A stretch of 64,000 bases of DNA, taken from the NCBI GenBank assembly GCA_016721765.1, contig JADKHO010000004.1:288088-352087 (forward strand), read 5' to 3'. Numbering within the stretch: the first letter of the stretch is position 1; the number at the start of each line of letters is the position of its first letter. Under the pieces are notes generated by a model, which was given only the letters and a program-made list of their open reading frames with translations, was not told where the DNA came from and ran no database searches. Origin of the DNA: Bacteroidota bacterium (GTDB lineage: Bacteria; Bacteroidota; Bacteroidia; UBA4408). This document shows, piece after piece, positions 1-64,000 of this stretch. The translations under genes were made by a program, and so were the position numbers.

Positions 1-85
1 AAATAAAAATTTTTGCAAAAGTATAACTATTATAGTGCTTAGATGATAAAAAAAATTAATTTTGCACCTCAATTTTTAAAAAACA

Positions 86-766
86 ATGGCACAAGAAAAA
101 GACGATGTATTAGTTGACGTTCAGGAAGTTTACAGTAAAACAGAACGTTATATTGAAGATAACAAAAAAAGCCTTGCGGTGATTGGCGGTGGTATTTTAT
201 TGATCATTGCAGGTTATTTTGCATGGGATAAATTGTATATAGGTCCAAAAGAAATTGAAGCACAAAAGGAAATGTTCATGGCTGAAAAGTATTTTGAACA
301 AGATTCTATCAAAAAGGCTATCAATGGAGATGGTAACTTTAAAGGCTTTAAATATATTATTGATGAATATGGTTTTACGAAAGCCGAAAATTTAGCGCAT
401 TATTATTTAGGGATTTGCTACCTTAAACAAGGCGAATACCAAAATGCAATTGACCAATTAAACGAATTCGAAAGCGATGACATGGTTGTTGGGCCAATTG
501 CGGTTGGAGCCATTGGCGATGCCAACATGGAATTAGGAAAAGCAGAAGAAGCGATTTCGTTTTATTTGAAGGCGGCTAAATTGAAAGAAAATAAATTTAC
601 TACTCCCATTTATTTGATGAAAGCTGGTTTGGCTTATGAAGACCAAAAAAATTACATCAATGCAGTTAAAATTTATGAGCAAATTAAATCCGACTATGCT
701 GAATCAACTGAAGGCAGGGAAGTTGATAAATACTTGGCTAGAGCAAAAGCATTGGCTGGCGCTTAA
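86..766 (+). CDS. TPR-repeat protein with N-terminal membrane anchor (YfgM/TPR-like)
   Basis: Has a single TM segment (AVIGGGILLIIAGYFAW) followed by TPR-like helices. Sits upstream of ribH, as is common in Bacteroidota. Confidence 0.6.
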   Translation: MAQEKDDVLVDVQEVYSKTERYIEDNKKSLAVIGGGILLIIAGYFAWDKLYIGPKEIEAQKEMFMAEKYFEQDSIKKAINGDGNFKGFKYIIDEYGFTKAENLAHYYLGICYLKQGEYQNAIDQLNEFESDDMVVGPIAVGAIGDANMELGKAEEAISFYLKAAKLKENKFTTPIYLMKAGLAYEDQKNYINAVKIYEQIKSDYAESTEGREVDKYLARAKALAGA

Positions 767-772
767 TTTTTT

Positions 773-810
773 GATTAGCTGATTAGCTGATTAGCAAATT
801 AGCCGATTGG
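773..810. repeat. Tandem octamer repeat (GATTAGCT)x~4.5 starting 7 nt after the stop codon at 764-766
   Basis: Direct reading: gattagct gattagct gattagca aattagcc gattgg. The same motif recurs at 20311-20349. Confidence 0.8.
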
Positions 811-946
811 ATGGATAAAGTTTTCATTAAAATCGTTATCAAGTAAAATTGGTAGCGATTTTTTGTTTTGATGGGATAGACTGGCTTTTGTTTTCAGTAA
901 TTAGTAGGAAACTAAATCTCAACACCCATTTTTTTGTATACTTGAA

Positions 947-1022
947 TCCAAAATTAAATAATTACAAATCTTAAATCCAAAATCAAATAATCACAAATCC
1001 TTAATCCTTAATCCTAAATCAA
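947..1022. repeat. AAATCC/TAAATC-type short tandem repeat tract immediately upstream of the ribH start
   Basis: Direct reading: aaatcttaaatccaaaatcaaataatcacaaatccttaatccttaatcctaaatc. A related tract in inverse orientation lies at 28980-29032. Confidence 0.7.
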
Positions 1023-1025
1023 AAA

Positions 1026-1517
1026 ATGGCTTCATCCTTAAAAAACCTTTCCGAACACGATCCCAACAAAATTCCATCTGCAAAAAAAATGCGCTTTGGT
1101 ATTGTAGTTTCGGAATGGAATACTGAAATAACGGAAGCATTATTAGACGGCTGCTACCAAAGTTTGATTGAACATGGAGCGGACAGTAAAAACATTGTGA
1201 AAAAATATGTTCCGGGCAGTTTCGAATTAACCTTAGGAGCGCAGTTTTTAGCTGCTGAAAAGAACATTGATGTAGTGATTTGCCTTGGCTGTGTAATTCA
1301 AGGAGAAACGCGTCATTTTGATTTTATTTGCGATGCTGTAGCAAACGGTATTACGCATGTGAGTTTAAAATACAATAAGCCGGTGATTTTTGGTGTGCTT
1401 ACGCCCAATACTCAAAAGCAAGCCTGGGAAAGAAGCGGTGGAAAGCATGGCAATAAAGGTGTGGAAGCAGCGGTGACGGCTATTAAGATGGTGGCTTTGC
1501 AAGCCACATCAAAATAA
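1026..1517 (+). CDS. ribH: 6,7-dimethyl-8-ribityllumazine synthase
   Basis: Full-length match to the lumazine synthase family (FGIVVSEWNTEIT..GSFELTLGAQ..KPVIFGVLT). Confidence 0.95.
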   Translation: MASSLKNLSEHDPNKIPSAKKMRFGIVVSEWNTEITEALLDGCYQSLIEHGADSKNIVKKYVPGSFELTLGAQFLAAEKNIDVVICLGCVIQGETRHFDFICDAVANGITHVSLKYNKPVIFGVLTPNTQKQAWERSGGKHGNKGVEAAVTAIKMVALQATSK

Positions 1518-1541
1518 TTCCGGCAAGAACCAACTTGCAAT

Positions 1542-3068
1542 TTAATCGATTGTCAAAATATCATATCGTTCACTTTTTCCTTTGATCATTTTTAAGTATA
1601 GTCCGTTTTCCTTGTCTTTCATAGCGCTGGGTGATTGTGCAATGTAAAACCAATCAATATCCGGAGCTTCAATTTTATACCTTTTCATTTCACCAGATGA
1701 GGAAATCTCGAGTGCAGCAATTACAGATCCTCTGTGATTATAGATCATATCGTACTTTTCATGGTCATACGCGGGAATTGCATTTCCGGCTTCCTGCATA
1801 TTTTTGGGATGCTCCAGGTAGAAGAGGTAAATCTTATTATCGTGGACTATTTTATTAAATCCATTCAGTGTATTTCTTGTGTTTTTAGGACATGATTTTA
1901 TCCAATCCGCTTTGGTGTCGGGCTGAAATTTATAGATGATTAAATCACGTTCCTTAGTGTAAATAATGCCACCTTCCGCATATTGATAAATGGGCGTTGC
2001 GATCATGTAATAATCCTCGCCAATTTCGATGATATCCCTGATCTTAAAATTTTTGGCATTGGCACATTTCCAATTTGTTCCTTCTGCATAAGCAAGTTTT
2101 TCTTCTACAAGCTTTGGGAAATAGGTGAATTCCTTTGCTACAAGGCTGGATTGGGCATTTATGGTAACAAAAAATGCACCTGTTCTTGGTTCCTCCTCAC
2201 TTTTCTTTATCCTGTAATCTTTGAAAATTCCTGCAAAGGTTATGTTTCCATTTAAGGCATCATGGGTTTGGATTTCATCGATATACCATTTGGGACTAGT
2301 TGCAAGGTTAATGAAAGTTGGAGTATTTGTATCGTTAAAAATTGCAAGAGCGAAGGACCAGCTAGCATCGTTCTCAGTGTTCAGGTAGCGGACCAAGTAG
2401 GTAATTCTGCCAGTGTTGTCAATGTTGAAATTAGAGTTAAAGGCTTCACTTGACTTGTATCTCAAAGGAATTTTTATGGGATTACCTGATTTTTCCATAT
2501 TGATCGGGTTGTATAACTGGATTGACCCAATATAGGGTTTATCGTTAATAACAACAGGTGTTACAATTATCATTTTTGAATGGTCGGGACTAAGGCTCAT
2601 AGAAAAATTCCAGGTCCTCGATCCCATTTTGTCGGTTTTATATTGAGAAACCTCCGTCCATTCTTTCAGCACACTGCCGTCAGTGCCTATTGTTTTCATC
2701 ATCAGTTCAGCTTCCTGTTCCTGCCTGTTATAAATCTTAGCGAACAAATAAATTTTATTACCGGCAAAAAGAGGCGTAAATGGGTATTCATACAACTCAA
2801 TAATTGGGATGTGAAAATCAATGAATTTAGTATCCAGGATCCATAAAGTTTTGAGTGTACTTTTTTCCTGTTTGATAATAAAATAATTTAGGTGATTCAT
2901 TTCTCGAGTCCCGTAACTGTATATATACTTTTCATCTTCGTTAAATTTGAAGGATGCTTTGTGCTCGGGTTCAAGCGCCTGTTCGGTTCCTTTTGTAATA
3001 TGAAATTTCTGCGCATATGCAAAGTGAACAAGCAACAGCAGGATTGTCGTGTAACGGATTTTTTTCAT
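1542..3068 (-). CDS. Secreted hypothetical protein (N-terminal signal peptide)
   Basis: 508 aa ORF with signal peptide MKKIRYTTILLLLVHFAYAQ. No recognisable catalytic motif. Confidence 0.5.
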   Translation of the reverse strand: MKKIRYTTILLLLVHFAYAQKFHITKGTEQALEPEHKASFKFNEDEKYIYSYGTREMNHLNYFIIKQEKSTLKTLWILDTKFIDFHIPIIELYEYPFTPLFAGNKIYLFAKIYNRQEQEAELMMKTIGTDGSVLKEWTEVSQYKTDKMGSRTWNFSMSLSPDHSKMIIVTPVVINDKPYIGSIQLYNPINMEKSGNPIKIPLRYKSSEAFNSNFNIDNTGRITYLVRYLNTENDASWSFALAIFNDTNTPTFINLATSPKWYIDEIQTHDALNGNITFAGIFKDYRIKKSEEEPRTGAFFVTINAQSSLVAKEFTYFPKLVEEKLAYAEGTNWKCANAKNFKIRDIIEIGEDYYMIATPIYQYAEGGIIYTKERDLIIYKFQPDTKADWIKSCPKNTRNTLNGFNKIVHDNKIYLFYLEHPKNMQEAGNAIPAYDHEKYDMIYNHRGSVIAALEISSSGEMKRYKIEAPDIDWFYIAQSPSAMKDKENGLYLKMIKGKSERYDILTID

Positions 3069-3246
3069 GTTGAGTTATAAAAATCGTGTAAATCTAATTT
3101 TTTGCATCAATTTTCAATACGGTATTTCGACTAATGAGAGGCTGGATGAAACCGGATTAGTATTCTGCCAGGGTCACCCTTCTGCGCTTACGTTCAGCTC
3201 TTCGTTAAAATCGCTACTTTTGCCAAACCCTTATCCGGCTTGATAT

Positions 3247-4578
3247 ATGCAACAGGTAGTAACGTATCGGAACATTTGGAAGATATCTTATCCTATTATT
3301 TTAGGAGGCATTGCTCAAACAGTGGTGAATGTCACCGACACCGCTTTCTTGGGGCGAGTGAGTGAAGTGGCATTAGGCGCTTCGGCTATAGCCGGACTTT
3401 TTTACGTTACCGTATTTATGCTCGGATTAGGCTTCAGCATAGGCACTCAAATTATTGTTGCGCGCTATGATGGAGAAAAAAACTTTAAAGAAATTGGGAA
3501 AGTGCTCGATCATTCCATCTATTTTATGTTACCCCTTGCCGTTTTTTTATTTGTTTCTTTAAAAATGCTCAGCCCCTGGCTCCTCTCCTATTTTGTAAAA
3601 TCGCCCGAAGTTTTGGCTTCCAGTATAATTTATATTGATAATCGTTGCTGGGGCATTTTGTTTGCCTTTGTTGGATTGTGTATTCGTTCCTTTTACATCG
3701 GAATTTCTAACACACGAATAGTAATTTATTCTACCTTGATTTCTGCGATATCAAATTTTATCTTGAACTACATATTAGTATTTGGTAAATTTGGATTTGC
3801 ACCAATGGGTATTGCCGGGTCTGCGTTGGCAAGCAGCATATCGGAAGTTATATCACTTTTGTTTGTGATTGGCTATACTTATGTTACCATGAATTTGGAA
3901 AAATATAATTTATTTGGTTTTGCAAAATTTGACGGTGCACGCATCAAAAGCATTTTTACTGTGGCTGCACCATCTATGTTTCAAACTTTTTTCGCAGTTT
4001 GGAGTTGGTTTGTTTTCTTTTTGATTGTTGAAAAAATGGGCGAACGGCCACTCGCTATTTCCAACTTAATTCGAAACATGTATATGATTTTGATGATTCC
4101 TTTGGTTGGATTTAGTTCTGCAACCAATACCTTGGTAAGTAATTTAATTGGACAAGGTCGGCAATCGGAGGTTTTTCTCATGATTAAAAAAATTGCATTC
4201 TTATCCTTTGCATTTACCTTAGCACTTACTTTATTAAACTTGCTCAATCCGCGTATTGCACTTTCGGTTTTTACAAACGATAGCAATTTAATTGAAGCCA
4301 CACTCGGCTCACTTTATGTTATTTGTGGTTCCTTGCTTCTATTTTCGGTAACCGCTGTATTGTTGAGTTCCGTTTCAGGATCAGGAAATACAATGGCTTC
4401 TCTTATAATCGAAACGCTTACTATTGCTTTTTATTTATTGGCAACCTGGTTTGCTGTACAACTCATGCATTGGCCCATCGAATTGGTTTGGTGTGTGGAA
4501 TATGTTTATTTTGCCTTTATGGGGATGCTTTCCGTGTGGTATTTAAAAAAGAAATTGCAACAAAAATTATATGCGTAA
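3247..4578 (+). CDS. MATE family efflux transporter
   Basis: Twelve-TM protein of 443 aa with an N-terminus typical of NorM/MATE (WKISYPIILGGIAQTVVNVTDTAFLGRV). Confidence 0.85.
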   Translation: MQQVVTYRNIWKISYPIILGGIAQTVVNVTDTAFLGRVSEVALGASAIAGLFYVTVFMLGLGFSIGTQIIVARYDGEKNFKEIGKVLDHSIYFMLPLAVFLFVSLKMLSPWLLSYFVKSPEVLASSIIYIDNRCWGILFAFVGLCIRSFYIGISNTRIVIYSTLISAISNFILNYILVFGKFGFAPMGIAGSALASSISEVISLLFVIGYTYVTMNLEKYNLFGFAKFDGARIKSIFTVAAPSMFQTFFAVWSWFVFFLIVEKMGERPLAISNLIRNMYMILMIPLVGFSSATNTLVSNLIGQGRQSEVFLMIKKIAFLSFAFTLALTLLNLLNPRIALSVFTNDSNLIEATLGSLYVICGSLLLFSVTAVLLSSVSGSGNTMASLIIETLTIAFYLLATWFAVQLMHWPIELVWCVEYVYFAFMGMLSVWYLKKKLQQKLYA

Positions 4579-5539
4579 AGATGAGTTAAGAATTGTGTTC
4601 ATGGGTACACCCGACTTTGCGGTTCCATCCTTAGAGATACTTATAAAAAATAAATATAATGTAGTGGGTGTGGTAACTGCTCCTGATAAACCCGCCGGCA
4701 GAGGCTTGCAGATACAAACCTCGGCAGTAAAGAAATTTGCTGTAGAAAATAATCTACATATTCTGCAACCGGAGAAATTGAAATCCGAAACATTTATTCA
4801 GGAACTAAAATCACTGAATGCCAATTTACAAATCGTGGTTGCTTTTAGAATGCTGCCCGAAATGGTATGGCAAATGCCGGAATTGGGAACTTTTAATTTA
4901 CATGGTTCTCTCTTACCTCAATACAGAGGAGCCGCACCTATCAATTGGGCAGTCATGAATGGTGAAAAAGAAACCGGGGTTACCACCTTTTTTCTGCAAC
5001 ACGAAATCGACACCGGGAAAATAATACATAGTGCCAAATGCCCAATAAATGCAGAAGATACAGCCGGAAGTATACACGATAAGTTGATGTTTATTGGAGC
5101 TGATTTAGTTTTAAAAACAGTTGAAGATATTGTATCAGGTGAATACAAAGTTATAGCACAAGATCAACTCTTAGTTGCAGAAAATGGATTAAAAATTGCA
5201 CCAAAAATCCACAAAGCAGATTGTAAAATAAATTGGGATAACAGTTGCGAAAACATTGTAAATAAAGTGCGGGGACTAAATCCTTTTCCTACCGCTTTCG
5301 CAGAATTCAAGCATGATTCAGAGACACTACTATTTAAAATTTTTGAAACAAAAAAAGAACAAACAGCACATGAAATTCCATTTGGACAGCTGGTGAGCGA
5401 CAACAAAAGCTTCTTAAAAGTAGCTGTCAGAGATGGTTTTGTGCAAATAAGCAGTCTGCAGTTGGCCGGAAAGAAACGGATGTCGGTGAGCGATTTCTTG
5501 CGTGGATATCAGTTTTCAGGAACTTGGATTGCAGTTTAA
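4571..5539 (+). CDS. fmt: Methionyl-tRNA formyltransferase
   Basis: Carries IVFMGTPDFAVPSLE and the HGSLLPQYRGAAPINWAV formyltransferase core. Overlaps the upstream gene by 8 nt. Confidence 0.95.
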   Translation: MRKDELRIVFMGTPDFAVPSLEILIKNKYNVVGVVTAPDKPAGRGLQIQTSAVKKFAVENNLHILQPEKLKSETFIQELKSLNANLQIVVAFRMLPEMVWQMPELGTFNLHGSLLPQYRGAAPINWAVMNGEKETGVTTFFLQHEIDTGKIIHSAKCPINAEDTAGSIHDKLMFIGADLVLKTVEDIVSGEYKVIAQDQLLVAENGLKIAPKIHKADCKINWDNSCENIVNKVRGLNPFPTAFAEFKHDSETLLFKIFETKKEQTAHEIPFGQLVSDNKSFLKVAVRDGFVQISSLQLAGKKRMSVSDFLRGYQFSGTWIAV

Positions 5540-5764
5540 CAAAACACAAATCAATTTCCTGAAACACCTTTAAATTCAGTACCTACAGAAGATTGAAAAC
5601 CAGTATTCGCCCTGCACAATGCACGCAGTATAGCTTGTAAAAAACACACTTTCTGTAAGTCAATGGGCATAGTACTTACACCCACAGTTATTAACAAAAA
5701 ATGCGATTTATCAACAAAATTGCATTTTTTCGTGCTACATCCTAGGAGTGTATTGTAATTCCTC

Positions 5765-5772
5765 TAAATTTG
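5765..5772 (+). promoter_or_regulatory. Candidate Bacteroidota sigma-A -7 element (TAAATTTG) upstream of the HU gene
   Basis: Matches the TAnnTTTG consensus about 55 nt upstream of the ATG at 5828. Confidence 0.3.
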
Positions 5773-5827
5773 CTCCTGTTCTAAACAATTAATTATTAAT
5801 TTTTAACCATTTAAAAAACAAATTAAA

Positions 5828-6109
5828 ATGAACAAACAAGAACTAATTGAAGCGATTGCTTCAGAATCAAAATTGACAAAAGCAGATTCTAAAAAAGCTT
5901 TAGACGCATTTATTAACCAAACATCTAAAGCTTTGAAAAAAGGCGACAGAGTTGCGTTAGTAGGATTCGGATCTTTCTCAGTTGCTAAAAGAGAAGCTCG
6001 TAAAGGAAGAAATCCACAAACCGGAAAAGAAATTAAAATTGCAGCTAAAAAAGTTTGCAAATTTAAAGCTGGTTCTGAATTAGCTGATTTAGTGAACAAA
6101 GGAAAATAA
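5828..6109 (+). CDS. hup: HU family DNA-binding protein
   Basis: 93 aa with the GFGSF..ARKGRNPQTGKEIKI HU/IHF signature. Confidence 0.9.
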   Translation: MNKQELIEAIASESKLTKADSKKALDAFINQTSKALKKGDRVALVGFGSFSVAKREARKGRNPQTGKEIKIAAKKVCKFKAGSELADLVNKGK

Positions 6110-6131
6110 TTCCTGTTTCACCAAACAAAAA

Positions 6132-6161
6132 AAATGTCTGCCTAATGGCGGACATTTTTTT
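6132..6161 (+). terminator. Rho-independent terminator after the HU gene
   Basis: Hairpin tgtctgcc-taat-ggcggaca followed by a run of 8 T. Confidence 0.6.
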
Positions 6162-6278
6162 TGCACTAAACTCTCTGAATCTTGAGCGTTCGAGGTATTT
6201 AAAACAAAATTATCTATTTGAAGTTTTTGCGCTTCTTTTTAAACCTAAATTGGAAACGCAGCAAGTCGGATGTTGGAG

Positions 6279-6854
6279 CTATACAAGAATTTTGAGAATC
6301 GAAAATGTTCCTATTGCAATGTATACAAATGCAAACATTCGCGCCACTTGTATTATGTTTAATTTCAGAAAATTCAAAACTTGGTTTCCCAGAATCATAT
6401 AAGTTAACATTACCAAAAGTGTTCCTAGCGCATTAAAAAAAAGAAAAGGAATAAATTGGGTATAGTTGCTAAGGGGATTAATTGCTATCCCAATCACCAT
6501 CCAAAAAGGAATTTGTTGGGGATGAAAAACAATACTGATCAATCCCCTTTTTAACGTGTTTTTTGAGAATTTTTGCTCCTCCTTTTTATTGTCAAAAAGC
6601 ACCCATACACCCATTACTATCAAGAGAATAAAGGATACAACCTGAAAAACAGAAAAGGTGGATTGATGCTTTTTAAGAGCTTCAATAAAAAGAAGCGTAC
6701 CGCCACAATATAAACTTTCAAACACCAAAATAAGTAACAGCACCCAAAGTAAAGCAACGTATCTTCTGCTTCGGTACAAATCCATAACCATTAGGTTTAT
6801 GTTTCCGGGAAATAAATACCCGTAAAAGCCAATAAATAAAGCTGTGAGCATCAT
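6279..6854 (-). CDS. LysE/RhtB-type small-molecule exporter (putative)
   Basis: 191 aa with about 6 TM segments and an N-terminal PGxN motif (YLFPGNINLMV). Its start overlaps the stop of the upstream ATP-grasp gene. Confidence 0.45.
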   Translation of the reverse strand: MMLTALFIGFYGYLFPGNINLMVMDLYRSRRYVALLWVLLLILVFESLYCGGTLLFIEALKKHQSTFSVFQVVSFILLIVMGVWVLFDNKKEEQKFSKNTLKRGLISIVFHPQQIPFWMVIGIAINPLSNYTQFIPFLFFNALGTLLVMLTYMILGNQVLNFLKLNIIQVARMFAFVYIAIGTFSILKILV

Positions 6855-7885
6855 GTTGTAAAATAGTTGAGTTTATAATTTCGCTCTTCCATTCTCGTGC
6901 TTTTAAAACCTTCGAAACTCATATATTCCACGCCTCTTTCACGGTTTTCTCTTGCGGCATCAAACATCATTTTATAATGCTGTGCAATAACTTTTTGTGC
7001 TTTGAAAAAAGAAAATGAAGGATCGTAAATATGTGCCGGTTCAGCGCCAGCTCCATTCAATTCTAGAATTGAAATGTTTGTCCCATTTCTCAAATCGGCA
7101 AATGACGGGCATCTTAAATCAAAACGCCCAAAATAAAAACCATTAATTGATTTACTTATTTTGTCAAAGCTCTCTGTTAAAGTCGCATCAATAAAATGAT
7201 TGTAATTCACAAACATTGCACCAAGCACATGATTGCCATAAGGTACCAAAACCAATTCTTCGTTGCTTTCTAATATGCAGTTGAAATCAATCTCCGGATT
7301 TTGTTGTAGCCTTTTATATTGTAAGTAAGCCCTGTCATTTTTTAAAATCAATTCACGAACACTGGCTTTACCGTCGCCCACTACAGATAGCAATTTTTTT
7401 AATGTGAGTGAGCTAATAATTCCCTTGCTACTGGATGGATTTCGGTAATAAAAAAGGCTGAATTCCAGCGGGGCATCAACATAAGATTGAATTATGAATT
7501 CTTTTTGGGTTTGATTCCGATACGCTCGAAGTTCAGACTTTGAGTTTAATTTTCGAACTCCCCAGCCTCTCTCTCCTCTATTTGGTTTAGCAATTAAAGG
7601 AAAGTTCATTGCTGCTGATTGAAGGTTTCTTTCAATTTTTTCTACCGTATCATTTTCACACACAAGGAGCGTGGATGGCAAGTATTGCAGGGGAATTAAT
7701 TGGAATATTTTCCACTTACTTTCAAAAAACATTCCGCCCGTTTCAATGGATGGATTAGAAGCGGAGAAAAAGAAAAATGACTTGGCTCTTCCAGCTAAAT
7801 AAAAATAATAAAAGCTAACAGGTAAATAAACAAGCCACATGGGCCAGTATTCCCAACTAAAAAGTTTAATTAAAAATCTTCTCAT
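6851..7885 (-). CDS. ATP-grasp domain protein (putative amino-acid/peptide ligase)
   Basis: Conserved Flavobacteriia-type N-terminus (WEYWPMW..YYFYLA..FFFFSASNPSIETGGM) and a C-terminal ATP-grasp-like region (ILELNGAGAEPAHIYDP). Has ATGA overlaps with both neighbours. Confidence 0.55.
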   Translation of the reverse strand: MRRFLIKLFSWEYWPMWLVYLPVSFYYFYLAGRAKSFFFFSASNPSIETGGMFFESKWKIFQLIPLQYLPSTLLVCENDTVEKIERNLQSAAMNFPLIAKPNRGERGWGVRKLNSKSELRAYRNQTQKEFIIQSYVDAPLEFSLFYYRNPSSSKGIISSLTLKKLLSVVGDGKASVRELILKNDRAYLQYKRLQQNPEIDFNCILESNEELVLVPYGNHVLGAMFVNYNHFIDATLTESFDKISKSINGFYFGRFDLRCPSFADLRNGTNISILELNGAGAEPAHIYDPSFSFFKAQKVIAQHYKMMFDAARENRERGVEYMSFEGFKSTRMEERNYKLNYFTT

Positions 7886-8646
7886 AATAATTTCGTGTTT
7901 GACGGATAATCAGGTGGAAGCGGACAATCTGTGGATTTTGCTAACAGTTTAATTACTTTTTGATGGTGTGTATATTTTTGTAAATCAAAATAATCAAAAG
8001 TTGCAAATTCACTTTGAGGTAACTCAATAAAGGAATAGCTCAATGTTTTCACCTTTTCATTCCGATTCATAATAAATCCATTTTCCATTTCTGGAAAAGA
8101 TTTAAAAAATTTCAACAAAGTCAATTTATCAATGGGCGGTTCCATTGCAATCCAGTTTTGAAAGAGGCTGCTTCGTTTGTCACGAAATTCAGTTGAATAT
8201 AATGTGGAAGAGGACCAAATTTGAGGTATCGTTTTATCAATATGCGTACGTTGTTTCTGAGTTCCATCCCATTGCAATTCAAATAAAGACTCATCACTCC
8301 AAACAACTAAAGTAAAGGGTTCAACTCCTTCAAGATTCATCAAACTCCAGTCAACAATGGGCAAATCAGATGCAAGTAAATCGTTTACAATCAGGCCTCT
8401 GCTTTTAAGGTAATTATCCTTTTGAAGATGCTTTTCTTTCGCACCGTTCAATAAGATGATTACATTTCTGAATTCATTTATTCCTACCCAGGTTCCGCCT
8501 TTTGAAGCATCTTTGGGCGACAATTGATTGATATTATTTGTGCGGTAAATTTCAGGAGCAAGCGCTGCAGGTCTCATCGGACTTTCGTCCCTTAAGGATG
8601 CAAAATGGCGGTTTGATGTTCCTGGTATATATACTACTGTGCACAT
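7882..8646 (-). CDS. NRDE family protein (DUF833, Ntn-hydrolase-like, N-terminal Cys)
   Basis: Begins MCTVVYIPG, typical of the NRDE family. 254 aa. Confidence 0.55.
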   Translation of the reverse strand: MCTVVYIPGTSNRHFASLRDESPMRPAALAPEIYRTNNINQLSPKDASKGGTWVGINEFRNVIILLNGAKEKHLQKDNYLKSRGLIVNDLLASDLPIVDWSLMNLEGVEPFTLVVWSDESLFELQWDGTQKQRTHIDKTIPQIWSSSTLYSTEFRDKRSSLFQNWIAMEPPIDKLTLLKFFKSFPEMENGFIMNRNEKVKTLSYSFIELPQSEFATFDYFDLQKYTHHQKVIKLLAKSTDCPLPPDYPSNTKLL

Positions 8647-8702
8647 TGTATTAATTGTAACGGATGAATTTCACTTGAATAAGCTATTTTAAAATACATT
8701 AT

Positions 8703-9209
8703 TTAGGATGCATTACTTAAAGTTGCTTTATATTTTAAAGTAGAATAAGCCATTCCAAAATCTTCATTCACTATGCTTAACTGCATTTCAACTAAGGCAA
8801 CTTTTATAAGTGCAAGATGATGAATAGTGTGCTCAGTATTGTATACAATTTCTCTAAAATATGTAGTACTTACACCTGTCAGTGCATGCTCTTTTGTTTC
8901 ATCTGTTAGTAAGGTTAGTATTCGGTCAGGGGCTTTCATCGCAGTTATGAGGTTTAGAATTAATGCCTGAGCACTTACTTTCTTGTTTTGTAATTCCAGG
9001 TTTCGCTTTCTGTTTACGTAATCCACAATACCTGTTTCGTTGCCCGCTATGGCACATTCCAGCAATTCGAGAATATGACGTGTATGGCCACCAATGCTTG
9101 CGTTTCCTAAGTGAAGCACTGAATATTGGTATTGCTCATCCGTTAAAGAAGCAAGTAATTCACTTAAGTAATTTAATTGTTGCTCTAGCTGAATAAAAAG
9201 TCTGTTCAT
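8703..9209 (-). CDS. DinB/YfiT-like metal-dependent hydrolase family protein
   Basis: 168 aa with an HTRHILE..H..H pattern characteristic of DinB_2 four-helix bundles. Confidence 0.5.
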   Translation of the reverse strand: MNRLFIQLEQQLNYLSELLASLTDEQYQYSVLHLGNASIGGHTRHILELLECAIAGNETGIVDYVNRKRNLELQNKKVSAQALILNLITAMKAPDRILTLLTDETKEHALTGVSTTYFREIVYNTEHTIHHLALIKVALVEMQLSIVNEDFGMAYSTLKYKATLSNAS

Positions 9210-9245
9210 GAAAATGGTTCTAGATTTGGATATTCTTAACTTTAT

Positions 9246-9647
9246 TTAATTCCGTTTTAACACTTTTTGAAATAATTCAATTCCTTGTTTTCGATGCAAA
9301 ATACAAACACTACTGCAACATAAAAATACCGTGATGGCAAGAACGAATAATTGCCCACCATCTCCTTTCGATTCAATGCCTATGACAGTTAAATGCGAGA
9401 GCATTGCACCTACCATTAATCCAACACCCATTATCGCTCCGATAAAAACAGTTGGGGGAACCAGCAATAAAATACTGCAAGCTAGCTCGAGCACACCTGT
9501 TCCGATGCGTCCCCATGGCTCGACACCTAATTTAGTAAATAGTTGCACCGATTCAGGATGGGCTGAGAATTTAAAATACAAGGTTTGCAATAATATCAGT
9601 GCTGACACAATGCGTAGTATCCAAGAAAGTAGTTGTAATAGTTTCAT
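9246..9647 (-). CDS. DoxX family membrane protein
   Basis: 133 aa with 4 TM segments and a DoxX-like layout (LRIVSALILLQTLYFKFS...). Confidence 0.7.
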   Translation of the reverse strand: MKLLQLLSWILRIVSALILLQTLYFKFSAHPESVQLFTKLGVEPWGRIGTGVLELACSILLLVPPTVFIGAIMGVGLMVGAMLSHLTVIGIESKGDGGQLFVLAITVFLCCSSVCILHRKQGIELFQKVLKRN

Positions 9648-9658
9648 TTTTTGAAAAA

Positions 9659-10120
9659 TTAATTGTGAAAAATTTTAATCCAGTTTTTATCTGCTTGCGA
9701 TTTTAAATTGGCTTCGTCCTCATTCCATTTTGGAAGTGTATTGTTAAAAAAGGAATGATAGAACAAATAAAGCTTACCTCCTTGAATTTTAAATGTTTCC
9801 GGATCAATTTCCACTTTCTCACTGGTAGCACCCATGGCATAAGCGCACCAGCCTCCAAATTGAGGTTCAAATTTTTTAGGGTCCTTCAAAAATAACTCCT
9901 TATTAGCTTGTGATGAAAAATAATAGGTAACTCCCTCCATAGTAGTTGAGAATTGCTTAGAACCGGGAACGGCTTTATACTTTGTAAAATAGGCAACCGG
10001 ATCATATCCTTGAATCGCCAGTGTGTTAAGTAAGTTAAAATGCTTTGTTCGTAAAGCATTTTGCGCATGCATTCCGGTAGTTAAAAAAAGACCGATAAAA
10101 AGAAGCTTTAATAATTTCAT
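9659..10120 (-). CDS. Secreted YHS-domain protein
   Basis: Signal peptide plus a GYDPVAYF motif (YHS/TRASH metal-binding domain). Confidence 0.65.
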   Translation of the reverse strand: MKLLKLLFIGLFLTTGMHAQNALRTKHFNLLNTLAIQGYDPVAYFTKYKAVPGSKQFSTTMEGVTYYFSSQANKELFLKDPKKFEPQFGGWCAYAMGATSEKVEIDPETFKIQGGKLYLFYHSFFNNTLPKWNEDEANLKSQADKNWIKIFHN

Positions 10121-10239
10121 TGGATTTAGTTTGAGTTTTTAATGATGCAAAACTAGCTAGTGATCAAAAAGCAATAAATAGATATATTTCCCGATGAATT
10201 GCACATCTGTCACTTGTTTTATTAATTCTTTTGATGAGC

Positions 10240-10977
10240 CTATCTATACGGATTAAAACTGAATCCAATCATAAGCATCAGTGCTTTATTTCGCCAACGA
10301 TTGTTGTTAAGTCGCAAGCTGTTGTCGGTGGTGTATTCGGTGAATAAAAAAGTTGGACCAAGCTTCACAGCAGTATGGGATGAAACCCAATAGCGAACAA
10401 ACAATTCAGAATTTAGACCACCCAAATCATTGTCGCTTACTAAAAGTAAATTCAACTGAGTGGGTTTAGCCTGCTGCAAACTAGAATTTATGCTGTCTCT
10501 AAAAGAGGTATATAAACCATCAACCGCTTTGCCCAAACCAATTCCAAACGCATCGATATTAAAACCCGCTTCCCATTTTTTTGAAAAGTTGTATTGTAGA
10601 TTAATACTGATGTTTAGCAGATTATTATTTGCACTGCTTACAAAAAAAGTATCCACATTTTCAGTATATATTTTGGTAAATAAAACCTGTAGGCCGGTTT
10701 GCTTTGAGGTCAGAATTGCCGGCGCGGTAACATAATTAATATCCTTGCCCTTTTGGGAAGTAAAGCGCAAACCATATCCGGCTCCAACCTTTTTGTTTTT
10801 TGTAAGAGAATGGATATGTACCCAGGATAATGCGGCGCCATACTGCGAATTTCCTGCAAAAACAGCCAACTCATAGTTATTATTCTTTCGGTACACTTTG
10901 GTTTCAGGTTCTTGCGCACAAACAAAATTTGCAAGCAACAATCCAACAAAATAGAATAAGGCTTTTGAGAGATACAT
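10240..10977 (-). CDS. Putative outer-membrane beta-barrel protein
   Basis: Signal peptide, alternating hydrophobic beta-strand pattern, and a C-terminal aromatic residue (..FSFNPYR). Confidence 0.4.
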   Translation of the reverse strand: MYLSKALFYFVGLLLANFVCAQEPETKVYRKNNNYELAVFAGNSQYGAALSWVHIHSLTKNKKVGAGYGLRFTSQKGKDINYVTAPAILTSKQTGLQVLFTKIYTENVDTFFVSSANNNLLNISINLQYNFSKKWEAGFNIDAFGIGLGKAVDGLYTSFRDSINSSLQQAKPTQLNLLLVSDNDLGGLNSELFVRYWVSSHTAVKLGPTFLFTEYTTDNSLRLNNNRWRNKALMLMIGFSFNPYR

Positions 10978-11062
10978 AGTAGTAAAAAATTATACTGCAA
11001 AGCAGCTCACTTTTCTACCTTTTATAAATAGCAATACTTCCCAATGTGTTGCACATTATTCC

Positions 11063-11917
11063 CTAACTTAATTCTTTAGAAGCTTTTTTGACTTCAGAAG
11101 GATTTTGTGAGGTACATTTTTTAAAGAATTTGCTAAAATGTGAGCCATCTTCAAAGCCGAGTTCATCACTTATTTCCTTTACAGATTTTTCGGTGTAATA
11201 AAATAATCTTTTGGCTTCGGTAATAATTCTTTGTTGGATAATTTGAGAAGGGCTCTTTTTGCTGTAAAGCGAAAAATAGTTGGAGATTGTTTTAGGAGAT
11301 TTATGGAGCAAAGAAGCATAAAAAGAAACTTGATGTTCTTTACGGAAATGAATTTCCACAAGTAAGTTGAACTGCCGAATAAGGTTAAATTTCTCTTCCA
11401 CAACCTCTTCCGTACCCAAATATTGCTTCTTTGCTAAACGGGTAATTTGAATGATGAGCCTTACCAAAAGCATCCTTAACATCTCCCCTTTAATTTCTTC
11501 ATCTGAATTATATTCCTCTTCAAACAACTCCAGCAATTTTTTCATTTTTGCTTGTTGTTCCTCGTCCAATGCAACAAACATGGTAGGAGAAGGACCAAAA
11601 AATATAAATCCTACACAACCCACTTCAGCATCGTGATTCACAATACAATAAAACTCTCTATTAAACTGCCAAGCGATAATGCTTTCAGCTTGTTCAAAGC
11701 TAAAAGATTGATTGTGCATAATTGGCAAAATTGAATTGGATTTAAACAAGTACTGAACCTCATCAATAGTAACAACTTGATTGGGGCCTGTATTCCAAGC
11801 AATAGTGTGGGTATTAAAGCCATTTTTTTGCTCGTAGAAGTTTTGATTTAAGTCTGGATTTCCCTTTATCAAAATTAACTTACCTAACCCATCCTTATGC
11901 GTAAAATTGAATTTCAT
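11063..11917 (-). CDS. AraC family transcriptional regulator
   Basis: C-terminal AraC HTH (ISDELGFEDGSHFSKFFKK). Confidence 0.75.
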   Translation of the reverse strand: MKFNFTHKDGLGKLILIKGNPDLNQNFYEQKNGFNTHTIAWNTGPNQVVTIDEVQYLFKSNSILPIMHNQSFSFEQAESIIAWQFNREFYCIVNHDAEVGCVGFIFFGPSPTMFVALDEEQQAKMKKLLELFEEEYNSDEEIKGEMLRMLLVRLIIQITRLAKKQYLGTEEVVEEKFNLIRQFNLLVEIHFRKEHQVSFYASLLHKSPKTISNYFSLYSKKSPSQIIQQRIITEAKRLFYYTEKSVKEISDELGFEDGSHFSKFFKKCTSQNPSEVKKASKELS

Positions 11918-12223
11918 AATCTTTGCTTTTCACAAATATAAAGATTGCAAACGTTAAGCCTTACAAATACGATCTCAAAACTGAGATCAATAAAAGGTGT
12001 GGTTCTTCCATTATTTAGGAGACACCTTCTTTATACATTATTTACTATTAAAGCGGTAGGTAATGCCGAAAAGTTAAATCGTGAAGTAGGAAAGAGCGAG
12101 GCACCATTTTAGTCGCATCGGCTGCAAGGTGCAATTTCACTAAGTTAAATTAGCGTATTTCTAAAAGGGCTATATTTTCTTTATCTCCCATCTTTCTGAT
12201 TCGGAGAATAAAATGCTCCACTT

Positions 12224-12258
12224 ATCCAAAAAAAACAAAACCCCGCTATTAGCGGGGT
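12224..12258 (-). terminator. Terminator downstream of tRNA-Ser (minus strand)
   Basis: Perfect hairpin ccccgct-att-agcgggg, followed on the minus strand by a T-run (A-run on plus). Confidence 0.55.
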
Positions 12259-12270
12259 TACTTGTTAGAG

Positions 12271-12355
12271 CGGAGAAAGAGGGATTCGAACCCCCGGAGG
12301 TATGACCCTCAACAGTTTTCAAGACTGCCGCAATCGACCACTCTGCCATTTCTCC
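12271..12355 (-). tRNA. tRNA-Ser (anticodon TGA)
   Basis: The reverse complement folds as GGAGAAA acceptor stem, GCAGAGTGGTCGA D-arm, CAGT-CTTGAAA-ACTG anticodon arm (TGA), a long variable arm and a GGTTCGAATCC T-loop. Confidence 0.85.
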
Positions 12356-12460
12356 GAGCGCGAAATTATAAAAAAAACTCACGCGCCCTAAAAAAAAATC
12401 AAATTCCCCAATTCTTGGTATTGATAGCCGCTTTATGTAATTTAGCATCAAATTTTTAGC

Positions 12461-13954
12461 ATGAAAAAATATTTTTTTAAGAGCTTACTTTTTTCCCTTT
12501 TTTCGACCTGTGTGATGGCCCAAAACAGCATTGAAGCTTACCTTTCTTATGCTGATTTTACCACTTCCGATAATAAACCTTATCTCGAAACCCATTTAAC
12601 GGTTATCGGAAACAGCATCAATTATCAAAAAAATGAAACCGGAAAATATCAAGCAACCATACTTGTCTCCATAGCTTTTGTGCAAAATGAAAGCATTAAG
12701 AATTTTAAAAAATACAATTTATTGAGCAGTGAGTTTGATAGCAGTAATGGCAACAAACCGAATTTCATTGATCAGCAGCGCTTCTCATTAGAGAATGGGG
12801 AATATGAAATGGAACTTGAAATTTCCGATAAGAATTCAACTCAAGCTCCCTTTAAACACAAAGAAAAAATAAACATTCGATACGATCAGGAAACTGTTCG
12901 GTTTTCAGAAATTGAATTAATTGAATCTGCCACTCCCACCCAAACTCAAAACATATTGAGTAAAAGTGGTTATGATTTAGTTCCCTATGTTTCTAAATAT
13001 TACCCTGCCAATTACAATGTGCTTAATTTCTACGCAGAGCTATATAATATGAATGTGGCCATGAAAGAAAAAGAGAAATTTTTGCTTAGCTATTTTATAC
13101 AAGATTTTGATAGCCACGAAAAATTGAATAATTATTCCAACTTCACTAAAGAAGATGCCTCAGCAGTATCAAGCATCTTAAAGAGTTTTAACATCGAAAA
13201 TTTACCCACCGGAAATTACAATTTATGCTTGGAGGCAAGAGATAGAGAAAATAATTTGTTAGCCGAGCGTAAGTTGTTTTTTCAACGCAATAACCCGCTC
13301 AAAGAAGAGTCGGCTATTCCCGATTTATCTCAAATTGATTTAGAACAAACTTTTTTAAAAAATTACACCAATAAGGATACATTGATTTTGATGTTACTTA
13401 ACCTTCGCCCCATCTCATCGCTGTCCGAAAGAAACTATGCCACGAATCAAATTAAGGCCGGCGATACCGAAATTATGAAAAAGTTTTTTTACTCCTTTTG
13501 GCAAACACGAAATGCAGCTCATCCTTATGAAGAATGGTTGAGATATAAGGAGAAAGTGGATGAGGTAAACCAACTCTTCAGCACCAATAACCGTGATAAA
13601 AATGGATTTAATTCGGATAGAGGAAGAGTGTATTTAAAGTATGGTAAGCCTGATGTTCGTAGTGTTAACGAGCATGAACCCTCCTCCTATCCTTACGAAA
13701 TTTGGCAGTATAATCGCCTTGCATCAGGGCAAACCAACCGTCGCTTTATATTTTATAGTCCCTATGTTGGAACAAATGATTACCGCCTCATCCATTCGGA
13801 TGCACGAGGTGAAGTTTTTGATAGTCGCTGGAGGTATAAAATTGATGAACGCAGTTCACTTCCGGCTACGCAAAAGTATAACCTCGATAATGAGAATATT
13901 AACCGCAACGATTTTGGCCGACAGGTAGATGACTTGTATCGTAACCCGCGTTAA
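12461..13954 (+). CDS. GWxTD domain-containing secreted protein
   Basis: Signal peptide plus a C-terminal region resembling the GWxTD signature (GFNSDRGRVYLKYGKPD..YEIWQY). Confidence 0.55.
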   Translation: MKKYFFKSLLFSLFSTCVMAQNSIEAYLSYADFTTSDNKPYLETHLTVIGNSINYQKNETGKYQATILVSIAFVQNESIKNFKKYNLLSSEFDSSNGNKPNFIDQQRFSLENGEYEMELEISDKNSTQAPFKHKEKINIRYDQETVRFSEIELIESATPTQTQNILSKSGYDLVPYVSKYYPANYNVLNFYAELYNMNVAMKEKEKFLLSYFIQDFDSHEKLNNYSNFTKEDASAVSSILKSFNIENLPTGNYNLCLEARDRENNLLAERKLFFQRNNPLKEESAIPDLSQIDLEQTFLKNYTNKDTLILMLLNLRPISSLSERNYATNQIKAGDTEIMKKFFYSFWQTRNAAHPYEEWLRYKEKVDEVNQLFSTNNRDKNGFNSDRGRVYLKYGKPDVRSVNEHEPSSYPYEIWQYNRLASGQTNRRFIFYSPYVGTNDYRLIHSDARGEVFDSRWRYKIDERSSLPATQKYNLDNENINRNDFGRQVDDLYRNPR

Positions 13955-13989
13955 TTCTAAGCGATAATACTTTCCTCCCCAATAATTTT

Positions 13990-15021
13990 ATGATTAAAAC
14001 AGCTGTTGTTATTTTAAATTGGAACGGCAGAAATTTTCTTGAAAAATTTTTGCCTTCGGTAACACGTTATTCAAAAGGGGACGCAAGTATTTTCATTATA
14101 GATAATGCCTCAAGCGACGACTCTATTTCATTTGTTAAAACGCATTACCCCGAAATTACAATCCTCAAAAATGCACACAATGGTGGTTTTTCCAAAGGCT
14201 ATAATGAAGGATTAAAAAAAATTGATGCCCAGTATTTTGTGCTCTTAAATTCGGATGTGGAGGTGACTGAAAATTGGATAGCCCCTATTGTTCAACTGCT
14301 TGATGAACAACCTGAAATTGCAGCTTGTCAACCTAAAATTAAATCATTTCATCAAAAAAACCAGTTTGAATATGCAGGCGCTGCCGGTGGTTTTTTAGAT
14401 AAGCATTATTATCCTTTTTGCAGGGGTCGTATTTTTGATTCGGTAGAAGAAGACAATGGCCAATACGACAACACTCGTGAGGTGTTTTGGGCTTCTGGCG
14501 CCTGTCTTTTTGTGCGTGCCGATTTATATTCAAAATTAGGCGGATTAGATGAAGATTTTTTTGCCCACATGGAAGAAATAGATTTGTGCTGGCGTTTAAA
14601 AAATACCGGTTATAAAATTATGGCAAGCCACCTTAGCACAGTTTATCATGTTGGTGGAGGAACACTATCAAAAATAAATCCACGCAAAACCTTTCTAAAT
14701 TTTAGAAACAACTTGTTTATCATTACCAAAAACTGTGAACGCAAAAAGCTATTCCCAATGCTATTTAAGCGAATGGTATTGGATGGAATTGCAGCCGGTA
14801 AATTTTTATTCTCAGGAAGTCCATCGCACGCATTTGCTGTTTTAAGAGCCCATTTTAGCTTTTATGCACAGTTTAATGGCATGTACAAAAAACGTAAGTT
14901 AGTTACCCCAATACCTTACACAAGTACTTCAACGCAATACAAAAAAAGCATTATCTGGGACTACTACGTGCGCCAACACAAGCATTTCTCGGAAATTGAT
15001 TCTCGAAATTTTCTCATTTAA
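13990..15021 (+). CDS. Glycosyltransferase family 2
   Basis: N-terminal AVVILNWNG..FLEKFL and DNASSDDS motifs, with a DxD-type core. Confidence 0.85.
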   Translation: MIKTAVVILNWNGRNFLEKFLPSVTRYSKGDASIFIIDNASSDDSISFVKTHYPEITILKNAHNGGFSKGYNEGLKKIDAQYFVLLNSDVEVTENWIAPIVQLLDEQPEIAACQPKIKSFHQKNQFEYAGAAGGFLDKHYYPFCRGRIFDSVEEDNGQYDNTREVFWASGACLFVRADLYSKLGGLDEDFFAHMEEIDLCWRLKNTGYKIMASHLSTVYHVGGGTLSKINPRKTFLNFRNNLFIITKNCERKKLFPMLFKRMVLDGIAAGKFLFSGSPSHAFAVLRAHFSFYAQFNGMYKKRKLVTPIPYTSTSTQYKKSIIWDYYVRQHKHFSEIDSRNFLI

Positions 15022-15107
15022 GCTGTAGAATTTAATCGATATATTAATTTTTCTATATTTACTATTTTATAATTTTTTAAGCAATTGATAAACAGTCATA
15101 CAGGAAC

Positions 15108-16181
15108 GTGCAGTTAAAAGTGCCAATACGAAATTATATCACGCTATTAAAGTTAATTCGGGCCTGTGTCCTTATGCTCTTATGTGTGCCTACTTTTTTG
15201 GTAAATGCACAAAGTGCTGATGTGCTAAAAGCAGATGAATTGTTTGCGCAAAAAAAATACCGTGAAGCTGCAGAAGCTTATCGTTTGTTACTTACACGCG
15301 AAAATGAATATCAGCTGAGTTCAAAAATTGGGAATTGCTATTTGATTTTAGAAGAATATGCGCAAGCAGAGAACTATTATGAAAAAGTGATGCGTTACGG
15401 TCAGCGCAAAGAAATCGAGATTTTCAATTATGCCGAATGCCTAAAGAAAAATTTAAAATTTACCGATGCAAAACGTTGGTACAACGAAGCAGTATTAAAG
15501 GACCCAAAGGATAAAAATGCAAAACGAATGGCAAATTCCTGCCAAATGTTTTTAGACAATATGAAAAGTGGCGCATGCAGTATAATTAGTGCCAATAAGA
15601 ATTGCTTTACCCTTGATGCCTCTTTTTCGGTTGATAATGCAGTCCCTGATTTAGTTTACCAATGGGAATTCGATAACGGCGAAAAACTAGAAGGCCAAGT
15701 TGTAAATTATTGTTTTCCGGGTGCAGGCAAACGACAAATAAAATTAAACACCTACGATAAAACAAAAAATTATTCCTTAAAAACAGATACGGTGCTCTAT
15801 CTTACAATTGATGGAATTCCTATTAGCTTTAAAAATTCTGAGAGCCCTCAAATTAACGACTTAATTAATTTTGATGCTTCCAATTCACTTATTGATGGAG
15901 CTACTATTACCGACTATTTTTGGGATTTTGGAGATGGCAATCTTAGTTTGGGAAAACTAACCGAACATTCATTTAAAGCCAGCGGTACTTATACTATTAA
16001 GCTCACGGTAACTGCACAGTCAATTGATGGTAAGCAAGACATCATTTATTGTGGTTACAAGCGTATTACCGTGGAAGGCGAAAGTTACCAAGAAAAAAGT
16101 TTGTTGGATGTATTAAAGGAAGAAGCAGTTGAACGTGAGAAAGAGAAAAAAACAAAGCCTACAAAAAATCAAAAACGTTAA
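15108..16181 (+). CDS. TPR plus PKD domain secreted protein (true start probably at the Met at 15174)
   Basis: TPR-like N-terminal half and two PKD-like segments (YQWEFDNGE...; FWDFGDGN..GTYTIKLTV). An internal Met begins the likely signal peptide MLLCVPTFLVNAQS. Confidence 0.6.
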   Translation: MQLKVPIRNYITLLKLIRACVLMLLCVPTFLVNAQSADVLKADELFAQKKYREAAEAYRLLLTRENEYQLSSKIGNCYLILEEYAQAENYYEKVMRYGQRKEIEIFNYAECLKKNLKFTDAKRWYNEAVLKDPKDKNAKRMANSCQMFLDNMKSGACSIISANKNCFTLDASFSVDNAVPDLVYQWEFDNGEKLEGQVVNYCFPGAGKRQIKLNTYDKTKNYSLKTDTVLYLTIDGIPISFKNSESPQINDLINFDASNSLIDGATITDYFWDFGDGNLSLGKLTEHSFKASGTYTIKLTVTAQSIDGKQDIIYCGYKRITVEGESYQEKSLLDVLKEEAVEREKEKKTKPTKNQKR

Positions 16182-16193
16182 GTTTTTTACCGT

Positions 16194-17171
16194 ATGATGT
16201 GTATCCGAAAAATAATTTTCCTCTTTTCTTTTTTTACGTTAAGCGTTGTGAATGCTTACGCTCAAGAGGTACCTACAAGAGGAGAAAACCTTAAATGCCT
16301 AATTACATTTGGCAAAAATGGCGACCCTTCATGGGGAGATGACGATTTCAGCCAAACCTTCTTTTTCGTAATTCCGGTGATTCAAAAAATGCCCGTTTAT
16401 ATTCGGGTGTATGATCCTGATGTGTTTGGCGATTTTGATGAATTTAACGGAGAGCCGGATACGAAAGTAAAATTCTCAGTGTATGGCGGAAAAGAAGCTT
16501 ACAGCAACTTGGATGCACGTGCACTTTCACCCAAAGGCAATTACCAAAGTGGCGTAATGTTGGCTTCAAAAGTATTTGGAAATGAGAAAGAATACAATTT
16601 AAAATGGTACACCTTTGGCCCTTTTAATCCCACCGAAGGAGAACTTAGTAATGAACTTGGAGGCTACGTGTTTAAAGTAATTGCTGAAGGTTTAAATGGC
16701 AATGACGGAAACAATTATAAGTACTTTTTAAGTTCAAAGATGAACGATAATAATCCAATTGAAGGCGGAAATGCATTTACGTATGAGTACTCCTTTCGCT
16801 TGCAAGATGAAGTTGGTTCGGTGGCACACATTTATCCGTTTGCGGATAACAATGTAGCGTCCATTAACATCAATAATTTTGATTTTGATAACGATGGATT
16901 TATTAAAATATATTCCATTAAAAAAAACGGTCACGACATTGCCTTTTCCGGGAATAATGTGTGGGCCAAGAGCAATGTAATTATCAGCGAAGCCGAAAAA
17001 AACAAATCGCTGGATGTGCAATTAGTGAAATCGGGAAACGCAATAAACGATATGGTTTTTTATGTAACCAATCAATACAATGTACCGGTACCCTTTTTTA
17101 CCGTGCCTTTGGGAGGAGTCCCAAAATACCAGTATTCCATAAAAATTACGCCTAATGGAGCGCAAAAATAA
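16194..17171 (+). CDS. Secreted hypothetical protein
   Basis: Signal peptide (FLFSFFTLSVVNAYAQ) and no recognisable domain. Overlaps the next gene by 17 nt. Confidence 0.45.
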   Translation: MMCIRKIIFLFSFFTLSVVNAYAQEVPTRGENLKCLITFGKNGDPSWGDDDFSQTFFFVIPVIQKMPVYIRVYDPDVFGDFDEFNGEPDTKVKFSVYGGKEAYSNLDARALSPKGNYQSGVMLASKVFGNEKEYNLKWYTFGPFNPTEGELSNELGGYVFKVIAEGLNGNDGNNYKYFLSSKMNDNNPIEGGNAFTYEYSFRLQDEVGSVAHIYPFADNNVASININNFDFDNDGFIKIYSIKKNGHDIAFSGNNVWAKSNVIISEAEKNKSLDVQLVKSGNAINDMVFYVTNQYNVPVPFFTVPLGGVPKYQYSIKITPNGAQK

Positions 17172-20100
17172 ATTCAGTTACCTGCTGATATTCATTCTTG
17201 TTCCGCTTATTGTTTCTGCTCAAAAATATAGTTTTAAAAACTTTTCCATTGAGCAAGGCTTGCCTCAAGCTTATGTATATAGTATGTTTCAAAATCCGGA
17301 AGGATTCATCACAGTAAGCACAGGGAAAGGTAACGCCCTATTTAACGGTGCTACTTTTAAACCCATTGCAATTCCCAATTTAGCTGCCGAAGATTTTGTA
17401 ACTGCTTCCTTTATTGATCAAGCGGGAAATATATGGTACGGTTGCTTTTCAGGAAATATTTACGCATGTGCCGGAAACAAAGAAACCAAGCTGGTGTATA
17501 AAGCCAGTAGTTTAATTACTCATTTTTGTGAAAACAAGAGCGGGGCGCTGCTAGCTACAACGCGCAGCAACGGATTGCTCCTACTCGATAATACAAAATT
17601 TTCGTGTCAAGAAATTTGTGCAGATTGTAAGGCATACATGCTCAACTCCGCCGAATTTGTAAACCGGCATTTGCTCCTTTTGGGAAGTTCAAATGGATTG
17701 CTGCTTTATTCCTTAACCGATAAAAAGATAATCCCGGCACCACAATTAAACGACTACGAAATTAATTGCATCACACAAGGCTCAATGCAAAATTTATTTT
17801 GGATTGGGACAAAAGAAAAAGGTGTTTTTGAAATTTCGATTGACGAAAATTTAAATTTTAAACTGCTGCACAACATTGCTGTTGAAGAGGGTTTATCGAG
17901 TAATAATGTGCAAAGTATTCTGCTCGATAATTCAAAAAATTTGTGGGTGGGAACGGTTGAAGGGGGTATAAATAAAATTGCTACCAATCAAAATTACAAA
18001 GTGCGCTTTTTTAATGAAGCAGCCGGATTAACTTCAGATTTTGTAAAATCTAGCTTGATTGATAATGAAGGCAACCTTTGGCTGGGAACTTACGGTGGTG
18101 GTCTTTTTCGTTTAGATATTGATCCTTTTGAATTAATTAATGTAAAAGATGGTTTACGCGACAATAACATAACTGCAATTGAATCGGATGCAGCAGGCAA
18201 CTTTTGGTTTGGCACAAATCAAGGCATTACTCAACTGAATTTTGAAAAAAATCAGAGCAAGCAAATTACAGTGGATAAGGGTTTGGTGAGCGATAAAATA
18301 ACGGCACTCTATTTAGATAAAGCAGCACACCGTCTATGGGTTGGAACGGCCGATAAAGGAATATGCACCCTAGAATTAGAGAATGGTAAAATAAATAATT
18401 TTAATCATCAACCTCCACTCGAAGGCGATTACATAAATGCTATCGGGAGCGATAAATTGGGAAACATTTGGATTAGTACAACACTTTCCGGAGCATATAA
18501 ATTCGATGGTGAATTTACCCAATATTCCACAAAAAATGGCTTAGGACACAATTATGTTTATCAGGCTTTTGGCGACTCTAAAGGAAAAGTTTGGTTTGGA
18601 ACACATGCCGGCTCCTTGAATTATTTTGATAAAGGAAAGGTGCAAGAATATAGTAGTAAACTCGGTATCAGTATTTATGACTTTAATTCCTTTTGTGAAG
18701 ATAAAAATGGCAACATCTGGACTGCAACATTTGGAAATGGTTTTGTTAACATTTCTATTTCACCTAAAGTGGTTATCACCACCAATCAAGGCTTGGTTTC
18801 GAATTATTGTTATGGCATTATTTGCGACCGTGATAACAATCTTTGGGTAACTCAAAAAAATTACCTCGCAAAGTTCAACCCCATTCGTCAAAACCTAAAA
18901 ACCTTTAGCAATAAGGATTTATTTGGCGATAATCAATTTAATATCAATGCCACCCATTTAGATAAGGATGGAAATGTGTGGTTGGGAAGCGTGAAAGGAG
19001 CTGTAAAATATTTGTATTCTATCTACAATACCAATAAAACAGAAGCCAAACCAAGTATTACGCATTTCCGCGTATTTAATGAAAACAAAGATCTTACAAC
19101 TTACTTAACCTTACCCTATAGCAGCTATTCCGTTTCGTTTGAATTTGAAGCTTTGAGTTTCAAAAAATCAGAAGAAGTATTATACAAATACATGCTTGCC
19201 GGGCGCGACAACGACTGGTGTATGGCCACCTCCATTAAGTTTGTAAACTATGCAAATTTAGCAGATGGTGAGTATACTTTTAAATTGCTGGCGTGCAACA
19301 ACGATGGATTATGGAACACCGAACCGGTTACCATTTCATTTACAATTAATCCACCCCTTTGGAAAAGTTGGTGGTTTTGGACTGTGTTGTTACTTATTTT
19401 AATAGCCACTGTTGCCATATACGTAAATATTCGCGCCAAACAACTAAAACGCCAGCGCGATGAATTACAGCGCATGGTGGATAATAAAACAAAAGAGCTT
19501 AGCCAAGAAAAAAGCTTAGTGGAATCCCAAAATAAAATTATTCGTGCTAAGAATAAGGATATACAAGACAGTATCAATTATGCTCAAAAAATTCAGGATG
19601 CCATTTTACCGGATATCAATGAGCTACGAAAAAACCTGAGCGATGTATTTATTTTATATCAACCGCGCGAAGTAGTAAGCGGCGATTTTTATTGGTACAC
19701 GCAAGTGGATAATTCGATGATAATGGTGGCTGCCGATTGCACCGGACATGGAGTTCCGGGTGCTTTGATGAGCATGATTGGGAATGCATTGCTACGTGAA
19801 ATTATTTTGTTGAATCAAATTTATAGTCCACATAAAATATTGTATGCATTAGATGAAGGAATTATAAGTACCCTCAACCAGGGCGGTGCGGAGAAAGAGC
19901 GCAAAGACGGGATGGCCATTTCAATTTGTAAAATTATTGCCGATAAAAAACAAATTTCATTTGCGAGTTCACAACAATCCTTAATTCATATTGGTAAAAA
20001 TGGAGCGCGCGAAATTAAGGGTGAATTTTTCTCTATTGGAGATTATGAAGTAACTGATAAAAAATTTGAGAATCATCTTATTCCGTATGAGTCGGAAGAT

Positions 20101-20310
20101 ATGATTTACCTTTTTTCGGATGGGTATCTTGATCAATTTGGTGGCGCGGAAAACCGAAAGTTTATGAAAAAACGCTTTATCGATTTATTGCTCGAAATAT
20201 GCCATTTAGAAGGAAGTTTTCAAAAAGCTGCACTCGAAAAAAATCTTGCTGCCTGGAAAGGCGAGAAAAACCAAACAGATGATGTGATGGTGATTGGGAT
20301 TAGGTTGTAG
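17155..20310 (+). CDS. Transmembrane sensor: two-component-regulator propeller repeats, Y_Y_Y domain, TM helix and a C-terminal PP2C/SpoIIE phosphatase
   Basis: Nine or more Reg_prop-like repeats (NLWVGT.., NFWFGT.., KVWFGT..), a Y_Y_Y motif (YKYMLAGRDNDW..GEYTFKL), a TM helix (WWFWTVLLLILIATVAIYV), a coiled coil and a PP2C-type domain (VVSGDFYW..ADCTGHGVPGALMSM..DDVMVIGIRL). Confidence 0.8.
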   Translation: MERKNKFSYLLIFILVPLIVSAQKYSFKNFSIEQGLPQAYVYSMFQNPEGFITVSTGKGNALFNGATFKPIAIPNLAAEDFVTASFIDQAGNIWYGCFSGNIYACAGNKETKLVYKASSLITHFCENKSGALLATTRSNGLLLLDNTKFSCQEICADCKAYMLNSAEFVNRHLLLLGSSNGLLLYSLTDKKIIPAPQLNDYEINCITQGSMQNLFWIGTKEKGVFEISIDENLNFKLLHNIAVEEGLSSNNVQSILLDNSKNLWVGTVEGGINKIATNQNYKVRFFNEAAGLTSDFVKSSLIDNEGNLWLGTYGGGLFRLDIDPFELINVKDGLRDNNITAIESDAAGNFWFGTNQGITQLNFEKNQSKQITVDKGLVSDKITALYLDKAAHRLWVGTADKGICTLELENGKINNFNHQPPLEGDYINAIGSDKLGNIWISTTLSGAYKFDGEFTQYSTKNGLGHNYVYQAFGDSKGKVWFGTHAGSLNYFDKGKVQEYSSKLGISIYDFNSFCEDKNGNIWTATFGNGFVNISISPKVVITTNQGLVSNYCYGIICDRDNNLWVTQKNYLAKFNPIRQNLKTFSNKDLFGDNQFNINATHLDKDGNVWLGSVKGAVKYLYSIYNTNKTEAKPSITHFRVFNENKDLTTYLTLPYSSYSVSFEFEALSFKKSEEVLYKYMLAGRDNDWCMATSIKFVNYANLADGEYTFKLLACNNDGLWNTEPVTISFTINPPLWKSWWFWTVLLLILIATVAIYVNIRAKQLKRQRDELQRMVDNKTKELSQEKSLVESQNKIIRAKNKDIQDSINYAQKIQDAILPDINELRKNLSDVFILYQPREVVSGDFYWYTQVDNSMIMVAADCTGHGVPGALMSMIGNALLREIILLNQIYSPHKILYALDEGIISTLNQGGAEKERKDGMAISICKIIADKKQISFASSQQSLIHIGKNGAREIKGEFFSIGDYEVTDKKFENHLIPYESEDMIYLFSDGYLDQFGGAENRKFMKKRFIDLLLEICHLEGSFQKAALEKNLAAWKGEKNQTDDVMVIGIRL

Positions 20311-20349
20311 AGCTGATTAGCCGATTAGCTGAATAGCTGATTAGCGGAT
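20311..20349. repeat. Tandem octamer repeat (GATTAGCY)x~4.5 starting at the first nucleotide after the stop codon at 20308-20310
   Basis: Direct reading: agct gattagcc gattagct gaatagct gattagcg gattt. Same family as 773-810. Confidence 0.8.
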
Positions 20350-20487
20350 TTATTGGGAATCTATGCGAACCTATTCCATCTATGTTGCTATGTGTTTATA
20401 AAAGTCAGCTTATGAAATTATATTTTGATTAATAGAACGCAGATTTATTATGATGATTATGATGAATATGATTTTCCGGGAACTGAA

Positions 20488-20907
20488 TTAAATCTTTAAA
20501 AAACTTTCGAGCGCTAATCTATATCCATCCAAACCCAAACCAACAATACAGCCTTTTGCATTGGGAGAAATAAAGGAGGTATGCCTAAAACTTTCGCGGG
20601 CAAAAATATTTGAGATATGCACCTCAATCACCGGCGATTGAATTGCTTTCACAGCATCCCCAATAGCAACAGAAGTGTGCGTGTAGCCACCTGCATTTAA
20701 AATGATTCCATTTGCTGAAAAGCCCACCTCCTGTATTCTATTTATCAACTCGCCTTCTACATTGCTCTGAAAATAATCAATTTGATGTGTCGAAAAGTTG
20801 TTTCGCAATTCCGTTAAATAACTTTCAAAGCTCTGTGTTCCATAAATAGTTTGTTCGCGAGTGCCTAATAAATTTAAGTTAGGACCGTTGATGATGACAA
20901 AATGCAT
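20488..20907 (-). CDS. aroQ: Type II 3-dehydroquinate dehydratase
   Basis: Carries INGPNLNLLGTRE..NAGGYTHTS..HISNI. The ORF track extends 16 codons upstream, but the conserved start is MHFVIINGPN at 20907. Confidence 0.9.
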   Translation of the reverse strand: MHFVIINGPNLNLLGTREQTIYGTQSFESYLTELRNNFSTHQIDYFQSNVEGELINRIQEVGFSANGIILNAGGYTHTSVAIGDAVKAIQSPVIEVHISNIFARESFRHTSFISPNAKGCIVGLGLDGYRLALESFLKI

Positions 20908-21001
20908 AGCTTTGAGTTTTGGATAATTTAGACAATAATAAAAAAGAAATCTCATTTTCTCCCTTTTTCACTGCTAAAGTGACTAAAGTTTAGCACGTAT
21001 C

Positions 21002-21910
21002 ATGAACTGGAAAATTTATATCAAAGGTTACTCCTCTTATCTGAAATTGGAACGCTCACTTTCCGAAAATTCGATTGAAGCCTATGAGCACGATGTGGAA
21101 AAATTTGTTCAGTTCTTGGAATTTAAAAAAATGGAGTTATCACCCAAACAAGTTGAGCTGAGCCATTTGCGTGAATTTTTGATTTGGACCAATGAATTGG
21201 GAATGAGTGCACGCACGCAAGCTAGGGTAATTTCAGGCATAAAATCGTTTTATAAATACTTGTTGGTTGAAAATATTTTGGATTCCGACCCAACCACTTT
21301 ACTAGAAGCACCCCGATTGGGCAGAAAGCTACCGGAAGTGCTTAGCATTGAAGAAATAAATGCACTCATTGATGGAATTGATTTAAGCAAAAATGAAGGT
21401 ACACGCAACAAAGCCATGCTCGAAACCCTTTACAGCTCAGGATTGCGGGTAAGTGAATTGGTAAATCTTAAAATTTCGACCGTTTTTCCAAGGGAAGGAT
21501 TTTTAAAAGTGATTGGAAAAGGAAATAAGGAACGCATTGTTCCCATTGGTAAGGTTGCCTTAAAGCAAATCGATATTTATCTCACGAAAGTGAGAAGCAA
21601 AGTAACACCGGCCAAAGAAGACGGAGACACACTGTTTTTAAATAACCGCGGTAAAAAACTCACACGTGTGATGGTTTTTACCATAATTAAACGTCTTGCC
21701 ATCCAAATTAATTTGGGCAAAAATATAAGTCCGCATACATTCCGCCACTCGTTTGCAACCCATTTAATTGATGGAGGAGCCGATTTGAGGGCGGTGCAAG
21801 ATATGCTCGGCCATGAAAGTATTACTACTACCGAAATTTATACCCATCTAGACCGAGAATATTTACGCGATGCAATTATGCAATTTCACCCTAGAGCTAA
21901 AATGCATTGA
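21002..21910 (+). CDS. xerD: Site-specific tyrosine recombinase XerD
   Basis: Has the catalytic RxxxHxxR..Y arrangement (HTFRHSFATHL..LGHESITTTEIYTHL). Shows the chromosomal aroQ-xerD synteny and no flanking phage genes. Confidence 0.85.
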   Translation: MNWKIYIKGYSSYLKLERSLSENSIEAYEHDVEKFVQFLEFKKMELSPKQVELSHLREFLIWTNELGMSARTQARVISGIKSFYKYLLVENILDSDPTTLLEAPRLGRKLPEVLSIEEINALIDGIDLSKNEGTRNKAMLETLYSSGLRVSELVNLKISTVFPREGFLKVIGKGNKERIVPIGKVALKQIDIYLTKVRSKVTPAKEDGDTLFLNNRGKKLTRVMVFTIIKRLAIQINLGKNISPHTFRHSFATHLIDGGADLRAVQDMLGHESITTTEIYTHLDREYLRDAIMQFHPRAKMH

Positions 21911-21982
21911 ACGCCAAAACAAGCGCGATGCAGCACTTCATTTCCACAACAAATTTTAACTTTAATATTTCACTCATTTTCT

Positions 21983-21990
21983 TATCTTTG
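21983..21990 (+). promoter_or_regulatory. Candidate -7 element TATCTTTG immediately upstream of bamD (possibly leaderless or short-leader)
   Basis: Matches TAnnTTTG, 4 nt before the ATG at 21995. Confidence 0.25.
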
Positions 21991-21994
21991 CACG

Positions 21995-22816
21995 ATGTTT
22001 AAAAAAGTAGCTCTACTTTTCTTTTCAATTGCCCTAATCACTTTAGCTTCGTGTAACAAATACAATCGCTTGCTGAAGAGTTCTGACTTTGAGTTAAAAT
22101 ACACCAAAGCAGTGGAGTATTATGGCAAAAAAAATTACGTGAAAGCGCTTCCTTTATTTGAAGAGTTGATGACTGTGTATCGCGGTACTGCAAAGGCTGA
22201 ACAAGTGAGCTATTACTACGCGTATTGCAATTTTGGATTGGAAGATTATTTATTGGCCAGTTACCACTTGAAGAATTTTGTAAAAACATTTCCCAACAGT
22301 GAGTATGCCGAAGAAGCACAATTTACCAGTGCTTATTGCTATTATTTAGATTCACCGGTGTATAGTTTAGATCAAGAAAATACCATAAAAGCAATTAACG
22401 AATTTCAGTTGTTTGTGAACATGTATCCCAACAGCGCGCGTATTAAGGATTGCAACGATTATATTGATTTACTGCGTCGCAAATTAGAGCGTAAAGCCTA
22501 TGAAAATGCGACTTTATATTTTAACATTGAAGATTATAAAGCATCGATGCAAGCATTTCGAAATTTATTAAAAGATTTTCCGGACAACCCTTATCGGGAA
22601 GAAGCTAATTTTATGATATTAAAGTCTAATTATTTATTAGCTAAAAACAGTATCCCCGAAAAGAAACAAGAACGTTATAAATCTACGATTGAAGTTTATT
22701 ATAAATTCATCGACAACTACAAAGACAGCAAATACCTGCAAGAAGCAGAAATTATTTTTGAGTCTGCGCAAAAACAATTATCAAAAGAATCAAAAGAAAA
22801 ACAAGCCAAATCATAA
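21995..22816 (+). CDS. bamD: Outer membrane protein assembly factor BamD-like TPR lipoprotein
   Basis: Lipoprotein signal (LITLASCNK), TPR-like repeats, and conserved placement before rpoZ-coaBC. Confidence 0.7.
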   Translation: MFKKVALLFFSIALITLASCNKYNRLLKSSDFELKYTKAVEYYGKKNYVKALPLFEELMTVYRGTAKAEQVSYYYAYCNFGLEDYLLASYHLKNFVKTFPNSEYAEEAQFTSAYCYYLDSPVYSLDQENTIKAINEFQLFVNMYPNSARIKDCNDYIDLLRRKLERKAYENATLYFNIEDYKASMQAFRNLLKDFPDNPYREEANFMILKSNYLLAKNSIPEKKQERYKSTIEVYYKFIDNYKDSKYLQEAEIIFESAQKQLSKESKEKQAKS

Positions 22817-22833
22817 ATTAACAAATCCATACA

Positions 22834-23163
22834 ATGAGTTACAAAAAAACAGCAGCCGAATCGTCAACTATCACGCGTGATTTAAGAGACCTGGATCAAA
22901 AAACCGGCAACATTTATGAAACGTTAGCTATCATCGCTAAGCGTGCCAACCAAATCAGCACCGAGATGAAAGAAGAGTTGAACAACAAGTTGAGCGAATT
23001 TGCAACCTCCAGTGATAATTTAGAGGAAGTATTCGAAAACCGTGAACAAATAGAGGTTTCGAAACATTATGAAAAACTTCCTAAACCGGTTTTAATTGCC
23101 ATTCAGGAATATGCTGAGGATAAAATTTATTCTCGCAACCCAAGCAAAGAAGTTCAGCAATAA
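22834..23163 (+). CDS. rpoZ: DNA-directed RNA polymerase subunit omega (Bacteroidota type)
   Basis: 109 aa with an NIYETLAIIAKRANQIS omega-like core. Conserved position between bamD and coaBC. Confidence 0.65.
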   Translation: MSYKKTAAESSTITRDLRDLDQKTGNIYETLAIIAKRANQISTEMKEELNNKLSEFATSSDNLEEVFENREQIEVSKHYEKLPKPVLIAIQEYAEDKIYSRNPSKEVQQ

Positions 23164-23249
23164 TTTTTGCTTTCATTCCATACTCCGGCTGTTATCTTCC
23201 TTTGTATAGGCTGATGGCAGCCGGATTGTTTTCATAACTGCTTGAAACG

Positions 23250-24452
23250 ATGCTTCGAAATAAAAAGATAGTATTACTCGTTACTGCCAGCATAGCTGCT
23301 TATAAAGCTGCTGTTTTAGTGCGACTATTAATAAAAGAAGGAGCGCAAGTAAAAGTGATTTTAACACCCCAAGCAAAAGACTTTATCACACCGCTTACTC
23401 TATCTACATTATCCAAAAACCCTGTTTTATCAGAATTTACCAGGGGAAATTCCGGTGAATGGAACAACCACGTAGAACTTGGCTTATGGGCTGATGTGAT
23501 GTTGGTTGCACCTGCGTCGGCGAATACAATTGCAAAAATGGCTTATGGCTTGTGCGACAATTTAGCACTTGCGGTTTACTTATCGGCCAAATGCCCCGTT
23601 ATTATTGCTCCTGCGATGGATTTAGATATGTATCGACATCCTGCCACGCTAGCCAATTTAAGTACTTTGAAAAAGTATGGAAATCAAATCATTGCAAGCA
23701 ATTACGGTGAATTAGCAAGTGGTTTGGTAGGTGAAGGACGCATGGCAGAGCCCGAAGAAATTCGCGATTTTGTAAGCACTTATTTTTCGAAAAACCTTCC
23801 GCTTGCCGGAAAAACTGCCTTGGTAACCGCCGGACCAACGTATGAAGCCATTGACGCCGTGCGCTTTTTAGGAAATAACAGCAGTGGTAAAATGGGCATT
23901 GCCATAGCCGAAGCTTTAGCCAATCAAGGTGCTCAGGTGCATTTAGTAATTGGACCATCTGCTTTAAAAACAGAAAACCCTTCCATTAAAAGAACAGATG
24001 TAGTTTCGGCGGAAGACATGTGGAAAGCAAGTGAATCACTTTTTAAACAGGCTGATATTGCAGTGCTATCGGCCGCGGTGGCTGATTTTAAACCTAAATC
24101 TGTTCAAACCAAAAAAATAAAAAAAGCAAGTGGATTTAATTCCATTGAACTGGTTGAAACCGTTGATATTTTGGCTTCATTAGGTAAACTCAAAAAGAAA
24201 CATCAAATTTTAGTTGGCTTTGCTTTGGAGACTGACAATGAAATTGAAAATGCTAAACTAAAAATTAAGAAAAAGAACCTCGATTTTATTGTGCTAAACT
24301 CCTTGAATGATAAGGGTGCCGGCTTTAAACACGATACCAATAAAATTACAATAATTGATGCTCAAAATAAAATTCAGAAATTTGAGTTAAAATCGAAGCA
24401 GGAAGTTGCCCAAGATATTGTGACAAAAATTAAAGCCTATTTTAAAAAATAA
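23250..24452 (+). CDS. coaBC: Bifunctional phosphopantothenoylcysteine decarboxylase / phosphopantothenate-cysteine ligase
   Basis: N-terminal flavoprotein domain (KKIVLLVTASIAAYKA) and a C-terminal DFP ligase domain (ALVTAGPTYEAIDAVRFLGNNSSGKMG). Confidence 0.95.
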   Translation: MLRNKKIVLLVTASIAAYKAAVLVRLLIKEGAQVKVILTPQAKDFITPLTLSTLSKNPVLSEFTRGNSGEWNNHVELGLWADVMLVAPASANTIAKMAYGLCDNLALAVYLSAKCPVIIAPAMDLDMYRHPATLANLSTLKKYGNQIIASNYGELASGLVGEGRMAEPEEIRDFVSTYFSKNLPLAGKTALVTAGPTYEAIDAVRFLGNNSSGKMGIAIAEALANQGAQVHLVIGPSALKTENPSIKRTDVVSAEDMWKASESLFKQADIAVLSAAVADFKPKSVQTKKIKKASGFNSIELVETVDILASLGKLKKKHQILVGFALETDNEIENAKLKIKKKNLDFIVLNSLNDKGAGFKHDTNKITIIDAQNKIQKFELKSKQEVAQDIVTKIKAYFKK

Positions 24453-24458
24453 AAACGC

Positions 24459-25373
24459 ATGAAAATCAAGTTGAATAAAATTTCCCTTGTTGTAATTGCC
24501 CTTCTACTTTGCTCCATCACCTCTACTTTTGCCCAAGAATTAAACTGCTCCATAACCGTAAACTCAAGTCAAATTTCGGGGACAGATAAAAAGATTTATG
24601 CTACCATGCAAAAATCGTTTTTTGAATTCATGAACGGAACAAAATGGACCAATGATATTTTTAAAACGGAAGAACGGATTGAATGCAGTATGTTGATTAA
24701 CATTACCGAACGCCCGAGTGTAGATGAGTTTAAAGCAACCATGCAATTGCAAATTCGACGTCCCATTTATAAAACTTCTTATAGCAGTAACTTGCTTAAT
24801 TACATGGACAATGAATTCACTTTTAAATATGTAGAATTTCAACCTATCGAATTTAATGAGAGCACGTATAGCAGTAATTTAAGTTCTATGTTGGCATTTT
24901 ATGCTTATATGATTTTGGGTATTGATTACGATAGTTTTTCGCTATCGGGCGGGCAACCCTATTTTGTGAAAGCTCAAGCAATTACTAATAATGCTCAATC
25001 CTCGAGCGACAAAGGTTGGAAATCGTTTGAAGACAATAAAAACCGCTATTGGTTTATAGAGAACATGATGAATTCGAATTTTAAGCTTATTCGTCACGCA
25101 ATGTATAAATATCACCGCACCGGTTTGGATTTGATGAGTTCGAATTTAGAAGATGGGCGCACCAACATTTTAAATTGTATTGAAGATTTAAAAACAACTT
25201 ATAGTGTGAGCCCTAACTCCTATTTGATGCAGGTATTTTTTAATGCTAAAGCAGATGAGTTGGTAAATATTTTCACCCCCGCTTTTCCCGATCAAAAGGG
25301 AAAAATTGTAACCACCCTTAATTTAATTGACCCCGGAAACTCGAGTAAATACGGGAAAATTATGGGAAATTGA
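24459..25373 (+). CDS. DUF4835-like secreted protein
   Basis: Signal peptide. Occupies the conserved position between coaBC and recN in Flavobacteriia. Confidence 0.55.
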   Translation: MKIKLNKISLVVIALLLCSITSTFAQELNCSITVNSSQISGTDKKIYATMQKSFFEFMNGTKWTNDIFKTEERIECSMLINITERPSVDEFKATMQLQIRRPIYKTSYSSNLLNYMDNEFTFKYVEFQPIEFNESTYSSNLSSMLAFYAYMILGIDYDSFSLSGGQPYFVKAQAITNNAQSSSDKGWKSFEDNKNRYWFIENMMNSNFKLIRHAMYKYHRTGLDLMSSNLEDGRTNILNCIEDLKTTYSVSPNSYLMQVFFNAKADELVNIFTPAFPDQKGKIVTTLNLIDPGNSSKYGKIMGN

Positions 25374-25608
25374 GAAAAGAGTTAATTTTGGTTTCCCAGT
25401 TTCAAGCTACTTAAAATAGAACGCGGATGGCGCGGATTAAAGGATTTACGCGGATTTTTTTAAGCGCTATTAACCCAAACCATTTATTAAAAAAATTCGG
25501 CATGCGTCGGGTTTAAGCCAAAACCTTACTTTACTTTTTTATCATCCAAAAATAATCCACCAGCCTCCAATAATATTTTTGATATTTGAGGGGAAATAAA
25601 TTTGCCTT

Positions 25609-27264
25609 ATGCTTCAGCATTTATCCATTCGCAATTACGCTTTAATTGAAAGCCTTGACATTGATTTGAGTGACGGCTTAACCATTATTACTGGAGAAAC
25701 GGGTGCCGGAAAATCAATTTTATTGGGAGCGCTATCTTTACTTATTGGCAACAGAGCCGATACCGGAACCTTGCGCGATAAAACCAAAAAGTGCATTGTA
25801 GAAGCACAATTTGCGATTGAAAAATATGCCCTTCTCCCCTTCTTCGAAAAATATGAATTGGATTATAATAAGCTAAGTACTATTCGTCGTGAGATAAATC
25901 CTGCAGGCGTTTCCAGAGCTTTTATTAACGATACACCTGTAAATTTAGCGCAATTAAAAGAAATTGGTTTGGCATTGGTAGATGTACATTCTCAGCACCA
26001 AAGCATTGCCTTGAATGAAGCGGAACTTCAAATTTCTTTGGTAGATGTATTTGCACAACACAAAGCTAAATTAAGCAGCTATCAGAGTGATTTCACTGCC
26101 TATAAAAAGTTAAAGCAAAACTTGGCCTTGATGGAAGAACAAGATGCACAAGCTAAGAAAGATTTGGATTATTATCAATTTCAGTTTAACGAATTGGAAG
26201 ATGCGCAGCTTAAAAGTGATGAGCTCAGCAACATGGAGCAAGAATCTGAAACTTTGACCCATGCCGAATCCATAAAAAAAGCACTAAACTCATCGGCATA
26301 CTTGCTTAATCAAAGCGACAGCAATGCCTTGAATGCATTGGCAGAAATAAAAAATTTATTAGCCGGAATCTCAAAATACAATGCCAGTGTTTCAGAAATC
26401 GCTGCACGCATCAATAGTGCTTACATTGAGCTAAAAGATATTTTAAGTGAATTAGAAAGCTTAGAACAAGACATTGTATTTAATCCCGCAAGGCTCGAAG
26501 AAATTGAAAACCGACTGAATTTAATTTATCGCTTACAACAAAAACACCGCGTAAAAAGCATTGCAGAATTAACGCAAATTCAGGATGAATTGTCGGAAAA
26601 GATTTTAGCCATTAATAATCTGGATGAGCTCATTCACAAAGCAAAATTGGAAATTGAAAGATTAGAAAAACAACTTACAAGCAAGGCCGAGGAACTTTCG
26701 AAAAAACGCAAGGCTTCTTCAGCACAAATGGAGAAACAAATTCGCTCGCTATTAAGTGATTTGGGAATGCCCAATGCCAATTTAGCTATACAAATTAATG
26801 CGGCTGCAGAGTTTAACACTTATGGGAAAGATAAAATTCAATTTCTATTCTCGGCCAATAAAGGCAGCGAAATGAAAGAGTTGAGTAAGGTTGCCTCCGG
26901 AGGTGAATTATCGCGCTTGCTGCTCAGTTTAAAATCCTTATTGGCCCAATCGGCAGCTTTGCCCACCATTATTTTTGATGAAATTGATACAGGTGTATCG
27001 GGTGAAGTAGCCAACAAAGTCGGAAACATTCTTGAAAAAATGGCCAATGAAATGCAAGTGATTAGCATCACCCATCTTCCGCAAATCGCCAGTAAAGGCA
27101 AGGAGCATTTGTATGTTTATAAAGACGAGCAGAAGGATAAAACGGTTACTCACATTAAAAAATTAACTAAGCAAGAGCGTGTTCATGAAATTGCGCAAAT
27201 GCTTAGCAGTAGCTCCCCTACTGTTGCTGCAATTAATAATGCTAAGGAGTTGTTGAAGCATTAG
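25609..27264 (+). CDS. recN: DNA repair protein RecN
   Basis: Walker A (GETGAGKSIL) plus an SMC-like coiled coil, with a C-terminal signature and Walker B (LSKVASGGELSRLLLSL..IIFDEIDTGVSG). Confidence 0.95.
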   Translation: MLQHLSIRNYALIESLDIDLSDGLTIITGETGAGKSILLGALSLLIGNRADTGTLRDKTKKCIVEAQFAIEKYALLPFFEKYELDYNKLSTIRREINPAGVSRAFINDTPVNLAQLKEIGLALVDVHSQHQSIALNEAELQISLVDVFAQHKAKLSSYQSDFTAYKKLKQNLALMEEQDAQAKKDLDYYQFQFNELEDAQLKSDELSNMEQESETLTHAESIKKALNSSAYLLNQSDSNALNALAEIKNLLAGISKYNASVSEIAARINSAYIELKDILSELESLEQDIVFNPARLEEIENRLNLIYRLQQKHRVKSIAELTQIQDELSEKILAINNLDELIHKAKLEIERLEKQLTSKAEELSKKRKASSAQMEKQIRSLLSDLGMPNANLAIQINAAAEFNTYGKDKIQFLFSANKGSEMKELSKVASGGELSRLLLSLKSLLAQSAALPTIIFDEIDTGVSGEVANKVGNILEKMANEMQVISITHLPQIASKGKEHLYVYKDEQKDKTVTHIKKLTKQERVHEIAQMLSSSSPTVAAINNAKELLKH

Positions 27265-27409
27265 ATAGAAGCAAAACAATTGCCCTTGCCATGTTTTGAG
27301 TTTTTAAAAGATTATATTAATAACTATTAAAATGATTAGCCTTAAAATGATTCGAGGTAAGCACCCAACATTTATTAAAGCATTTCAAGTTTCTTTCCCC
27401 TAAAAAAAA

Positions 27410-27417
27410 TATATTTG
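27410..27417 (+). promoter_or_regulatory. Candidate -7 element TATATTTG upstream of fabI
   Basis: Matches TAnnTTTG, 24 nt upstream of the ATG at 27441. Confidence 0.3.
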
Positions 27418-27440
27418 TACCTGAACTCAAAACAAGATTT

Positions 27441-28256
27441 ATGAACTACAATTTGCTAAAAGGAAAAAGAGGAATTATTTCAGGAGCCTTGGATAGTAAT
27501 TCCATTGCTTGGAAAGTAGCTGAACGTGCGCATGCCGAAGGTGCTATTTTTACGCTTACCAATGCTCCGGTGGCGATGCGAATGGGTGAAATAAAAAAGT
27601 TGGCGGAAGATTGCAAGGCCGAAGTTATAGGAGCAGATGCTACCTCCATCCCCGATTTAGAAAATCTATTTAGTAAATCGCAAGAAGTATTGGGTGGTAA
27701 AATTGATTTTGTTTTACACTCAATCGGCATGAGCCCCAACTTGCGTAAAAGCTTGCCTTATACCGATTTGAATTACGATTTTTATGCAAAGAGCTTGGAT
27801 GTTTCAGCCATGAGTTTGCATAAAATGATGACTGTTGCTAAAAAACAAGATGCCTTAAACGAATGGGCTTCTGTGGTGGCATTAAGCTATATCGCAGCAC
27901 AGCGCACTTATTCTTTCTATGGTGATATGGCGGATGCAAAAGCGATGCTGGAATCGGTTGCCCGCAGCTTTGGGTATCATTATGGAAAAGCAAAAAAAGT
28001 TCGCATCAATACTGTTTCTCAATCCCCGACTAAAACTACGGCTGGTGGCGGTATTAAAGGCTTTGATAATTTTTATCAGTTTGCCGATAAACTTTCACCT
28101 TTAGGAAATGCAAGCGCTGAAGCTTGCGCAGATTATTGCATTACCTTGTTTTCGGATTTAACACGAATGGTAACCATGCAAAATTTGTTTCACGATGGCG
28201 GGTATTCTACTACAGGAATCAGTGAGGAGTTGATGGCAATGTTTGAAAAAGAGTAA
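27441..28256 (+). CDS. fabI: Enoyl-[acyl-carrier-protein] reductase (FabI-type SDR)
   Basis: 271 aa with a GKRGIISGA..SIAW Rossmann segment and a FVLHSIGMSP...SYIAAQRTY..Y..K FabI-like active-site region. Confidence 0.75.
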   Translation: MNYNLLKGKRGIISGALDSNSIAWKVAERAHAEGAIFTLTNAPVAMRMGEIKKLAEDCKAEVIGADATSIPDLENLFSKSQEVLGGKIDFVLHSIGMSPNLRKSLPYTDLNYDFYAKSLDVSAMSLHKMMTVAKKQDALNEWASVVALSYIAAQRTYSFYGDMADAKAMLESVARSFGYHYGKAKKVRINTVSQSPTKTTAGGGIKGFDNFYQFADKLSPLGNASAEACADYCITLFSDLTRMVTMQNLFHDGGYSTTGISEELMAMFEKE

Positions 28257-28265
28257 TTCGAAATC

Positions 28266-28979
28266 TTGCTTCCCTTAAAAAAAATAGTTTGTTTTTTCTT
28301 TGTTCACGCGCTTGTGTTATCAGCATTTGCGCAAGATGAACAAGAGATGAAACCAATTGTGCCATCCCGTTTTCAGTTTAAAGCCAATGTGGCTATCCCT
28401 AGTTTAGTTGGCAACAAAGCTTTACGTGCCAGCTTTAGAGGTGTTTACGAAGGTACCGCTAATTTGCAACTGCGGTTATTTAACGGTGTTTACTTGGGTG
28501 CACATGGCTCATATACCGGTTTTAAAATATCGCCCGAAAAAATTGCCAATTTAAATTCCGAATGTCGCACCGCGGGAGCCGGACTGAATTTAGGCTACGA
28601 AAAATTTAGTATGCCGCGTGTGATGTGGTATGTAAATTTTGCTTCAGGATACAATTGGATAAATTATTTTAGGGTGCAATGCCCCGATAGTATTGCCCCA
28701 GAGCTCCACCATTTGGCCTGGAGTTACAGACCTAGTGCCGGTTTTTGCTATTATTCCGATGATAATTTCTCACTTGGATTATCGGTTGCCTATACTTTTT
28801 TAATGAATGAATTTGATCCAACAAGCATTTGCTTGGATAAGTTTAAAGCATACAAAAAAGACGATTCAAAAGGATACACGAATTATTTTTCGATTGGAGT
28901 AACGCTTAATTTTAACCTTCGAAAAGATATGTTTAATGGGAATGGAAGCAGTGAGAGTGATGGGGAGGAGGATAATTGA
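28266..28979 (+). CDS. Putative outer-membrane beta-barrel protein with an acidic C-terminal tail
   Basis: Signal peptide, beta-strand-like alternation, and a terminal SESDGEEDN. Confidence 0.4.
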   Translation: MLPLKKIVCFFFVHALVLSAFAQDEQEMKPIVPSRFQFKANVAIPSLVGNKALRASFRGVYEGTANLQLRLFNGVYLGAHGSYTGFKISPEKIANLNSECRTAGAGLNLGYEKFSMPRVMWYVNFASGYNWINYFRVQCPDSIAPELHHLAWSYRPSAGFCYYSDDNFSLGLSVAYTFLMNEFDPTSICLDKFKAYKKDDSKGYTNYFSIGVTLNFNLRKDMFNGNGSSESDGEEDN

Positions 28980-29032
28980 GATTTGAGTATTGAGATTTGA
29001 GATTCGGGATTTGGGATTTAGGAATTGGGATT
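28980..29032. repeat. GATTTG/GGATTT short tandem repeat tract filling the gap between two convergent stop codons
   Basis: Direct reading: gatttgagtattgagatttgagattcgggatttgggatttaggaattgggatttt. This is the reverse-complement flavour of the 947-1022 tract. Confidence 0.7.
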
Positions 29033-29404
29033 TTACATATTGGAATTTAGTACTGTTGCCAAAATCGCTAGAATTGCCGGTAGTGCTTGAACATAAAAAA
29101 TTGTTTTTTGCACGGTAACTGCACCGTAAATCCCCGCCACGCTTACACATCCTAAGAAAAAATAAGCCACATTTGCTGACCAATACACATCGCTGATACA
29201 GAGCGACCAAATTAATCCTGCTGCTAAAAAACCATTGTATAATCCTTGATTTGCGGCCAAACCTTTAGTGGGTTCGAAGAGATGTGCCGGAAAACTTTTA
29301 AATGTTTTTTTTCCAACGGTAGTCCAGGCAAACATTTCGATATATAAAAAATACAAGTGTTCCAGTGCAACAATTGAAATCAGAATTTTGGAAATCAAGG
29401 CCAT
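29033..29404 (-). CDS. DUF1304-like small membrane protein
   Basis: 123 aa with 4 TM segments. Confidence 0.45.
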   Translation of the reverse strand: MALISKILISIVALEHLYFLYIEMFAWTTVGKKTFKSFPAHLFEPTKGLAANQGLYNGFLAAGLIWSLCISDVYWSANVAYFFLGCVSVAGIYGAVTVQKTIFYVQALPAILAILATVLNSNM

Positions 29405-29406
29405 TT

Positions 29407-30069
29407 TTATTTTTTCGCTAAAATTTTAATATCATTTACTTCCAAAATTTGCTTGTCATAACCTTTTGAAGCAGCATGAATCATAGCTAATCCGAGTTCA
29501 CTCAAGGTGGAAACAAAGTTTGGTAAAACTGTTCTAAAAAAAGGATACATCCACGAAATGTATTTGTAATAAGGTAAGGTATTTTTTAATCCTGGTGTAG
29601 GATGCATATAACCTGGACGAAAATTATATGCTTTTTTAAAGGGTAGTTTCATTAAATCATTTTCAGTCTTTCCTTTTACACGCGCCCACATAGAGCGGCC
29701 TTTTTCGCTGCTATCAGTTGCTGATCCCGAGATGTAACAAAAAACCATTTCAGGATTTAATTTGGATACTGTTTCTGCAACATGCATTGTTAGCGTATAG
29801 GTAAGTTTATAATACGCCTCTTCCTTCATCCCCACAGAAGAAACTCCCAAGCAAAAAAAGCAAGCATTGTAGCCAATAAGTTCATTTTTAATAGCTGACA
29901 TATCGAAGAAATCGGAATGAATAATTTCTTTCAGTTTGGGATGTACCACTCCACACGCTTTTCGCCCAATTACCAAAACTGCCTCCACCTCACCGTGTTG
30001 CAGGCATTCGTGGAGTACACCCTCTCCCACCATTCCGGTAGCACCGGTAAGAATTGCTCTAATTTTCAT
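29407..30069 (-). CDS. NAD(P)H-binding Rossmann-fold oxidoreductase (atypical SDR/epimerase family)
   Basis: Contains an ILTGATGMVG dinucleotide-binding motif. Confidence 0.65.
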   Translation of the reverse strand: MKIRAILTGATGMVGEGVLHECLQHGEVEAVLVIGRKACGVVHPKLKEIIHSDFFDMSAIKNELIGYNACFFCLGVSSVGMKEEAYYKLTYTLTMHVAETVSKLNPEMVFCYISGSATDSSEKGRSMWARVKGKTENDLMKLPFKKAYNFRPGYMHPTPGLKNTLPYYKYISWMYPFFRTVLPNFVSTLSELGLAMIHAASKGYDKQILEVNDIKILAKK

Positions 30070-30154
30070 ACTTATTTTTCTTCATTTAAGAAGTGAAAGT
30101 ACTAAAATCCTTGCATTCAAATCGCTATATTTGTAATACCATTAAACACCGTAT

Positions 30155-33100
30155 ATGACAAAAATAATTTCTACACTCTTTCTCGTATTTTACCTCTCGA
30201 TTAGCGGCATTGCTCAAAAATTGCCAAGACAAATGCAATTGAGTTCCGACGGTAGAATGCTCACTACTGGTCAAAAAGCCAACAACTCATTTTACAACCA
30301 AAACAGCATTCCAATCCTCTACCTTAATTTTAGTGATACGGCTAATTTTTGGCAAGACATGATTTTATACCATGATTCGCTCAAAGATTATCCGGCTACT
30401 TTAATTTACAATGGAGTGACCTACGACAGTGTGGGCGTGCGTTTCAAAGGAAATTCATCCTACGAAAACATTGGGAATTCCTTAAAAAAATCATTTAACA
30501 TTTCGCTCAATGCCTTTATTGAAGGGCAAGGTATAAACGGATATAACACATTAAATTTAAACAATTGTTACGACGATCCTTCCTTTATGCGGGAAGTGTT
30601 TTTCGAAAATCAAATCAAGCAACATATCCCGGCCGCTCAAACAAATTTTGCGCATCTATATATTAACGGCGCCGATTGGGGATTGTATGCCAATGTGCAA
30701 CAGTTAAATCGAGATTTTCAAAAAGAGTGGTTTATGAGCGATGAAGGAGCAAATTTTCGTGCATCGCGACCGCCGGGCAGCACCGGTTCAGGCAGTGTAA
30801 TAAAAGCATCCTTCTTAAATTTAGGTCAGGATACGGCTGAGTATCAAAAATTTTACACACTAAAATCGAGCGAAACAATTGATCCATGGACCAAACTAAA
30901 AGATTTTTGTACCGCTTTGGATACCATTGCTCCGGCTCGAAAAGTTGCCGCACTGAGCCAATATTTGGATATTGACAGGGCGCTTTGGTTTTTGGCCAGT
31001 GAAATTGCGTTTAATGATTTTGACAGTTACATCGAAAAAGGGAAAAACGATTTTTATGTGTATTACGAAAAAGAAACCGGGCGTTTTGCTCCACTCGAAT
31101 TTGATGGGAACGATGTAATGGATACACATTATGTGAATGCAGTGAGTGCCTTGCGACACACAACCGACACACTTTTTCCGCTTATGAGTAAAATTATTGG
31201 AGTGCCCGAAATTCGCCAACGCTATTTGGCACACATGCGTACTTTGGTTGCCGATGAACAGGATACAACAAGCGCCTTTCCTTGGATTGATAATGCGTTT
31301 TCAATGATAGATAGCATTGTGTTTGCCGATACCATAAAATTATATAGCTATGCTGCTTTTCAAAATTCACCCGGCATTTTAAAATATTATTTGCGCAACA
31401 GGCGCTTAAAAATGCTCAACAATTCGGAGGTTGATAATGTGGGACCGATAATTACGGATGTTAGACTGTATAGCGATAGCCTGCTCTGGAAACAACCGGA
31501 AGCGAATCATGCCGTACAAATTAGGGCTCAAATAAATTCAGGAAATGGAATTAGCAAAGTAATACTCCATTCGGCTACAGGCTTGGTTGGGAATTTTAAT
31601 AAGACCCAAATGTTTGACGATGGTTTGCATAACGATAGCCTTGCCGGTGATGGAATATATGCAGCTACATTAGTGGGGCAAAGCGGTGGAACATGGGTAC
31701 GTTATTATGTGGAAGCAGCCTCCAACAACACCGCTAAAACGGTAAGTTTTGAACCACCTGGTGCAGAGCACAATATTTTTATTTACCTAGTAAAACCAGC
31801 TATTGCAGCCGATAGTACAAGTATTGTGATTAATGAAATAATGGCACGCAACAATACAACCGTTACAGATAGCGCCGGACAATATGAGGATTGGATTGAG
31901 CTTTATAATAACAGCAATCAGGCTGTGGATATTAGTGGCTATTATTTAACCGACAATGAATTTAATTTAACCAAATGGCAAATCCCGCAAGGCACTATTT
32001 TAAATGCAAATGAGTATTTAATTATTTGGGCGGATGAAGATGGGGCCCAAGGAAATTTGCATGCCAACTTTAAATTTTCGGCTAATGGAGAAACCTTAAT
32101 TATATTGAATGCACAAGGCGAATTGGTAAATAAAATTTCTTTCGGCCCACAATCACCGGATATTAGTTATGCCCGCATACCCAATGGAAATGGCCCGTTT
32201 GCAGCGCAATTCCCAACTTTTGGAATTAACAATAATCCAAAGCCACAAGTTGGATTTTTTACGAGTATCACCAATGGATGTGGTACAGCGAATGTGAGCT
32301 TTTTTAATACTTCTGTAAATGCAAGTGATTACGTTTGGGATTTTGGCGACAATTCACCAACATCCACAGCAGTTAATCCTACTCATATTTACACTTCCCC
32401 TGGAAATTTCACCGTTACTTTACAAGCCAATGGTGGTGGATGGACGGTGATTGATTCCTTGCCCAATAGTGTGCAGGTAAATCCCTTACCGGTATTTGAT
32501 TTTGGTGTAGATACAATTTATGCACCTTCCGTTAATTATTTGCTTGAAGCCGGAAATGGCTTCACTTCATATTCCTGGAATACCGGCGATCTTACACAAG
32601 GAATTTTGCTTAGCACCAGTGGCAATTATTGTGTGGTGGTGGGCGATGTAAATGGATGTACCGATACTGCTTGCGTGTATTTGAAATTTCCATTGGCTTT
32701 GCCACAAGCATCCTATACGGCTAATAATACGCAAGGCTGTGCTGCGCTATATGTAAGTTTCACCAACACTTCTATTAATGGGGTTAACTATATATGGGAT
32801 TTTGGTGATGCTAGTCCAATTTCAACGGACGAAAACCCGGAGCATGCCTTTAATGGAGCAGGTATTTACAATGTAAGTTTATCGGCCATAAATGCTATTG
32901 ACACTTCTGTATTTATTAGCAGCATTAGTGTTTTTCCTAATCCGGTTTTTTCCTTTGCGTCAGATACCATTCATGCTCCAAACGCCACCTTACTTTTGGA
33001 TGCCGGAACCGGTTTCACATCTTATGCATGGAACACCGGGGAAATAACACAAGCCATTACGGTTGATTCTAATGCCAACTATTGTGTTGTGGTTATGAAC

Positions 33101-33397
33101 CAATTTGCTTGTGCAGATACGGATTGTGTATATATAACTGTAAACGGATTAGGATTAAATTCCATGAATGAAGAAGTCCTGCAAACACTCTTTCCAAATC
33201 CTGCCAGTGATTTTGTGTTGCTAAGTTCTTCTTCCGCAAAAAACGAAAAAATTGAAATTTATAGTGCTCAAGGTGCATTAGTTTATCGCTCACATTTCAC
33301 TGCTCAAATTCGTATCGAAACCAATAATTGGGCTGAAGGAATTTATTTGGTGAAAAATGGGGAGCATAATTTTAGGAAATTGGTGATTCAGCGATAG
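30155..33397 (+). CDS. T9SS cargo: CotH kinase-family domain, lamin-tail domain, PKD and cysteine-containing repeat domains, and a C-terminal T9SS sorting domain
   Basis: CotH-like N-terminus (YNGVTYDSVGVRFKGNSSYEN..KKSFNISL), LTD (IVINEIMARNN..YEDWIELYNNSNQAVDISGYYLTD), PKD motifs (WDFGDNSP.., WDFGDASP..), repeated SY.WNTG...NYCVVV modules, and a terminal LFPNPASDFVLL...IYLVK sorting domain. Confidence 0.75.
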   Translation: MTKIISTLFLVFYLSISGIAQKLPRQMQLSSDGRMLTTGQKANNSFYNQNSIPILYLNFSDTANFWQDMILYHDSLKDYPATLIYNGVTYDSVGVRFKGNSSYENIGNSLKKSFNISLNAFIEGQGINGYNTLNLNNCYDDPSFMREVFFENQIKQHIPAAQTNFAHLYINGADWGLYANVQQLNRDFQKEWFMSDEGANFRASRPPGSTGSGSVIKASFLNLGQDTAEYQKFYTLKSSETIDPWTKLKDFCTALDTIAPARKVAALSQYLDIDRALWFLASEIAFNDFDSYIEKGKNDFYVYYEKETGRFAPLEFDGNDVMDTHYVNAVSALRHTTDTLFPLMSKIIGVPEIRQRYLAHMRTLVADEQDTTSAFPWIDNAFSMIDSIVFADTIKLYSYAAFQNSPGILKYYLRNRRLKMLNNSEVDNVGPIITDVRLYSDSLLWKQPEANHAVQIRAQINSGNGISKVILHSATGLVGNFNKTQMFDDGLHNDSLAGDGIYAATLVGQSGGTWVRYYVEAASNNTAKTVSFEPPGAEHNIFIYLVKPAIAADSTSIVINEIMARNNTTVTDSAGQYEDWIELYNNSNQAVDISGYYLTDNEFNLTKWQIPQGTILNANEYLIIWADEDGAQGNLHANFKFSANGETLIILNAQGELVNKISFGPQSPDISYARIPNGNGPFAAQFPTFGINNNPKPQVGFFTSITNGCGTANVSFFNTSVNASDYVWDFGDNSPTSTAVNPTHIYTSPGNFTVTLQANGGGWTVIDSLPNSVQVNPLPVFDFGVDTIYAPSVNYLLEAGNGFTSYSWNTGDLTQGILLSTSGNYCVVVGDVNGCTDTACVYLKFPLALPQASYTANNTQGCAALYVSFTNTSINGVNYIWDFGDASPISTDENPEHAFNGAGIYNVSLSAINAIDTSVFISSISVFPNPVFSFASDTIHAPNATLLLDAGTGFTSYAWNTGEITQAITVDSNANYCVVVMNQFACADTDCVYITVNGLGLNSMNEEVLQTLFPNPASDFVLLSSSSAKNEKIEIYSAQGALVYRSHFTAQIRIETNNWAEGIYLVKNGEHNFRKLVIQR

Positions 33398-33666
33398 TGC
33401 GGTTTCTATTGCCGCTGGCGAAGAAAACGCACATGTTGAGTGCTATATAAATTTGTGTGTAACTATTGTCATTTTTCTTGCAATTGATGTTGATTGTAAA
33501 TTTCGACCAGATACTTAATGATGAAGTAGCTAATACGCACTATAACTGTATTTGATGTTGGCATTTCATATGCATCCAAAAGTATTTTGTAATATCTTAT
33601 TAGTTTCAGTTTATTTGTCGAATTAACTTTCTTCAATAATCACAAACAATAAAATACGCTTCCAAA

Positions 33667-34560
33667 ATGAAATCAACTTTTTATCAATTGTCGATTCTTC
33701 TTTTAATTTTAATTTCATGCGCTGAGAAAAAAACAACTAATCCTATAACTGAACTTGTAAAACAAAACAGCATGTCTTTTAAAAGTGGATACTTGGATGT
33801 GAATGGACTTAAAATGTACTACGAAATTTATGGTGCCGGCAAACCATTGGTTTTAGTGCATGGTGGAGGCTCAACAATTCAAACAAGCTTTGAAAAAATT
33901 ATTCCTTTGCTTTCAAAAAACAGACAAGTAATAGCTTTGGAAATACAAGCACACGGACGTACTAGCGACCGAAACGCGGACATTAGCTTTGAACAAGACG
34001 CAGATGATATCGCAACGCTTCTTAAAAATTTACATATTTCCCAGGCCGATTTTTTTGGCTTTAGTAACGGAGGTACTACCGTTTTACAACTGGCCATCAG
34101 ACATCCACAACTCATTAACAAAATGATTTTGGGTTCAGCATTAGCAAAACGAAATGGGGTTCCTGAATGGTTTTGGAATTTTATGGATCAGGCCAAATTA
34201 GAAAATATGCCGGAGCAATTAAAACTTGGATACAAAAAAGTGGCCGCAGATTCAAATGGCTTACAAGTGATGCACGACAGGGATGCAAAGCGCATGCAAA
34301 ATTTCAAGGACATTCCGGATGCACAAATCAAAGCTATTAAATCCCCTACTCTAATTATTAACGGAGACAAAGATGTTATTACACCTGAACATGCGTTAGA
34401 ACTTCATCGTCAAATTGAACATTCAGAATTAGCCATTATCCCTGGTGGGCATGGAGAATACATGGGAGAAATTACAACTTTAAAACCCGACTTTAAGGAA
34501 AGTGAAATGATTGTTCCGATTATTGAAAAATTCTTGAACAGCCATGTAATTAAGCATTAA
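33667..34560 (+). CDS. Alpha/beta hydrolase lipoprotein
   Basis: Lipobox (LLILISC), HGGGS oxyanion region, and a GFSNGG nucleophile elbow. Confidence 0.85.
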   Translation: MKSTFYQLSILLLILISCAEKKTTNPITELVKQNSMSFKSGYLDVNGLKMYYEIYGAGKPLVLVHGGGSTIQTSFEKIIPLLSKNRQVIALEIQAHGRTSDRNADISFEQDADDIATLLKNLHISQADFFGFSNGGTTVLQLAIRHPQLINKMILGSALAKRNGVPEWFWNFMDQAKLENMPEQLKLGYKKVAADSNGLQVMHDRDAKRMQNFKDIPDAQIKAIKSPTLIINGDKDVITPEHALELHRQIEHSELAIIPGGHGEYMGEITTLKPDFKESEMIVPIIEKFLNSHVIKH

Positions 34561-34659
34561 TAGGAATTTTGGAAATAAAAGACAAACATCAGAAATTGAT
34601 TCTTTAAAAAAATCCTCCACAAAATTCCTGGACTTCTTAAACTGCCAACTGGAAAGGGT

Positions 34660-35337
34660 TTAGGTCTTTTTCAAACTCGTAAATACCAAATCATTTAAAA
34701 AAGCAATAATATCACTTTCCTCCTTCGATTTACCAAAATCGGTAAGCGAGGGTAAATGATTCATAAAGAAGTTTTGAAAATGTGCCATTTCAATAATGGT
34801 GGATGCCAATGATTTTGGATATTTATACTTAGGATTGCATTCTTTAATAACACTGCCAATCAATGCACAAAGTTCTTTATAAGGTTTAAAAAATTGTTGC
34901 TTGTTGTCCTCCCCTACTTGTTTCGTTAGATAGGCTTTTGAACCCTCCGATATGATAATTTTGTGCAGCAAACTTTCGTTGATATAATTGGTTTGCATAT
35001 CGTCTTCCACTGCAGTGGATAACAGTTTGATGATACGTTTCAATTTTATAGACGGGTCTTTAATATTGTTGGTGTGAAAACTTATTTGATACGCTAACCA
35101 GCCCCAATACCAAGCGGTTAAATAAAGCAACAATTTATGTTTGTTTTCAAAATAACGGTAAACGCCTGCTTCTGTGGTGCCAATATCTTCAGCCAGTTTC
35201 TTAAAGGTAAACACTTCAAAACCTAATTTATAGATCAGTTGAATACTATGTTTAAGGATATTCCTGCCTAATTCGGAATCTTCGGGATTTCGGAGGAACA
35301 AAGCCTCATTCATTTTAATCTGTAAGTGTAACTTCAT
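34660..35337 (-). CDS. TetR/AcrR family transcriptional regulator
   Basis: N-terminal TetR HTH (FTFKKLAEDIGTTEAGVYRYFENKHKLL). Confidence 0.8.
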   Translation of the reverse strand: MKLHLQIKMNEALFLRNPEDSELGRNILKHSIQLIYKLGFEVFTFKKLAEDIGTTEAGVYRYFENKHKLLLYLTAWYWGWLAYQISFHTNNIKDPSIKLKRIIKLLSTAVEDDMQTNYINESLLHKIIISEGSKAYLTKQVGEDNKQQFFKPYKELCALIGSVIKECNPKYKYPKSLASTIIEMAHFQNFFMNHLPSLTDFGKSKEESDIIAFLNDLVFTSLKKT

Positions 35338-35406
35338 TTGAGGGTTTAGAAGAGTAGGAAAAAAGGTTAAATCAAAAGTACAAAAAAATATTTTACAATT
35401 TTTTAT

Positions 35407-35442
35407 GATAGTTTTACTATCTTTTGTAAAACTATTACTATC
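35407..35442. promoter_or_regulatory. Palindromic operator-like sites in the divergent TetR / bestrophin intergenic region
   Basis: Perfect inverted repeat GATAGT-TTT-ACTATC (35407-35421). A second inverted pair, atagttttac / gtaaaactat, overlaps it. Confidence 0.5.
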
Positions 35443-35468
35443 TTTGTGCTCGAAATTAAAATGCTACT

Positions 35469-36362
35469 ATGTTACTTAACAAAAAAATACCGGCCAGCTA
35501 CATCTTTAACAAAGTAAAGTTTGATTTAGTTTATATTTTACTTGTATCAGCTGTTGTGCTATTTATTACCGAAAGATTTAAAGTCCTCTTGCCGGAAATG
35601 CCCTTAACTATTCCGGCATTTATTGGAACGGCCATCTCCATTTTGCTTTCATTTAAATTAAATCAATCTTACGATAGATGGTGGGAAGCTCGAAAAGTGT
35701 GGGGCGCAATTGTTAACGATTCTCGCAGCTTTGTTATTCAATTGCAAAGTTTGACCTCCAAAAACAATGCAGAAGCTGTTAAAAAAATAGCCTTACGTCA
35801 GATTGCCTGGTGCTATTCACTTGGTCAATCGCTTAGAGGTTTAAATCCCATTTCAAATTTAGAGCAGTATATTTCTATACAAGAGCTTGAAGAAATAAAG
35901 CAGCATAACAACAAACCACTTGCATTACTTCAGCTTCATGCAAAGGATATTAAGGAGCTCAAAGAAAAAAATCAAATTGATATTTTTTCACACTTGCAAT
36001 TAGATGCCACTTTAGTGAGACTCTGCGATTCACAGGGAAAATCAGAGCGGATAAAAACGACTGTTTTTCCGGTTACTTATCGCCATTTTTTACATGCCAT
36101 CATTTATCTTTTTGTTGTTACACTTTCTATTGCCTTAAAAGACATAGCTGTAATTTTTGAAATTCCGCTTTTACTGTTGCTATCCAGTGCATTCTTTTTA
36201 CTTGAAAAATCCGCAACGCACATGCAAGATCCATTTGAAAATAGGCCTACCGACACCGCTGTAACAGCCATAGCAAGAACCATTGAAATAAACATTAAAC
36301 AACTTTTAAAGGAGGCAGAAGTTCCATCACCGCTTTCGCCACAAAAATTTTATCTATCCTAA
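35469..36362 (+). CDS. Bestrophin-like (UPF0187/YneE) anion channel family protein
   Basis: Carries the SYDRWWEARKVWG signature after TM2. Has four TM segments. Confidence 0.8.
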   Translation: MLLNKKIPASYIFNKVKFDLVYILLVSAVVLFITERFKVLLPEMPLTIPAFIGTAISILLSFKLNQSYDRWWEARKVWGAIVNDSRSFVIQLQSLTSKNNAEAVKKIALRQIAWCYSLGQSLRGLNPISNLEQYISIQELEEIKQHNNKPLALLQLHAKDIKELKEKNQIDIFSHLQLDATLVRLCDSQGKSERIKTTVFPVTYRHFLHAIIYLFVVTLSIALKDIAVIFEIPLLLLLSSAFFLLEKSATHMQDPFENRPTDTAVTAIARTIEINIKQLLKEAEVPSPLSPQKFYLS

Positions 36363-36379
36363 CTAATAAATAAAAAAAA

Positions 36380-37030
36380 ATGAAAACATTAACAAAAGAA
36401 ATGCAAGAAGCCATAACTCCCAAATTGGCACTGGAACTATTAAAAGAAGGGAACAAACGATTTGTGAATAACCTTAAGGTAAACCGCAATCTATTACAAC
36501 AAGCAAATGAAACTTCAGATGGGCAGCACCCTTTTGCAGTTATTTTAAGTTGTATTGATAGCCGCACTTCTGCAGAACTAATTTTTGACCAGGGTCTTGG
36601 TGATATTTTTAGTGTTCGAATAGCCGGCAACATTATTAATGAAGATATCCTTGGAAGTATGGAATTTGGCTGCAAAGTAGCGGGTGCAAAAATTATTGTT
36701 GTGTTAGGCCATACCAAATGTGGCGCTGTGAAAGGTGCCTGCGATCACGTTGAAATGGGGAACTTAACAGCATTGTTAACCAAAATACGTCCTGCAGTAG
36801 ATGCCGAAACTACAATCAAGTCAAATCGAGTTGCCAGCAATTCGGAATTCGTTGAAAAAGTTGCAATCATCAATGTAAAGCGAACAGTAGAGTCAATCAT
36901 GCAACGTAGCCCTATATTAAAGGAAATGATTGAAAGCGGAAAAATTGGAATAGTTGGCGGAACACACAACATTTCTAGTGGTGAAGTAACTTTTTTTTCA
37001 GATACGCTAAATTCAGAGGTAATAAACTAA
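36380..37030 (+). CDS. Beta-class carbonic anhydrase
   Basis: Zinc ligands in CIDSR ... HTKCGAV, with a typical 216 aa length. Confidence 0.9.
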   Translation: MKTLTKEMQEAITPKLALELLKEGNKRFVNNLKVNRNLLQQANETSDGQHPFAVILSCIDSRTSAELIFDQGLGDIFSVRIAGNIINEDILGSMEFGCKVAGAKIIVVLGHTKCGAVKGACDHVEMGNLTALLTKIRPAVDAETTIKSNRVASNSEFVEKVAIINVKRTVESIMQRSPILKEMIESGKIGIVGGTHNISSGEVTFFSDTLNSEVIN

Positions 37031-37181
37031 CAGAACAATTATGTATTATAAAAAATACTCGCCATGAGCATAAATTGAATTGTTAATGGAATGCAACGAG
37101 CAACTGGCGTGTATTTTTTTTAGTGCTTCTTACTCGAAATGGGTAACTTATGCTATTTATAAAGTGAGCCTGTTTGGCAAA

Positions 37182-38552
37182 TTATTGCAAGCCCTTCTGA
37201 TCAATCAAATAAATAAATGCAGCAAGCGCAGCACCTCCCAATTCAAGTTCTCGCTTATTCACTTTATCAAATGTATCGGCGGGGCTATGATGGTAATCGA
37301 AATAACGTTGCGATTCGGGAACTAACGAAAAGCCGGGAACTCCAGTATTAACGATAGGTTCAATATCGGTTCCGCTGCCACTTTCATTAAAATTATAAAT
37401 GCCATAAGGTTCTAATAGAGGGCGCCACGATTTTATTTTAGTTCTTATTTCACTCGATGCATCCATTGAAAAACCAAGTGGTGCAAAAGCTCCTTCATCA
37501 CTTTCGATAGCAGCGATGTGCGTTTCCTGATTTTGCTTAGCGAGCTCAGCGTATTTTAGGCCACCCACATGCCCATTTTCTTCATTCATAAACGCAACCG
37601 CTCGAATGGTATAACGTGGTTTATAATTTAAAGCTTTTAAAATGCGAATTACTTCAATACTTTGCATTACTCCTGCCCCATCATCGTGTGCACCCTGACC
37701 GGTATCCCAAGAATCCAAATGCCCACCTACTACAATAATTTTTTCGGGTTGCTCCGATCCCTTAATTTCGGCAAGCACATTAAACGATGGTTCATCCTCC
37801 AACTTTTTACACGATTGTTTAAAGAAGAATTGAAGATTAGGATTATCCTTTAGCATATCGCTTAATAAATCGGCGCCGTTCGTGCTTATTGCACAAGCCG
37901 GAATTTTTACAATAGAATCCTCATATCCCATTGAACCGGTATGCGGGAAATCTTGCTTACTCAAAGACATCGAGCGCACCACTACTCCTATTGCTCCAAA
38001 AGGCGCAGCTTGAGAAGCACCCGCCCAGCGTTGTCCTGCTGCCCCACCATAAGCGTGCATGGTATTGAGTAGCTTGGGATCCATTGGGCGATTATAGAAA
38101 ACTATTTTTCCTTTAATCTTTTCGGTTCCTAAAATTTTTAATTCATCAAAAGAATGAACTTCAATAACCTTAGCGGTGATGCCGGTTTCGGAGGTTGCAA
38201 TACTTCCGCCTAAAGCGCAAACAGAAACATCAAGAGTTTTTTGTTTACTAATAATTTTGGCAGACTCTTTATCCCCCCTTACCCAATGCGGTACCATACA
38301 AGCTTGCTTATAAACGCTGTCCGCACCAAGTTTCGCCATTATTCCTTCCACATACAGCACTGCTTTTGCAGCATTCTCGGAACCGGAAAGGCGGCCACCA
38401 AATTTGGTACAGAGGTACTCGAGGTTTATATAGGAGGGTGAATGCGTTAATGCTTCATCAAAAATTTTGCGCAGCATAATCGAATCCGCATTTTGTGCCT
38501 GAATGGGTTTTATCCAAGTTATAAGAAGAATTCCAAAAATCAGCTTTTTCAT
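37182..38552 (-). CDS. M28 family zinc peptidase with PA domain (secreted)
   Basis: Signal peptide plus the HLDSWDTGQGAHDDGAG metal-binding region. Confidence 0.8.
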   Translation of the reverse strand: MKKLIFGILLITWIKPIQAQNADSIMLRKIFDEALTHSPSYINLEYLCTKFGGRLSGSENAAKAVLYVEGIMAKLGADSVYKQACMVPHWVRGDKESAKIISKQKTLDVSVCALGGSIATSETGITAKVIEVHSFDELKILGTEKIKGKIVFYNRPMDPKLLNTMHAYGGAAGQRWAGASQAAPFGAIGVVVRSMSLSKQDFPHTGSMGYEDSIVKIPACAISTNGADLLSDMLKDNPNLQFFFKQSCKKLEDEPSFNVLAEIKGSEQPEKIIVVGGHLDSWDTGQGAHDDGAGVMQSIEVIRILKALNYKPRYTIRAVAFMNEENGHVGGLKYAELAKQNQETHIAAIESDEGAFAPLGFSMDASSEIRTKIKSWRPLLEPYGIYNFNESGSGTDIEPIVNTGVPGFSLVPESQRYFDYHHSPADTFDKVNKRELELGGAALAAFIYLIDQKGLQ

Positions 38553-38564
38553 TTTTAGTTTGAA

Positions 38565-38855
38565 TTATAAAAAAACAATATCGGTTATCACATTATGTTT
38601 CGCTTCTTTATTGAGCAAATCAACCAGCTTGGCTTTGGCATACGAAAGTTCATTGCGCAATGCGGCAGAGTTCAATTCCACAAAAAGCGTTTTTTTATTT
38701 ATGTAGATGCGTGAAGTTTGTTTAGCTACTGATATTCCCATGAGTGATTCCCATGAATTAATGAGACGCACTTCATGCAACTTTCCATCTAAACAGTAGG
38801 AAGCCAACAATTCGTTGATGACTTCTTTAAGCGATTGTTCGTTACTTGCGGCCAT
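38565..38855 (-). CDS. DUF721 (DciA-like) protein downstream of recF
   Basis: 96 aa in the conserved position after recF. Confidence 0.55.
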   Translation of the reverse strand: MAASNEQSLKEVINELLASYCLDGKLHEVRLINSWESLMGISVAKQTSRIYINKKTLFVELNSAALRNELSYAKAKLVDLLNKEAKHNVITDIVFL

Positions 38856-39958
38856 TATGCTTCCTTGTTTCCATTTTTGATTTTAAACAATTTAAACTCC
38901 GTTTTAATTTTCTTGAAGATGAGTGCAATGCGGTCTTGATGAGTGTCGGTAATAAATATTTGCCCAAATCCTTCAGAGCTCACGAGCTGCATCAGCTGCT
39001 GTACGCGGCTTTCGTCGAGCTTATCGTAAATATCATCCAATAAAATGATGGGCGTTTTTTGTTTAATGCTTTTTAAAAAATCGAACTGTGCCAGTTTTAA
39101 AGCAATGAGAAATGATTTTTGTTGACCTTGAGAACCAAATTTTTTAACGGCAAATCCATTGATTTTAAAAATTAAATCGTCCTTATGAATTCCTACTGAA
39201 GAATATTGCAAGTGCAAATCCTTCTTAACAGCCGATTCTAGAAGTTCAGCAAATTCACCATCATTTAATTGGGATGCATATTCCAACCCAACTTCTTCCT
39301 TCCCACCAGAAATCAATTGATAATAACGATTGAAAATAGGAATGAATTTACTTATGAAAAGTTTGCGTTCCGCATGAATCATAAGTCCTAATTTAACCAA
39401 TTGTTCGTCCCAAATGGAAATGGTTTCCTTATCATACATGCGATTCTCCGCAAAGCTTTTCAATACTGCATTGCGGTGAGCCAGCACTTTATTGTAGGCC
39501 AATAAATTTTCAAGATAGGATTTATCAAATTGAGCAATGGCACTATCCATAAACTTACGACGGCTTTCACTTCCTTCGGTAATTAATTCAGAATCGGCGG
39601 GCGAAACCATTACCAATGGAATGGTGCCAATATGATCGGCTAAACGATTGTATTCCTTTTTATTTTTTTTGAATTGTTTTTTCTCGTTGCGCTTGAACCC
39701 ACAATAAATGTCCTCTCTAACATCCTCCCCAATTAAAAAATCGCCTTGAATCACGAAGAAAGGATTGGTATGGTAAATATTTTGGCTGTCGTTGGCATTG
39801 AAAAAGCTTTTACAAAATGCGAGGTAATGGATGGCATCGAGTAAATTAGTTTTGCCTTCACCATTATTGCCAACAAAACAATTGATGTGCTTACTGAACA
39901 CAAAATCCGCTTCAGCATAATTCTTAAAACCCAACAACGACAATTTACTCAGGTACAT
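38855..39958 (-). CDS. recF: DNA replication and repair protein RecF
   Basis: Walker A (GNNGEGKTNLLDAI) and a C-terminal Walker B (ILLDDIYDKLD). Confidence 0.9.
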   Translation of the reverse strand: MYLSKLSLLGFKNYAEADFVFSKHINCFVGNNGEGKTNLLDAIHYLAFCKSFFNANDSQNIYHTNPFFVIQGDFLIGEDVREDIYCGFKRNEKKQFKKNKKEYNRLADHIGTIPLVMVSPADSELITEGSESRRKFMDSAIAQFDKSYLENLLAYNKVLAHRNAVLKSFAENRMYDKETISIWDEQLVKLGLMIHAERKLFISKFIPIFNRYYQLISGGKEEVGLEYASQLNDGEFAELLESAVKKDLHLQYSSVGIHKDDLIFKINGFAVKKFGSQGQQKSFLIALKLAQFDFLKSIKQKTPIILLDDIYDKLDESRVQQLMQLVSSEGFGQIFITDTHQDRIALIFKKIKTEFKLFKIKNGNKEA

Positions 39959-40179
39959 TTAACTCCAATTTTGGGAGGAGCGAAATTAGCTTTTTTAATT
40001 TGGTTTTTAAAGCCGGAATTCAACTACTTTCAAATTCTTTTGAGAAAATTCTTGAATTTGAAAATGGCCTAAATGATGAAGCTTTCGAGAATAATTTTTC
40101 ATCGAAATTTCTTAATTTCCATTTGCAAGTAACTGAAAAATAAATACCTTAGCTAAAGAATTTAATTAACCCATTTCGC

Positions 40180-42585
40180 ATGAAATCAAAATTTTTTACC
40201 CTTGTCTTACTTTTTATTTTAGCCATTGCTGGTGATAGCAGTATCGCTCAAAATACAAATTGCCCAATTCCTTCAGGGCCTGTAACAACTGTGGTGAGCA
40301 CAACAAGTGCTACCGTTTCGTGGACGGCTCAAACCGCAAACGGATATTATAGAGTTCAATATCGCGCGCTTTCCTTGAGTTCCGGGACCTGGACGCAGAT
40401 GTATGCGCAAACAAATTCTTATACCATTAGTGGATTATTATGCGGAACTGCCTATGAATGGCAAGTTCAAGCAATTTGTGCCACTATTGGCGGAGTAGCC
40501 AATACCAGTGCTTTTACAACCAGTCTTGTTTTTACAACACTTCCCTGCAACACTACTTGCCTTCCGCCTACAGGCTTAAACACAAGCGCGATTGCAACAA
40601 ATAGCGCTGTTGCGAATTGGACAGCACAATCCGGCATTGGAGTTTACCGCATTCAATACCGACCGGTTACGAATGTAATTACTGCATGGACCCAAATTAC
40701 TGTGCAAGGTACAAGCTATACCATGGCAAATTTAATTTGTGGAGTAGCCTACGAGTGGCAAGTACAAACCCTATGCAGCACAGCCGGCACTGGAGGAACT
40801 AGCGCTTATTCATCAAGCACTGTGTTTACAACCTTAACTTGCCCCACCACTTGTCCTGTTCCTGCCGGTTTAACTGTTAGTTCAATTACAAGCACTGGTG
40901 CAACATTAAGTTGGACAAGCGCTTCGCCTGCACCGGCTTATTATCTGATACAATACCGCCCTTTGAATACTGTAGGTTGGACTTCCGTCACCGTTCAAGC
41001 AAATCAATCTTATACCTTAACCGGATTAAGTTGCAATACTGCTTATGAATGGAAGCTTCAATCCATTTGCGCTAATTCGGGAACAGCTGGTGGATCGAGT
41101 GCTTTTTCAACACCTTTATCTTTCACTACTTCAGCTTGCCCAACTCCAACCTGCGCAGTTCCAACAGGGCTTAACAGCAGCGCGGTTTCCTCAACAAGTG
41201 TTAATTTAGCTTGGACAGCAGCAAGTGGTGCTATTTACTACAAAATACAATATAGACCGTTAAATCCTGCCAATGCGAATTGGACACAAGTTTATGTAAC
41301 AGCCAACTCATCTTATATATTGAGCTCATTGGTTTGTGGAACGAGCTATGAATGGCAAGTACAATCTATTTGTTCTTCTGCAAGCAATGGTGGTTCGAGT
41401 GCATTTTCTACCTCCGCAACATTTTCGACTCTTGCTTGCACATCAACCTGTGCGGTGCCTAGCGGAATGACAACCGGAAATATTACTTCCTCATCGGCTG
41501 TTGCTTCTTGGACGGCAGTTGCGGGAGTGAGTATTTACAATTTGCAATATCGTTTAGTAACGAATGCAATTACCAATTGGACACAAGCTACTGTGCAGGG
41601 AACAACCTTTAGTTTAGCCAATTTAATGTGTGGAGCGCTTTATGAATGGCAGGTTGCTTCAGTTTGCACAAATACATTAAATGGGACATCGGTAATCAGC
41701 AGCTTTTCGCCAAGCACAACATTTACAACTTTGGCTTGTGCTACTACATGCCCGGTTCCTAGCGGATTAGCTTCTGGAAACATTACAGCATCGAGTGCGT
41801 ATGTTGGATGGGCAGCTGTATCTGGAGTTTATGCATATCGCATTCAATATCGCGCCATATTGCCTAATGTACCTCCAACCAATCCCTGGACACAAATCAG
41901 TTTGCAATCAAACACCACTACTTTAATTAATTTGCTCTGCAACACTAATTATGAATGGCAAGTACAATCCATTTGTACTACGGCAACAAATGGTACAAGT
42001 GCATTTTCATCTAGTTCATTCTTTACCACTTCTGCCTGCGCTAATTTATGCGCTGTGCCGCTTAATTTAATGGCAACAAACATTGCACCTCAAAGCTGTT
42101 TGGTTAAATGGACAAGCCCAACACCAGTGTTCGGATTTAGCATACGATATCGAAAAATAAATACTGGTGCTTGGACAGTTGTTAGTTCAAATACTTACTC
42201 CAAACAATTATTCGGACTACAGGCTCAATCTTATTATGAATGGCAAGTACAAAGTATTTGCACAACACCAGGAGGAACTACTGCCGGTTCAGTTAGTGCT
42301 TGGTCTCCCTCGTCTTATTTCCATACCCACTTTGTAATAGTAGTGGGTCCTAATCCGGCCGATAGGTTGTTAAAAGTGGAGATGGAGTTGAATGATACAG
42401 ATGAGACAGCCCACATCCAATTGCGCAACATATTGGGTGCAGTTGTTTTTAGTACAGAAAAAACTTTGTATGACGGAAAAAATGAATTAGAAATTGCGAC
42501 TGCTAATTTCACCGAAGGGCTTTACTTTTTAAGTGTGAGCGGCGTTTCAGGAAAACAGGTTTCAAAAGTATACGTGCGACATTAA
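40180..42585 (+). CDS. T9SS cargo protein with seven tandem fibronectin-type-III-like repeats
   Basis: Seven ~98 aa repeats, each with C..TC.VP.GL ... W...YR.QYR ... L.CGT.YEWQVQSIC. The C-terminal sorting domain is GPNPADRLLKV...GLYFLSV. Confidence 0.7.
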   Translation: MKSKFFTLVLLFILAIAGDSSIAQNTNCPIPSGPVTTVVSTTSATVSWTAQTANGYYRVQYRALSLSSGTWTQMYAQTNSYTISGLLCGTAYEWQVQAICATIGGVANTSAFTTSLVFTTLPCNTTCLPPTGLNTSAIATNSAVANWTAQSGIGVYRIQYRPVTNVITAWTQITVQGTSYTMANLICGVAYEWQVQTLCSTAGTGGTSAYSSSTVFTTLTCPTTCPVPAGLTVSSITSTGATLSWTSASPAPAYYLIQYRPLNTVGWTSVTVQANQSYTLTGLSCNTAYEWKLQSICANSGTAGGSSAFSTPLSFTTSACPTPTCAVPTGLNSSAVSSTSVNLAWTAASGAIYYKIQYRPLNPANANWTQVYVTANSSYILSSLVCGTSYEWQVQSICSSASNGGSSAFSTSATFSTLACTSTCAVPSGMTTGNITSSSAVASWTAVAGVSIYNLQYRLVTNAITNWTQATVQGTTFSLANLMCGALYEWQVASVCTNTLNGTSVISSFSPSTTFTTLACATTCPVPSGLASGNITASSAYVGWAAVSGVYAYRIQYRAILPNVPPTNPWTQISLQSNTTTLINLLCNTNYEWQVQSICTTATNGTSAFSSSSFFTTSACANLCAVPLNLMATNIAPQSCLVKWTSPTPVFGFSIRYRKINTGAWTVVSSNTYSKQLFGLQAQSYYEWQVQSICTTPGGTTAGSVSAWSPSSYFHTHFVIVVGPNPADRLLKVEMELNDTDETAHIQLRNILGAVVFSTEKTLYDGKNELEIATANFTEGLYFLSVSGVSGKQVSKVYVRH

Positions 42586-42605
42586 TAAGAATAGTATTTA
42601 TGTTT

Positions 42606-42640
42606 AAAGGAGTTCACCCGGTGAACTCCTTTTTTATTTT
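42606..42640 (+). terminator. Rho-independent terminator
   Basis: Hairpin aaaggagttcacc-cg-ggtgaactccttt followed by a T-run. Confidence 0.7.
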
Positions 42641-42709
42641 AAAAAAGATTTGGCTGCACTAAATAATGGAATTGCTTTAGTACATTTGAATATCGAAAAA
42701 AAATAATTT

Positions 42710-43792
42710 ATGCGATTTCCTTTTTCACTAAGGCTTGCGGGGATTCTTCTCTGCTTTGTGCTTTCCACAATCATTTTAGTTTATACCAAGGATTTTTTAT
42801 TGCCCATTATCATTTCTGCGCTGCTTTCCTTTTTACTCTATCCACTTTGCAGGAGGTTAGAAAAAATAAAAATTCCGCGGATTGCGGCAATCATGATATC
42901 GATGCTGATAGTGCTGCTTTTATTGGTGATGGTACTCATCTTTATCTCCTCACAAGTTTCAACTTTAGTGAGAGAAATGTCGGGGATGAATCAAAAATTG
43001 GAGTTTAAACTCAACATGTTGCATGAATACATTGTAACTCATTTCCCTATTTCAAATGATACACTGGACCAATGGATTGAAAATGGAAAAGTAAAAATTA
43101 TTGGCAATTTGGGTGAAATGCTTGGCGGAACTGTTTCTACCACCACTGAAATCATGAGTTATTTTGGACTAGTACCGGTTTATGTTTTTTGCTTTTTATT
43201 GTATAAAAAATCGTTTAAGGATTTTGCATTTTCATTGATTGATGGAGAGAAACATAGAGAAATTACACATCTACTCGGTAGCATTCAAAAACTGAGTCAG
43301 AATTATTTAATTGGTTTGTTTTCAGTAATCCTAATAATAGGAATATTGAATTCATTGGGCTTATGGATTATTGGAATAAACAATGCGCTATTTTTCGGGT
43401 TCTTTGCAGCTTTACTCACCATCATTCCTTACATTGGAATTTTTATTGGTTCACTCTTGCCAATCGCTTACGCTTTGCTCACAAAAGACTCGTTGGGAGC
43501 TGCCGCCGGAGTGGTTGTTGTTTTTTCGATTGTGCAAATTTTAGAATCAAATTATATCACACCCAGAGTGGTTGGTTCACGCGTGAGCATAAATCCATTT
43601 GCTGCCATAGTAGCTTTATTGGTGGGTGCCGAAATTTGGGGAGCAGCCGGAATGATACTCTCCATCCCGATAACGGCCATCTTAAAATTAATTTTTGATG
43701 CTCGCGAATCCACCAAAGCAATTGGATATTTTTTAGGAAGTGAATTAACGGATGAAAAAGACAATCCGGCTAAGACTTTGGGAAGAGATTAA
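42710..43792 (+). CDS. AI-2E family transporter (PerM/YdiK-like)
   Basis: 360 aa with 8 TM segments and a typical AI-2E N-terminus and core. Confidence 0.75.
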   Translation: MRFPFSLRLAGILLCFVLSTIILVYTKDFLLPIIISALLSFLLYPLCRRLEKIKIPRIAAIMISMLIVLLLLVMVLIFISSQVSTLVREMSGMNQKLEFKLNMLHEYIVTHFPISNDTLDQWIENGKVKIIGNLGEMLGGTVSTTTEIMSYFGLVPVYVFCFLLYKKSFKDFAFSLIDGEKHREITHLLGSIQKLSQNYLIGLFSVILIIGILNSLGLWIIGINNALFFGFFAALLTIIPYIGIFIGSLLPIAYALLTKDSLGAAAGVVVVFSIVQILESNYITPRVVGSRVSINPFAAIVALLVGAEIWGAAGMILSIPITAILKLIFDARESTKAIGYFLGSELTDEKDNPAKTLGRD

Positions 43793-44296
43793 CTATAAAC
43801 TATTTAATAAATCACGTTTTTTCTTACAACGTTGAATACTTGCCGCAGCACTATCAATCATTTTTTCATCAAATAAATTGACGATGTAATTTTTGTAAGC
43901 TGCAATTGCTTCATCATACTTCCCCATTGATTCATACATAATAGCATATTCATTTGCAAGGGTGGCGCGATTAATGCCGGGACAGGCTTCCGCCTTTTTT
44001 AATAGGCTTTCCAGCTCATCGTATTTCCTTATTGTGCTCAGCAAAATTGCATAATTGTAATATACGGCTGCGTAATCCGGTTTAAATTTAATAGCCAAAC
44101 GATAATGCTCTTCTGCTTTCGGCAAATCTTTGTGTTTGGTTTCATAAATCCAACCTAAATGATTGTGTGCCTTTCCAAAATCAGGGGCTTCTGCTAAAAC
44201 ATCGTGCAATACATTGATAGCATCGGCAATTTTATTTTCTTTAATGAGGAAGTCAGCATTTTCGAACATTTCCTCTAAGACATTAGTTGTAAGCAT
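43793..44296 (-). CDS. Small TPR-repeat protein
   Basis: 167 aa with 3-4 TPR-like helices. Confidence 0.5.
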   Translation of the reverse strand: MLTTNVLEEMFENADFLIKENKIADAINVLHDVLAEAPDFGKAHNHLGWIYETKHKDLPKAEEHYRLAIKFKPDYAAVYYNYAILLSTIRKYDELESLLKKAEACPGINRATLANEYAIMYESMGKYDEAIAAYKNYIVNLFDEKMIDSAAASIQRCKKKRDLLNSL

Positions 44297-44353
44297 AAAA
44301 TATTATTTGCAGTAAAATTAAAAAAAGCTTTTTGGATTCTTGAATTGCCTTTT

Positions 44354-45109
44354 TTAGGCAACAAAATACATATCGATCTCACCCTTGTTTTTGGCAGGAA
44401 TTTTTCCTCTATAAATGCAATTGAATTTATCTTTGACTTTTTGATAAGTGCTTCCGCTGATATTCACTTTACCTGCTTCTCCGCTAGATTCAAGTCGTGC
44501 AGCAATATTTACAGTATCGCCCCAAATATCATATGCGAATTTTTTGAACCCAACTATTCCTGCCACAACCGGTCCGGTGTGTATACCAATTCTGATTTCA
44601 AAAATTGCTTTGTGCTCGCTTTTTCTAACTTCAAGATGGCGCTGCATAAACTGATTAATTTCGATAGCAGCTTTAACGACATCTTCGGCATGCGTAGTAT
44701 TTACGACTGGCAATCCACCGGCACACATATACGCATCCCCAATAGTTTTAATTTTTTCGATTCCATGTTTTGAAATTATCTCATCAAAAGCCTTGAAACA
44801 GGTATGAATTTCAGCAACCAATTCGGCCGGATTCAAACTTTCGGATATTTGAGTAAAGCCTTTAAAATCGGTAAACATTACAGAAACTTCATCAAATTGC
44901 TTTGCTTCTGCACTTCCGGTATTTTTCAACTCTTCTGCCACTTCCGGTGGAAGAATATTTAGCAACAAATCATCACTTCTCTTTTTCTCATAGCTGATTT
45001 TTTTTCGTTGCTTGACAACTAATATTAAAAACAAAGCCACAATTGCAAGTACTAATATAATTCCATTTCGAATAATTGCCTGAACTCTTAAACGTTCCTG
45101 ATATTCCAA
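44354..45109 (-). CDS. Class III adenylate/guanylate cyclase catalytic domain with N-terminal TM helix (TTG start; downstream half of an interrupted gene)
   Basis: Cyclase core FTDFKGFT..IKTIGDAYMCAGG..GIHTGPVVAGIVG..YDIWGDTVNIAARLES. It is in frame with the upstream TPR ORF across a single TAA. Confidence 0.75.
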   Translation of the reverse strand: MEYQERLRVQAIIRNGIILVLAIVALFLILVVKQRKKISYEKKRSDDLLLNILPPEVAEELKNTGSAEAKQFDEVSVMFTDFKGFTQISESLNPAELVAEIHTCFKAFDEIISKHGIEKIKTIGDAYMCAGGLPVVNTTHAEDVVKAAIEINQFMQRHLEVRKSEHKAIFEIRIGIHTGPVVAGIVGFKKFAYDIWGDTVNIAARLESSGEAGKVNISGSTYQKVKDKFNCIYRGKIPAKNKGEIDMYFVA

Positions 45110-45124
45110 TTTTTCGGTCTTTAA

Positions 45125-46144
45125 TTAAAAATCTTTTAATGCGTTTTGCTTTATCATTTCGGAATAGGCCAATTGATTTCGCTTTACTAAAATGTTGGTA
45201 CTATCGTTCCAAGAAAAATACAAACGATGCGCCTCCAGCGCCTTTTGCGGCATGTTCATTTTTTCGTACAAATAGCTTAGTTGCAAATAAACATCTCTTA
45301 ATACAGATTTTGCCCTTCCTCCTTTTCCTGCTTCAATTGCAGCTGTAAAACATTGCAAGGCATTGGCATAATCACCCTTTCTGAAATAAATTTTCCCCAA
45401 TCCCTTTAAGGAACCTGCCTTCACAAAAAACTCCGAAGAATCGCTAAGGGATAAACTTTTGGTATAGTAAATAAACGCTGAATCAGGCCTTTCACTTTCC
45501 AAAAAAACATCTCCCATGAGTTGGCAATCGTTACCGATAGAGTATGTATTTTTGAATTTATGATCAGAAGCCAAGCATTGCCGCAAGAGTGATTCAGCTT
45601 TTTCATAATTTTTTAAGGATAAATAAACAGCCGCCACATTGCCGAGCAAAAACACTGCTAATTTTTCATTACCCAAGTGCTTATACACGTTTATGCCGGC
45701 ATTAAAAGCATCCAATGCCTTATCATACTCACCAAGGGAGGAGTAGGAAAGCCCTTCTGTATTGTATGAACTGGCCAACTGAATGCTATCTTTCATTTCA
45801 ATCGCAAGTGCCTTACGATATGAATTATATTCTATTGCCTTACTATACTCTTCAATCCGCCAATAATATCCGCTTAAATTACGATACGCACGAAATAACC
45901 CATTGGTGTAGTTGATTCTTTTTGAAATGGCAAGTGCAGAATCTTCAAATACTTTTTCCACGCCAGGAGAATGTGCATATAAGGCCGCAAACTTAAAGTA
46001 CTGTATAACCTTTGCAGTATCAGTAGTCATCGAATTTGCAACGCGTACTAAAGAGTCAGGATTGGGATTGGAAACGGAGGCACTTGCCTTCAAAAAAAGG
46101 CAACATCCCAAAGAAAACATTAACCAAATTTGGCCCAATTTCAT
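45125..46144 (-). CDS. Secreted TPR-repeat protein (upstream half of the split sensor-cyclase)
   Basis: Signal peptide plus multiple TPR-like repeats. Confidence 0.6.
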   Translation of the reverse strand: MKLGQIWLMFSLGCCLFLKASASVSNPNPDSLVRVANSMTTDTAKVIQYFKFAALYAHSPGVEKVFEDSALAISKRINYTNGLFRAYRNLSGYYWRIEEYSKAIEYNSYRKALAIEMKDSIQLASSYNTEGLSYSSLGEYDKALDAFNAGINVYKHLGNEKLAVFLLGNVAAVYLSLKNYEKAESLLRQCLASDHKFKNTYSIGNDCQLMGDVFLESERPDSAFIYYTKSLSLSDSSEFFVKAGSLKGLGKIYFRKGDYANALQCFTAAIEAGKGGRAKSVLRDVYLQLSYLYEKMNMPQKALEAHRLYFSWNDSTNILVKRNQLAYSEMIKQNALKDF

Positions 46145-46289
46145 ACTGCAATAATGTATTCCTTTTTCGCTTGTACTTGCGAAAAAATATTCGATTAAAT
46201 GTAGTGTTTGAATTTGAATTAGGAAAATTGAGAAAGAGTAGTTGAGCTTAACTTCTAAAAATTAAAATGAAATAAAATAAAGTTTTAAT

Positions 46290-46964
46290 TTAGTTAAACT
46301 TGGTTGCTCTTCTATCTTGTCGCATTAATTTTTTTACTTTCTTGCCTCGTGTTCCTTGCAAGCGCTCCCATTTGCTTACCCTATCCCACAGTGGCACCGT
46401 ATAATTAGGGTTTCGAGCTGATGAACCATCAATAGCAACACTAATCTTATTAACTGTTCTCAGCGTATCCACAATGAATGGAATTCGAATTACATGCGGT
46501 TTAAATTTACGCAATAGGCTTTTTAATAAGGTTGCTTGAAAGGGATCAGTTATTAATGCCACCTTTTTAAAACCTAAACTATCCGCCATCTTGTGCCCGT
46601 AGTAAACATTTTCTACACTGTGCTCTGCTTCAATTTCGGCAAAGCAATTCTCTTTTGGAACACCCATTTTTTGTGCATATAAACACATAATTTTTCCTTC
46701 ATAAAATGGAGAATAAACGGAGCCTCCCGAAAAAATCAGGTTCTTCACTACACCTCTTTTGTATAAGTGCACCGCCCATATTACTCTTCCTTTCATCGCC
46801 GAATCCCAGCCACTTTCCACCCAAGGAACTCCGGGTACAATTCCAGCATCAAAAGGCGTCTTTTGAATTGCTTTTCGGTAAAGTTTTGTGGAATTGTTAT
46901 TAAAAAAAACACAAGAGCTTAAGAGAAATAGCACAGGGATTATAATTAAAAAATTCTTCATCAT
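46290..46964 (-). CDS. DUF218/YdcF (ElyC-like) family lipoprotein
   Basis: Lipobox LLSSC and a DUF218-like core (LIFSGG). Confidence 0.6.
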   Translation of the reverse strand: MMKNFLIIIPVLFLLSSCVFFNNNSTKLYRKAIQKTPFDAGIVPGVPWVESGWDSAMKGRVIWAVHLYKRGVVKNLIFSGGSVYSPFYEGKIMCLYAQKMGVPKENCFAEIEAEHSVENVYYGHKMADSLGFKKVALITDPFQATLLKSLLRKFKPHVIRIPFIVDTLRTVNKISVAIDGSSARNPNYTVPLWDRVSKWERLQGTRGKKVKKLMRQDRRATKFN

Positions 46965-46969
46965 ACTGG

Positions 46970-48577
46970 TTATGCGCTAGGAATTTCGGCTGTTTTATAA
47001 TTATCAATACGGCTCATGAAATTTTTCTTGAGGATGGTGGAGGCCGTAATAACGCCCGAAAAAAGAGCTCCACCCACGCCTACTGTTAATGTATCCTGGC
47101 CGGTTAAAAATAAATTTTTAATAGGGGTTTGAGGCCGCAACCAATTTAATCGAAATCGAGCCGGTGTATGCTCCAAACCATAAATTTCGCCATGCGTATA
47201 ATTGCAAAAATGCTTTGTCGACAATGGCGTGGAGAGTTCGCACAGTTCAACATTGCCTTTTACTTGAGGAACAATTTGATATAATTTTTCGAGCATTATG
47301 GTTTTAAAAGCTTCTTTAAAATTCAAATATTCATCCCCTCTTTTCATCCATTTTGTTTCTTCCCATTTCTTTGTCCACTCATACGAACAGGCCACAATAA
47401 TTTGAACAGTTGCTGTGTTAGCATTGTTTTCGGCCCAATTTGGGTCCTTGGCGGAAGGAAATGAAATGTAAAAAAGAGGTGGCTCCTCTGAACTGTTATT
47501 CATGTGCCGGTCAAAATCGGCATCAAAATCATAACTTTTATACACCCAATAATTCCATTTAGGAAGATTTAGTTCAGCATCCGACTTATTTAAGCCCACA
47601 TACAAACATAAGTGAGAAACACTGGGCTTTACATTAAGCAAGTCGGATTTAATTGCCTTCGTGCGCAATTCCAATTTCGGAATTAATTTATCAAAGGTAT
47701 TGCGAGCACCTGCATTGCTGATTATCTTACTCGCATAAATTTTTTCGCCGTCTTCCATTTCAACACCAACCGCAACTTTATTTTCCAATATTATCTCTTT
47801 CACATCGGCACGAATCAATACTTCCCCGCCTTGTTTGCGAATGACTTCAATAATATTTCTATAAATTTCGGAAGCGCCACCTATTGGATAATTTCCACCT
47901 TCCAAATAGTGTTCTGCAATCATGGCATGTATTGCAAAACTGCTTTTCTTTGGAGGCAAACCATAGTCACCACACTGGGCACACAGCACTGCAATCAACT
48001 CCTCATTTGAAGTAAGTTCCCTCAAAAAATCATAGGTAGTTTTATCGGAATAAGAATTGAATTTTTTGCGCAAAAAACGACCCAGCCATTTACTCAGGAA
48101 AGGTGGCATTGCCTTTTCTCCGAAAAACATTCCGGTGCCCTTGGAAAATTTTTCAATGCAATCGAAATAAGCACGTATGGCAATTTCTTCTTTAGGAAAA
48201 TAGGATATTAATTTTTGAATCTGATTGGCTTTGCCGGCAACAAACTCATATTCCTTTCCGGCAATTATTGCTTTGTCATAAATACTGCCCATTTCTGCCC
48301 ATTGAAGTTTGCCTCCGGTTATAAAATCAAAAGCTTTGCGCAAACTTGCCTTATGACTTTGAACTTGCCCCACATAATGCACACCTACATCCCATTTAAA
48401 CCCTTTACGTTTAAACGCATGTGTAAAACCACCCGGAACATAATGGCGCTCTAAAACAAGCACTTTTTTCCCTTCACCGGCCAGCAATGCAGCGGTTGTT
48501 AGGCCACCCAATCCTGAACCAATGACAATGGCATCAAAATTTTGGAAATTATAATCGGGAGTGTATTTTTTGTACAT
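46970..48577 (-). CDS. FAD-dependent oxidoreductase of the phytoene-desaturase (CrtI)/amine-oxidase family
   Basis: N-terminal DAIVIGSGLGGLTTAALLA..GKKVLVLE dinucleotide-binding fold and a 535 aa length. Confidence 0.7.
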   Translation of the reverse strand: MYKKYTPDYNFQNFDAIVIGSGLGGLTTAALLAGEGKKVLVLERHYVPGGFTHAFKRKGFKWDVGVHYVGQVQSHKASLRKAFDFITGGKLQWAEMGSIYDKAIIAGKEYEFVAGKANQIQKLISYFPKEEIAIRAYFDCIEKFSKGTGMFFGEKAMPPFLSKWLGRFLRKKFNSYSDKTTYDFLRELTSNEELIAVLCAQCGDYGLPPKKSSFAIHAMIAEHYLEGGNYPIGGASEIYRNIIEVIRKQGGEVLIRADVKEIILENKVAVGVEMEDGEKIYASKIISNAGARNTFDKLIPKLELRTKAIKSDLLNVKPSVSHLCLYVGLNKSDAELNLPKWNYWVYKSYDFDADFDRHMNNSSEEPPLFYISFPSAKDPNWAENNANTATVQIIVACSYEWTKKWEETKWMKRGDEYLNFKEAFKTIMLEKLYQIVPQVKGNVELCELSTPLSTKHFCNYTHGEIYGLEHTPARFRLNWLRPQTPIKNLFLTGQDTLTVGVGGALFSGVITASTILKKNFMSRIDNYKTAEIPSA

Positions 48578-48640
48578 ATTAAGCTATCAATAGTACAAAA
48601 AACGTTTGAGCTAGTAAATTGTTTTTAGGCTGAATGCAAA

Positions 48641-49882
48641 TTAATTTGCTTCCGCTCCCATACGAATTACTTGTGCAAGCGACTTCACCGCGCGTTCATG
48701 CTTTTTCACAAATGGGTTTTCTAAATCCCACACATACCCGGCTAAAACAGAGCAAATTTGCTTTTTAATCTCGGGATTTGAGGCTGCTCCTACAAAGAAA
48801 ATATCGTGTAAATCCCCATTGTACCAAGCGGATACATAGGTTCTAAAGGTATCAATTCCTTGCATCATGTAATCAGTATAGTCTTTTTGCCAATTTACTT
48901 TTTCTCCTTTAAGGAAAGCCCCAACTAACTTACCGGCTTTATTTCCGCTTTCCATAGCAAAGGTAACGCCGCTTGAAAATACTGGATCCAAAAATTCGGT
49001 CGCATTTCCGCATAGCACAAATCCATCCCCAAATAGTTGTTTAGTACTTATCGAATATCCTTCGATGGTGCGCGGTTCAAATACCATTTCTGCATCTTTA
49101 AATCGCTCGGCTGTATGTTCATTTGTGGCAACAATTCCGCGCATGCGCTCACTAAAATTTTCAGAAAATTCATTGTAAAACTCAGGATCTGCTACAAATC
49201 CAACAGAAGTAATTCCATTGCTAAACGGAATAATCCATATCCAGGTACGCTGTTGGTGCACCACTACTGTTATGCGGTTTCCATCAATTCCTTCGGGACG
49301 TTTTAAGTCCTTGAAATGTACAAAATGTGTTTTACGCGGTTCAAAATTAGATGGCTTATCCAATCCAAACATACGCGGAATTACACGGCCATAGCCACTT
49401 GCATCCACTATAAAGCGCGCCTCAATCTGCTTCTCAGTTCCGCTTTTGTCAACCACTGTGGTGGTTGAATCTGTTCCTCTAAATTCAATTTTAGTTACTC
49501 CGGTTTGGTGTTCTACCTCCACGCCCATTTCGGCAATTCCTTCCGAAAGCAACAAATCAAACTGTGCACGCGGCACTTGCCAGGTCCAATTCCAACCTTT
49601 TGTAAACTGGTCGGCAAAATTGAAATCGCAAACCTCCTTGCCCCGCACGAATTTAGCACCGAATTTTTCTTGAAAACCGGCCTTTTTAACGCGTTCCAAT
49701 AAACCGGCCTCGTCTAAGTGATCCATTACACGTGGCAATAAACTTTCTCCAATCACGAAACGCGGAAATTTTTCCTTTTCCACTACTTTTACTTTAAAGC
49801 CTTGCTTATGAATCATGCTGGCAGCAATACATCCGGCAGGACCTGCTCCAATAACTAATACGTCTACTTTTTCAGTGTTCAT
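48641..49882 (-). CDS. Flavin-dependent halogenase-like / geranylgeranyl-reductase-like FAD monooxygenase
   Basis: VDVLVIGAGPAG FAD motif and a WIWIIP (WxWxIP) motif. The ORF track begins at a TTG at 49906; the first ATG is at 49882. Confidence 0.6.
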   Translation of the reverse strand: MNTEKVDVLVIGAGPAGCIAASMIHKQGFKVKVVEKEKFPRFVIGESLLPRVMDHLDEAGLLERVKKAGFQEKFGAKFVRGKEVCDFNFADQFTKGWNWTWQVPRAQFDLLLSEGIAEMGVEVEHQTGVTKIEFRGTDSTTTVVDKSGTEKQIEARFIVDASGYGRVIPRMFGLDKPSNFEPRKTHFVHFKDLKRPEGIDGNRITVVVHQQRTWIWIIPFSNGITSVGFVADPEFYNEFSENFSERMRGIVATNEHTAERFKDAEMVFEPRTIEGYSISTKQLFGDGFVLCGNATEFLDPVFSSGVTFAMESGNKAGKLVGAFLKGEKVNWQKDYTDYMMQGIDTFRTYVSAWYNGDLHDIFFVGAASNPEIKKQICSVLAGYVWDLENPFVKKHERAVKSLAQVIRMGAEAN

Positions 49883-50065
49883 TTTGTTAAATTTCTTAGG
49901 TAACAAATTACTATAAATATTGTTTGCAAAAAACGCAACAATTATACATACAAATTGATTCGCGTCGGTATGATTTGAATCATAGCATTTACATCAACGA
50001 ATGGGAAATAATTCGCGAATGTGTCTAAAATCAACTTAAGCCTAGGCGTTATGGTTTAAATACTA

Positions 50066-50350
50066 ATCCTTTATCCTAGATTTATGCAAAATCGCTTCAA
50101 TTAATACAGCATCTTCTTTAACAGAAAATGCAATGAGCTAATCCTTGAAATAAATACATTTCAACTCAAAATTCCGGAATGTTTCATTATGACACATGCC
50201 GATTATTTTAGGAAAACTTAGCTTTATTTTGAGCTGCTGTTCAAATTTACTTAACCATCTTAAACCTGCGCCTTTAGTATTGTGCGCTTCAATAAAATTA
50301 ACCAAGCTTGCCAAAGATTCAACAGCATCATTGGTATAGTTAATTTTCAT
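50066..50350 (-). pseudogene. ParE/RelE-family toxin gene disrupted by an in-frame TAG at 50138-50140
   Basis: Reading through the TAG restores a ~95-codon ORF. The recovered C-terminal continuation, LIAFSVKEDAVLIEAILHKSRIKD, matches the toxin C-terminal pattern. Confidence 0.5.
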
Positions 50351-50577
50351 TGTAATCCTTTGCGGATAGATTGATGCGCCTTTTCCATGGAAATGCTGCC
50401 GCTTTCTCTGCTCTTACTAATTAATACCTTAATTTCCTTAGCCGAAAGACTCTCACCGGGCAAGAAGGATTTATTCTTATCCGCATCAACCAAAGTCAAC
50501 TCCAAACTATTTTCTTTTGCGAAATCGAACAGCTTTTTTAAATCCGATTTTTTAGCATTTCCCAATTGTAATAACAT
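50347..50577 (-). CDS. Putative antitoxin (76 aa) upstream of and overlapping the toxin gene
   Basis: ATGA overlap with the toxin ORF and small size. No specific family assigned. Confidence 0.35.
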   Translation of the reverse strand: MLLQLGNAKKSDLKKLFDFAKENSLELTLVDADKNKSFLPGESLSAKEIKVLISKSRESGSISMEKAHQSIRKGLQ

Positions 50578-50649
50578 TGCTTTGCTTTTAACGAAATATA
50601 ATAATAATTCAATAAATAAAACTCAATTTTAAGGTTAATTCATTATTCA

Positions 50650-52233
50650 CTAATTACTCTTAAACTCCCCAAAAACAGTGCGCATCACATCTGCAATTTC
50701 ACCTAAGGTAGCATAGTTTTCAGTAGCTTCCAAAATTATGGGCATCAGGTTGGTGTCGGCTTTAGCGGCAGATTCCAACTGTACTAAAAGTTCATTCACT
50801 TTCACATTATCGCGCTCAGACTTTACTTGATTTATCTTATCGATTTGCACTTTCCGAATGGAATCGTCAATTGTAAACGTATCTAAAATTGGTGCTTCAT
50901 CAATTTCAAACTTATTTACACCCACCAAAATTTTACTTCCATTTTGTATGTTGTTTTGATACTGATACGCAGATTTTGCAATTTCATTTTGGATGTAGCC
51001 TTCCTCAATCGCACTAACAGAGCCTCCCATAGCATCAATTTTACGAATATAGTCCCATGCTGCAGCTTCCACTTCATCGGTTAAGGCTTCCACAAAATAT
51101 GAACCTGCCAAAGGATCTACGGTATCGGCAGCGCCACTTTCGTAGGCAATAATTTGTTGTGTGCGCAAAGCAATGCGCGCTGCTTCCTCGGTTGGCAAGG
51201 CTATCGCTTCGTCAAAACCATTAGTATGCAAAGATTGTGTGCCACCCAAAACTGCTGATAGCGCTTGCGTAGTTACCCGCACAATATTATTTTGCGGTTG
51301 CTGTGCTGTTAAGGTACTGCCGCCGGTTTGTGTATGAAAGCGCAGCATCATAGCACGTTCATCGGTTGCGCCTAATTCGCGTGTAATGTGTGCCCACATT
51401 CTACGCGCCGCGCGAAACTTTGCCACTTCTTCAAATAAATTATTGTGTGCATTAAAGAAAAAGGACAATCGTTTCGCAAATACATTTATATCCAATCCCT
51501 TGTCAATCGCGGCTTTCAAATATGATTTTCCATTGGCTAAAGTAAAAGCTAATTCTTGAACTGCAGTAGAACCTGCTTCCCTTATGTGGTAACCGCTAAT
51601 TGAAATGGTATTCCATTTTGGCACTTCCTTGCTACAATATTCAAAAATGTCGGTAATGATGCGCATGCTGGGCTTTGGCGGATAAATGTATGTCCCCCGT
51701 GCTGCATATTCTTTTAAGATATCATTTTGAATAGTGCCCGAAATCTTTTTTAAATCGGCCCCTTGCTTTTTTGCTAAGGCAATATACATGCTGAGCAAAA
51801 TCGAAGCAGTAGAGTTAATGGTCATGGAAGTAGTTATATTCTCCAACTGAATTCCATCAAAAAGTATTTCTATATCCCGCAAGGAATCAATTGCTACGCC
51901 GGCCTTTCCCACTTCACCATCCGAAAATTCATGGCTGCTGTCGTATCCTATTTGTGTAGGTAAATCAAAAGCAACACTCAAGCCGGTAGTGCCGTTGTTT
52001 AATAAATAATGGTATCGTTTGTTGGATTCTTCGGCAGTGCTAAATCCGGCATATTGCCGCATGGTCCAAAGCTTGGAGCGATACATGGTTTCCTGCACCC
52101 CGCGGGTAAACGGGAACTTTCCGGGCTTTCCCAATCCTTCACTCACACCACCTGATTCAAAGGGAGAATAATCGGATTTTATTTCAATTCCCGAATCGGT
52201 TTCAAATTTTTCTTGTCTTAACTTTTCGCTCAT
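50650..52233 (-). CDS. Methylmalonyl-CoA mutase family protein, catalytic (substrate-binding) domain only
   Basis: Mutase TIM-barrel signatures [17 protein letters not shown]. It ends at 527 aa without the C-terminal B12-binding domain. Confidence 0.85.
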
Positions 52234-52241
52234 TCGCTTGC

Positions 52242-52763
52242 TTAAAATATTTGTCTGATTTCTGCTTTCATTACTTCAATGGCATAATCGGTTGGGAGCT
52301 TGGCCACTTTCGTGGAAAGGTCCAAAATTACGGTACACAAATCCAATCCTGTAGCGTCGTCAGCTACCTTACTTGCTGAAATATTTATGGCTTTAATGGT
52401 TTCTTCTTTTGCATTTTTAACAGCATCCCAAGCTGCTTTACTCACATATATTTGTTGCGAAATATTGTGCTCATATTCATTTCGGATAGTGGTTAATAAT
52501 TCAGAATGCAACAAGCGCGCACTCATGCCCTGACGATGAACTCGCATAACCAGATTATTGATAGCAATACGCTCGCAAAACAGCACAATGCGTTCACAGG
52601 CTTGCAAACGAATAGGTGTTATGGTAGTTTGATTGTTCATTCGAATATCCGCCAACTTACTTTTGTATTCATTGTCCATGAAGGACTTTAAAATAAAATA
52701 AGAAGTAAGAAACACAATTAATGAAGGAACTGTGTACATGAGCATCGTTGCAAATGAATCCAT
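52242..52763 (-). CDS. Hypothetical membrane-anchored protein
   Basis: 173 aa with an N-terminal TM segment. Confidence 0.35.
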
Positions 52764-52875
52764 AAAAATTTTTGGTTTGGTTAGACTATGAAACGGTAAA
52801 TATCGAAAAAATATTTTTCAGTGCTTTTTAATCCCGGATAAAATTCAAATTTGAAGCATTTACTATATTCGCTCA

Positions 52876-53652
52876 ATGGACTATTTTCTAATTTGTGTAG
52901 TTGCTTTAATCGGCTCAGGATTAACGCTCTTTTCGGGCTTTGGATTAGGAACTCTATTAGTTCCTGCCTTTGCTTTATTTTTCCCACTTCCGGTAGCCAT
53001 TTCTGCAACAGCATTGGTCCATTTATCGAACAATATTTTTAAATATTTTTTAATTGGCAAAAATGCTGATAAAAATGTGCTCATTCGTTTCGGAATACCT
53101 TCTGTATTGGCTGCACTTGCCGGCGCTTACCTGCTAGGTGAACTCAGCGATATGGAAGCCATTTATTCGTATACCCTTAGCGGGAAGATTTTTTCGGTGA
53201 TGCCGCTAAAACTCGTTATTGCAGTGTTAATGCTCGTTTTTGCGCTTTTTGAATTGATTCCGAAACTCGCGAATTTGCAATTTGACGAAAAATATTTATC
53301 CTTAGGTGGAGCTCTTTCCGGTTTTTTTGGTGGGCTCAGCGGCAATCAAGGCGCATTGCGAAGTGCTTTTTTGATGCGCTTGAATCTGAGCAAAGAAGCA
53401 TTTATTGGAACGGGTGTAGCAGTTGCTTGCATGGTTGATATTTCAAGGCTCACACTCTATTCAAGACAGTTATTTTTTAATCCTGAAGTGCACTTGAATT
53501 ATGCCTTACTTGCTGCAGCAACGCTCTGCGCCTTTACGGGAGCCTATTTTGGAAATAAAATTTTAAAAAAGATTACTTTAAATGCGGTGCAATTTATTGT
53601 AGCACTTATGTTGATTGTATTTTCGCTGCTCTTAGGATTAGGGATAGTTTAA
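52876..53652 (+). CDS. Sulfite exporter TauE/SafE family permease
   Basis: 258 aa with 8 TM segments and duplicated GxGGG-like motifs (GFGLGTLLVP; GFFGGLSGNQG). Confidence 0.8.
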   Translation: MDYFLICVVALIGSGLTLFSGFGLGTLLVPAFALFFPLPVAISATALVHLSNNIFKYFLIGKNADKNVLIRFGIPSVLAALAGAYLLGELSDMEAIYSYTLSGKIFSVMPLKLVIAVLMLVFALFELIPKLANLQFDEKYLSLGGALSGFFGGLSGNQGALRSAFLMRLNLSKEAFIGTGVAVACMVDISRLTLYSRQLFFNPEVHLNYALLAAATLCAFTGAYFGNKILKKITLNAVQFIVALMLIVFSLLLGLGIV

Positions 53653-53658
53653 GCTAAA

Positions 53659-54927
53659 CTACTCCAGTTCTTTTGTTTCGCTTTCCGAATCGGGCAACTC
53701 TAATAACTTAACCGATTGAATTGCGCTTCCTGCAATTCCTTTGATGGAGGCATGCATGTCGATCGTATTCAGCGTTACCTTTTCAATTTGTTTTTCACGC
53801 TTCTTCCAAATGGCTTGCATGGCTCTTTTTTCACTTTCTAAATCCACCTTCATGGTCGTAAATCCTTCTACAATTGCTTCTACTTGCAAACGAAATGTAT
53901 TCCCGGTAAGGTAGTCATACAACAAATGCATTTTATCGCCCTTGTTTTCTTGCGAAGAAATAGCATTGCTGATTTGTATTATTGATTCTCTCAAAACGGT
54001 ACACAAGCCTTTAAATTCCTCGAAGGAGCAAATCCAAATTCCATCTTTCAAGCCCATCCTATCCATCCCGGCAGGCATGGCGTCGGTAACCAATACGCCA
54101 ATATCAGAGCCTTTGACACGAATATCGCCCTTAAATTTTTCGATCCATCCGGCTTGGAAGTCTTTGGTGCGTTTGCTTTCATAATAGATGGAGCCACAAT
54201 TTTGTCGCAATCGCGTATTAATGTATTGTATGCAATCACCGCCCCTCGCTCCTTTTTTTATTTCCTCGATGGTATCCAATGGAAATTGGGCACTTAGCCA
54301 TTCTTCAATCGCCAACTCCATTACTTCTCCTTGCAGTTGCATAGAGCCTTGCTCCTGCTTGCGTTTCATCTCCTCGGTCAAACGTTTCTGATCTTCCAAC
54401 TGCTTTTGCATTTCCTTGAAACGTAGTTCATTTTTATCTTCCTCTGCCTTTCTTATTTTTTCTTTCTCCTCTATCAAAGTTTGATTGAGCCGTTTTTGGG
54501 CTTCCGCTTCAATTGCTTCTTTCATTTCCAGCTTTTCGCGTTTGAGTTTTTCGATTTCTGCTTTTGTTTTATTGAGTTCGTTTACTTGAAGTGTTTTTTC
54601 ATCCAACTCCTTTTTCATCAAAGCAATACTATCTGCTTGCTCCTCCTTAATTTTCTTTCCTAACTTTTCTTCCAGCAGCTTTTTTTCCTCCTTAATTTTT
54701 GCATCAAAACGCTCCTGAAATATTTCATTTTCCTTTTGTTTTTTTAACTCGAAATCTTGTTTCTCTTTTAACAGGGCAGCGTTTTTCTTTTCAAATTTAT
54801 CCTTCTCTTCATTTAACTGTGAATTAAATTTCTTCTTTAATTCTTCTTCTAATTGATGCGATAAAATATCTTGTACATCAATAGATGTACCGCAGTTGGG
54901 GCATTTTATTTGGGTGTTGTTGGACAT
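53659..54927 (-). CDS. DUF2130 family protein (zinc-ribbon, long coiled coil, C-terminal globular domain)
   Basis: Start MSNNTQIKCPNCGTSIDVQD, typical of DUF2130. The ORF track extends 20 codons further upstream, to 54987. Confidence 0.6.
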   Translation of the reverse strand: MSNNTQIKCPNCGTSIDVQDILSHQLEEELKKKFNSQLNEEKDKFEKKNAALLKEKQDFELKKQKENEIFQERFDAKIKEEKKLLEEKLGKKIKEEQADSIALMKKELDEKTLQVNELNKTKAEIEKLKREKLEMKEAIEAEAQKRLNQTLIEEKEKIRKAEEDKNELRFKEMQKQLEDQKRLTEEMKRKQEQGSMQLQGEVMELAIEEWLSAQFPLDTIEEIKKGARGGDCIQYINTRLRQNCGSIYYESKRTKDFQAGWIEKFKGDIRVKGSDIGVLVTDAMPAGMDRMGLKDGIWICSFEEFKGLCTVLRESIIQISNAISSQENKGDKMHLLYDYLTGNTFRLQVEAIVEGFTTMKVDLESEKRAMQAIWKKREKQIEKVTLNTIDMHASIKGIAGSAIQSVKLLELPDSESETKELE

Positions 54928-55102
54928 GACGTAACTGATTCTAAACTGGCGATTAAAATATTGGAATGATGTTGCTAAAATTAGCAATAAATCAACTCAT
55001 GACATGCAGCTCAGCTATTTTTAGTTGTTCATTTTAAATTTAAATACGTCCAATCAGAATCATGAAATCTTTCCCAAACAATCCTATATTTGAAAAAACA
55101 AA

Positions 55103-57376
55103 TTGAAAGTGACTGCGATTTTCAGGTTTTCTCTTTTTATAATAATACTCCTGGCATTTATCGCTAAATGCCAAGCTCAATTGCGCTATCAACCGCAGCG
55201 CATCGAAACGGATATTAAACTCGACGGCAAACTTACTGAACCCGAATGGGAATTGGCGACTCCGCTTAGTGATTTCATGCAAACATCACCATTACCCGGT
55301 GCCAATGCTACTGAACGAACCGAAGTGAAATTGCTTTATAACAACAGTTATCTCTGTGTAGGATTTCATTGTTATGATAGTGCAGCTTCCCAACTGGTGC
55401 GCTTTTTTATGGACCGTGATTTTCAATTGGGTAAAGATGATGGCATTTCAGTTCAACTAGATACCTATAACGATAAAAACACAGCAGTTGTATTTGTTAC
55501 CAATACCCTCAGCGCACGCTTCGATTCAGAAATTTCGGGCAATGGCGACAATATGAATGACGATTACAATAACTTTTGGGATGTAATGTCGGTGGTGGAT
55601 AGCAGCGGCTACACAGCTGAATTCAGGATTCCATTTTCCTCCTTACGCTTCGAGCAAAAGGAAAAAACAATTATGGGTTTTCGCTTTGCGCGATTAATTC
55701 GAAGAAAAAATGAACTCATTACTTATCCGCCTTGTGATTCCTCCCTTAAAAACAAATGGAACAATGTGAGCCAGGAAGCGGAATTAGAGTTTTTTAATCT
55801 TAAAACCAAAAAGCCAATCTACATTACTCCTTATGTAATTAGCAATTACGAGCAAATTAGTAAACTCAATGCAACACAAACGGATTACAATACAAGCTCC
55901 ACTTTTTTTACGCGAAAAAACTACCTGCACAACGAAACACTGGATAAAATTATTAGCAATTTGGGTGCCGATGTAAAGTATGGGATCACCAAAAATTTCA
56001 CGCTCAACCTCACGGTAAATACTGATTTTGCTCAAGCGGAAGCAGACAATCGGATTATAAATCTCAGTAAATATTCCATCAACCTACCGGAAAAAAGAAA
56101 TTTCTTTTTAGAATCGCAAAACTATTTGAATTATCAAGTAGGATACAATACACAAATTTTTAATTCCCGCCGAATTGGCCTCGAAAACCGTAGTGTTGTG
56201 CCAATCATTGGCGGAGTGCGCATTACCGGTAAAAAAAATGGATGGACAATTGGCGCTTTAAATATGCAAACCGCCGGAGTAAAGGAAAAAACAATACATC
56301 CCGAAAATTTTAGCGTGGCACGCCTTCGAAAATTCTACGATAACAAAGGCAGTTTTTGGGGAGGCATTATTACCAATCGCATTTCTACTGCACAGGATAA
56401 AGTTTCCAATCAAAGTGCCGGTATTGATTTGGTACATAAGTTTAACGACAAGTGGTCGGCCGGATTTGGTGTAGTTTCTACTTACGATACGGCTGTGAAA
56501 TCAAGCTTTGACAAAAACACCTTTATTAATTTGTTTGCATTTAAAAACGCAGGGCAAGGATTTACGCATGGACTGGATGTAGAAATTGTAGGTAAAAAAT
56601 TTAATCCCTCCATGGGTTTTAATCCGGAATCAGATTACGGATTTGTATCCCTTTCAAATGGACGCATTATGCGCATTAAAGGAGAACACGAAGTTAATTT
56701 CTGGAGCCTTAACTCCACTGTAGAATACCGCTGGAAATTGGAATCGGAATTAACGGAAACAAAATTTGCAAACTTGAACGGAAATATTCAATGGAAAAAG
56801 GGCTCTTCCATAACTGTTACACCCTTTTCATATAAAGAAGACCGGCTTTTTGACGATTGGCAATTAAGCGACCATATATTGGTGCCGCATGGTTATTATT
56901 ACATGTATGGTGCCGATGCCAATTTTTTATATGATGAATCCAAAAGTTACACATTTGAATTTAGTACCGGATACAGCAATTTTTACGGTGGAAATTTGTT
57001 CACCGCTAATCCTTCTGCTAATTATATTGTCAATCGCTTCATTCGTGTGGGTGCGAATTACGAGTTTAATGAAATTATATTTCCCAAAACATTTTCCGAC
57101 AATGAAAACGGAATCTATAAAAGCAATTTAATTGCACTAAATCTAACACTTACCCAATCAAGTAAATTCTCCATAAAATTGCTGGCACAATACGACGATA
57201 ATAGTGATTCCTTTGGTGGCAACCTCCGTTTTCGTTACAATCCGCGCGAAGGAACTGATTTGTTTATTGTTTACAATTCCTTACTCAATACACAACGCTT
57301 AGAAGCGAAGCCCACACAACCATTGGTAGATCAGCAAACCATAGTGGTAAAATATTCCTTTACGTTTGGATTATAG
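55103..57376 (+). CDS. DUF5916/CBM9-like domain outer-membrane-associated protein (TTG start)
   Basis: Signal peptide, then IKLDGKLTEPEW...YLCVGFHCYD (carbohydrate-binding family 9-like), and a long beta-rich C-terminal region ending in an aromatic residue. Confidence 0.5.
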   Translation: MKVTAIFRFSLFIIILLAFIAKCQAQLRYQPQRIETDIKLDGKLTEPEWELATPLSDFMQTSPLPGANATERTEVKLLYNNSYLCVGFHCYDSAASQLVRFFMDRDFQLGKDDGISVQLDTYNDKNTAVVFVTNTLSARFDSEISGNGDNMNDDYNNFWDVMSVVDSSGYTAEFRIPFSSLRFEQKEKTIMGFRFARLIRRKNELITYPPCDSSLKNKWNNVSQEAELEFFNLKTKKPIYITPYVISNYEQISKLNATQTDYNTSSTFFTRKNYLHNETLDKIISNLGADVKYGITKNFTLNLTVNTDFAQAEADNRIINLSKYSINLPEKRNFFLESQNYLNYQVGYNTQIFNSRRIGLENRSVVPIIGGVRITGKKNGWTIGALNMQTAGVKEKTIHPENFSVARLRKFYDNKGSFWGGIITNRISTAQDKVSNQSAGIDLVHKFNDKWSAGFGVVSTYDTAVKSSFDKNTFINLFAFKNAGQGFTHGLDVEIVGKKFNPSMGFNPESDYGFVSLSNGRIMRIKGEHEVNFWSLNSTVEYRWKLESELTETKFANLNGNIQWKKGSSITVTPFSYKEDRLFDDWQLSDHILVPHGYYYMYGADANFLYDESKSYTFEFSTGYSNFYGGNLFTANPSANYIVNRFIRVGANYEFNEIIFPKTFSDNENGIYKSNLIALNLTLTQSSKFSIKLLAQYDDNSDSFGGNLRFRYNPREGTDLFIVYNSLLNTQRLEAKPTQPLVDQQTIVVKYSFTFGL

Positions 57377-57472
57377 CGCTATCAACCTGCATCCATTCCT
57401 GTTCAGACAATTTTATTTTTGCACATATTTTAACACCTTAGTTTTGTATGAATTGATTCAAATTAAACACAC

Positions 57473-58786
57473 ATGAAAAAAATCTTACTTCTAAGTTTCT
57501 TCTTCTTTATACAGCAATTGTCTGCTTTTGCACAAGTTTCTTCACCAGCATTAATAGGCTATTGGCACAATTGGAACGATGTGAATGCACCTTATATTCA
57601 ACTCGATCAAATTGATTCGCGCTACACTGTAATTGAAGTTGCCTTTGCAGTACCTACTTCTCCTTCAGACATGACCATGCTTTTTACTCCGGATGGAATT
57701 TCACAAAGTAACTTTATTACAAAAGTTCAAAGCCTTCAAAATCAAGGTAAAAAAGTGTTGATTAGCATTGGTGGGGCAACTACAAGTATTGATTTAACAA
57801 GCCTTGCAAACAAAAACGCATTTATTTCTTCCATGACTAGCATTATCACAACTTATGGTTTTGATGGTATGGATATCGACATAGAAAATGGTAATTCCAT
57901 TTTAAATAGTGGTGGAACCATCGCCGCTCCAAGCAATGTGGCACAATTGAATTTAATTGCCGCCATACAGCAAATCATGACTAATTTTCGTACCAACCAT
58001 CAAAAAAAAATGCTGCTCACCATGGCTCCCGAAACCGCTTATGTACTTGGTGGTCAATCGGCTTTCGGCGGCATTTGGGGCGGATACTTGCCCATTATTG
58101 ATGCCTTGCGCGATTCGCTCGATATTCTTCAAGTACAACTATACAACAGTGGCTCCATGTATGGAATTGACGGCGGAATTTATACACAAGGAACAGCCGA
58201 TTTTATTGTAGCGATGACAGAAGCTTCAGTACATGGATTTGCAACAAGCGGTGGGTATTTCACTGGCATACCCGCTTCAAAAATTTCAGTTGGATTGCCG
58301 GCTTGCGCTAACGCTGCGGGCGGCGGTTTTGCTGATACTTTAATTGTAGCATCCGCTTTGAACTACCTTAAAGGACAAGGTCCAAAACCCGGTAATTACA
58401 CACTTTCACAAAGTAGTGGCTATCCAACATTATTGGGAATGATGACTTGGTCAATAAATTGGGATGCTATGAGCAATTGCAGCAGCAGCTATGCTTATGC
58501 TCAAAATTTTGAAAATATATTTTTAAACGCAAACGCTGCACCGGCAGCACAGTTTCCTTCTGCACACTTATCTGTGTATCCCAATCCTGCACAAACATCA
58601 ATCTCAATAAAATACACCGGAGAAATTAAATCTAAGACATACGCAACAGTCTATACTATTGTTGGAACAAGATTATTATCAAGCGAAATGAGTACTGAAA
58701 ACTCTAGTATCTCCATTGCTGATTTGCCGGCTGGAATATATTTATTGAAGTTTCAGAACACCTTTTGTCGCTTTGCAAAATATTAA
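57473..58786 (+). CDS. Glycoside hydrolase family 18 (chitinase-like) with T9SS C-terminal sorting domain
   Basis: GH18 catalytic motif FDGMDIDIEN and a C-terminal LSVYPNPAQTSISIKY...GIYLLKF. Confidence 0.8.
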   Translation: MKKILLLSFFFFIQQLSAFAQVSSPALIGYWHNWNDVNAPYIQLDQIDSRYTVIEVAFAVPTSPSDMTMLFTPDGISQSNFITKVQSLQNQGKKVLISIGGATTSIDLTSLANKNAFISSMTSIITTYGFDGMDIDIENGNSILNSGGTIAAPSNVAQLNLIAAIQQIMTNFRTNHQKKMLLTMAPETAYVLGGQSAFGGIWGGYLPIIDALRDSLDILQVQLYNSGSMYGIDGGIYTQGTADFIVAMTEASVHGFATSGGYFTGIPASKISVGLPACANAAGGGFADTLIVASALNYLKGQGPKPGNYTLSQSSGYPTLLGMMTWSINWDAMSNCSSSYAYAQNFENIFLNANAAPAAQFPSAHLSVYPNPAQTSISIKYTGEIKSKTYATVYTIVGTRLLSSEMSTENSSISIADLPAGIYLLKFQNTFCRFAKY

Positions 58787-58883
58787 ATGAGCTATAAATT
58801 TAGACCCTGCTGTAAACATATCCATGTTAGCAACATGTTGAATAATTGTTAAATCAAACACATGGCGCACGTGGTAATTCCTT

Positions 58884-58891
58884 AATTTTGC
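58884..58891 (+). promoter_or_regulatory. Candidate -7 element TAATTTTG upstream of the cyanophycinase gene
   Basis: Matches TAnnTTTG, 22 nt upstream of the ATG at 58913. Confidence 0.3.
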
Positions 58892-58912
58892 ATCCAACCA
58901 AAAAATAATTTC

Positions 58913-59788
58913 ATGGAAGTTCCAAAAGGAAAATTAATTTCGGTGGGGGGGAATGAAGACAAAGGAACTGAGGCGGAACCAAATTTTACGCCCAAGGAAA
59001 AACTGAACTTCTTTGAAGAAGGTATTTTAAAGCGCATCCTTTCGGAGATGAAAGGAAAAGATTCCACAGTTGAAGTGATTACTACCGCTTCTATGATTCC
59101 TGTTGAAGTAGGCGAAAATTACATTGATGCATTCGGAAAACTCGGTTGTAAAAATATAGGTGTTATGCATATCCGTAAGCGGGAAGATGCTTTGCTGCCT
59201 GAGTACATTGAGCGCATACGCAAATGCGATGGCGTGATGTTTACAGGTGGCAATCAAATGCGCCTGAGTATGATTTTTGGCGGTACCGAATTTTTAAATG
59301 TAATTACCGAGCGCTATCAAAATGAAAATTTTGTCATTGCAGGAACCAGTGCAGGTGCCATGGCCATGAGCAATACCATGATTTATCAGGGCAGCAGCAC
59401 GGAAGCCATGCGCAAAGGCGAAGTTAAAATTACTACCGGTTTAGCTTTTATAAAGGATGTTATCATTGATTCACATTTTGTAAAACGCGGTAGGTTCGGG
59501 CGTTTGGCCGAAGCTGTTGCCGGTAATCCGGGATGTATTGGTATTGGCTTAGGTGAAGATACCGGAGTGTTGGTGAAAGAAGGAAATAAAATGGAAGCCA
59601 TTGGTTCCGGCTTGGTGTTGATATTTGATGGACACGATATTCGTCATTCCAATATTGCAGATGCAGAGCAAGGCACACCTCTATCTATCGAAAACATGAT
59701 TGTACATGTTTTGGCAAAAGGAAATTTTTACCATTTAAAAGAACGAAAGTTTTTTGCAGAAACACCTGAAAAGCTGGAAAAAGCATAA
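58913..59788 (+). CDS. Cyanophycinase (peptidase S51)
   Basis: Carries LISVGGNEDKG..., the GVMFTGGNQMRL stretch and the nucleophile region AGTSAGAMAMS. Confidence 0.8.
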   Translation: MEVPKGKLISVGGNEDKGTEAEPNFTPKEKLNFFEEGILKRILSEMKGKDSTVEVITTASMIPVEVGENYIDAFGKLGCKNIGVMHIRKREDALLPEYIERIRKCDGVMFTGGNQMRLSMIFGGTEFLNVITERYQNENFVIAGTSAGAMAMSNTMIYQGSSTEAMRKGEVKITTGLAFIKDVIIDSHFVKRGRFGRLAEAVAGNPGCIGIGLGEDTGVLVKEGNKMEAIGSGLVLIFDGHDIRHSNIADAEQGTPLSIENMIVHVLAKGNFYHLKERKFFAETPEKLEKA

Positions 59789-59882
59789 GGATAAAAATTA
59801 TAAAAAAAGCAGGGCATATGCTCGGCTTTTTTTATTTCATGAACTATAGTATTATTTCGTGTTCTGCATTTTATTAAACTAA

Positions 59883-61445
59883 CTATTTTCGAAAATCGTT
59901 ATGGAGGTAAACCCGTGTGGCAGCAAATGTTGTATCCAAATGGTAATGAGAAGGAACATTACTGTTATATGCAGCTAAAGCATCTTTCATAAAATATTCA
60001 TTTGAGCCGGTGGCTATTGTATCGCATGGACAATTCTTTTCGAATATAATAGCTTGGTTTCCGCTTGTATATAAAGTGATTCCATACTCCAAAAGAAAAT
60101 CAAACTTTAAATCCGCATCCGATTTTAAAGCCGGAAAGGGTTCGTATTTATTGCCAACCACAATGTACTTATTTGCAACATAGGTGGATAAATCTATACC
60201 AATCTTCTTTACTCCCTTTTGCAACAAATACTCCATTGCCTGTTCTCCCCCCTTTTTCACATTTTGATAATTGCTATTATTCTCACGATTTGCTAATGAG
60301 CGCGCATCGTTAGCAAATGTTAGTGCTTGTGGCAACATACATGCGAAAATCACGAGTGAAACTAATTTGAGTTGTTTCTTCACTACACCCTCTAATAAAG
60401 CAGCACCGGCAATTGTCGAAAGACATACTCCCACAAACATATAATGTGGCCAAATACGTTTCGTTAAAATAAAAATGAGCAGCAATTGCACCAAACCCAA
60501 GCCTAATAATAAATGCGCATTGGAAATTTTTTTACATTTTATTAAATAATAGATAGCAAGTGCTGCAAGTCCGAGTATTGCAATGCTGATAATTATGGAG
60601 TGAATAGCGTAATACTCATGCAGCAATTTATTCATCCAGGTTAAGCCATTTATACTTTTATCATCATAGGATTTTGTTGCCGAACCAAATGCTTGAGAAA
60701 TATACGACTGCAAAAACAGGCGCTTTACCGGTGCCAGAAACAAACAAGGAATGCACAATAAGAAACCCAGCAAAGTGTAGAGCACCGAAATAGAAAACTC
60801 CTTTATTTTTAGTGCAAATCGAAATTTTTGTTCCGAATAAAAAAGAGGAAGTACAAAAAGTATAGGTATTAATGGAAGCACAGAAATTTTACATCCATAA
60901 GCGAAACCTAACCAAATAAAGTGCCTTCCAAAAGACCAATTGTTCTTGATAAATCCGCGCAGAAACAAGGCTAAAAAAAGCAATACAAAAGGTTCAGGTT
61001 TGGGAATAAAACTAAAGTAGATAAAATAAGGTGAAACTAAAATAAAAACCAAAGTCATCAGCCGCAGCAAGGCATCCTTAATAAAAAGTGTAATCAACAA
61101 ATGAATAGAGAGCAGTAATACAAAAAAATGGCAAAGTCGTGTTGCCATTACCTGCCCTTCGATGCCCCAAATTTTGTCGGGAATAAACGATACGAGCGCA
61201 TCTGTCCACATCATCACCCTGCCATAAAATAAAGTGCTCCCGCTAATTACCGAAAACACAAAATGCTTGGCATCACCTGGATGCAAAAGTGCATTCACAT
61301 CGAGCAAAGCAATACGCTCATCAAATTGACTGTATTTATCTCCAACGTAACTAGTACCCGATTTGCATGCTGAAGTGTAATAAAATGCAAACCCAATCGA
61401 AATAATGATTGCAATTCCATATCCTATTTTATAGAACTTATCCAT
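59883..61445 (-). CDS. GT-C fold (PMT/ArnT-like, family 39/83-type) polytopic membrane glycosyltransferase
   Basis: About 11 TM segments, a DE motif in the first loop (QFDERIAL), and a ~130 aa C-terminal soluble domain. It overlaps the upstream GT2 gene. Confidence 0.5.
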   Translation of the reverse strand: MDKFYKIGYGIAIIISIGFAFYYTSACKSGTSYVGDKYSQFDERIALLDVNALLHPGDAKHFVFSVISGSTLFYGRVMMWTDALVSFIPDKIWGIEGQVMATRLCHFFVLLLSIHLLITLFIKDALLRLMTLVFILVSPYFIYFSFIPKPEPFVLLFLALFLRGFIKNNWSFGRHFIWLGFAYGCKISVLPLIPILFVLPLFYSEQKFRFALKIKEFSISVLYTLLGFLLCIPCLFLAPVKRLFLQSYISQAFGSATKSYDDKSINGLTWMNKLLHEYYAIHSIIISIAILGLAALAIYYLIKCKKISNAHLLLGLGLVQLLLIFILTKRIWPHYMFVGVCLSTIAGAALLEGVVKKQLKLVSLVIFACMLPQALTFANDARSLANRENNSNYQNVKKGGEQAMEYLLQKGVKKIGIDLSTYVANKYIVVGNKYEPFPALKSDADLKFDFLLEYGITLYTSGNQAIIFEKNCPCDTIATGSNEYFMKDALAAYNSNVPSHYHLDTTFAATRVYLHNDFRK

Positions 61446-62163
61446 GCTTTAATTTTTTGCGCATTTCAAATACATAAGCAAAAATTCGCTTGATTAATTT
61501 TATGCGCGTTTTTACACTAGAACCGCTGCCTCCCTTTGCTTCTCCAAACTGACGCGGCAAAAAGAAAACAGGAATTTCCAATATGCTTCCTTGCTTTTTG
61601 GCGTGGTATAAAAAATATAAATCAAATGAAAAATCCTTCGGACAGTCAGACTTAATTCTTTCGTAAAAAGCACGCGAAAACAATTTTGGTTGTGCATTAA
61701 TTTCGGTCAATCGTGTCCCCAAAGCCATGGATGACAATACCCCCATTCCCCATGAAAAAAATGCTTCACTAACTCTTCTGTTTTTTCGAAATCCTTTCAC
61801 TAAAACAGGTGTTGGTGTTGAACTTTTATATACTTCCCAAGCGCGTATTACATCTTTGGGATCGGTTTGCAAATCGGCATGTGTCCACGACAACATGGGG
61901 GCCGTAGCTTGCTCTAAGCCACTATTAATACCAAAACCATATCCCAGGTTTTTTACCACATGCACCAATTTAAAATTTTTTTCTGGACGGCTTTTCAGTT
62001 GCTCTTCAAATACTTCAGCTGAATTATCAGTACTCCCATTATCCACCAAAATAATTTCCACATCTTTATGTTTGGCCAACAATTCATCAAATTGAGCAAA
62101 GATGTGCGGCAGATTTAATACCTCATTGTAACAAGGTACAACAATCGATAGCTGAGCGGCCAT
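61438..62163 (-). CDS. GT2 polyprenyl-phosphate glycosyltransferase (DPM1/ArnC/GtrB-like)
   Basis: LSIVVPCYNE ... ILVDNGSTDNS ... D.D-type core, at 241 aa. Confidence 0.8.
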   Translation of the reverse strand: MAAQLSIVVPCYNEVLNLPHIFAQFDELLAKHKDVEIILVDNGSTDNSAEVFEEQLKSRPEKNFKLVHVVKNLGYGFGINSGLEQATAPMLSWTHADLQTDPKDVIRAWEVYKSSTPTPVLVKGFRKNRRVSEAFFSWGMGVLSSMALGTRLTEINAQPKLFSRAFYERIKSDCPKDFSFDLYFLYHAKKQGSILEIPVFFLPRQFGEAKGGSGSSVKTRIKLIKRIFAYVFEMRKKLKHG

Positions 62164-62939
62164 TAGTATTTCTTTTTATACGGGTGAAATGGCATATCGC
62201 TAAAAAAATCTTCCCAATAGTTAAATGTTTCATAATCATCCGGAACACCCCAACCAATATAGTGCTTGAGCTCAAACACTTTTGCTTTGAATCCCATCTC
62301 AATTAAATCGGTGAAACATTCATCCACATAAAACTCGTTATTTATTCTGCGGTTTTGAGCAATCATACGCTCCGCAGCTTCCACAAAATATTTACCCTTC
62401 TTAAACCAAAAAGCCCCCACCAAAGCATGATTGTTCATGGGATCGGGCATGTCGTGTTTTACCAACATTTTAGTGATGACATTATTCTCATCCACTTTTG
62501 TCCAGCCATGCGCTTTCGGATTTGCTAAAACTATCGGGTTGTTGCGGAAAGTAAAGATGATAGCATCGCATTCGCTTTTTACTTTTTCAAATTCGGCGGT
62601 ATCGTAAACCATACCATTATCGCTTGCTCCAATGGTTAACTCTTCATCGTTGTTGATTAATTCCTTTGCCAACAAACAGGTACTGGCTTGACCTTCGGTT
62701 AGTCCTGTTACTGTTACAATTTGGCAATCCGGCAATTGTTCCTTCAATGCTTTGTCTATTGCATATTCCTGAATGTGTTCGGTGCGGACCACAAAAATGG
62801 GTTTACCTTTTCCGGGCAACATGTTGTAGGCAGATATTACCATTGGTTTGCCAAATACCGGCAAAAGTGGTTTGGGAGTTGTGTATCCTTTAATGGCAAA
62901 GCGACTTCCTGCGCCGGCCATGGGTATAAGTGTTATCAT
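62163..62939 (-). CDS. Nucleotidyltransferase-like protein (sugar/alcohol-phosphate NTP-transferase fold), paralog A
   Basis: N-terminal IPMAGAGSRF..KPL glycine-rich NTP-transferase motif. Confidence 0.5.
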   Translation of the reverse strand: MITLIPMAGAGSRFAIKGYTTPKPLLPVFGKPMVISAYNMLPGKGKPIFVVRTEHIQEYAIDKALKEQLPDCQIVTVTGLTEGQASTCLLAKELINNDEELTIGASDNGMVYDTAEFEKVKSECDAIIFTFRNNPIVLANPKAHGWTKVDENNVITKMLVKHDMPDPMNNHALVGAFWFKKGKYFVEAAERMIAQNRRINNEFYVDECFTDLIEMGFKAKVFELKHYIGWGVPDDYETFNYWEDFFSDMPFHPYKKKY

Positions 62940-63706
62940 TTTGCTAGTTCAATAAAAATATCCGACCATTGTTTATATTCTCCCATATCTGATGGAGTTC
63001 CCCACTGACAAAAATGAGGCACATCGCTATACACCACTGTTTTTAAGCCATCGCGATACATAAGGTTGTATACCAGACTCACAAAATATTCGTCATACAT
63101 GGTAATTTTTTTCTCCATTAACTCTGTAAAATATTTTTTCACATCGCTGCCGCGTTTGAAATAGTAAGTACCAACTGAATGATAATCTTTTGTTTTATCG
63201 GGCACATAAGAATGCTTTTCGCGAATTTCAGTCATTAAATGATTTTCATCCAATTTACACACCGCGTATAAATTATGCGGATGCAGCAAATGCGGGTGAA
63301 ATCCGGTATAGCAAACGATGCTTCCATCGCAATCCGTTTGAATCATTTTATTTCTGAAATGATTGTAATCCCATTGCATAAAAAAATCACAGTAATTATA
63401 AATTACGGGCTCATCGTCTTTCAATAAATGAAAGGCCTTTGTGGCGGTATGCACCGGGCCTAATTTATGCGGTTCGCAAGGAACAATGGTTGCATTGGGG
63501 CGCACACGCATGAGCGTTTCCGCGATGTCGGTTGTTTCGAGCAAATCGGTTCGTACAATAAATATAAGCTCATCGTCACCGGGAAACATGTTCACCACGT
63601 GCTGAATCACCGGCATTCCGTTTTGAATAATAAGTGGTTTATAGGTGGTGTAACCGGCTTTAATAAAGCGGCTCCCCTGCCCACTCATCGGGATAATTAT
63701 TTTCAT
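62936..63706 (-). CDS. Nucleotidyltransferase-like protein, paralog B
   Basis: N-terminal IIPMSGQGSRF..KPL, about 30-35% identity to paralog A by eye, and an ATGA overlap with A. Confidence 0.5.
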   Translation of the reverse strand: MKIIIPMSGQGSRFIKAGYTTYKPLIIQNGMPVIQHVVNMFPGDDELIFIVRTDLLETTDIAETLMRVRPNATIVPCEPHKLGPVHTATKAFHLLKDDEPVIYNYCDFFMQWDYNHFRNKMIQTDCDGSIVCYTGFHPHLLHPHNLYAVCKLDENHLMTEIREKHSYVPDKTKDYHSVGTYYFKRGSDVKKYFTELMEKKITMYDEYFVSLVYNLMYRDGLKTVVYSDVPHFCQWGTPSDMGEYKQWSDIFIELAK

Positions 63707-63786
63707 ATGAATTTAAATTGTTTTTATGACCAAAAGGAATGCACAAGTTATACTCATTAATTGGTTTGACATCACCTTAGTGCATT

Positions 63787-64000
63787 TCATCTGTTTTTTA
63801 AAATTGAAATTAATAGTTCGGGATAATCTGTATAAAATCGCTTAATGTTTAAATTCAAATATTCGTGCATCGCGGCAGCATCGTTAATTACAATAGCTCC
63901 AACATCAATTCCATGTGCTTGTAATTTTTTAATTTTTTCCGGATTCAAGGCTTGCCATACAAACATCAAGGCTGTAAAGTTAAATTCCTTTCCGATATAA
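63787..64000 (-). CDS. Glycerophosphodiester phosphodiesterase family protein (C-terminal part; gene continues beyond window)
   Basis: C-terminal GDPD motif FYTDYPELL and HGIDVGAIVIND. Confidence 0.5.
   Translation of the reverse strand, partial: YIGKEFNFTALMFVWQALNPEKIKKLQAHGIDVGAIVINDAAAMHEYLNLNIKRFYTDYPELLISILKNR

Follow-up and report, generated by a model that had tools for sequence, protein, structure and literature searches.

What do three overlapping minus-strand genes of a Bacteroidota bacterium, encoding an NRDE/TANGO2-family protein, an ATP-grasp-fold ligase and a small membrane protein, accomplish together? A sequence-only reading of the window (the whole 64,000-nucleotide stretch of DNA analysed, to which all positions refer) described a three-gene operon, starting at 8646, that looks like a make-and-export cassette for a small amino-acid-derived molecule and was not recognised as a described pathway. 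The coordinates and ATGA overlaps of the three genes were recovered exactly, and the last point is consistent with the literature searches. The extent of the operon required revision: genes for DinB, DoxX and YHS proteins are found further upstream in the same orientation, with linkage as tight as that of NRDE, and the three genes form the distal end of a six-to-eight-gene cluster with the following features:

6125..6164, no strand: bidirectional intrinsic-terminator-like hairpin, flanked by A8 and T8 runs
6279..6854, minus strand: divergent LysE-superfamily membrane protein, predicted translocator (191 aa; about six helices)
6851..7885, minus strand: ATP-grasp-fold ligase of an uncharacterised family, hub of the module (344 aa)
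7882..8646, minus strand: NRDE/TANGO2-family protein (254 aa; PF05742; "LRDE" variant)
8703..9209, minus strand: DinB-superfamily protein, putative metalloenzyme (168 aa; DinB_2 at 22.7 bits)
9246..9647, minus strand: DoxX-family inner-membrane protein (133 aa; PF13564 at 41.1 bits)
9659..10120, minus strand: secreted YHS-domain protein (153 aa; NF041384, PF04945)
10240..10977, minus strand: OMP-like gene of family f25, a variable cluster member (245 aa)
11063..11917, minus strand: AraC-family regulator at the head of the cluster (HTH_18 at 67.8 bits)

The cluster is ordered AraC, OMP, YHS, DoxX, DinB, NRDE, ligase and LysE, with the last three genes (the triad) as its tail. Upstream of NRDE, the same-strand gaps are 56 bp to DinB, 36 bp on to DoxX and 11 bp on to YHS. 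Within the triad, ATGA start/stop overlaps are found at 7885-7882 between NRDE and the ligase (...TTA TTATGAGA...) and at 6854-6851 between the ligase and the LysE-like gene (...ACA ACATGATG...). The three ORFs are, judging by their relatives, genuine genes rather than chance ORFs, because each has hundreds to thousands of homologues (e.g., more than 3,700 matches and 3,092 representatives in a 50% clustering for the ligase, and 248 matches for the LysE-like membrane protein). Downstream of the LysE-like gene, between it and a convergent HU gene, the hairpin at 6125-6164 (MFE -20.8 kcal/mol, z = -4.46, with none of 200 shuffles equally stable) closes the transcription unit.

The ligase is the hub of this arrangement. 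Its fold includes the central and C-terminal ATP-grasp domains and is nearest to those of LysX/ArgX, CphA2, RimK, Ddl and GshB, with about 205 of the 344 residues aligning structurally; GshB and GshAB are found among its fold and sequence matches. Residues K100, R254, D256, E275 and N277 (nucleotide/Mg2+ and transition-state residues) are invariant in 24 sequences, and the motif GRxDxR...ExN is kept in 74 of 79 and 71 of 73 homologues in two sets. No Pfam or NCBIfam model covers the family, for which only short sub-threshold or marginal matches were obtained: TTL at 23.5 bits (cut-off 20.1) is confined to 48 residues, RimK reaches 13.9 bits (cut-off 21), and the NCBIfam matches all fall far under their cut-offs. 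The homologues have no precomputed Pfam domain. The original ATP-grasp assignment is thus upheld by fold and catalytic motif, with weak Pfam support, and alignment and fold model together show what appears to be a new ATP-grasp family with its catalytic machinery intact. Because the fold is nearest to the enzymes named above and GRxDxR...ExN is kept, the protein is predicted to be an ATP-dependent amide (carboxylate-amine) ligase.

The N-terminal region of the ligase sets it apart. Family matches start at residue 65-79, and the canonical N-terminal (pre-ATP-grasp) substrate domain is absent. Residues 1-60 consist of helices and a conserved motif, so that the place of the domain is taken by an aromatic-rich, interfacial helix (residues 16-34) and the invariant motif SFFFFSASNPSIETGGMFFESK (SASNPSIETGG...ESK). 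The helix is not of transmembrane grade, and in NRDE::ligase fusions it lies between two domains that are both necessarily cytoplasmic. Because the N-domain is missing and such a helix is flanked by cytoplasmic domains, the ligase probably acts at the membrane surface. Compared with the RimK, LysX-ArgX, cyanophycin synthetase G-domain and GshB group, the family lacks a curated model and the canonical N-domain, and its fusions to LysE, DedA/VTT, NRDE or α/β-hydrolase domains are unique to it. A ligase-plus-hydrolase pair is also known in S. aureus HmrA/LdmS; there, however, the hydrolase is an M20 peptidase rather than a Cys-Ntn protein, and LdmS is soluble, with a normal N-domain and without membrane-domain fusions or DinB, DoxX and YHS partners.

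The NRDE assignment also stands. PF05742 matches at 45.9 bits against a gathering score of 22.6, aligning residues 16-126 alone, and the fusion proteins score 34-51 bits on the same model. The protein starts with Met-Cys, and MC...xRDE is found in 66 of 66 orthologues and in 29 of 38 sequences of a second set; the four NRDE::ligase fusions inspected all start MCTVT. Cys2, Arg19, Asp20, Glu21, Asn67 and Gly68 are conserved in 100% of the 66 orthologues. The protein therefore shares with TANGO2/NRDE proteins (human, PDB 8sv7; HtpA) the PF05742 domain, the Met-Cys start, R-D-E and the equivalent of Asn75. The N-R-D-E motif and Asn75 have been put forward as catalytic in human TANGO2. In contrast to the human protein, the position of Asn25 is Leu (LRDE) in 62 of 66 orthologues (94%) of the window's clade. 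The human structures 9bwa and 8sv7 are weak sequence matches, and counterparts of human Asn157 and Lys166 do not align clearly. The window protein also differs from TANGO2 and HtpA in being operon-coupled or fused to an ATP-grasp ligase, outside any heme or cytochrome context; such coupling is unreported in the literature searched.

The molecular function of TANGO2 is itself disputed, with proposals of a heme chaperone, an acyl-CoA binder or a Cys-Ntn hydrolase (PMC13044924, PMC10470608). Its structure resembles the N-acyl-amide hydrolase/acyltransferase branch of Ntn proteins and has a very large amphipathic cavity, and the proteins closest to it in structure act on N-acyl amides: isopenicillin N acyltransferase, bile-salt hydrolase, acid ceramidase and NAAA (PMC13044924). 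From family membership and this structure, the window protein is expected to have the αββα Ntn fold, and it is predicted to be a cysteine Ntn amidohydrolase or acyltransferase.

For the membrane protein, the earlier call of a LysE/RhtB exporter holds as to superfamily and overstates the case for an amino-acid exporter. The window protein has no Pfam match of its own, and none to LysE even at E up to 10. Its orthologues P0193, P0221 and P0213 reach 31.0, 27.5 and 26.6 bits on PF01810 (cut-off 25.6) over near full length, and the LysE::ligase fusions reach 36.6 and 34.1 bits; among 28 family members, 4 match LysE, 10 MarC, 1 MntP and 1 DsbD_2, all four being families of one Pfam clan. Because orthologues and fusions reach PF01810 and others match MarC, MntP or DsbD_2, the protein is, on these profile matches, a divergent LysE-superfamily member. 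Like LysE/RhtB and the wider superfamily (MarC, MntP, DsbD/CcdA), it has about 190-200 residues and about six transmembrane helices in two halves (3+3), although in the model the C-terminal half forms a single long helix and the topology is approximate. AF2 and hydropathy place helices at 2-12/18-28, 32-61, 64-87, 100-109/114-125 and 131-190. The conserved motifs FPGNINLM and HPQQIPFW coincide with AF2 helix breaks (pLDDT 84), those of helices 1 and 4, as in the superfamily. Unlike LysE/RhtB, the family is split between LysE and MarC matches, lacks the paired cysteines of CcdA/DsbD, and is replaced by a DedA/VTT domain in other lineages. This interchangeability suggests that something other than a free amino acid may be the cargo.

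The three genes keep company well beyond the window. Neighbourhoods were counted in related loci from 80 genomes, with denominators that differ per gene. NRDE is upstream of the ligase at 56 of 62 loci (90%), and DinB (50 of 54), DoxX (49 of 54) and YHS (49 of 54) at 91-93%. LysE is downstream at 35 of 75 loci (47%), the gene being missing from about half, and the complete NRDE-ligase-LysE triad is found at 28 of 58. Where a related locus has the LysE-like gene, the 4-base ATGA overlap with the ligase is kept in 24 of 36; NRDE-to-ligase spacing is mostly -13 to +60 bp, gaps that are approximate since the first ATG was taken as the start. About 10% of the loci in the window's clade, and about half of those in the DedA branch, have no NRDE gene, so the ligase can function without it.

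Gene fusions are the strongest of the sequence-based arguments for a functional unit. At least 120 protein clusters have NRDE as an N-terminal fusion to the ligase; the two are a single ORF in many genera, commonly Pedobacter, Mucilaginibacter and Chitinophaga, in proteins of 580-620 aa that correspond to separate genes in the window. A LysE::ligase fusion occurs in Psychroserpens. DedA (VTT)::ligase fusions are found among Leptospiraceae and in numerous metagenomes and often include an α/β-hydrolase too (α/β-hydrolase::VTT::ligase), and an α/β-hydrolase domain lies inside the ligase ORF at 32 of 73 DedA-branch loci. Cultivated genera with ligase fusions are Pedobacter, Mucilaginibacter, Chitinophaga, Siphonobacter, Psychroserpens and Leptospira. 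Co-occurrence in related genomes, the conserved ATGA coupling of ligase and LysE, and the fusion of each partner, including the LysE-related membrane protein, to the ligase bear out the original idea that the three products act together. The module that they form is widespread among bacteria and previously undescribed; literature searches found no description of it. The ligase family alone is large (more than 3,000 representatives at 50% identity), without a curated model, and distinguished by the missing N-domain and by membrane-translocator fusions.

The remaining cluster members differ in constancy. DinB is the most persistent partner of the ligase: it is found at 43 of 85 DedA-branch loci and directly precedes the fusion genes in L085, L088 and L089, the first two being minimal versions of the module. 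Its DinB_2 match (22.7 bits) is slightly under the cut-off of 24.8, and H42, H45, H127, H130, H131, C52, R44 and E48 are at least 90% conserved. The YHS protein matches the NF041384 YHS (seleno)protein model at 135 bits, and the position of Cys92 is Cys in 93 of 93 matches, with no TGA/Sec forms. A DoxX::cytochrome c fusion and a COX1-like gene are found in a Leptospiraceae operon, L086. The OMP-like gene, with a signal peptide and a beta-rich sequence, has no Pfam match and has f25 homologues in just 3 loci, families f7 and f8 being found at similar places elsewhere. An AraC regulator lies on the same strand upstream of YHS in many loci, and an ECF sigma factor with a small Cys-rich protein takes its position in others. 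Through DinB, DoxX and YHS, the module is probably linked to a role in envelope stress or redox, controlled by AraC or ECF sigma factors.

The module most likely builds or remodels an amide-linked membrane lipid or small molecule. The best explanation, tentative and at somewhat less than even chances, is that the triad is the catalytic and translocation core of a conserved inner-membrane-associated module for the amidation or peptide extension of aminolipid head groups and the flipping of the product across the membrane. Working on the cytoplasmic side of the membrane, the ligase would convert a carboxylate, most probably the free carboxyl in the head group of an N-acyl amino acid (an aminolipid), into an acyl-phosphate and couple it with an amine. 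In the product, amidation or peptide extension of the head group would recall what is seen in the Gly-Ser and Gly-Ser-Orn lipoamino acids that Chitinophaga and Sphingobacteriaceae make, or in ornithine lipid amidated with taurine. The amphiphile, or the amine co-substrate, would be carried across the inner membrane by the LysE or DedA partner. More speculatively, NRDE might act on the N-acyl or head-group amide, whether it hydrolyses and remodels the bond or transfers an acyl group from a thioester, and an ester-linked fatty acid might be stripped off by the α/β-hydrolase.

A lipid substrate is proposed because of Ols-like neighbours, the α/β-hydrolase domains and the N-acyl-amide relatives of TANGO2. 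OlsB-, OlsA- and OlsF-like genes (142, 157 and 416 bits, under the equivalog cut-offs) are found at 25 of 73 DedA::ligase loci, one of them overlapping the ligase gene in L086. By tblastn, no Ols/Gls-like genes were found in the 64-kb window or in 84 Bacteroidota loci, and in the clade of the window, the lipid link is extrapolated from homologues of just 33-39% identity. The ligase taxa overlap the producers of Gly-Ser(-Orn) lipids (PMC8433624, PMC12971839), and amide head-group chemistry would suit an ATP-grasp enzyme; among the matches listed there was no ligase from Bacteroidales, which make Gly-Ser lipids. The described OlsBA, OlsF and GlsBA pathways, by contrast, include no ATP-grasp, NRDE, DinB or DoxX protein, and PMC12971839 mentions ATP-grasp 0 times. 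The contexts of distant relatives would favour an amphiphilic aminolipid at least as strongly as a small amino-acid-derived molecule, and the make-and-export proposal for the latter survives as one of two live readings. Against the aminolipid model, it leaves unaccounted for DinB, DoxX and YHS, the tightest partners in the window's clade, as well as CoaB paralogues and a LysE::thioredoxin fusion.

Two gaps in known lipid chemistry could be filled by this family. No gene is known for the ATP-dependent step that places taurine on the carboxyl of ornithine lipid (PMC12971839), and the Gly-Ser(-Orn) lipoamino acids, core metabolites of Chitinophaga, still lack a proposed ligase (PMC8433624); the ligase family is a concrete candidate for both. 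That the module is the missing ATP-dependent head-group ligase for Gly-Ser(-Orn) and/or carboxyl-amidated ornithine lipids, complete with a dedicated flippase, and that TANGO2/NRDE proteins are true enzymes making or breaking amide bonds of amphiphiles, is in so specific a form rather unlikely. If true, the protein whose mutation underlies TANGO2 deficiency in humans would gain its first biochemical context, and the recurrent CoaB paralogues would hint at a pantothenate- or cysteine-linked substrate.

The partners that the aminolipid model neglects are those on which its main competitor, doubtful yet a serious possibility, is built. Here the product is a soluble cysteine-containing thiol or metallophore, made in the cytoplasm by a GshB-like peptide ligase (the ATP-grasp protein) and a cysteine ligase (the CoaB paralogue), with NRDE as a trimming amidohydrolase like EgtC/GGT and DinB as a thiol-activating metalloenzyme. 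Once exported by LysE or DedA to the periplasm, it would buffer metal or redox stress with YHS, DoxX and thioredoxin-fold proteins, under ECF-sigma/AraC control. The constancy of DinB, DoxX and YHS, the DinB gene directly upstream in both minimal versions, the invariant YHS Cys92 and the GshB and GshAB matches of the ligase speak for this. So do stand-alone CoaB-like genes with all CoaB motifs, recruited at three positions, although they occur in about 15% of loci, and a LysE::thioredoxin fusion with a WCPTC motif, although it is confined to Mucilaginibacter. TlpA-like, CMD/AhpD, DUF1223 and DM13 neighbours recur, as do ECF sigma factors with Cys-rich or NrsF anti-sigma proteins.

DoxX with SigF-NrsF is among the core features of copper-responsive bufferin clusters, and the clusters studied here likewise combine DoxX with an ECF sigma/anti-sigma pair (NrsF in Leptospira) and a secreted Cys-containing protein of metal-binding type (PMC11626156, PMC12452194). 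In contrast to bufferin clusters, the secreted protein here is a YHS-domain protein, and none of the eight proteins of the window cluster is an MNIO (DUF692) or DUF2063 protein or a Cys-rich/RiPP precursor; moreover, bufferin-cluster DoxX is dispensable and its role is not known (PMC11626156). The thiol proposal fails to cover the OlsB/OlsA/OlsF-like neighbours, the α/β-hydrolase fusions and the DedA domain; the LysE-like protein lacks the CcdA/DsbD paired cysteines, and these taxa have no known thiol product requiring such a pathway. If true, it would mean that Bacteroidota and Leptospira possess a novel system based on a low-molecular-weight thiol or metallophore.

An amidotransferase, in which NRDE is a Cys-Ntn glutaminase of the AsnB, GlmS or PurF type that feeds ammonia or an amine to the ATP-grasp protein for amidation of a carboxylate, is improbable, although it could be combined with either an aminolipid or a thiol product. 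The fusions have the class II order (Met-Cys N-terminus, Ntn domain, then ATP-dependent synthetase), and Cys2, Arg, Asp and the Asn-Gly pair of NRDE are invariant. Carbamoyl-phosphate synthetase illustrates that ATP-grasp domains can use amidotransferase-derived ammonia. NRDE, however, has no GATase_2-type Pfam match, PF05742 being its sole Pfam match at E up to 10; the loci without NRDE count against a glutaminase, and the amphipathic cavity of TANGO2 is unlike a small glutamine pocket (PMC13044924).

Mercapturate-like detoxification has still less in its favour and is quite improbable. DinB would conjugate an electrophile or quinone with a low-molecular-weight thiol, NRDE would cleave the conjugate's amide, LysE or DedA would export it, and the ligase would regenerate the thiol carrier, in keeping with the conserved order DinB, NRDE, ligase, exporter. 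DinB-fold S-transferases are paired with conjugate amidases and exporters in mycothiol and bacillithiol systems, and the DoxX relatives MhqP and CatD belong to Bacillus quinone-stress operons. Yet it is the ligase, not DinB, that is the hub fused to transporter and NRDE, which is unexpected for a recycling enzyme; the typical quinone-detoxification reductase or dioxygenase is not conserved, and the aminolipid synthase neighbours are unaccounted for.

That NRDE is a non-enzymatic heme-trafficking protein, adjacent to the ligase and LysE without shared biochemical meaning, is very improbable: Shewanella HtpA, the only bacterial TANGO2 homologue studied, is reported to bind heme and to promote cytochrome c maturation (PMC10470608), and the distant operon L086 does have its DoxX::cytochrome c and COX1-like genes, but the catalytic-type Cys2, Arg, Asp, Glu and Asn-Gly of NRDE are invariant, its fusion to the ligase in many genera is covalent, the cluster has no heme or cytochrome-maturation genes, heme binding by TANGO2 is non-specific in the crystal study (PMC13044924), and most HtpA homologues are unable to substitute for HtpA (PMC10470608). 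The NRDE::ligase fusion argues instead for an enzymatic role of TANGO2 on amide bonds, and its presence in easily grown Pedobacter, Mucilaginibacter and Chitinophaga makes TANGO2 function open to direct genetic and biochemical testing.

The ligase, an ATP-grasp-fold protein, is the hub of a module that joins it to a cysteine Ntn enzyme of the NRDE family and to a LysE or DedA membrane domain. The sequence-only reading had proposed an NRDE - ATP-grasp - LysE operon of three genes for making and exporting a small molecule. Its three minus-strand ORFs exist (254, 344 and 191 aa), with an ATGA start/stop overlap at both junctions. They are conserved genes rather than chance ORFs, because ligase homologues number in the thousands: a 90%-clustered collection holds more than 3,700, and clustering at 50% leaves 3,092 representatives, of which 1,351 have E ≤ 1e-30. 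The NRDE call holds, as the TANGO2/NRDE Pfam match (45.9 bits) exceeds its gathering score (22.6). The cluster and its flanks comprise the following features:

5828-6109, plus strand: HU gene, convergent with the LysE-like gene
6125-6164: strong bidirectional terminator hairpin (A-run, hairpin, T-run) after the LysE-like gene
6279-6854, minus strand: LysE-like gene
6851-7885, minus strand: ligase gene
7882-8646, minus strand: NRDE gene
8703-9209, minus strand: DinB gene (56-bp gap)
9246-9647, minus strand: DoxX gene (36-bp gap)
9659-10120, minus strand: gene for a secreted YHS protein (11-bp gap)
10240-10977, minus strand: OMP-like gene
11063-11917, minus strand: AraC regulator gene
12270-12355, minus strand: tRNA-Ser (anticodon TGA)

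The operon is therefore larger than three genes, since DinB, DoxX and YHS genes lie upstream on the same strand. These are preceded by the OMP-like and AraC genes, and the tRNA gene lies just upstream of the latter; an ORF call at 12170-12451 spans this tRNA and is spurious. The terminator, common to the LysE-like and HU genes, was overlooked by a simple terminator scan owing to one stem mismatch. A search of the cluster for riboswitches and other regulatory RNAs matched only the tRNA-Ser, and a sigma-70 promoter scan, a method ill-suited to Bacteroidota promoters, found no enrichment over shuffled sequences. A small peptide or carrier ORF as ligase substrate was rejected for the window's cluster, where the intergenic gaps (11-119 bp) are too short. 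The DinB protein had no meaningful match in a sequence search of the PDB. Selenoprotein status was also rejected for the YHS protein, which has Cys in 93/93 matches and no in-frame TGA at the site; this Cys is the position behind “(seleno)” in the name of the NCBIfam YHS model. YHS genes are often in tandem (e.g., loci L003, L007 and L081-L084), the second copy having 32-35% identity.

Conservation of this arrangement was assessed in 80 reference-genome loci (Chitinophagaceae, Saprospiraceae, Cytophagales, Crocinitomicaceae and others) retrieved by ligase alignment, with partners counted by tblastn over assessable loci. NRDE lies upstream of the ligase on the same strand within 3.5 kb in 56 of 62 loci; DinB-like, DoxX and secreted YHS-domain partners occur in 50, 49 and 49 of 54 loci, respectively. 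A LysE-like gene is directly downstream in 35/75, and the full triad, whose co-occurrence in related genomes had been predicted, is found in 28/58. By ORF calling, the ligase and LysE-like genes overlap by four bases in 24 of the 36 loci having the latter. Recurrent accessory genes encode OMP-like families, a DM13 protein, an ECF sigma factor accompanied by a small Cys-rich protein, a lipoprotein α/β-hydrolase, and CMD/AhpD, TlpA-like and DUF1223 proteins. In 15 loci, a multi-helix membrane protein of 194 aa without a Pfam match (family f11) separates NRDE from ligase (L004, L005, L007-L009, L012, L037, L038, L042, L058, L059, L061, L062 and others); it is no simple replacement of the LysE-like protein, because both can co-occur. 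About 15% of loci also carry a stand-alone CoaB-like gene (phosphopantothenate-cysteine ligase domain; PF04127, 210 bits) or a full CoaBC, with every CoaB motif kept, in three different positions: between NRDE and ligase (L005, L024, L042, L052, L059), directly after the ligase (L001, L011, L025, L026, L043), or elsewhere (L081, 6403-7071; L083, 6365-7049; L084, 6367-7050).

An exhaustive profile search recovered ligase relatives with further domains.

Ligase fusions by protein identifier
NRDE::ligase: P0246, P0254, P0255, P0271
LysE::ligase: P0253, P0304, P0362 (PF01810, up to 36.6 bits)
DedA/VTT::ligase: P0375 by Pfam; P0379, P0383, P0387 by similarity
Ligase::YqcI/YcgG, C-terminal (PF08892, 178 bits): P0349 (L087, 385-2154), adjoining a DUF1989 gene
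Ligase::MORN, C-terminal MORN-variant repeats: P0276

These fusions establish a functional link between the ligase and its partners, and the three genes form a true functional unit, as had been supposed. The LysE relationship is likewise upheld by the LysE::ligase proteins, but the label “amino-acid exporter” is too specific. A search with one NRDE::ligase protein found at least 120 full-length fusions of 580-620 aa (120/120 listed matches) in cultivated Pedobacter, Mucilaginibacter, Chitinophaga and Puia; their NCBI annotation is simply “NRDE family protein”. All four inspected begin MCTVT...SNRDE, and their loci run YHS, YHS, (OMP), (CoaB-like), DoxX, DinB, NRDE::ligase, LysE. Siphonobacter has NRDE::ligase as well, LysE::ligase is found in Psychroserpens, and DedA::ligase in Leptospira and other Leptospiraceae. 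The Mucilaginibacter LysE-like protein (365 aa) has, after an extra hydrophobic segment, a C-terminal thioredoxin domain with WCPTC, which suggests a periplasmic thiol-redox partner; LysE::thioredoxin genes lie downstream of NRDE::ligase in L083 and L084 (9785-10882 in both).

The ligase is unusual in lacking the canonical N-terminal domain, while its catalytic residues are intact. Residues 1-60 instead hold an aromatic-rich helix (16-34) and, after it, the invariant motif SFFFFSASNPSIETGGMFFESK. A true transmembrane anchor was rejected for this helix, whose 19-residue mean hydropathy (~1.0) is well under transmembrane grade and which lies between two domains in the NRDE fusions. Both of these must be cytoplasmic, as Cys2 depends on the removal of Met and the ligase on ATP, so the helix is probably an interfacial or structural element rather than a membrane span.

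The NRDE protein of the window begins Met-Cys, and Cys2, Arg19, Asp20, Glu21, Asn67 and Gly68 are invariant among 66 orthologues, 94% of which have Leu in place of the Asn of the NRDE motif (“LRDE”). The conserved residues align to Cys2, Arg26, Asp27, Glu28 and Asn75 of human TANGO2, the catalytic set proposed, with a 2026 crystal structure, for a cysteine Ntn-hydrolase whose nearest structural relatives are N-acyl-amide enzymes and which has ties to acyl-CoA and lipid homeostasis (PMC13044924). Displacement of NRDE by Acetyltransf_5 was rejected as an argument for an N-acyltransferase role, as both co-occur in many loci; displacement between NRDE and OlsB-like genes was dropped because these also co-occur.

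The DedA branch, distant relatives with the ligase fused to a DedA/VTT domain, was extended by a metagenome scan with a DedA::ligase alignment to 80 more loci, each holding a full-length fusion (32-47% identity). DinB > NRDE > ligase is again the dominant order, and DinB, NRDE and DoxX are neighbors in 43, 38 and 17 of 85 loci, respectively. The ligase ORF reaches at least 780 aa in 32/73 loci, and one such ORF was confirmed as an α/β-hydrolase::VTT::ATP-grasp triple fusion. OlsB-like (142 bits), OlsA-like (157 bits) or OlsF-like (416 bits) genes occur in 25/73 loci, labeled “aminolipid synthase-like” because all scores fall below NCBIfam equivalog cut-offs; none was found in the 64-kb window or among 84 Bacteroidota loci. 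In L086 (Leptospiraceae), an OlsB-like gene abuts the ligase gene; further along the operon are genes for an α/β-hydrolase, an orthologue of the Bacteroidota enzyme (E = 3e-53), for DoxX::cytochrome c and for a COX1-like protein. Near the cluster in L115, L132, L138, L145, L152 and other loci of the DedA branch, a ferric-reductase-type membrane domain with a fused Rieske [2Fe-2S] domain (g5) recurs as a pair with an unannotated 262-aa protein (g7); the ligase is directly followed by a secreted HExxH protein (g8) in ~12 loci. On the 326-kb replicon of Leptospira sp. GIMC2001 (L088), an ECF sigma and NrsF-type anti-sigma pair (2442-3552), resembling SigF-NrsF control of metal-stress clusters, lies a few genes upstream of a DinB > DedA::ligase > α/β-hydrolase operon.

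The ligase appears to activate a carboxylate at the membrane surface and to convert it into an amide. The best-supported substrate class, tentatively preferred, comprises N-acyl amino acids or aminolipids; their free head-group carboxyl would be amidated or extended by an amino acid; LysE or DedA would then flip the product, and NRDE and the α/β-hydrolase may remodel amide and ester bonds. This model is attractive because of the N-acyl-amide relatives and lipid ties of TANGO2 and two known chemistries: taurine transfer to the ornithine-lipid carboxyl, which is ATP-dependent and lacks a known gene (PMC12971839), and Gly-Ser and Gly-Ser-Orn lipoamino acids, which grow at the carboxyl end with no ligase proposed and are core metabolites of Chitinophaga, also found in one Sphingobacteriaceae strain (PMC8433624). 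The small amino-acid-derived product first envisaged is thus one reading, competing with an aminolipid substrate. In the main rival, a rather unlikely one, the product is a soluble thiol or metallophore derived from cysteine, which the cell would make and export to counter metal or redox stress in the periplasm. This rival better explains DinB, CoaB, LysE::thioredoxin, the invariant YHS Cys, DoxX and the ECF sigma/NrsF regulators; copper-responsive bufferin clusters are typified by DoxX together with SigF-NrsF, although DoxX is dispensable there and its role is not known (PMC11626156, PMC12452194). Neither of these leading models covers all conserved partners. Further rivals are amidotransferase-like coupling from NRDE to ligase, detoxification by a mercapturate-like route, and heme trafficking by an NRDE protein of the HtpA kind (PMC10470608).

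The pathway had been presumed undescribed, and no description was found in the literature on NRDE/TANGO2, ATP-grasp, DinB/DoxX/YHS and gene neighborhoods, a coverage without the ATP-grasp amidoligase survey of Iyer et al. 2009. Undescribed in the literature searched are the ligase family itself (without a curated model or N-domain, and fused to translocators), its coupling to a TANGO2 homologue, and the conserved DinB/DoxX/YHS context. The module is not categorically new, because every component falls within a known superfamily whose chemistry is also known. It is a candidate for aminolipid enzymes still lacking genes, and it makes TANGO2-family biochemistry directly testable in cultivable bacteria; according to the HtpA study, HtpA was the sole bacterial TANGO2 homologue investigated so far (PMC10470608). 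The recruitment of CoaB is intriguing given the reported response of human TANGO2 deficiency to vitamin B5 (as cited in PMC13044924).

Follow-up and report, generated by a model that had tools for sequence, protein, structure and literature searches.

The five plus-strand genes at positions 12461-20310 of the window (the whole stretch of 64,000 nucleotides that was analysed) raise the question of whether such a tight run represents one operon and one functional unit, in which glycan or envelope synthesis (a GT2 and a GWxTD protein) would be coupled to a sensor phosphatase. A single functional unit had been suggested in the first-pass annotation, and all five open reading frames were found exactly as annotated there, both in position and in domain content. 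The features of the block and its boundaries are as follows, modules A and B referring to the synteny results described below.

12270-12355, minus strand: tRNA-Ser(TGA), upstream boundary of the block (ARAGORN; Rfam tRNA, 57.8 bits)
12461-13954, plus strand: G1, GWxTD protein, 497 aa, with a signal peptide (module A)
13990-15021, plus strand: G2, family-2 glycosyltransferase (GT2), 343 aa, without a signal peptide (module A)
15022-15107, no strand: G2-G3 spacer, 86 nt, AT-rich, junction of modules A and B
15108-16181, plus strand: G3, TPR/PKD protein, 357 aa, GTG start (module B)
16194-17171, plus strand: G4, secreted protein of an unnamed family, 325 aa, with a signal peptide (module B core)
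17155-20310, plus strand: G5, membrane sensor phosphatase, 1051 aa (module B)
17155-17171, plus strand: overlap of the G4 stop and the G5 start, 17 nt, translational coupling possible
20488-20955, minus strand: aroQ (type II dehydroquinase), convergent, downstream boundary of the block (PF01220, E 3e-54)

The gaps between the genes are short, as had been reported: 35 nt between G1 and G2, 86 nt between G2 and G3 and 12 nt between G3 and G4, followed by the 17-nt overlap of G4 and G5. The description of the block as a cluster of secreted proteins holds for three secreted or periplasmic products, but G5 is a membrane protein and G2, lacking a signal peptide, is predicted to be cytoplasmic. The next eight plus-strand ORFs (21002-28979), a run that opens with xerD, bamD, rpoZ and coaBC, are packed as tightly as the block itself; since this run includes housekeeping genes, co-directionality alone is weak evidence of a unit.

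Searches for regulatory signals did not place a boundary within the block. The tRNA was the sole match of the Rfam scan. The promoter scan was uninformative, with 34 sigma-70-like sites against 31.6 expected in shuffled sequences, and every plus-strand match of the terminator scan fell inside a gene. The exact Bacteroidota -7 motif TAnnTTTG is absent from all intergenic spacers of the block, no stable RNA structure was found in the G2-G3 spacer (z +0.83 against shuffles), and the 3' region of G5 folds no better than shuffled sequences. As no clear terminator was found between G2 and G3, the sequence is compatible with co-transcription of all five genes.

The gene order was compared across 164 related loci, comprising 80 genomes with a G4 homologue and 84 loci with a G1 homologue. 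Among the 80 G4 genomes, G1 and G2 were linked to G4 in a single case (L001, G4 85% identical) and were missing from the other 79. In the same way, G3-G5 were present in only two of the 84 G1 loci (L084 and L085, G4 83-89% identical) and missing from 82. In L081 the order is GWxTD-GT2-hypothetical-aroQ-xerD, and in L102 and L140 aroQ/xerD directly follow GT2, in each case without G3-G5. The order GWxTD-GT2-aroQ-xerD without G3-G5 is the ancestral-looking arrangement, and only close relatives of the window have module B between GT2 and aroQ. The block consists of two separately conserved modules, A (G1-G2) and B (G3-G4-G5), which are adjacent only in this lineage.

These results bear directly on the suggestion of one functional unit. 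The common strand, the short gaps, the G2-G3 spacer free of a clear terminator or an exact -7 motif, and the order retained in L001, L084 and L085, which are close relatives, all agree with a single G1-G5 operon coupling glycan or envelope synthesis to the sensor phosphatase. The order is lost, however, beyond relatives with a G4 at least 83% identical, G1-G2 and G3-G5 are each common without the other, the ancestral-looking arrangement has no G3-G5, and unrelated housekeeping genes form equally tight runs in the same window. We therefore consider a single unit of all five genes distinctly improbable. Conservation of the five-gene order, which had been named as the refuting check, does not extend past those relatives, and the claim of one functional unit finds no support because the two modules are conserved independently. 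The proposed coupling of envelope proteins to a signalling protein is supported for G3-G5, but not as a unit of all five genes. This block illustrates how genes that are closely packed on one strand can form a mosaic of independent modules.

Module A is a widespread conserved pair of its own, usually with aroQ/xerD directly after it. Of the 68 loci whose sequence extends far enough, 43 have GT2 directly downstream of the GWxTD homologue; in 30 loci of the G1-homologue set aroQ comes next after GT2. G1 scores above both GWxTD cut-offs (TIGR04514, 62.3 bits against 28; PF20094, 32.5 against 26.9), and its GWxTD motif reads GFNSDRGR. The protein is composed of Ig-like beta-sandwiches (approximately residues 26-276) and a helical/beta GWxTD domain (approximately 305-446); its structural model gave generic Ig/CBM matches only, and a literature search for GWxTD returned no papers. 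G2 was assigned to GT2 by PF00535 (68.3 bits against a gathering threshold of 23.3, E 1e-18), which covers the N-terminal GT-A region at residues 6-129, and all specific NCBIfam equivalogs scored below their cut-offs.

Module B is a separately conserved triad which recurs across the phylum Bacteroidota. No description of it was found in the literature searched, and a keyword search combining propeller, Y_Y_Y, SpoIIE and T9SS gave nothing relevant. The C. hutchinsonii CHU_0125 locus was considered as a module B cassette, but apparently it is not one, as small genes flank CHU_0125. The core of the triad is the linkage of G4 to its sensor: 63 of the 80 genomes, with at least five orders represented, have a Reg_prop/Y_Y_Y membrane sensor at +1 of G4. 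The gap is at most 31 nt in 51 of these 63 loci and negative (overlap) in 21. The output of the G4-adjacent sensors is exchanged between loci, being a PP2C in 29, a histidine kinase in 10, a hybrid kinase in one (L021) and three membrane helices only in 18. G4 occurs without a sensor within three genes in 15 of 80 loci, mostly in Hymenobacter. The correlation of G4 and sensor distances (r 0.66) was rejected as evidence of co-evolution, since shared phylogeny explains it.

G5 of the window carries Reg_prop repeats (PF07494, E 5e-39) and a Y_Y_Y domain (PF07495, E 2.5e-14), the propellers and Y_Y_Y together spanning approximately residues 24-735. They are followed by one membrane helix (approximately 740-761), a coiled-coil linker and a PP2C/SpoIIE domain at residues 853-1050 (PF07228, 48.5 bits against a gathering threshold of 25, E 1.3e-12). 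The PP2C domain matches that of SiaA (PDB 6k4e) with E 4e-37, and in this alignment the metal-binding and catalytic motifs GDFY, DCTGHGVPGALM, SDGYLDQ and TDD are kept. G5 is thus a predicted phosphatase of the PP2C/SpoIIE superfamily with intact motifs. With SiaA of the P. aeruginosa SiaABCD system and other phosphatases of the RsbU/SpoIIE type it shares a membrane-anchored PP2C after a coiled-coil linker (6K4E; PMC7647112), including the conserved GDFY, DCxGHG, DG and DD motifs. Against the SiaA equivalog NF038263, however, G5 scores 187 bits where the cut-off is 700, over the C-terminal residues 760-1050 only. Its N-terminal sensor is unrelated to that of SiaA, and the neighbourhood of G5 revealed neither siaB/C/D-like genes nor genes for STAS proteins or kinases, the flanking genes being aroQ, xerD, bamD and others. 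Among approximately 25 window ORFs scanned (five of the cluster, 10 flanking and 10 others) there was no candidate for the STAS antagonist or the HATPase_c_2 anti-sigma kinase of a partner-switching module, and no such genes recur beside the related loci.

G4 itself belongs to an unnamed family: neither Pfam nor NCBIfam gave a match at E<=0.01, no sequence match to PF04151 (PPC/collagen-binding) was found, and no solved structure was matched by sequence. The protein is composed of two beta-sandwich (jelly-roll/PPC-like) domains in tandem, a fold that resembles Ca-dependent collagen-binding/PPC domains and CBMs. The likeness to the PPC/collagen-binding domains of clostridial collagenase (3JQW, 5IKU) is at fold level only, over approximately 96 aligned residues with 9% identity. 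Between members of at least five Bacteroidota orders G4 keeps approximately 51% identity, and its invariant residues include an Asp/Asn cluster (D49, D74, D82, D171, N173 and D230), whose acidic residues may bind Ca2+. The mean pairwise identity is 51% for G4 against 28% for the sensor domain; a protein so much more conserved than its neighbour is presumably constrained by more than this one partner, and it might be an enzyme or a structural protein.

The G4 domain, found in 703 representative clusters, is a candidate new domain family with no Pfam or NCBIfam model. Fusions were surveyed among the 150 best profile matches. No "Rosetta stone" fusion of G4 to the sensor was present among these, the long proteins being G4 with PKD or an Ig stalk with G4. 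Where G4 is N-terminal, 3-15 PKD repeats were present in each of the 15 proteins tested, and such G4-PKD fusions come after FecR-domain proteins in two of the three contexts examined. Other proteins have G4 as the tip of an Ig-like stalk or of a single-pass membrane protein. In two protein clusters a G4 domain takes the place of the extracytoplasmic sensor domain in a BlaR1/MecR1 (Peptidase_M56) transducer, beside a BlaI-like repressor gene. This fusion is rare, occurring only in these two clusters, which are 62% identical to each other, and it is absent from the window, so that it bears only on what a G4 domain can do.

Whether G5 requires G4 for perception can be considered with the BT4663 sensor of the Bacteroides HTCS family (4A2L). 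Both proteins have Reg_prop beta-propellers and Y_Y_Y followed by a membrane helix, and residues 173-736 of G5 match the glycan-sensing domain of BT4663 (PDB 4a2l) with E 1e-58. This match would suit an autonomous glycan sensor of HTCS type, with G4 as a periplasmic enzyme or glycan-binding protein that is co-regulated but takes no part in signal perception; the resemblance of the G4 fold to CBM and PPC jelly-rolls, the higher conservation of G4 relative to the sensor and the genomes with G4 but no adjacent sensor point in the same direction. G5 differs from the HTCS, however, in having a PP2C output and no HisKA, HATPase_c, receiver or AraC HTH, and also in its context, where a conserved dedicated upstream partner gene (G4) is present and a PUL with SusC/D and CAZyme genes is not. 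No SusC/SusD or CAZyme genes flank the cluster in the window, and neither these nor a TonB-dependent receptor cluster recur in the 80 related loci, so that no PUL was recognised. The adjacency of G4 and sensor, often with start/stop overlap, moreover persists across four output architectures, and in BlaR1-type transducers the G4 domain itself stands in for the sensor domain. An autonomous G5 is for these reasons quite unlikely.

We consider it somewhat probable that the block is made of two lineage-adjacent modules, of which module B is a periplasmic sensing unit with G4 as co-sensor for G5 and a SiaA-like PP2C as output. G4, a soluble tandem jelly-roll protein and probably periplasmic, would, probably together with G3, bind a ligand or partner in the envelope that is itself conserved, and would hand this information on to G5 at its periplasmic propeller/Y_Y_Y domain. 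In response, G5 would alter the activity of its own cytoplasmic SiaA/RsbU-type PP2C on a phosphoprotein encoded elsewhere. This reading draws on the linkage of G4 to the sensor and to PKD proteins, the exchange of outputs, the G4 fusions, the tandem jelly-roll fold with its invariant residues and the two homologies of G5. Speaking against it are the missing G4-sensor fusion among the 150 best profile matches, the conservation of G4 far above that of the sensor, the 15 loci without a nearby sensor, the 18 sensors that have no enzymatic output, the rarity of the M56 fusion, the window's lack of PorP/SprF and type-B CTD genes, the search for a STAS or kinase partner that gave none in the ORFs scanned and, as regards two modules, the possible co-transcription of G2 with G3. 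Sensors which perceive their signal via a separate periplasmic protein are represented by LuxP-LuxQ and TorT-TorS. According to PMC12152298, PorA-PorY of P. gingivalis is likewise a sensor that perceives its signal via a separate extracytoplasmic protein. The logic proposed for G4-G5 is the one common to these three systems, in which a soluble extracytoplasmic protein is encoded beside the membrane sensor or acts on it. G4 differs from these partners in being neither a Venus-flytrap protein nor a CTD cargo, and it is from synteny only that we infer a contact of G4 with G5; signalling would presumably run from G4 to G5. The pair offers a handle on what Reg_prop/Y_Y_Y sensors outside polysaccharide utilisation loci detect.

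The third member of the triad, G3, is a periplasmic protein with two PKD domains (approximately residues 170-305; PF18911, E 9e-23), preceded by a PorE-like TPR region (approximately 41-154) and followed by a Lys/Glu-rich tail. The N-terminal extension from its GTG start is kept in L001, where the tblastn alignment begins at residue 4. Its match to the T9SS_PorE model NF052230 is partial, covering model positions 4-145 with 44 bits against a cut-off of 600. Of the four PorE domains (TPR, beta-propeller, carboxypeptidase-regulatory-like (CRD) and OmpA_C) G3 shares the N-terminal TPR only and has PKD instead of the other three. A PKD/PD40 (PorE-like) protein is encoded at -1 or -2 of G4 in 51 of 80 loci.

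This neighbourhood often belongs to type IX secretion. Upstream of G4, a PorP/SprF gene (TIGR03519, 225 bits) was found in 30 of 80 loci and a type-B CTD cargo gene (TIGR04131) in 24, and G4 and its sensor directly follow the cargo/PorP/PorE-like trio in 24-30 of the 80. Operons of type-B cargo, PorP(SprF)-like and PorE-like genes, e.g. Fjoh_3952-3951-3950, are described in PMC9143113 and PMC12618676; a term search of the two papers gave no mention of sensors, kinases or phosphatases encoded there. Culturable carriers of the full cassette include Marinoscillum, Reichenbachiella, Plebeiibacterium and Hymenobacter busanensis. The window differs from such loci, as a tblastn search of all 64 kb with 12 PorP and 12 type-B cargo queries from related loci found no PorP/SprF or type-B CTD gene; it does encode three T9SS type-A cargo proteins.

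A mainly structural role was weighed for the triad, as an accessory to the PorP-PorE-like anchoring of type-B cargo, with the propeller protein as an inner-membrane scaffold and signalling as a secondary add-on in some lineages. The position after cargo-PorP-PorE-like genes, the PorE-like TPR region of G3 and the very high conservation of G4, which suits a structural protein with several partners, are in line with such a role, as are the 18 of 63 propeller proteins whose C-terminus consists of three membrane helices and which have no enzyme domain. In six of these loci a PorE-like OmpA gene is directly downstream. Most G4-adjacent propeller proteins nevertheless have one of the signalling outputs counted above, and their propeller/Y_Y_Y region is homologous to the proven ligand sensor 4a2l. 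The window and many other loci, moreover, have no nearby PorP and type-B cargo genes, and G4 domains also exist where neither the organism nor the architecture shows a visible link to T9SS, examples being single-pass proteins with PT linkers and a Cloacimonetes protein. A mainly structural triad is unlikely in our opinion.

For the co-sensor reading, the same neighbourhood offers a candidate signal. Because the triad ends type-B cargo/PorP/PorE-like operons in many other Bacteroidota, the signal may be related to T9SS and could report on the condition of the complexes which anchor surface adhesins, or on that of an envelope glycan. A secreted partner upstream of one sensor subfamily, often behind cargo-PorP-PorE-like genes, would in this way be a handle on the regulation of T9SS type-B adhesin operons.

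A broader reading, doubtful but conceivable, takes G4 as a new and ancient extracytoplasmic sensing domain with an Asp/Asn and possibly Ca2+ site, which would be plugged into transducers of Reg_prop/Y_Y_Y, BlaR1/M56 and FecR type. Together with the PKD/PorE-like protein it would, in Bacteroidota, give T9SS type-B adhesin operons a signalling arm that has so far gone unrecognised and that reports the state of the anchoring complex to the cytoplasm. The natural output-domain swaps of G4-adjacent sensors could serve as reporters.

Five open reading frames (ORFs) on the + strand between 12461 and 20310, with coordinates and content exactly as claimed in the first-pass annotation, were assigned domains using Pfam and NCBIfam:

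12461-13954, + strand: G1, 497 aa, signal peptide and GWxTD domain (TIGR04514, 62.3 bits against a cut-off of 28; PF20094 above the gathering score)
13990-15021, + strand: G2, 343 aa, family-2 glycosyltransferase (GT2; PF00535, E 1e-18), without signal peptide
15108-16181, + strand: G3, 357 aa, TPR repeats and two PKD domains
16194-17171, + strand: G4, 325 aa, with signal peptide; unmatched in Pfam and NCBIfam at E<=0.01
17155-20310, + strand: G5, 1051 aa, Reg_prop repeats and Y_Y_Y domain, then a single membrane helix (about residue 740) and SpoIIE/PP2C

The genes are separated by 35 nt (G1-G2), 86 nt (G2-G3) and 12 nt (G3-G4), while G4 and G5 overlap by 17 nt. On its upstream side the block borders on a - strand tRNA-Ser(TGA) gene, and on its downstream side on a convergent aroQ, followed by xerD, bamD, rpoZ and coaBC. 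The shared strand of G1-G5 alone is poor support for a functional unit, because the eight + strand ORFs after the block, led by housekeeping genes, are packed equally tightly. No convincing terminator and no exact Bacteroidota promoter motif were found in the 86-nt AT-rich G2-G3 spacer, and the sequence is compatible with joint as well as with separate transcription of the two parts. Immediately 3' of the G5 stop codon (20311-20350), three imperfect copies of GCTGATTAGC could form an 8-bp hairpin, at best a weak terminator, which folds no better than shuffles (z -1.05). Just 5' of G1, the tRNA-Ser(TGA) gene is accompanied by a strong terminator-like hairpin (12239-12355, - strand). Upstream of G1 in L084, a close relative, positions 1-9532 instead carry genes for a tyrosine integrase, type I restriction-modification and GmrSD, which suggests that this tRNA gene is an integration hotspot.

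Conservation of gene order was analysed both from G4 and from G1 homologues. The G4 profile yielded 80 genome loci, spread over five or more Bacteroidota orders, in which all window proteins were searched by tblastn. G4 was followed by G5-like genes in most of these and preceded by the PKD part of G3 in many; G1 and G2 adjoined G4 only in the closest relative (L001, G4 85% identical). From the G1 side, 80 metagenome loci were analysed together with three gene-context look-ups. In 43 of the 68 loci with enough sequence, the GWxTD gene was immediately followed by a gene for a GT2 49-70% identical to G2, and about 12 further loci had one gene between the two. An opposite-strand aroQ followed in 30 loci; the order in L081 is GWxTD-GT2-hypothetical-aroQ-xerD, and in L102 and L140 aroQ and xerD stand right after the GT2. 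G3-G5 accompanied the pair in just two loci, L084 and L085, both of the window's own lineage (G4 83-89% identical). On this comparison, the window represents the common GWxTD-GT2-aroQ-xerD layout with the G3-G4-G5 set between GT2 and aroQ. The five genes are two modules, each conserved independently: module A (G1-G2) and module B (G3-G5). The complete five-gene order was restricted to L001, L084 and L085, with G4 83-89% identical, and a single operon unit of G1-G5 is very improbable. The proposal that all five genes form one functional unit, coupling envelope or glycan-related proteins to a signalling protein, could be retained for the conserved triad G3-G5 and is not supported for the whole block.

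G1 belongs to a well-conserved family of GWxTD proteins of about 490 aa, 42-47% identical across Bacteroidota. Its predicted structure combines Ig-like sandwiches with a helical/beta GWxTD domain and has only generic structural neighbours; no mention of GWxTD was found in the literature searched. Its association with a cytoplasmic GT2 points to a possible involvement in the synthesis or handling of such a molecule as an envelope glycan. In another lineage (L083, 3021-5246), a cytoplasmic TPR-SpoIIE (PP2C) protein is encoded near the GWxTD-GT2 pair, within a molybdenum-cofactor gene cluster; this second instance of a PP2C near module A is probably coincidence.

For module B, ORFs were called in the 80 G4 loci and clustered, and representatives were annotated with Pfam and NCBIfam:

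Reg_prop/Y_Y_Y membrane protein directly after G4 (+1): 63 of 80 loci
PKD and/or PD40 protein at G4 -1 or -2: 51 of 80 loci
PorP/SprF gene upstream of G4: 30 of 80 loci
OmpA-domain gene within three genes of G4: 30 of 80 loci
T9SS type-B CTD cargo gene upstream of G4: 24 of 80 loci

The -1/-2 proteins often carry PorE-like TPR, PD40 and OmpA domains, and matched NF052230 (T9SS_PorE) and NF053607 only partially, under the cut-offs. The PorP/SprF representative scored 225 bits with TIGR03519, and the cargo genes match TIGR04131. The most complete cassette has the order cargo, PorP-like, PorE-like/PKD, G4, sensor. PMC9143113 and PMC12618676 describe cargo-PorP-PorE-like operons and propose that static type-B cargo is anchored to the cell wall by PorE-like proteins; no mention of G4 and sensor genes downstream of this trio was found there or in the other literature searched. 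The 64-kb window contains no PorP and no type-B cargo gene. Three T9SS type-A cargo proteins with a Por_Secre_tail CTD are encoded there:

30155-33397, + strand: CotH, lamin-tail and PKD domains, 1080 aa
40180-42585, + strand: five Fn3 domains, 801 aa
57473-58786, + strand: GH18 chitinase-like, 437 aa

A T9SS is therefore present in the organism, although its G3-G5 genes lack adjoining PorP or type-B cargo genes.

The periplasmic part of G5 is homologous to the glycan-sensing domain of BT4663, a Bacteroides hybrid two-component system (4a2l, E 1e-58), and its cytoplasmic part to the PP2C domain of SiaA of P. aeruginosa (6k4e, E 4e-37). Compared with 6k4e, the PP2C motifs GDFY, DCxGHGVPGALM, DGxLDQ and DD are all intact, so G5 is probably an active phosphatase. 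Assignment as an HTCS was rejected (no kinase, receiver or AraC domains), as was assignment as a SiaA equivalog (187 bits against a cut-off of 700; no siaBCD neighbours).

Among the 63 sensors following G4, 29 have a PP2C output as in G5 and ten a HisKA/HATPase_c output, one of these (Hymenobacter busanensis) being a hybrid kinase with receiver and Hpt domains. Another 18 end in three membrane helices without enzyme domain (Cyclobacteriaceae, Marinoscillum, Ekhidna and others), with a PorE-like OmpA gene directly 3' in six; for the other six, either the ORF is truncated or no output domain was recognised. By these annotations the output domain is swapped between loci while the neighbouring G4 stays. 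The G4-to-sensor gap is at most 31 nt in 51 of the 63 loci, with overlapping frames in 21, and larger gaps result from ATG-only start calling. This lasting, putatively translationally coupled adjacency, regardless of transmitter, is the main argument that G4 may act together with the periplasmic domain of the sensor. In L003 (10937-17284), two propeller/Y_Y_Y sensor genes stand in tandem after G4, with PP2C (1078 aa) and then histidine-kinase output (1030 aa), so one G4 may serve both transducers. In Cyclobacteriaceae-type loci, a conserved protein of about 141 aa without NCBIfam match is encoded directly 3' of the three-helix protein (L037, 10716-11141; equivalents in L039, L043, L047, L060, L061 and L080), and might be the missing cytoplasmic output partner.

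Fifteen of the 80 loci, mostly Hymenobacter, are exceptional, with a ComEA-like gene beside G4 and no sensor within three genes. In most Hymenobacter genomes (L007, L009, L036, L040, L050, L051 and L069-L071), a lone G4 lies between DinB-like and ComEA-like (HHH_3) genes, with a protein of about 2100 aa encoded nearby on the opposite strand; among Hymenobacter loci, only H. busanensis (L021) has the propeller hybrid kinase after G4.

The G4 family comprises 3414 matches in a 90%-clustered database (703 representative clusters at E<=1e-3), and in the same 49 genomes G4 shows 51% mean pairwise identity against 28% for the adjacent sensor domain. Two alternatives keep some weight because of this high conservation, the Hymenobacter loci with G4 alone and the sensors that lack an output domain. 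A mainly structural, T9SS-associated complex is unlikely, and an autonomous glycan sensor G5 beside an unrelated co-expressed binding protein G4 seems quite unlikely; the persistent coupling to the sensor gene favours a joint action of G4 and sensor.

The AlphaFold model of G4 is confident (pLDDT 84.7, pTM 0.83) and contains two beta-sandwich domains and a C-terminal tail that is disordered yet conserved in sequence; no PDB sequence matched the G4 profile. D49, D74, D82, D171, N173, D230, several glycines and W138 are near-invariant in 99 domains of all architectures, a pattern that seems typical of Ca2+-stabilised or Ca2+-dependent binding sandwiches. The tail (PFFxxPxGGxPKYKYKI, residues 300-325 of 16194-17171, pLDDT <50) is conserved in stand-alone proteins and could serve as a partner-docking peptide; in G4-PKD fusions the profile match stops before it. 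Proteins with an N-terminal G4 domain had PKD repeats in 15 of 15 tested (3-15 each), and in two of three contexts examined a FecR-domain gene lay immediately 5' of the fusion gene. C-terminal G4 domains are located at the tip of Big_1/Invasin_D3/TIG stalks or after a membrane helix and Pro/Thr-rich linker. In two clusters, 62% identical mutually, G4 is fused to a BlaR1/M56 transducer, where it holds the position of the extracytoplasmic sensor domain, and a BlaI-like repressor gene adjoins. One fusion protein is encoded in a Cloacimonetes MAG, which places the domain outside Bacteroidota as well. Conservation, fold and architectures together mark G4 as a putative membrane-distal binding module, recurrently tied to PKD domains and membrane signal transducers.

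G4 would bind a conserved periplasmic or envelope ligand, probably jointly with G3, and modulate the propeller/Y_Y_Y domain of G5, which would then tune PP2C activity towards a phosphoprotein encoded elsewhere. Because the cargo-PorP-PorE-like context is frequent, the signal may concern the complexes that anchor T9SS type-B adhesins, or a glycan associated with these. G1, G2 and G5 belong to known kinds, and module B would be an accessory-protein-dependent membrane sensor, also a known kind; the PKD-G4-sensor triad, its T9SS type-B operon link and the G4 domain appear previously undescribed.

About 25 window ORFs were scanned for STAS or kinase partner genes near G5; none was found, and none was recurrent in related loci. 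On the - strand of the window, a TPR ORF (45125-46144) and an ORF with a class III adenylate/guanylate cyclase catalytic domain (44354-44878), 246 nt apart, may be one TPR-cyclase gene (44354-46144), split by ATG-only ORF calling or frameshifted.

Follow-up and report, generated by a model that had tools for sequence, protein, structure and literature searches.

The window analysed here, a stretch of 64,000 nucleotides from a member of the Bacteroidota, encodes a single-pass inner-membrane sensor phosphatase with a cleavable signal peptide. The closest characterised relative of its PP2C output domain is SiaA of Pseudomonas aeruginosa, and its gene is the last of a conserved envelope module that runs from a PorE-like TPR/PKD protein through an exported protein, called unk325 here, to the sensor. 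Judging by its PP2C domain and by the fusions and gene neighbours of its relatives, its signalling partners are likely to be of the SiaB/SiaC type. The protein has already been deposited under the name 'SpoIIE family protein phosphatase' (MBL0049469.1). Its domain order is a signal peptide, tandem Reg_prop beta-propellers, a Y_Y_Y domain, one transmembrane (TM) helix, a helical linker and a PP2C/SpoIIE domain, laid out in window coordinates as follows:

17155 to 20310, + strand: sensor phosphatase gene, ATG start, 1051 aa plus stop, product identical to MBL0049469.1
17155 to 17220, + strand: signal peptide, aa 1-22, core 7-27, ending ...VSAQ (hydropathy; N-terminal helix in the model)
17221 to 19029, + strand: tandem Reg_prop beta-propellers, periplasmic, aa ~23-625 (Pfam, PDB sequence search, Foldseek)
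19048 to 19347, + strand: Y_Y_Y domain, Ig-like and membrane-proximal, aa 632-731 (Pfam aa 669-731, E 2.5e-14; beta-sandwich in the model)
19357 to 19440, + strand: single TM helix, aa 735-762 (hydropathy; model helix unbroken over 739-781)
19441 to 19635, + strand: helical linker in the cytoplasm, aa 763-827 (modelled as two long helices; 777-794 at low pLDDT)
19645 to 20307, + strand: SiaA-type PP2C/PPM domain, aa 831-1051 (Pfam, NCBIfam, PDB search, alignment, Foldseek)

Hydropathy gives only two hydrophobic segments, aa 7-27 and aa 735-762, and the second is directly followed by RAKQLKRQR, a positively charged cytoplasmic flank. Pfam detects Reg_prop in 8 stretches (E 5.3e-39), and among PDB sequences the propeller part matches 4A2L (5e-59) and 3V9F (1e-43). 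The AF2 model of the sensor (pLDDT 82) fits the periplasmic domain of BT4663 (4A2L/4A2M) with a Foldseek E of 1e-49 and a TM score, normalised to the target, of 0.65-0.70. The linker helices were read from this monomer prediction, and the region aligns to the SiaA helix that precedes PP2C in 6K4E; it is presumed to form a dimeric coiled coil, a dimerisation that we infer from related phosphatases (PMC12143880). The C-terminal domain is a PP2C both by sequence and by fold, with the Pfam SpoIIE model (PF07228) covering aa 853-1050 (E 1.3e-12, 48.5 bits against a cut-off of 25). The Pfam scan and the model thus bear out the layout of Reg_prop/Y_Y_Y and SpoIIE proposed in a first-pass annotation of this DNA. 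Its statement that a kinase domain is absent also holds, as Pfam found no HisKA, HATPase_c or REC in the sensor even at E <= 1, the C-terminal region included.

The phosphatase domain is, by its residues, predicted to be catalytically intact: in an alignment of 20 diverse homologues at about 30% identity, all eight metal-binding/catalytic positions (D844, D861, G864-H865-G866, D918, D989, D993, D1042 and D1043) are invariant and can be matched to 6K4E. A pseudo-phosphatase was rejected because these residues are invariant. In the PDB sequence search, the domain matched SiaA (6K4E) at E 4.5e-37, the next PP2C being the RssB-like 3EQ2 at 2e-3, and it matched none of the solved RsbU/RsbX/SpoIIE-type chains at E <= 0.01. 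Foldseek placed its model on SiaA-PP2C (6K4E) with a TM score of 0.90-0.91, an rmsd of 2.2 Å and 34% identity. The NCBIfam model of SiaA (NF038263) matched over positions 375-656 of its 658 (E 4.9e-55). With 187 bits where the equivalog threshold is 700, the match falls far short, and the sensor is not a SiaA equivalog; its N-terminal two-thirds are unrelated to SiaA.

The sensor closes a block of genes on the same strand, preceded by:

12461 to 13954, + strand: GWxTD-domain protein, with which the block begins in this clade alone
13990 to 15021, + strand: family-2 glycosyltransferase (GT2), syntenic only in close orthologues (sensors 72-73% identical)
15108 to 16181, + strand: TPR and PKD protein, like the N-terminal part of PorE (domain search)
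16194 to 17171, + strand: unk325, exported, 325 aa, identical to MBL0049468.1 (IPP32_15385), without a Pfam family

The end of unk325, with its stop codon, and the start of the sensor share 17 nt. Homologues of unk325 lie immediately 5' of the sensor in all close orthologues (including loci L004-L006), in nearly every metagenome locus that has space for a sensor and, of the 80 distant genome loci, in 16. Searching from unk325, a Reg_prop sensor comes next in all loci with room for one except two (L120 and L097). This association of unk325 with the Reg_prop sensor gene that follows it, seen across Bacteroidota, is newly described here. In related loci the gene before unk325 usually encodes a longer TPR/PKD protein, with added PD40 and, in some cases, OmpA domains. 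Of 72 loci, 41 have PorP/SprF upstream; among the genome loci it is present in 13 of the 16 that have unk325 and in 2 of the 64 that lack it. In most loci of other clades, a type-B T9SS cargo (CHU_C) gene and PorP/SprF come before the module; in the window there is no match to PorP, and the GWxTD and GT2 genes stand there instead. The unk325 family comprises 3,414 clusters and is absent from the Pfam copy that was searched. Its model (pLDDT 89) predicts tandem beta-sandwich/jelly-roll domains, and the Foldseek matches in the PDB (SIDT ectodomain, tandem CBM22, CUB and ColG collagen-binding domains, at TM scores of about 0.2) reflect only a generic tandem beta-sandwich, so no specific function can be assigned from them. 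A scan of positions 11900-21050 for sigma-70 promoters, which does not cover the promoters of Bacteroidota, gave 34 promoter-like sites against 30.9 expected, and a terminator scan of the same region gave no convincing + strand terminator within the block.

The output of the sensor in the unk325 module is a PP2C in 41 loci and a histidine kinase in 4, and the nearest periplasmic-domain relatives of the histidine kinase sensors are PP2C sensors associated with unk325. These numbers point to an output that was swapped within one sensor lineage, with PP2C as the majority form. The first-pass annotation had called a histidine kinase the more familiar pairing for this periplasmic part. A phosphatase in its place is not unusual for this lineage: more than 5,258 database proteins match the sensor, the best 120 of which all have Reg_prop, Y_Y_Y and SpoIIE, and the species-representative genomes contain at least 599 relatives. 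The pairing of Reg_prop/Y_Y_Y with PP2C is common in Bacteroidota and already catalogued, with homologues labelled 'serine phosphatase RsbU' by JGI, so the bare architecture will not surprise a specialist. It is also experimentally untouched. We found no paper that names Reg_prop together with SpoIIE, and searches for DUF1987/PP2C in Bacteroidetes, or for SpoIIE with gliding or partner switching, returned no relevant literature.

Signalling through a partner switch, as the first-pass annotation proposed, is the most plausible output mode. The partners it named, a STAS protein and an anti-sigma kinase, are not those to which the evidence points. We consider SiaB/SiaC-type partners likely because the PP2C is SiaA-like, because relatives of the sensor are fused to or stand beside SiaB and SiaC, and because neither STAS nor RsbW recurs beside them. 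In one relative (P0063), the same architecture is fused to two DUF6272 (SiaB-like) domains, and a SiaC gene (PF09345) follows 4 nt downstream. Of the 80 related genome loci, 9 have a SiaC-like gene and 7 a SiaB-like gene, and four of them have the operon sensor-unk286-SiaB-SiaC; at another locus (L020), which belongs to the same unk325 subgroup as the window, SiaC lies 26 nt past the sensor. When 92 small genes neighbouring 73 relatives were classified by Pfam, SiaC (6) and DUF6272 (4) were the only signalling families to recur, and STAS and HATPase_c_2 were not among the recurring families. The genes downstream of the SiaB/SiaC operons examined have housekeeping roles (class I aldolase, accD, sucD and citrate synthase), with no GGDEF or other obvious effector among them. 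Near the sensor itself no partner is encoded, in agreement with the earlier reading of the window: among its about 60 ORFs, searches of Pfam, NCBIfam or the PDB found no SiaB, SiaC, STAS or RsbW gene, the best hit of a six-frame HMM search for SiaB/SiaC had an E of 0.14, and none of the four stands beside close orthologues of the sensor. The ORF at 53659-54987, for which the search was of PDB sequences only, had no match there and, at 441 aa, is an unlikely STAS/RsbW candidate. Given this absence from the window and from close orthologues, the substrate assignment rests on homology and on about 10% of the relatives.

SiaA of P. aeruginosa (6K4E; PMC7647112) is likewise a PP2C anchored in the membrane, its catalytic domain preceded by a helical linker, but two TM segments and a HAMP domain stand where the sensor has a 710-aa periplasmic propeller/Y_Y_Y part. 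The SiaA operon contains siaB, siaC and siaD, whereas the sensor gene has no siaBCD alongside, and no SiaD-like diguanylate cyclase adjoins the Bacteroidota SiaB/SiaC operons examined. On the outside, the sensor matches the domains with which Bacteroides two-component systems sense sugars, and the hybrid sensors BT4663 (4A2L/4A2M) and BT3049 (3V9F) share its signal peptide, Reg_prop propellers, Y_Y_Y and single TM. However, the output of these hybrid sensors is HisKA-HATPase-REC-AraC and that of the sensor is a PP2C, hence it is not an HTCS protein; their context is a polysaccharide utilisation locus (PUL), while that of the sensor is an envelope/T9SS-type module. BguR of marine Bacteroidota (bioRxiv 10.64898/2026.01.10.698779) also combines Reg_prop/Y_Y_Y and one TM with a non-kinase output, in its case a GerE domain, which binds DNA and acts on a PUL promoter directly, unlike the output of the sensor, an enzyme that requires protein partners. 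PPM phosphatases of the RsbU/RsbP type (PMC12143880) similarly hold the PPM domain under an N-terminal helical linker, and the concept of exchangeable sensors developed for them parallels the occurrence of either a PP2C or a histidine kinase output in the unk325 module; they are cytoplasmic and act on STAS proteins, whereas the sensor is transmembrane and SiaA-like. The published triads of type-B cargo, PorP and PorE resemble most distant unk325-sensor loci, which have CHU_C cargo, PorP/SprF and a PorE-like TPR/PD40/PKD(/OmpA) protein upstream, but the triads have not been described with a downstream sensor. In the clade of the window, the cargo and PorP genes of the triads have been lost, and the short TPR/PKD protein alone is kept.

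The best explanation of these observations, and in our judgement a fairly probable one, is an envelope-module sensor phosphatase that acts via a SiaB/SiaC-type switch. The SiaABC partner switch is the precedent (PMC7647112), and in SiaABCD the switch controls a diguanylate cyclase rather than a sigma factor (PMC7647112), so the term 'anti-sigma' need not apply. [quoted passage not shown] The conserved gene order suggests that unk325 and the TPR/PKD protein may present or modulate the signal. A SiaB-like kinase would keep a SiaC-like protein phosphorylated, the active PP2C would strip its phospho-threonine, and free SiaC would then bind an effector, with the SiaB/SiaC pair presumably encoded elsewhere in the genome.

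The Pfam assignment of the output domain to SpoIIE/PP2C, the RsbU name given to homologues by JGI and the wide distribution of partner switches with varied phosphatase sensor domains (PMC12143880) would also fit an RsbU-like switch, in which the phosphatase acts on a STAS anti-anti-sigma factor that captures an RsbW-type anti-sigma kinase, so that an alternative sigma factor is released, with all three encoded elsewhere. We regard this as unlikely, since the only PDB matches at E <= 0.01 are SiaA and the RssB-like PP2Cs, the families that recur near the 73 relatives are SiaC/SiaB and not STAS/HATPase_c_2, and the kinase fused in P0063 is SiaB-type and not RsbW-type. Alternatively, the sensor might act directly on another phosphoprotein without a partner switch, either a protein phosphorylated by a Hanks-type Ser/Thr kinase or an enzyme of the cytoplasm or membrane that the co-transcribed envelope/polysaccharide genes encode, such as GT2, which would allow post-translational tuning of surface-polymer synthesis or of T9SS type-B cargo anchoring. 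The lack of partner genes near the sensor gene and its close orthologues is consistent with this, as is the conservation of an operon that joins the sensor gene to genes for envelope proteins, with GT2 and GWxTD genes linked as well in this clade. Nevertheless, we find it improbable: no such substrate is positively supported, the GT2/GWxTD linkage is confined to the close clade, and the PP2C is of the SiaA subtype, whose sole known substrate is SiaC (PMC7647112). The weak match to RssB-like PP2Cs (3EQ2) could further suggest a non-catalytic adaptor or scaffold like E. coli RssB, a reading to which we give almost no weight in view of the invariant metal-binding Asp residues and GHG motif and the close fit to the active SiaA-PP2C fold.

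Building on the SiaB/SiaC-type switch, we speculate, with low confidence, that the TPR/PKD protein, unk325 and the sensor form an envelope-surveillance device, which in the periplasm would follow the state of T9SS type-B cargo/PorP-PorE anchoring complexes, or of a surface glycan handled by them, would report to the cytoplasm via SiaB/SiaC-type threonine phosphorylation, and in which the PP2C and histidine kinase versions would be interchangeable transmitters. Overall, our findings link a very large sensor family of Bacteroidota, so far unexplored by experiment, to signalling chemistry of the SiaA/SiaB/SiaC type. They also give the unk325 family a context, as the constant companion of Reg_prop sensors and frequently inside T9SS type-B cargo clusters. 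Finally, one input module with either a PP2C or a histidine kinase transmitter offers a test case for the exchange of sensors between PPM phosphatases and histidine kinases via a shared helical linker (PMC12143880).

The ORF at 17155..20310 (+) opens with an ATG and encodes a sensor protein of 1051 aa. A Pfam domain scan matched Reg_prop repeats over eight distinct stretches (E 5.3e-39), Y_Y_Y at aa 669-731 (E 2.5e-14) and SpoIIE/PP2C at aa 853-1050 (E 1.3e-12), the last with 48.5 bits where the cut-off is 25. The first-pass annotation had named the same three domains and recognized no kinase. The scan and the fold comparison below confirm the domains; a histidine-kinase domain was sought at the C-terminus and PP2C was found instead, with no HisKA, HATPase_c or receiver domain anywhere in the protein even at E <= 1 (Pfam). 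Hydropathy gave only two hydrophobic segments: a signal peptide (7-27) and, just ahead of the basic stretch RAKQLKRQR, a transmembrane (TM) helix (735-762). This places residues ~23-734 in the periplasm and 763-1051 in the cytoplasm. An AlphaFold2 model with 20 homologues as input (pLDDT 82) folds about 600 residues into four-stranded blades; then come an Ig-like domain (632-731), two helices, at 739-781 (long) and 786-817, and an alpha/beta PP2C fold. In Foldseek, the periplasmic part superposes on the sensor domain of BT4663, a Bacteroides hybrid two-component system (HTCS) sensor (4A2L/4A2M; E 1e-49, TM 0.65-0.70 normalised to the target), and the C-terminal part on the PP2C domain of SiaA (6K4E; TM 0.90-0.91, rmsd 2.2 A, 34% identity). 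Sequence comparison with the PDB agrees (4A2L 5e-59, 6K4E 4.5e-37), and we regard the architecture as nearly certain.

SiaA is a biofilm-regulating phosphatase of Pseudomonas aeruginosa (PMC7647112). The C-terminal 290 aa of the sensor match positions 375-656 of the 658 in the NCBIfam SiaA model (E 4.9e-55); at 187 bits, the total falls well short of the 700 that the model requires of an equivalog, since the sensor part bears no relation to SiaA. The SiaA chain was the sole strong PDB match of the PP2C domain, the next PP2C-type chains being RssB-like response regulators (2e-3), and no RsbU, RsbX or SpoIIE chain matched at E <= 0.01 in the PDB sequence search. The active site is intact: across 20 homologues aligned at about 30% identity, the PPM metal-binding residues are invariant, namely D844 (SGDFYW), D861 and G864-H865-G866 (DCTGHGVPGA), D918, D989, D993 and D1042-D1043. 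Judged from its sequence, the domain should be an active enzyme rather than an adaptor.

The pairing of this sensor with a phosphatase had been taken as unusual, and here the first-pass annotation overestimated its rarity. A search of 5.8 billion proteins gave at least 5,258 significant matches (8,000 candidates scored), and a pattern scan limited to a single genome for each species gave at least 599 relatives; the pairing is not unusual for the phylum. The best 120 relatives all combine Reg_prop, Y_Y_Y and SpoIIE (~1040-1240 aa, a few longer with an added PAS or DUF6272 domain). Relatives are named 'SpoIIE family protein phosphatase', 'two-component regulator propeller domain-containing protein' or 'ligand-binding sensor domain-containing protein/serine phosphatase RsbU' at source, and one deposited protein, MBL0049469.1 from a Bacteroidetes MAG, is identical to the sensor. 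Among the best 80 of the at least 599 relatives, nearly every title is that of a member of the Bacteroidota; most are MAGs, and the isolates include Labilibacter sediminis and Flammeovirga sp. Two MAG titles, Hydrocarboniphaga (L039) and Candidatus Marithrix (L075), name Gammaproteobacteria. A literature search found no paper discussing the Reg_prop/Y_Y_Y plus PP2C combination, and the family is catalogued and experimentally uncharacterised. We class the protein as a partner-switch phosphatase of the SiaA type with an HTCS-type sensor in the periplasm, from a large family that is already annotated and experimentally unstudied.

The sensor gene starts within the gene before it, unk325 (16194-17171), with an overlap of 17 nt. 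The 325-aa product of unk325 has a signal peptide and matched no Pfam or NCBIfam family. This overlap, and the five-gene block of GWxTD protein, GT2, TPR/PKD protein, unk325 and sensor, are kept in orthologues with different upstream flanks. The linkage is conserved further afield: in 16 of 80 distant genome loci, the gene just before the sensor is an unk325 homologue, usually with a TPR/PD40/PKD protein before it in turn, and the sensors there are only about 30% identical to that of the window. In two isolates with the PP2C version, Labilibacter sediminis CG51 (L074) and Flammeovirga sp. EKP202 (L077), the sensor was found and no unk325 gene was detected before it. The unk325 family holds 3,414 clusters, all named 'hypothetical protein', and homologues are 52-61% identical across Sphingobacteriaceae, Cytophagaceae, Chitinophagaceae and others; unk325 is thus much better conserved than the sensor. 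Its AF2 model (pLDDT 89, pTM 0.85) consists of two beta-sandwich/jelly-roll domains, with generic structural neighbours only (tandem CBM22, CUB, collagen-binding domains, SIDT ectodomain) at TM about 0.2. At the head of the block, the GWxTD protein (12461-13954, +) has a sub-threshold Y_Y_Y match (aa 237-265, E 1.4e-4). One base past the sensor stop codon begins an 8-nt tandem repeat, AGCTGATT (20311-20350; 5 copies, 84% matches), and a second short repeat, ATTATGATG (20447-20472; 2.9 copies), follows within this intergenic region, ahead of aroQ.

In the distant subgroup, the block consists of a histidine kinase, a large protein that ends in a CHU_C (type-B T9SS) domain, PorP/SprF, a TPR/PD40/PKD protein, unk325 and the sensor. 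A same-strand PorP/SprF gene lies within 3.5 kb upstream in 41 of the 72 unk325 loci with enough sequence; among genome loci, PorP/SprF is found in 13 of 16 with unk325 versus 2 of 64 without it. Genes for type-B cargo, PorP-like and PorE-like proteins are known to cluster, and the role proposed for their products is to hold the cargo at the cell surface and wall (PMC9143113). The TPR/PKD protein of the window (15108-16181, +) resembles PorE over the TPR part at the N-terminus of PorE (E 9.5e-12). At the sensor block of the window's own clade there is no PorP or type-B cargo gene, and the GWxTD and GT2 genes stand in their place. Predicted T9SS type-A cargo is encoded elsewhere in the window:

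30155-33397, +, predicted type-A cargo with Por_Secre_tail and CotH/LTD/PKD, 1080 aa
40180-42585, +, predicted type-A cargo with Por_Secre_tail and five fn3 domains, 801 aa
57473-58786, +, predicted type-A cargo with Por_Secre_tail, GH18 chitinase

A reciprocal census starting from unk325 covered 80 metagenome loci and two genome loci. Wherever the contig has room, the next same-strand gene is a Reg_prop/Y_Y_Y sensor, with two exceptions: L120, where three smaller genes and no sensor follow, and L097, with a 1114-aa ORF of no Pfam family. Readable sensor C-termini are PP2C in 41 loci (L149 additionally by Pfam) and HisKA/HATPase in four (L088, L106, L111 and L148, the last a hybrid kinase with a receiver); other outputs are PAS plus PP2C (L101), TPR-PP2C (L109) and none (L121, L124). 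PP2C is the usual output in this lineage and a kinase the exceptional one. In L088, from the complete genome of Cytophagaceae bacterium ABcell3 (CP133159.1), the order is PorP/SprF, PD40/PKD/OmpA, unk325 and a Reg_prop/Y_Y_Y/HisKA/HATPase protein. By periplasmic domain, the kinase versions are closest to unk325-associated PP2C sensors, not to other PP2C sensors (median identity 27% within the module versus 24-25% outside, with all top non-kinase matches from the module). The transmitter was therefore exchanged within one sensor lineage, a situation put forward in general terms by Baral et al. BguR, of the same sensor type with a GerE output, is another recent example for a Reg_prop/Y_Y_Y sensor (bioRxiv 10.64898/2026.01.10.698779). 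The L109 protein (6936-9362) is an input swap at the same gene position: after an unk325 homologue, the place of the Reg_prop sensor is taken by a TPR-repeat protein of 808 aa that keeps the SpoIIE/PP2C output.

In the SiaA switch, the kinase SiaB puts a phosphate on Thr68 of SiaC and SiaA takes it off; SiaC without phosphate activates the diguanylate cyclase SiaD (PMC7647112). Relatives of our sensor are fused or linked to such partners. P0063, a 1540-aa homologue (L001 8001-12623), joins Reg_prop/Y_Y_Y/PP2C to two tandem C-terminal DUF6272 (SiaB-family) domains (E 2.6e-62), and a SiaC (PF09345) gene lies 4 nt 3' of it (L001 12628-13014), in three independent assemblies. A second Reg_prop-PP2C gene lies on the opposite strand, 5 kb upstream of P0063. 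Iterative HMM searches found SiaC-like genes in 9 and SiaB-like genes in 7 of the 80 genome loci. Four loci share an operon of sensor, unknown ~280-aa protein, SiaB and SiaC. This protein, unk286, has no Pfam family, always lies between the Reg_prop-PP2C sensor and SiaB, and is a candidate fourth component or effector of these operons:

L041 13354-14214, unk286
L082 7620-8477, unk286
L070 13233-14045, unk286
L022 13484-14314, unk286

We also took an unbiased Pfam census of 92 neighbouring genes (85-215 aa, within 2.6 kb of 73 relatives). Among the families listed, down to two members, the only recurring signalling families are SiaC (6 members) and DUF6272 (4), and neither STAS nor HATPase_c_2 is included. 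Six small genes in this census match LOG-type 'Lysine_decarbox'/SLOG families and may be the conserved ~170-aa opposite-strand genes that adjoin the sensor 3' end in the distant subgroup (L035 13136-13657 (-), with equivalents in L013, L018, L021 and L048); the L035 copy itself has no Pfam match. On a Vicingaceae chromosome, a cytoplasmic PAS-PAS-SpoIIE phosphatase lies directly 3' of a Reg_prop-PP2C sensor (L012 13292-14875), and a second Reg_prop-PP2C paralogue (L038) is present, which suggests that several phosphatases may converge on one switch.

The absence of a partner gene from the window, stated in the first-pass annotation, was upheld. Nothing similar to STAS, RsbW, SiaB or SiaC was found among essentially every ORF of at least 90 aa in the window, checked against Pfam/NCBIfam or PDB sequences, and profiles of SiaB, SiaC and unk286 run against its stop-to-stop six-frame translation gave a best E of 0.14, with no unk286 homologue. 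The 441-aa ORF at 53659-54987 was compared with PDB sequences only and had no match there. Two close orthologues (L004 and L005, 72-73% identity) are also without STAS, RsbW, SiaB or SiaC neighbours. The sensor's partners must be encoded elsewhere in the genome. Other window ORFs without a match are those of 507 aa (1542-3068, -), 519 aa (59883-61445, -), 244 aa (10240-10977, -) and 190 aa (6279-6854, -), all Pfam-negative; the 441-aa ORF is also on the minus strand. A nucleotide-cyclase signalling gene, a small class III adenylate/guanylate cyclase (44354-45109, -; Guanylate_cyc, E 1e-55), lies 24 kb from the sensor, directly 3' of a same-strand TPR protein (45125-46144, -).

From the P0063 fusion, the SiaB/SiaC loci and the neighbour census, the sensor's partners are most likely of the SiaB/SiaC type, an assignment we consider probable, and the target need not be a sigma factor. 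The first-pass annotation had proposed a partner switch through a STAS protein and an anti-sigma kinase. The switch itself is reasonable; the partners it named are disfavoured by the SiaB/SiaC fusion, linkage and census. A classical RsbV/RsbW/sigma switch is accordingly improbable, with the PDB comparison also against it. We give a similarly small chance to direct action on a substrate outside any switch, such as an envelope-biosynthesis enzyme, for which there is no positive evidence. A PP2C domain serving as a non-catalytic adaptor is very hard to reconcile with the invariant catalytic residues.

For the SiaB/SiaC-type switch, we propose that the propeller/Y_Y_Y domain responds to a cue in the periplasm, perhaps a glycan, as in HTCS sensors, or perhaps the state of a surface-anchoring complex. 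The unk325 and TPR/PKD proteins may join as co-sensors; for unk325, this role is much less certain than the partner type. In a dimer, the TM and linker helices would pass the signal on to the switch region of PP2C, and the phosphatase would set the phosphorylation state of a SiaC-like protein, opposed by a SiaB-like kinase; free SiaC would then bind an effector. The whole chain, from periplasmic cue to effector, seems to us rather more plausible than not. To the existing annotation of this family, our analysis adds the SiaB/SiaC assignment, a conserved unk325 companion with a T9SS type-B context, and a natural swap between PP2C and histidine-kinase transmitters.
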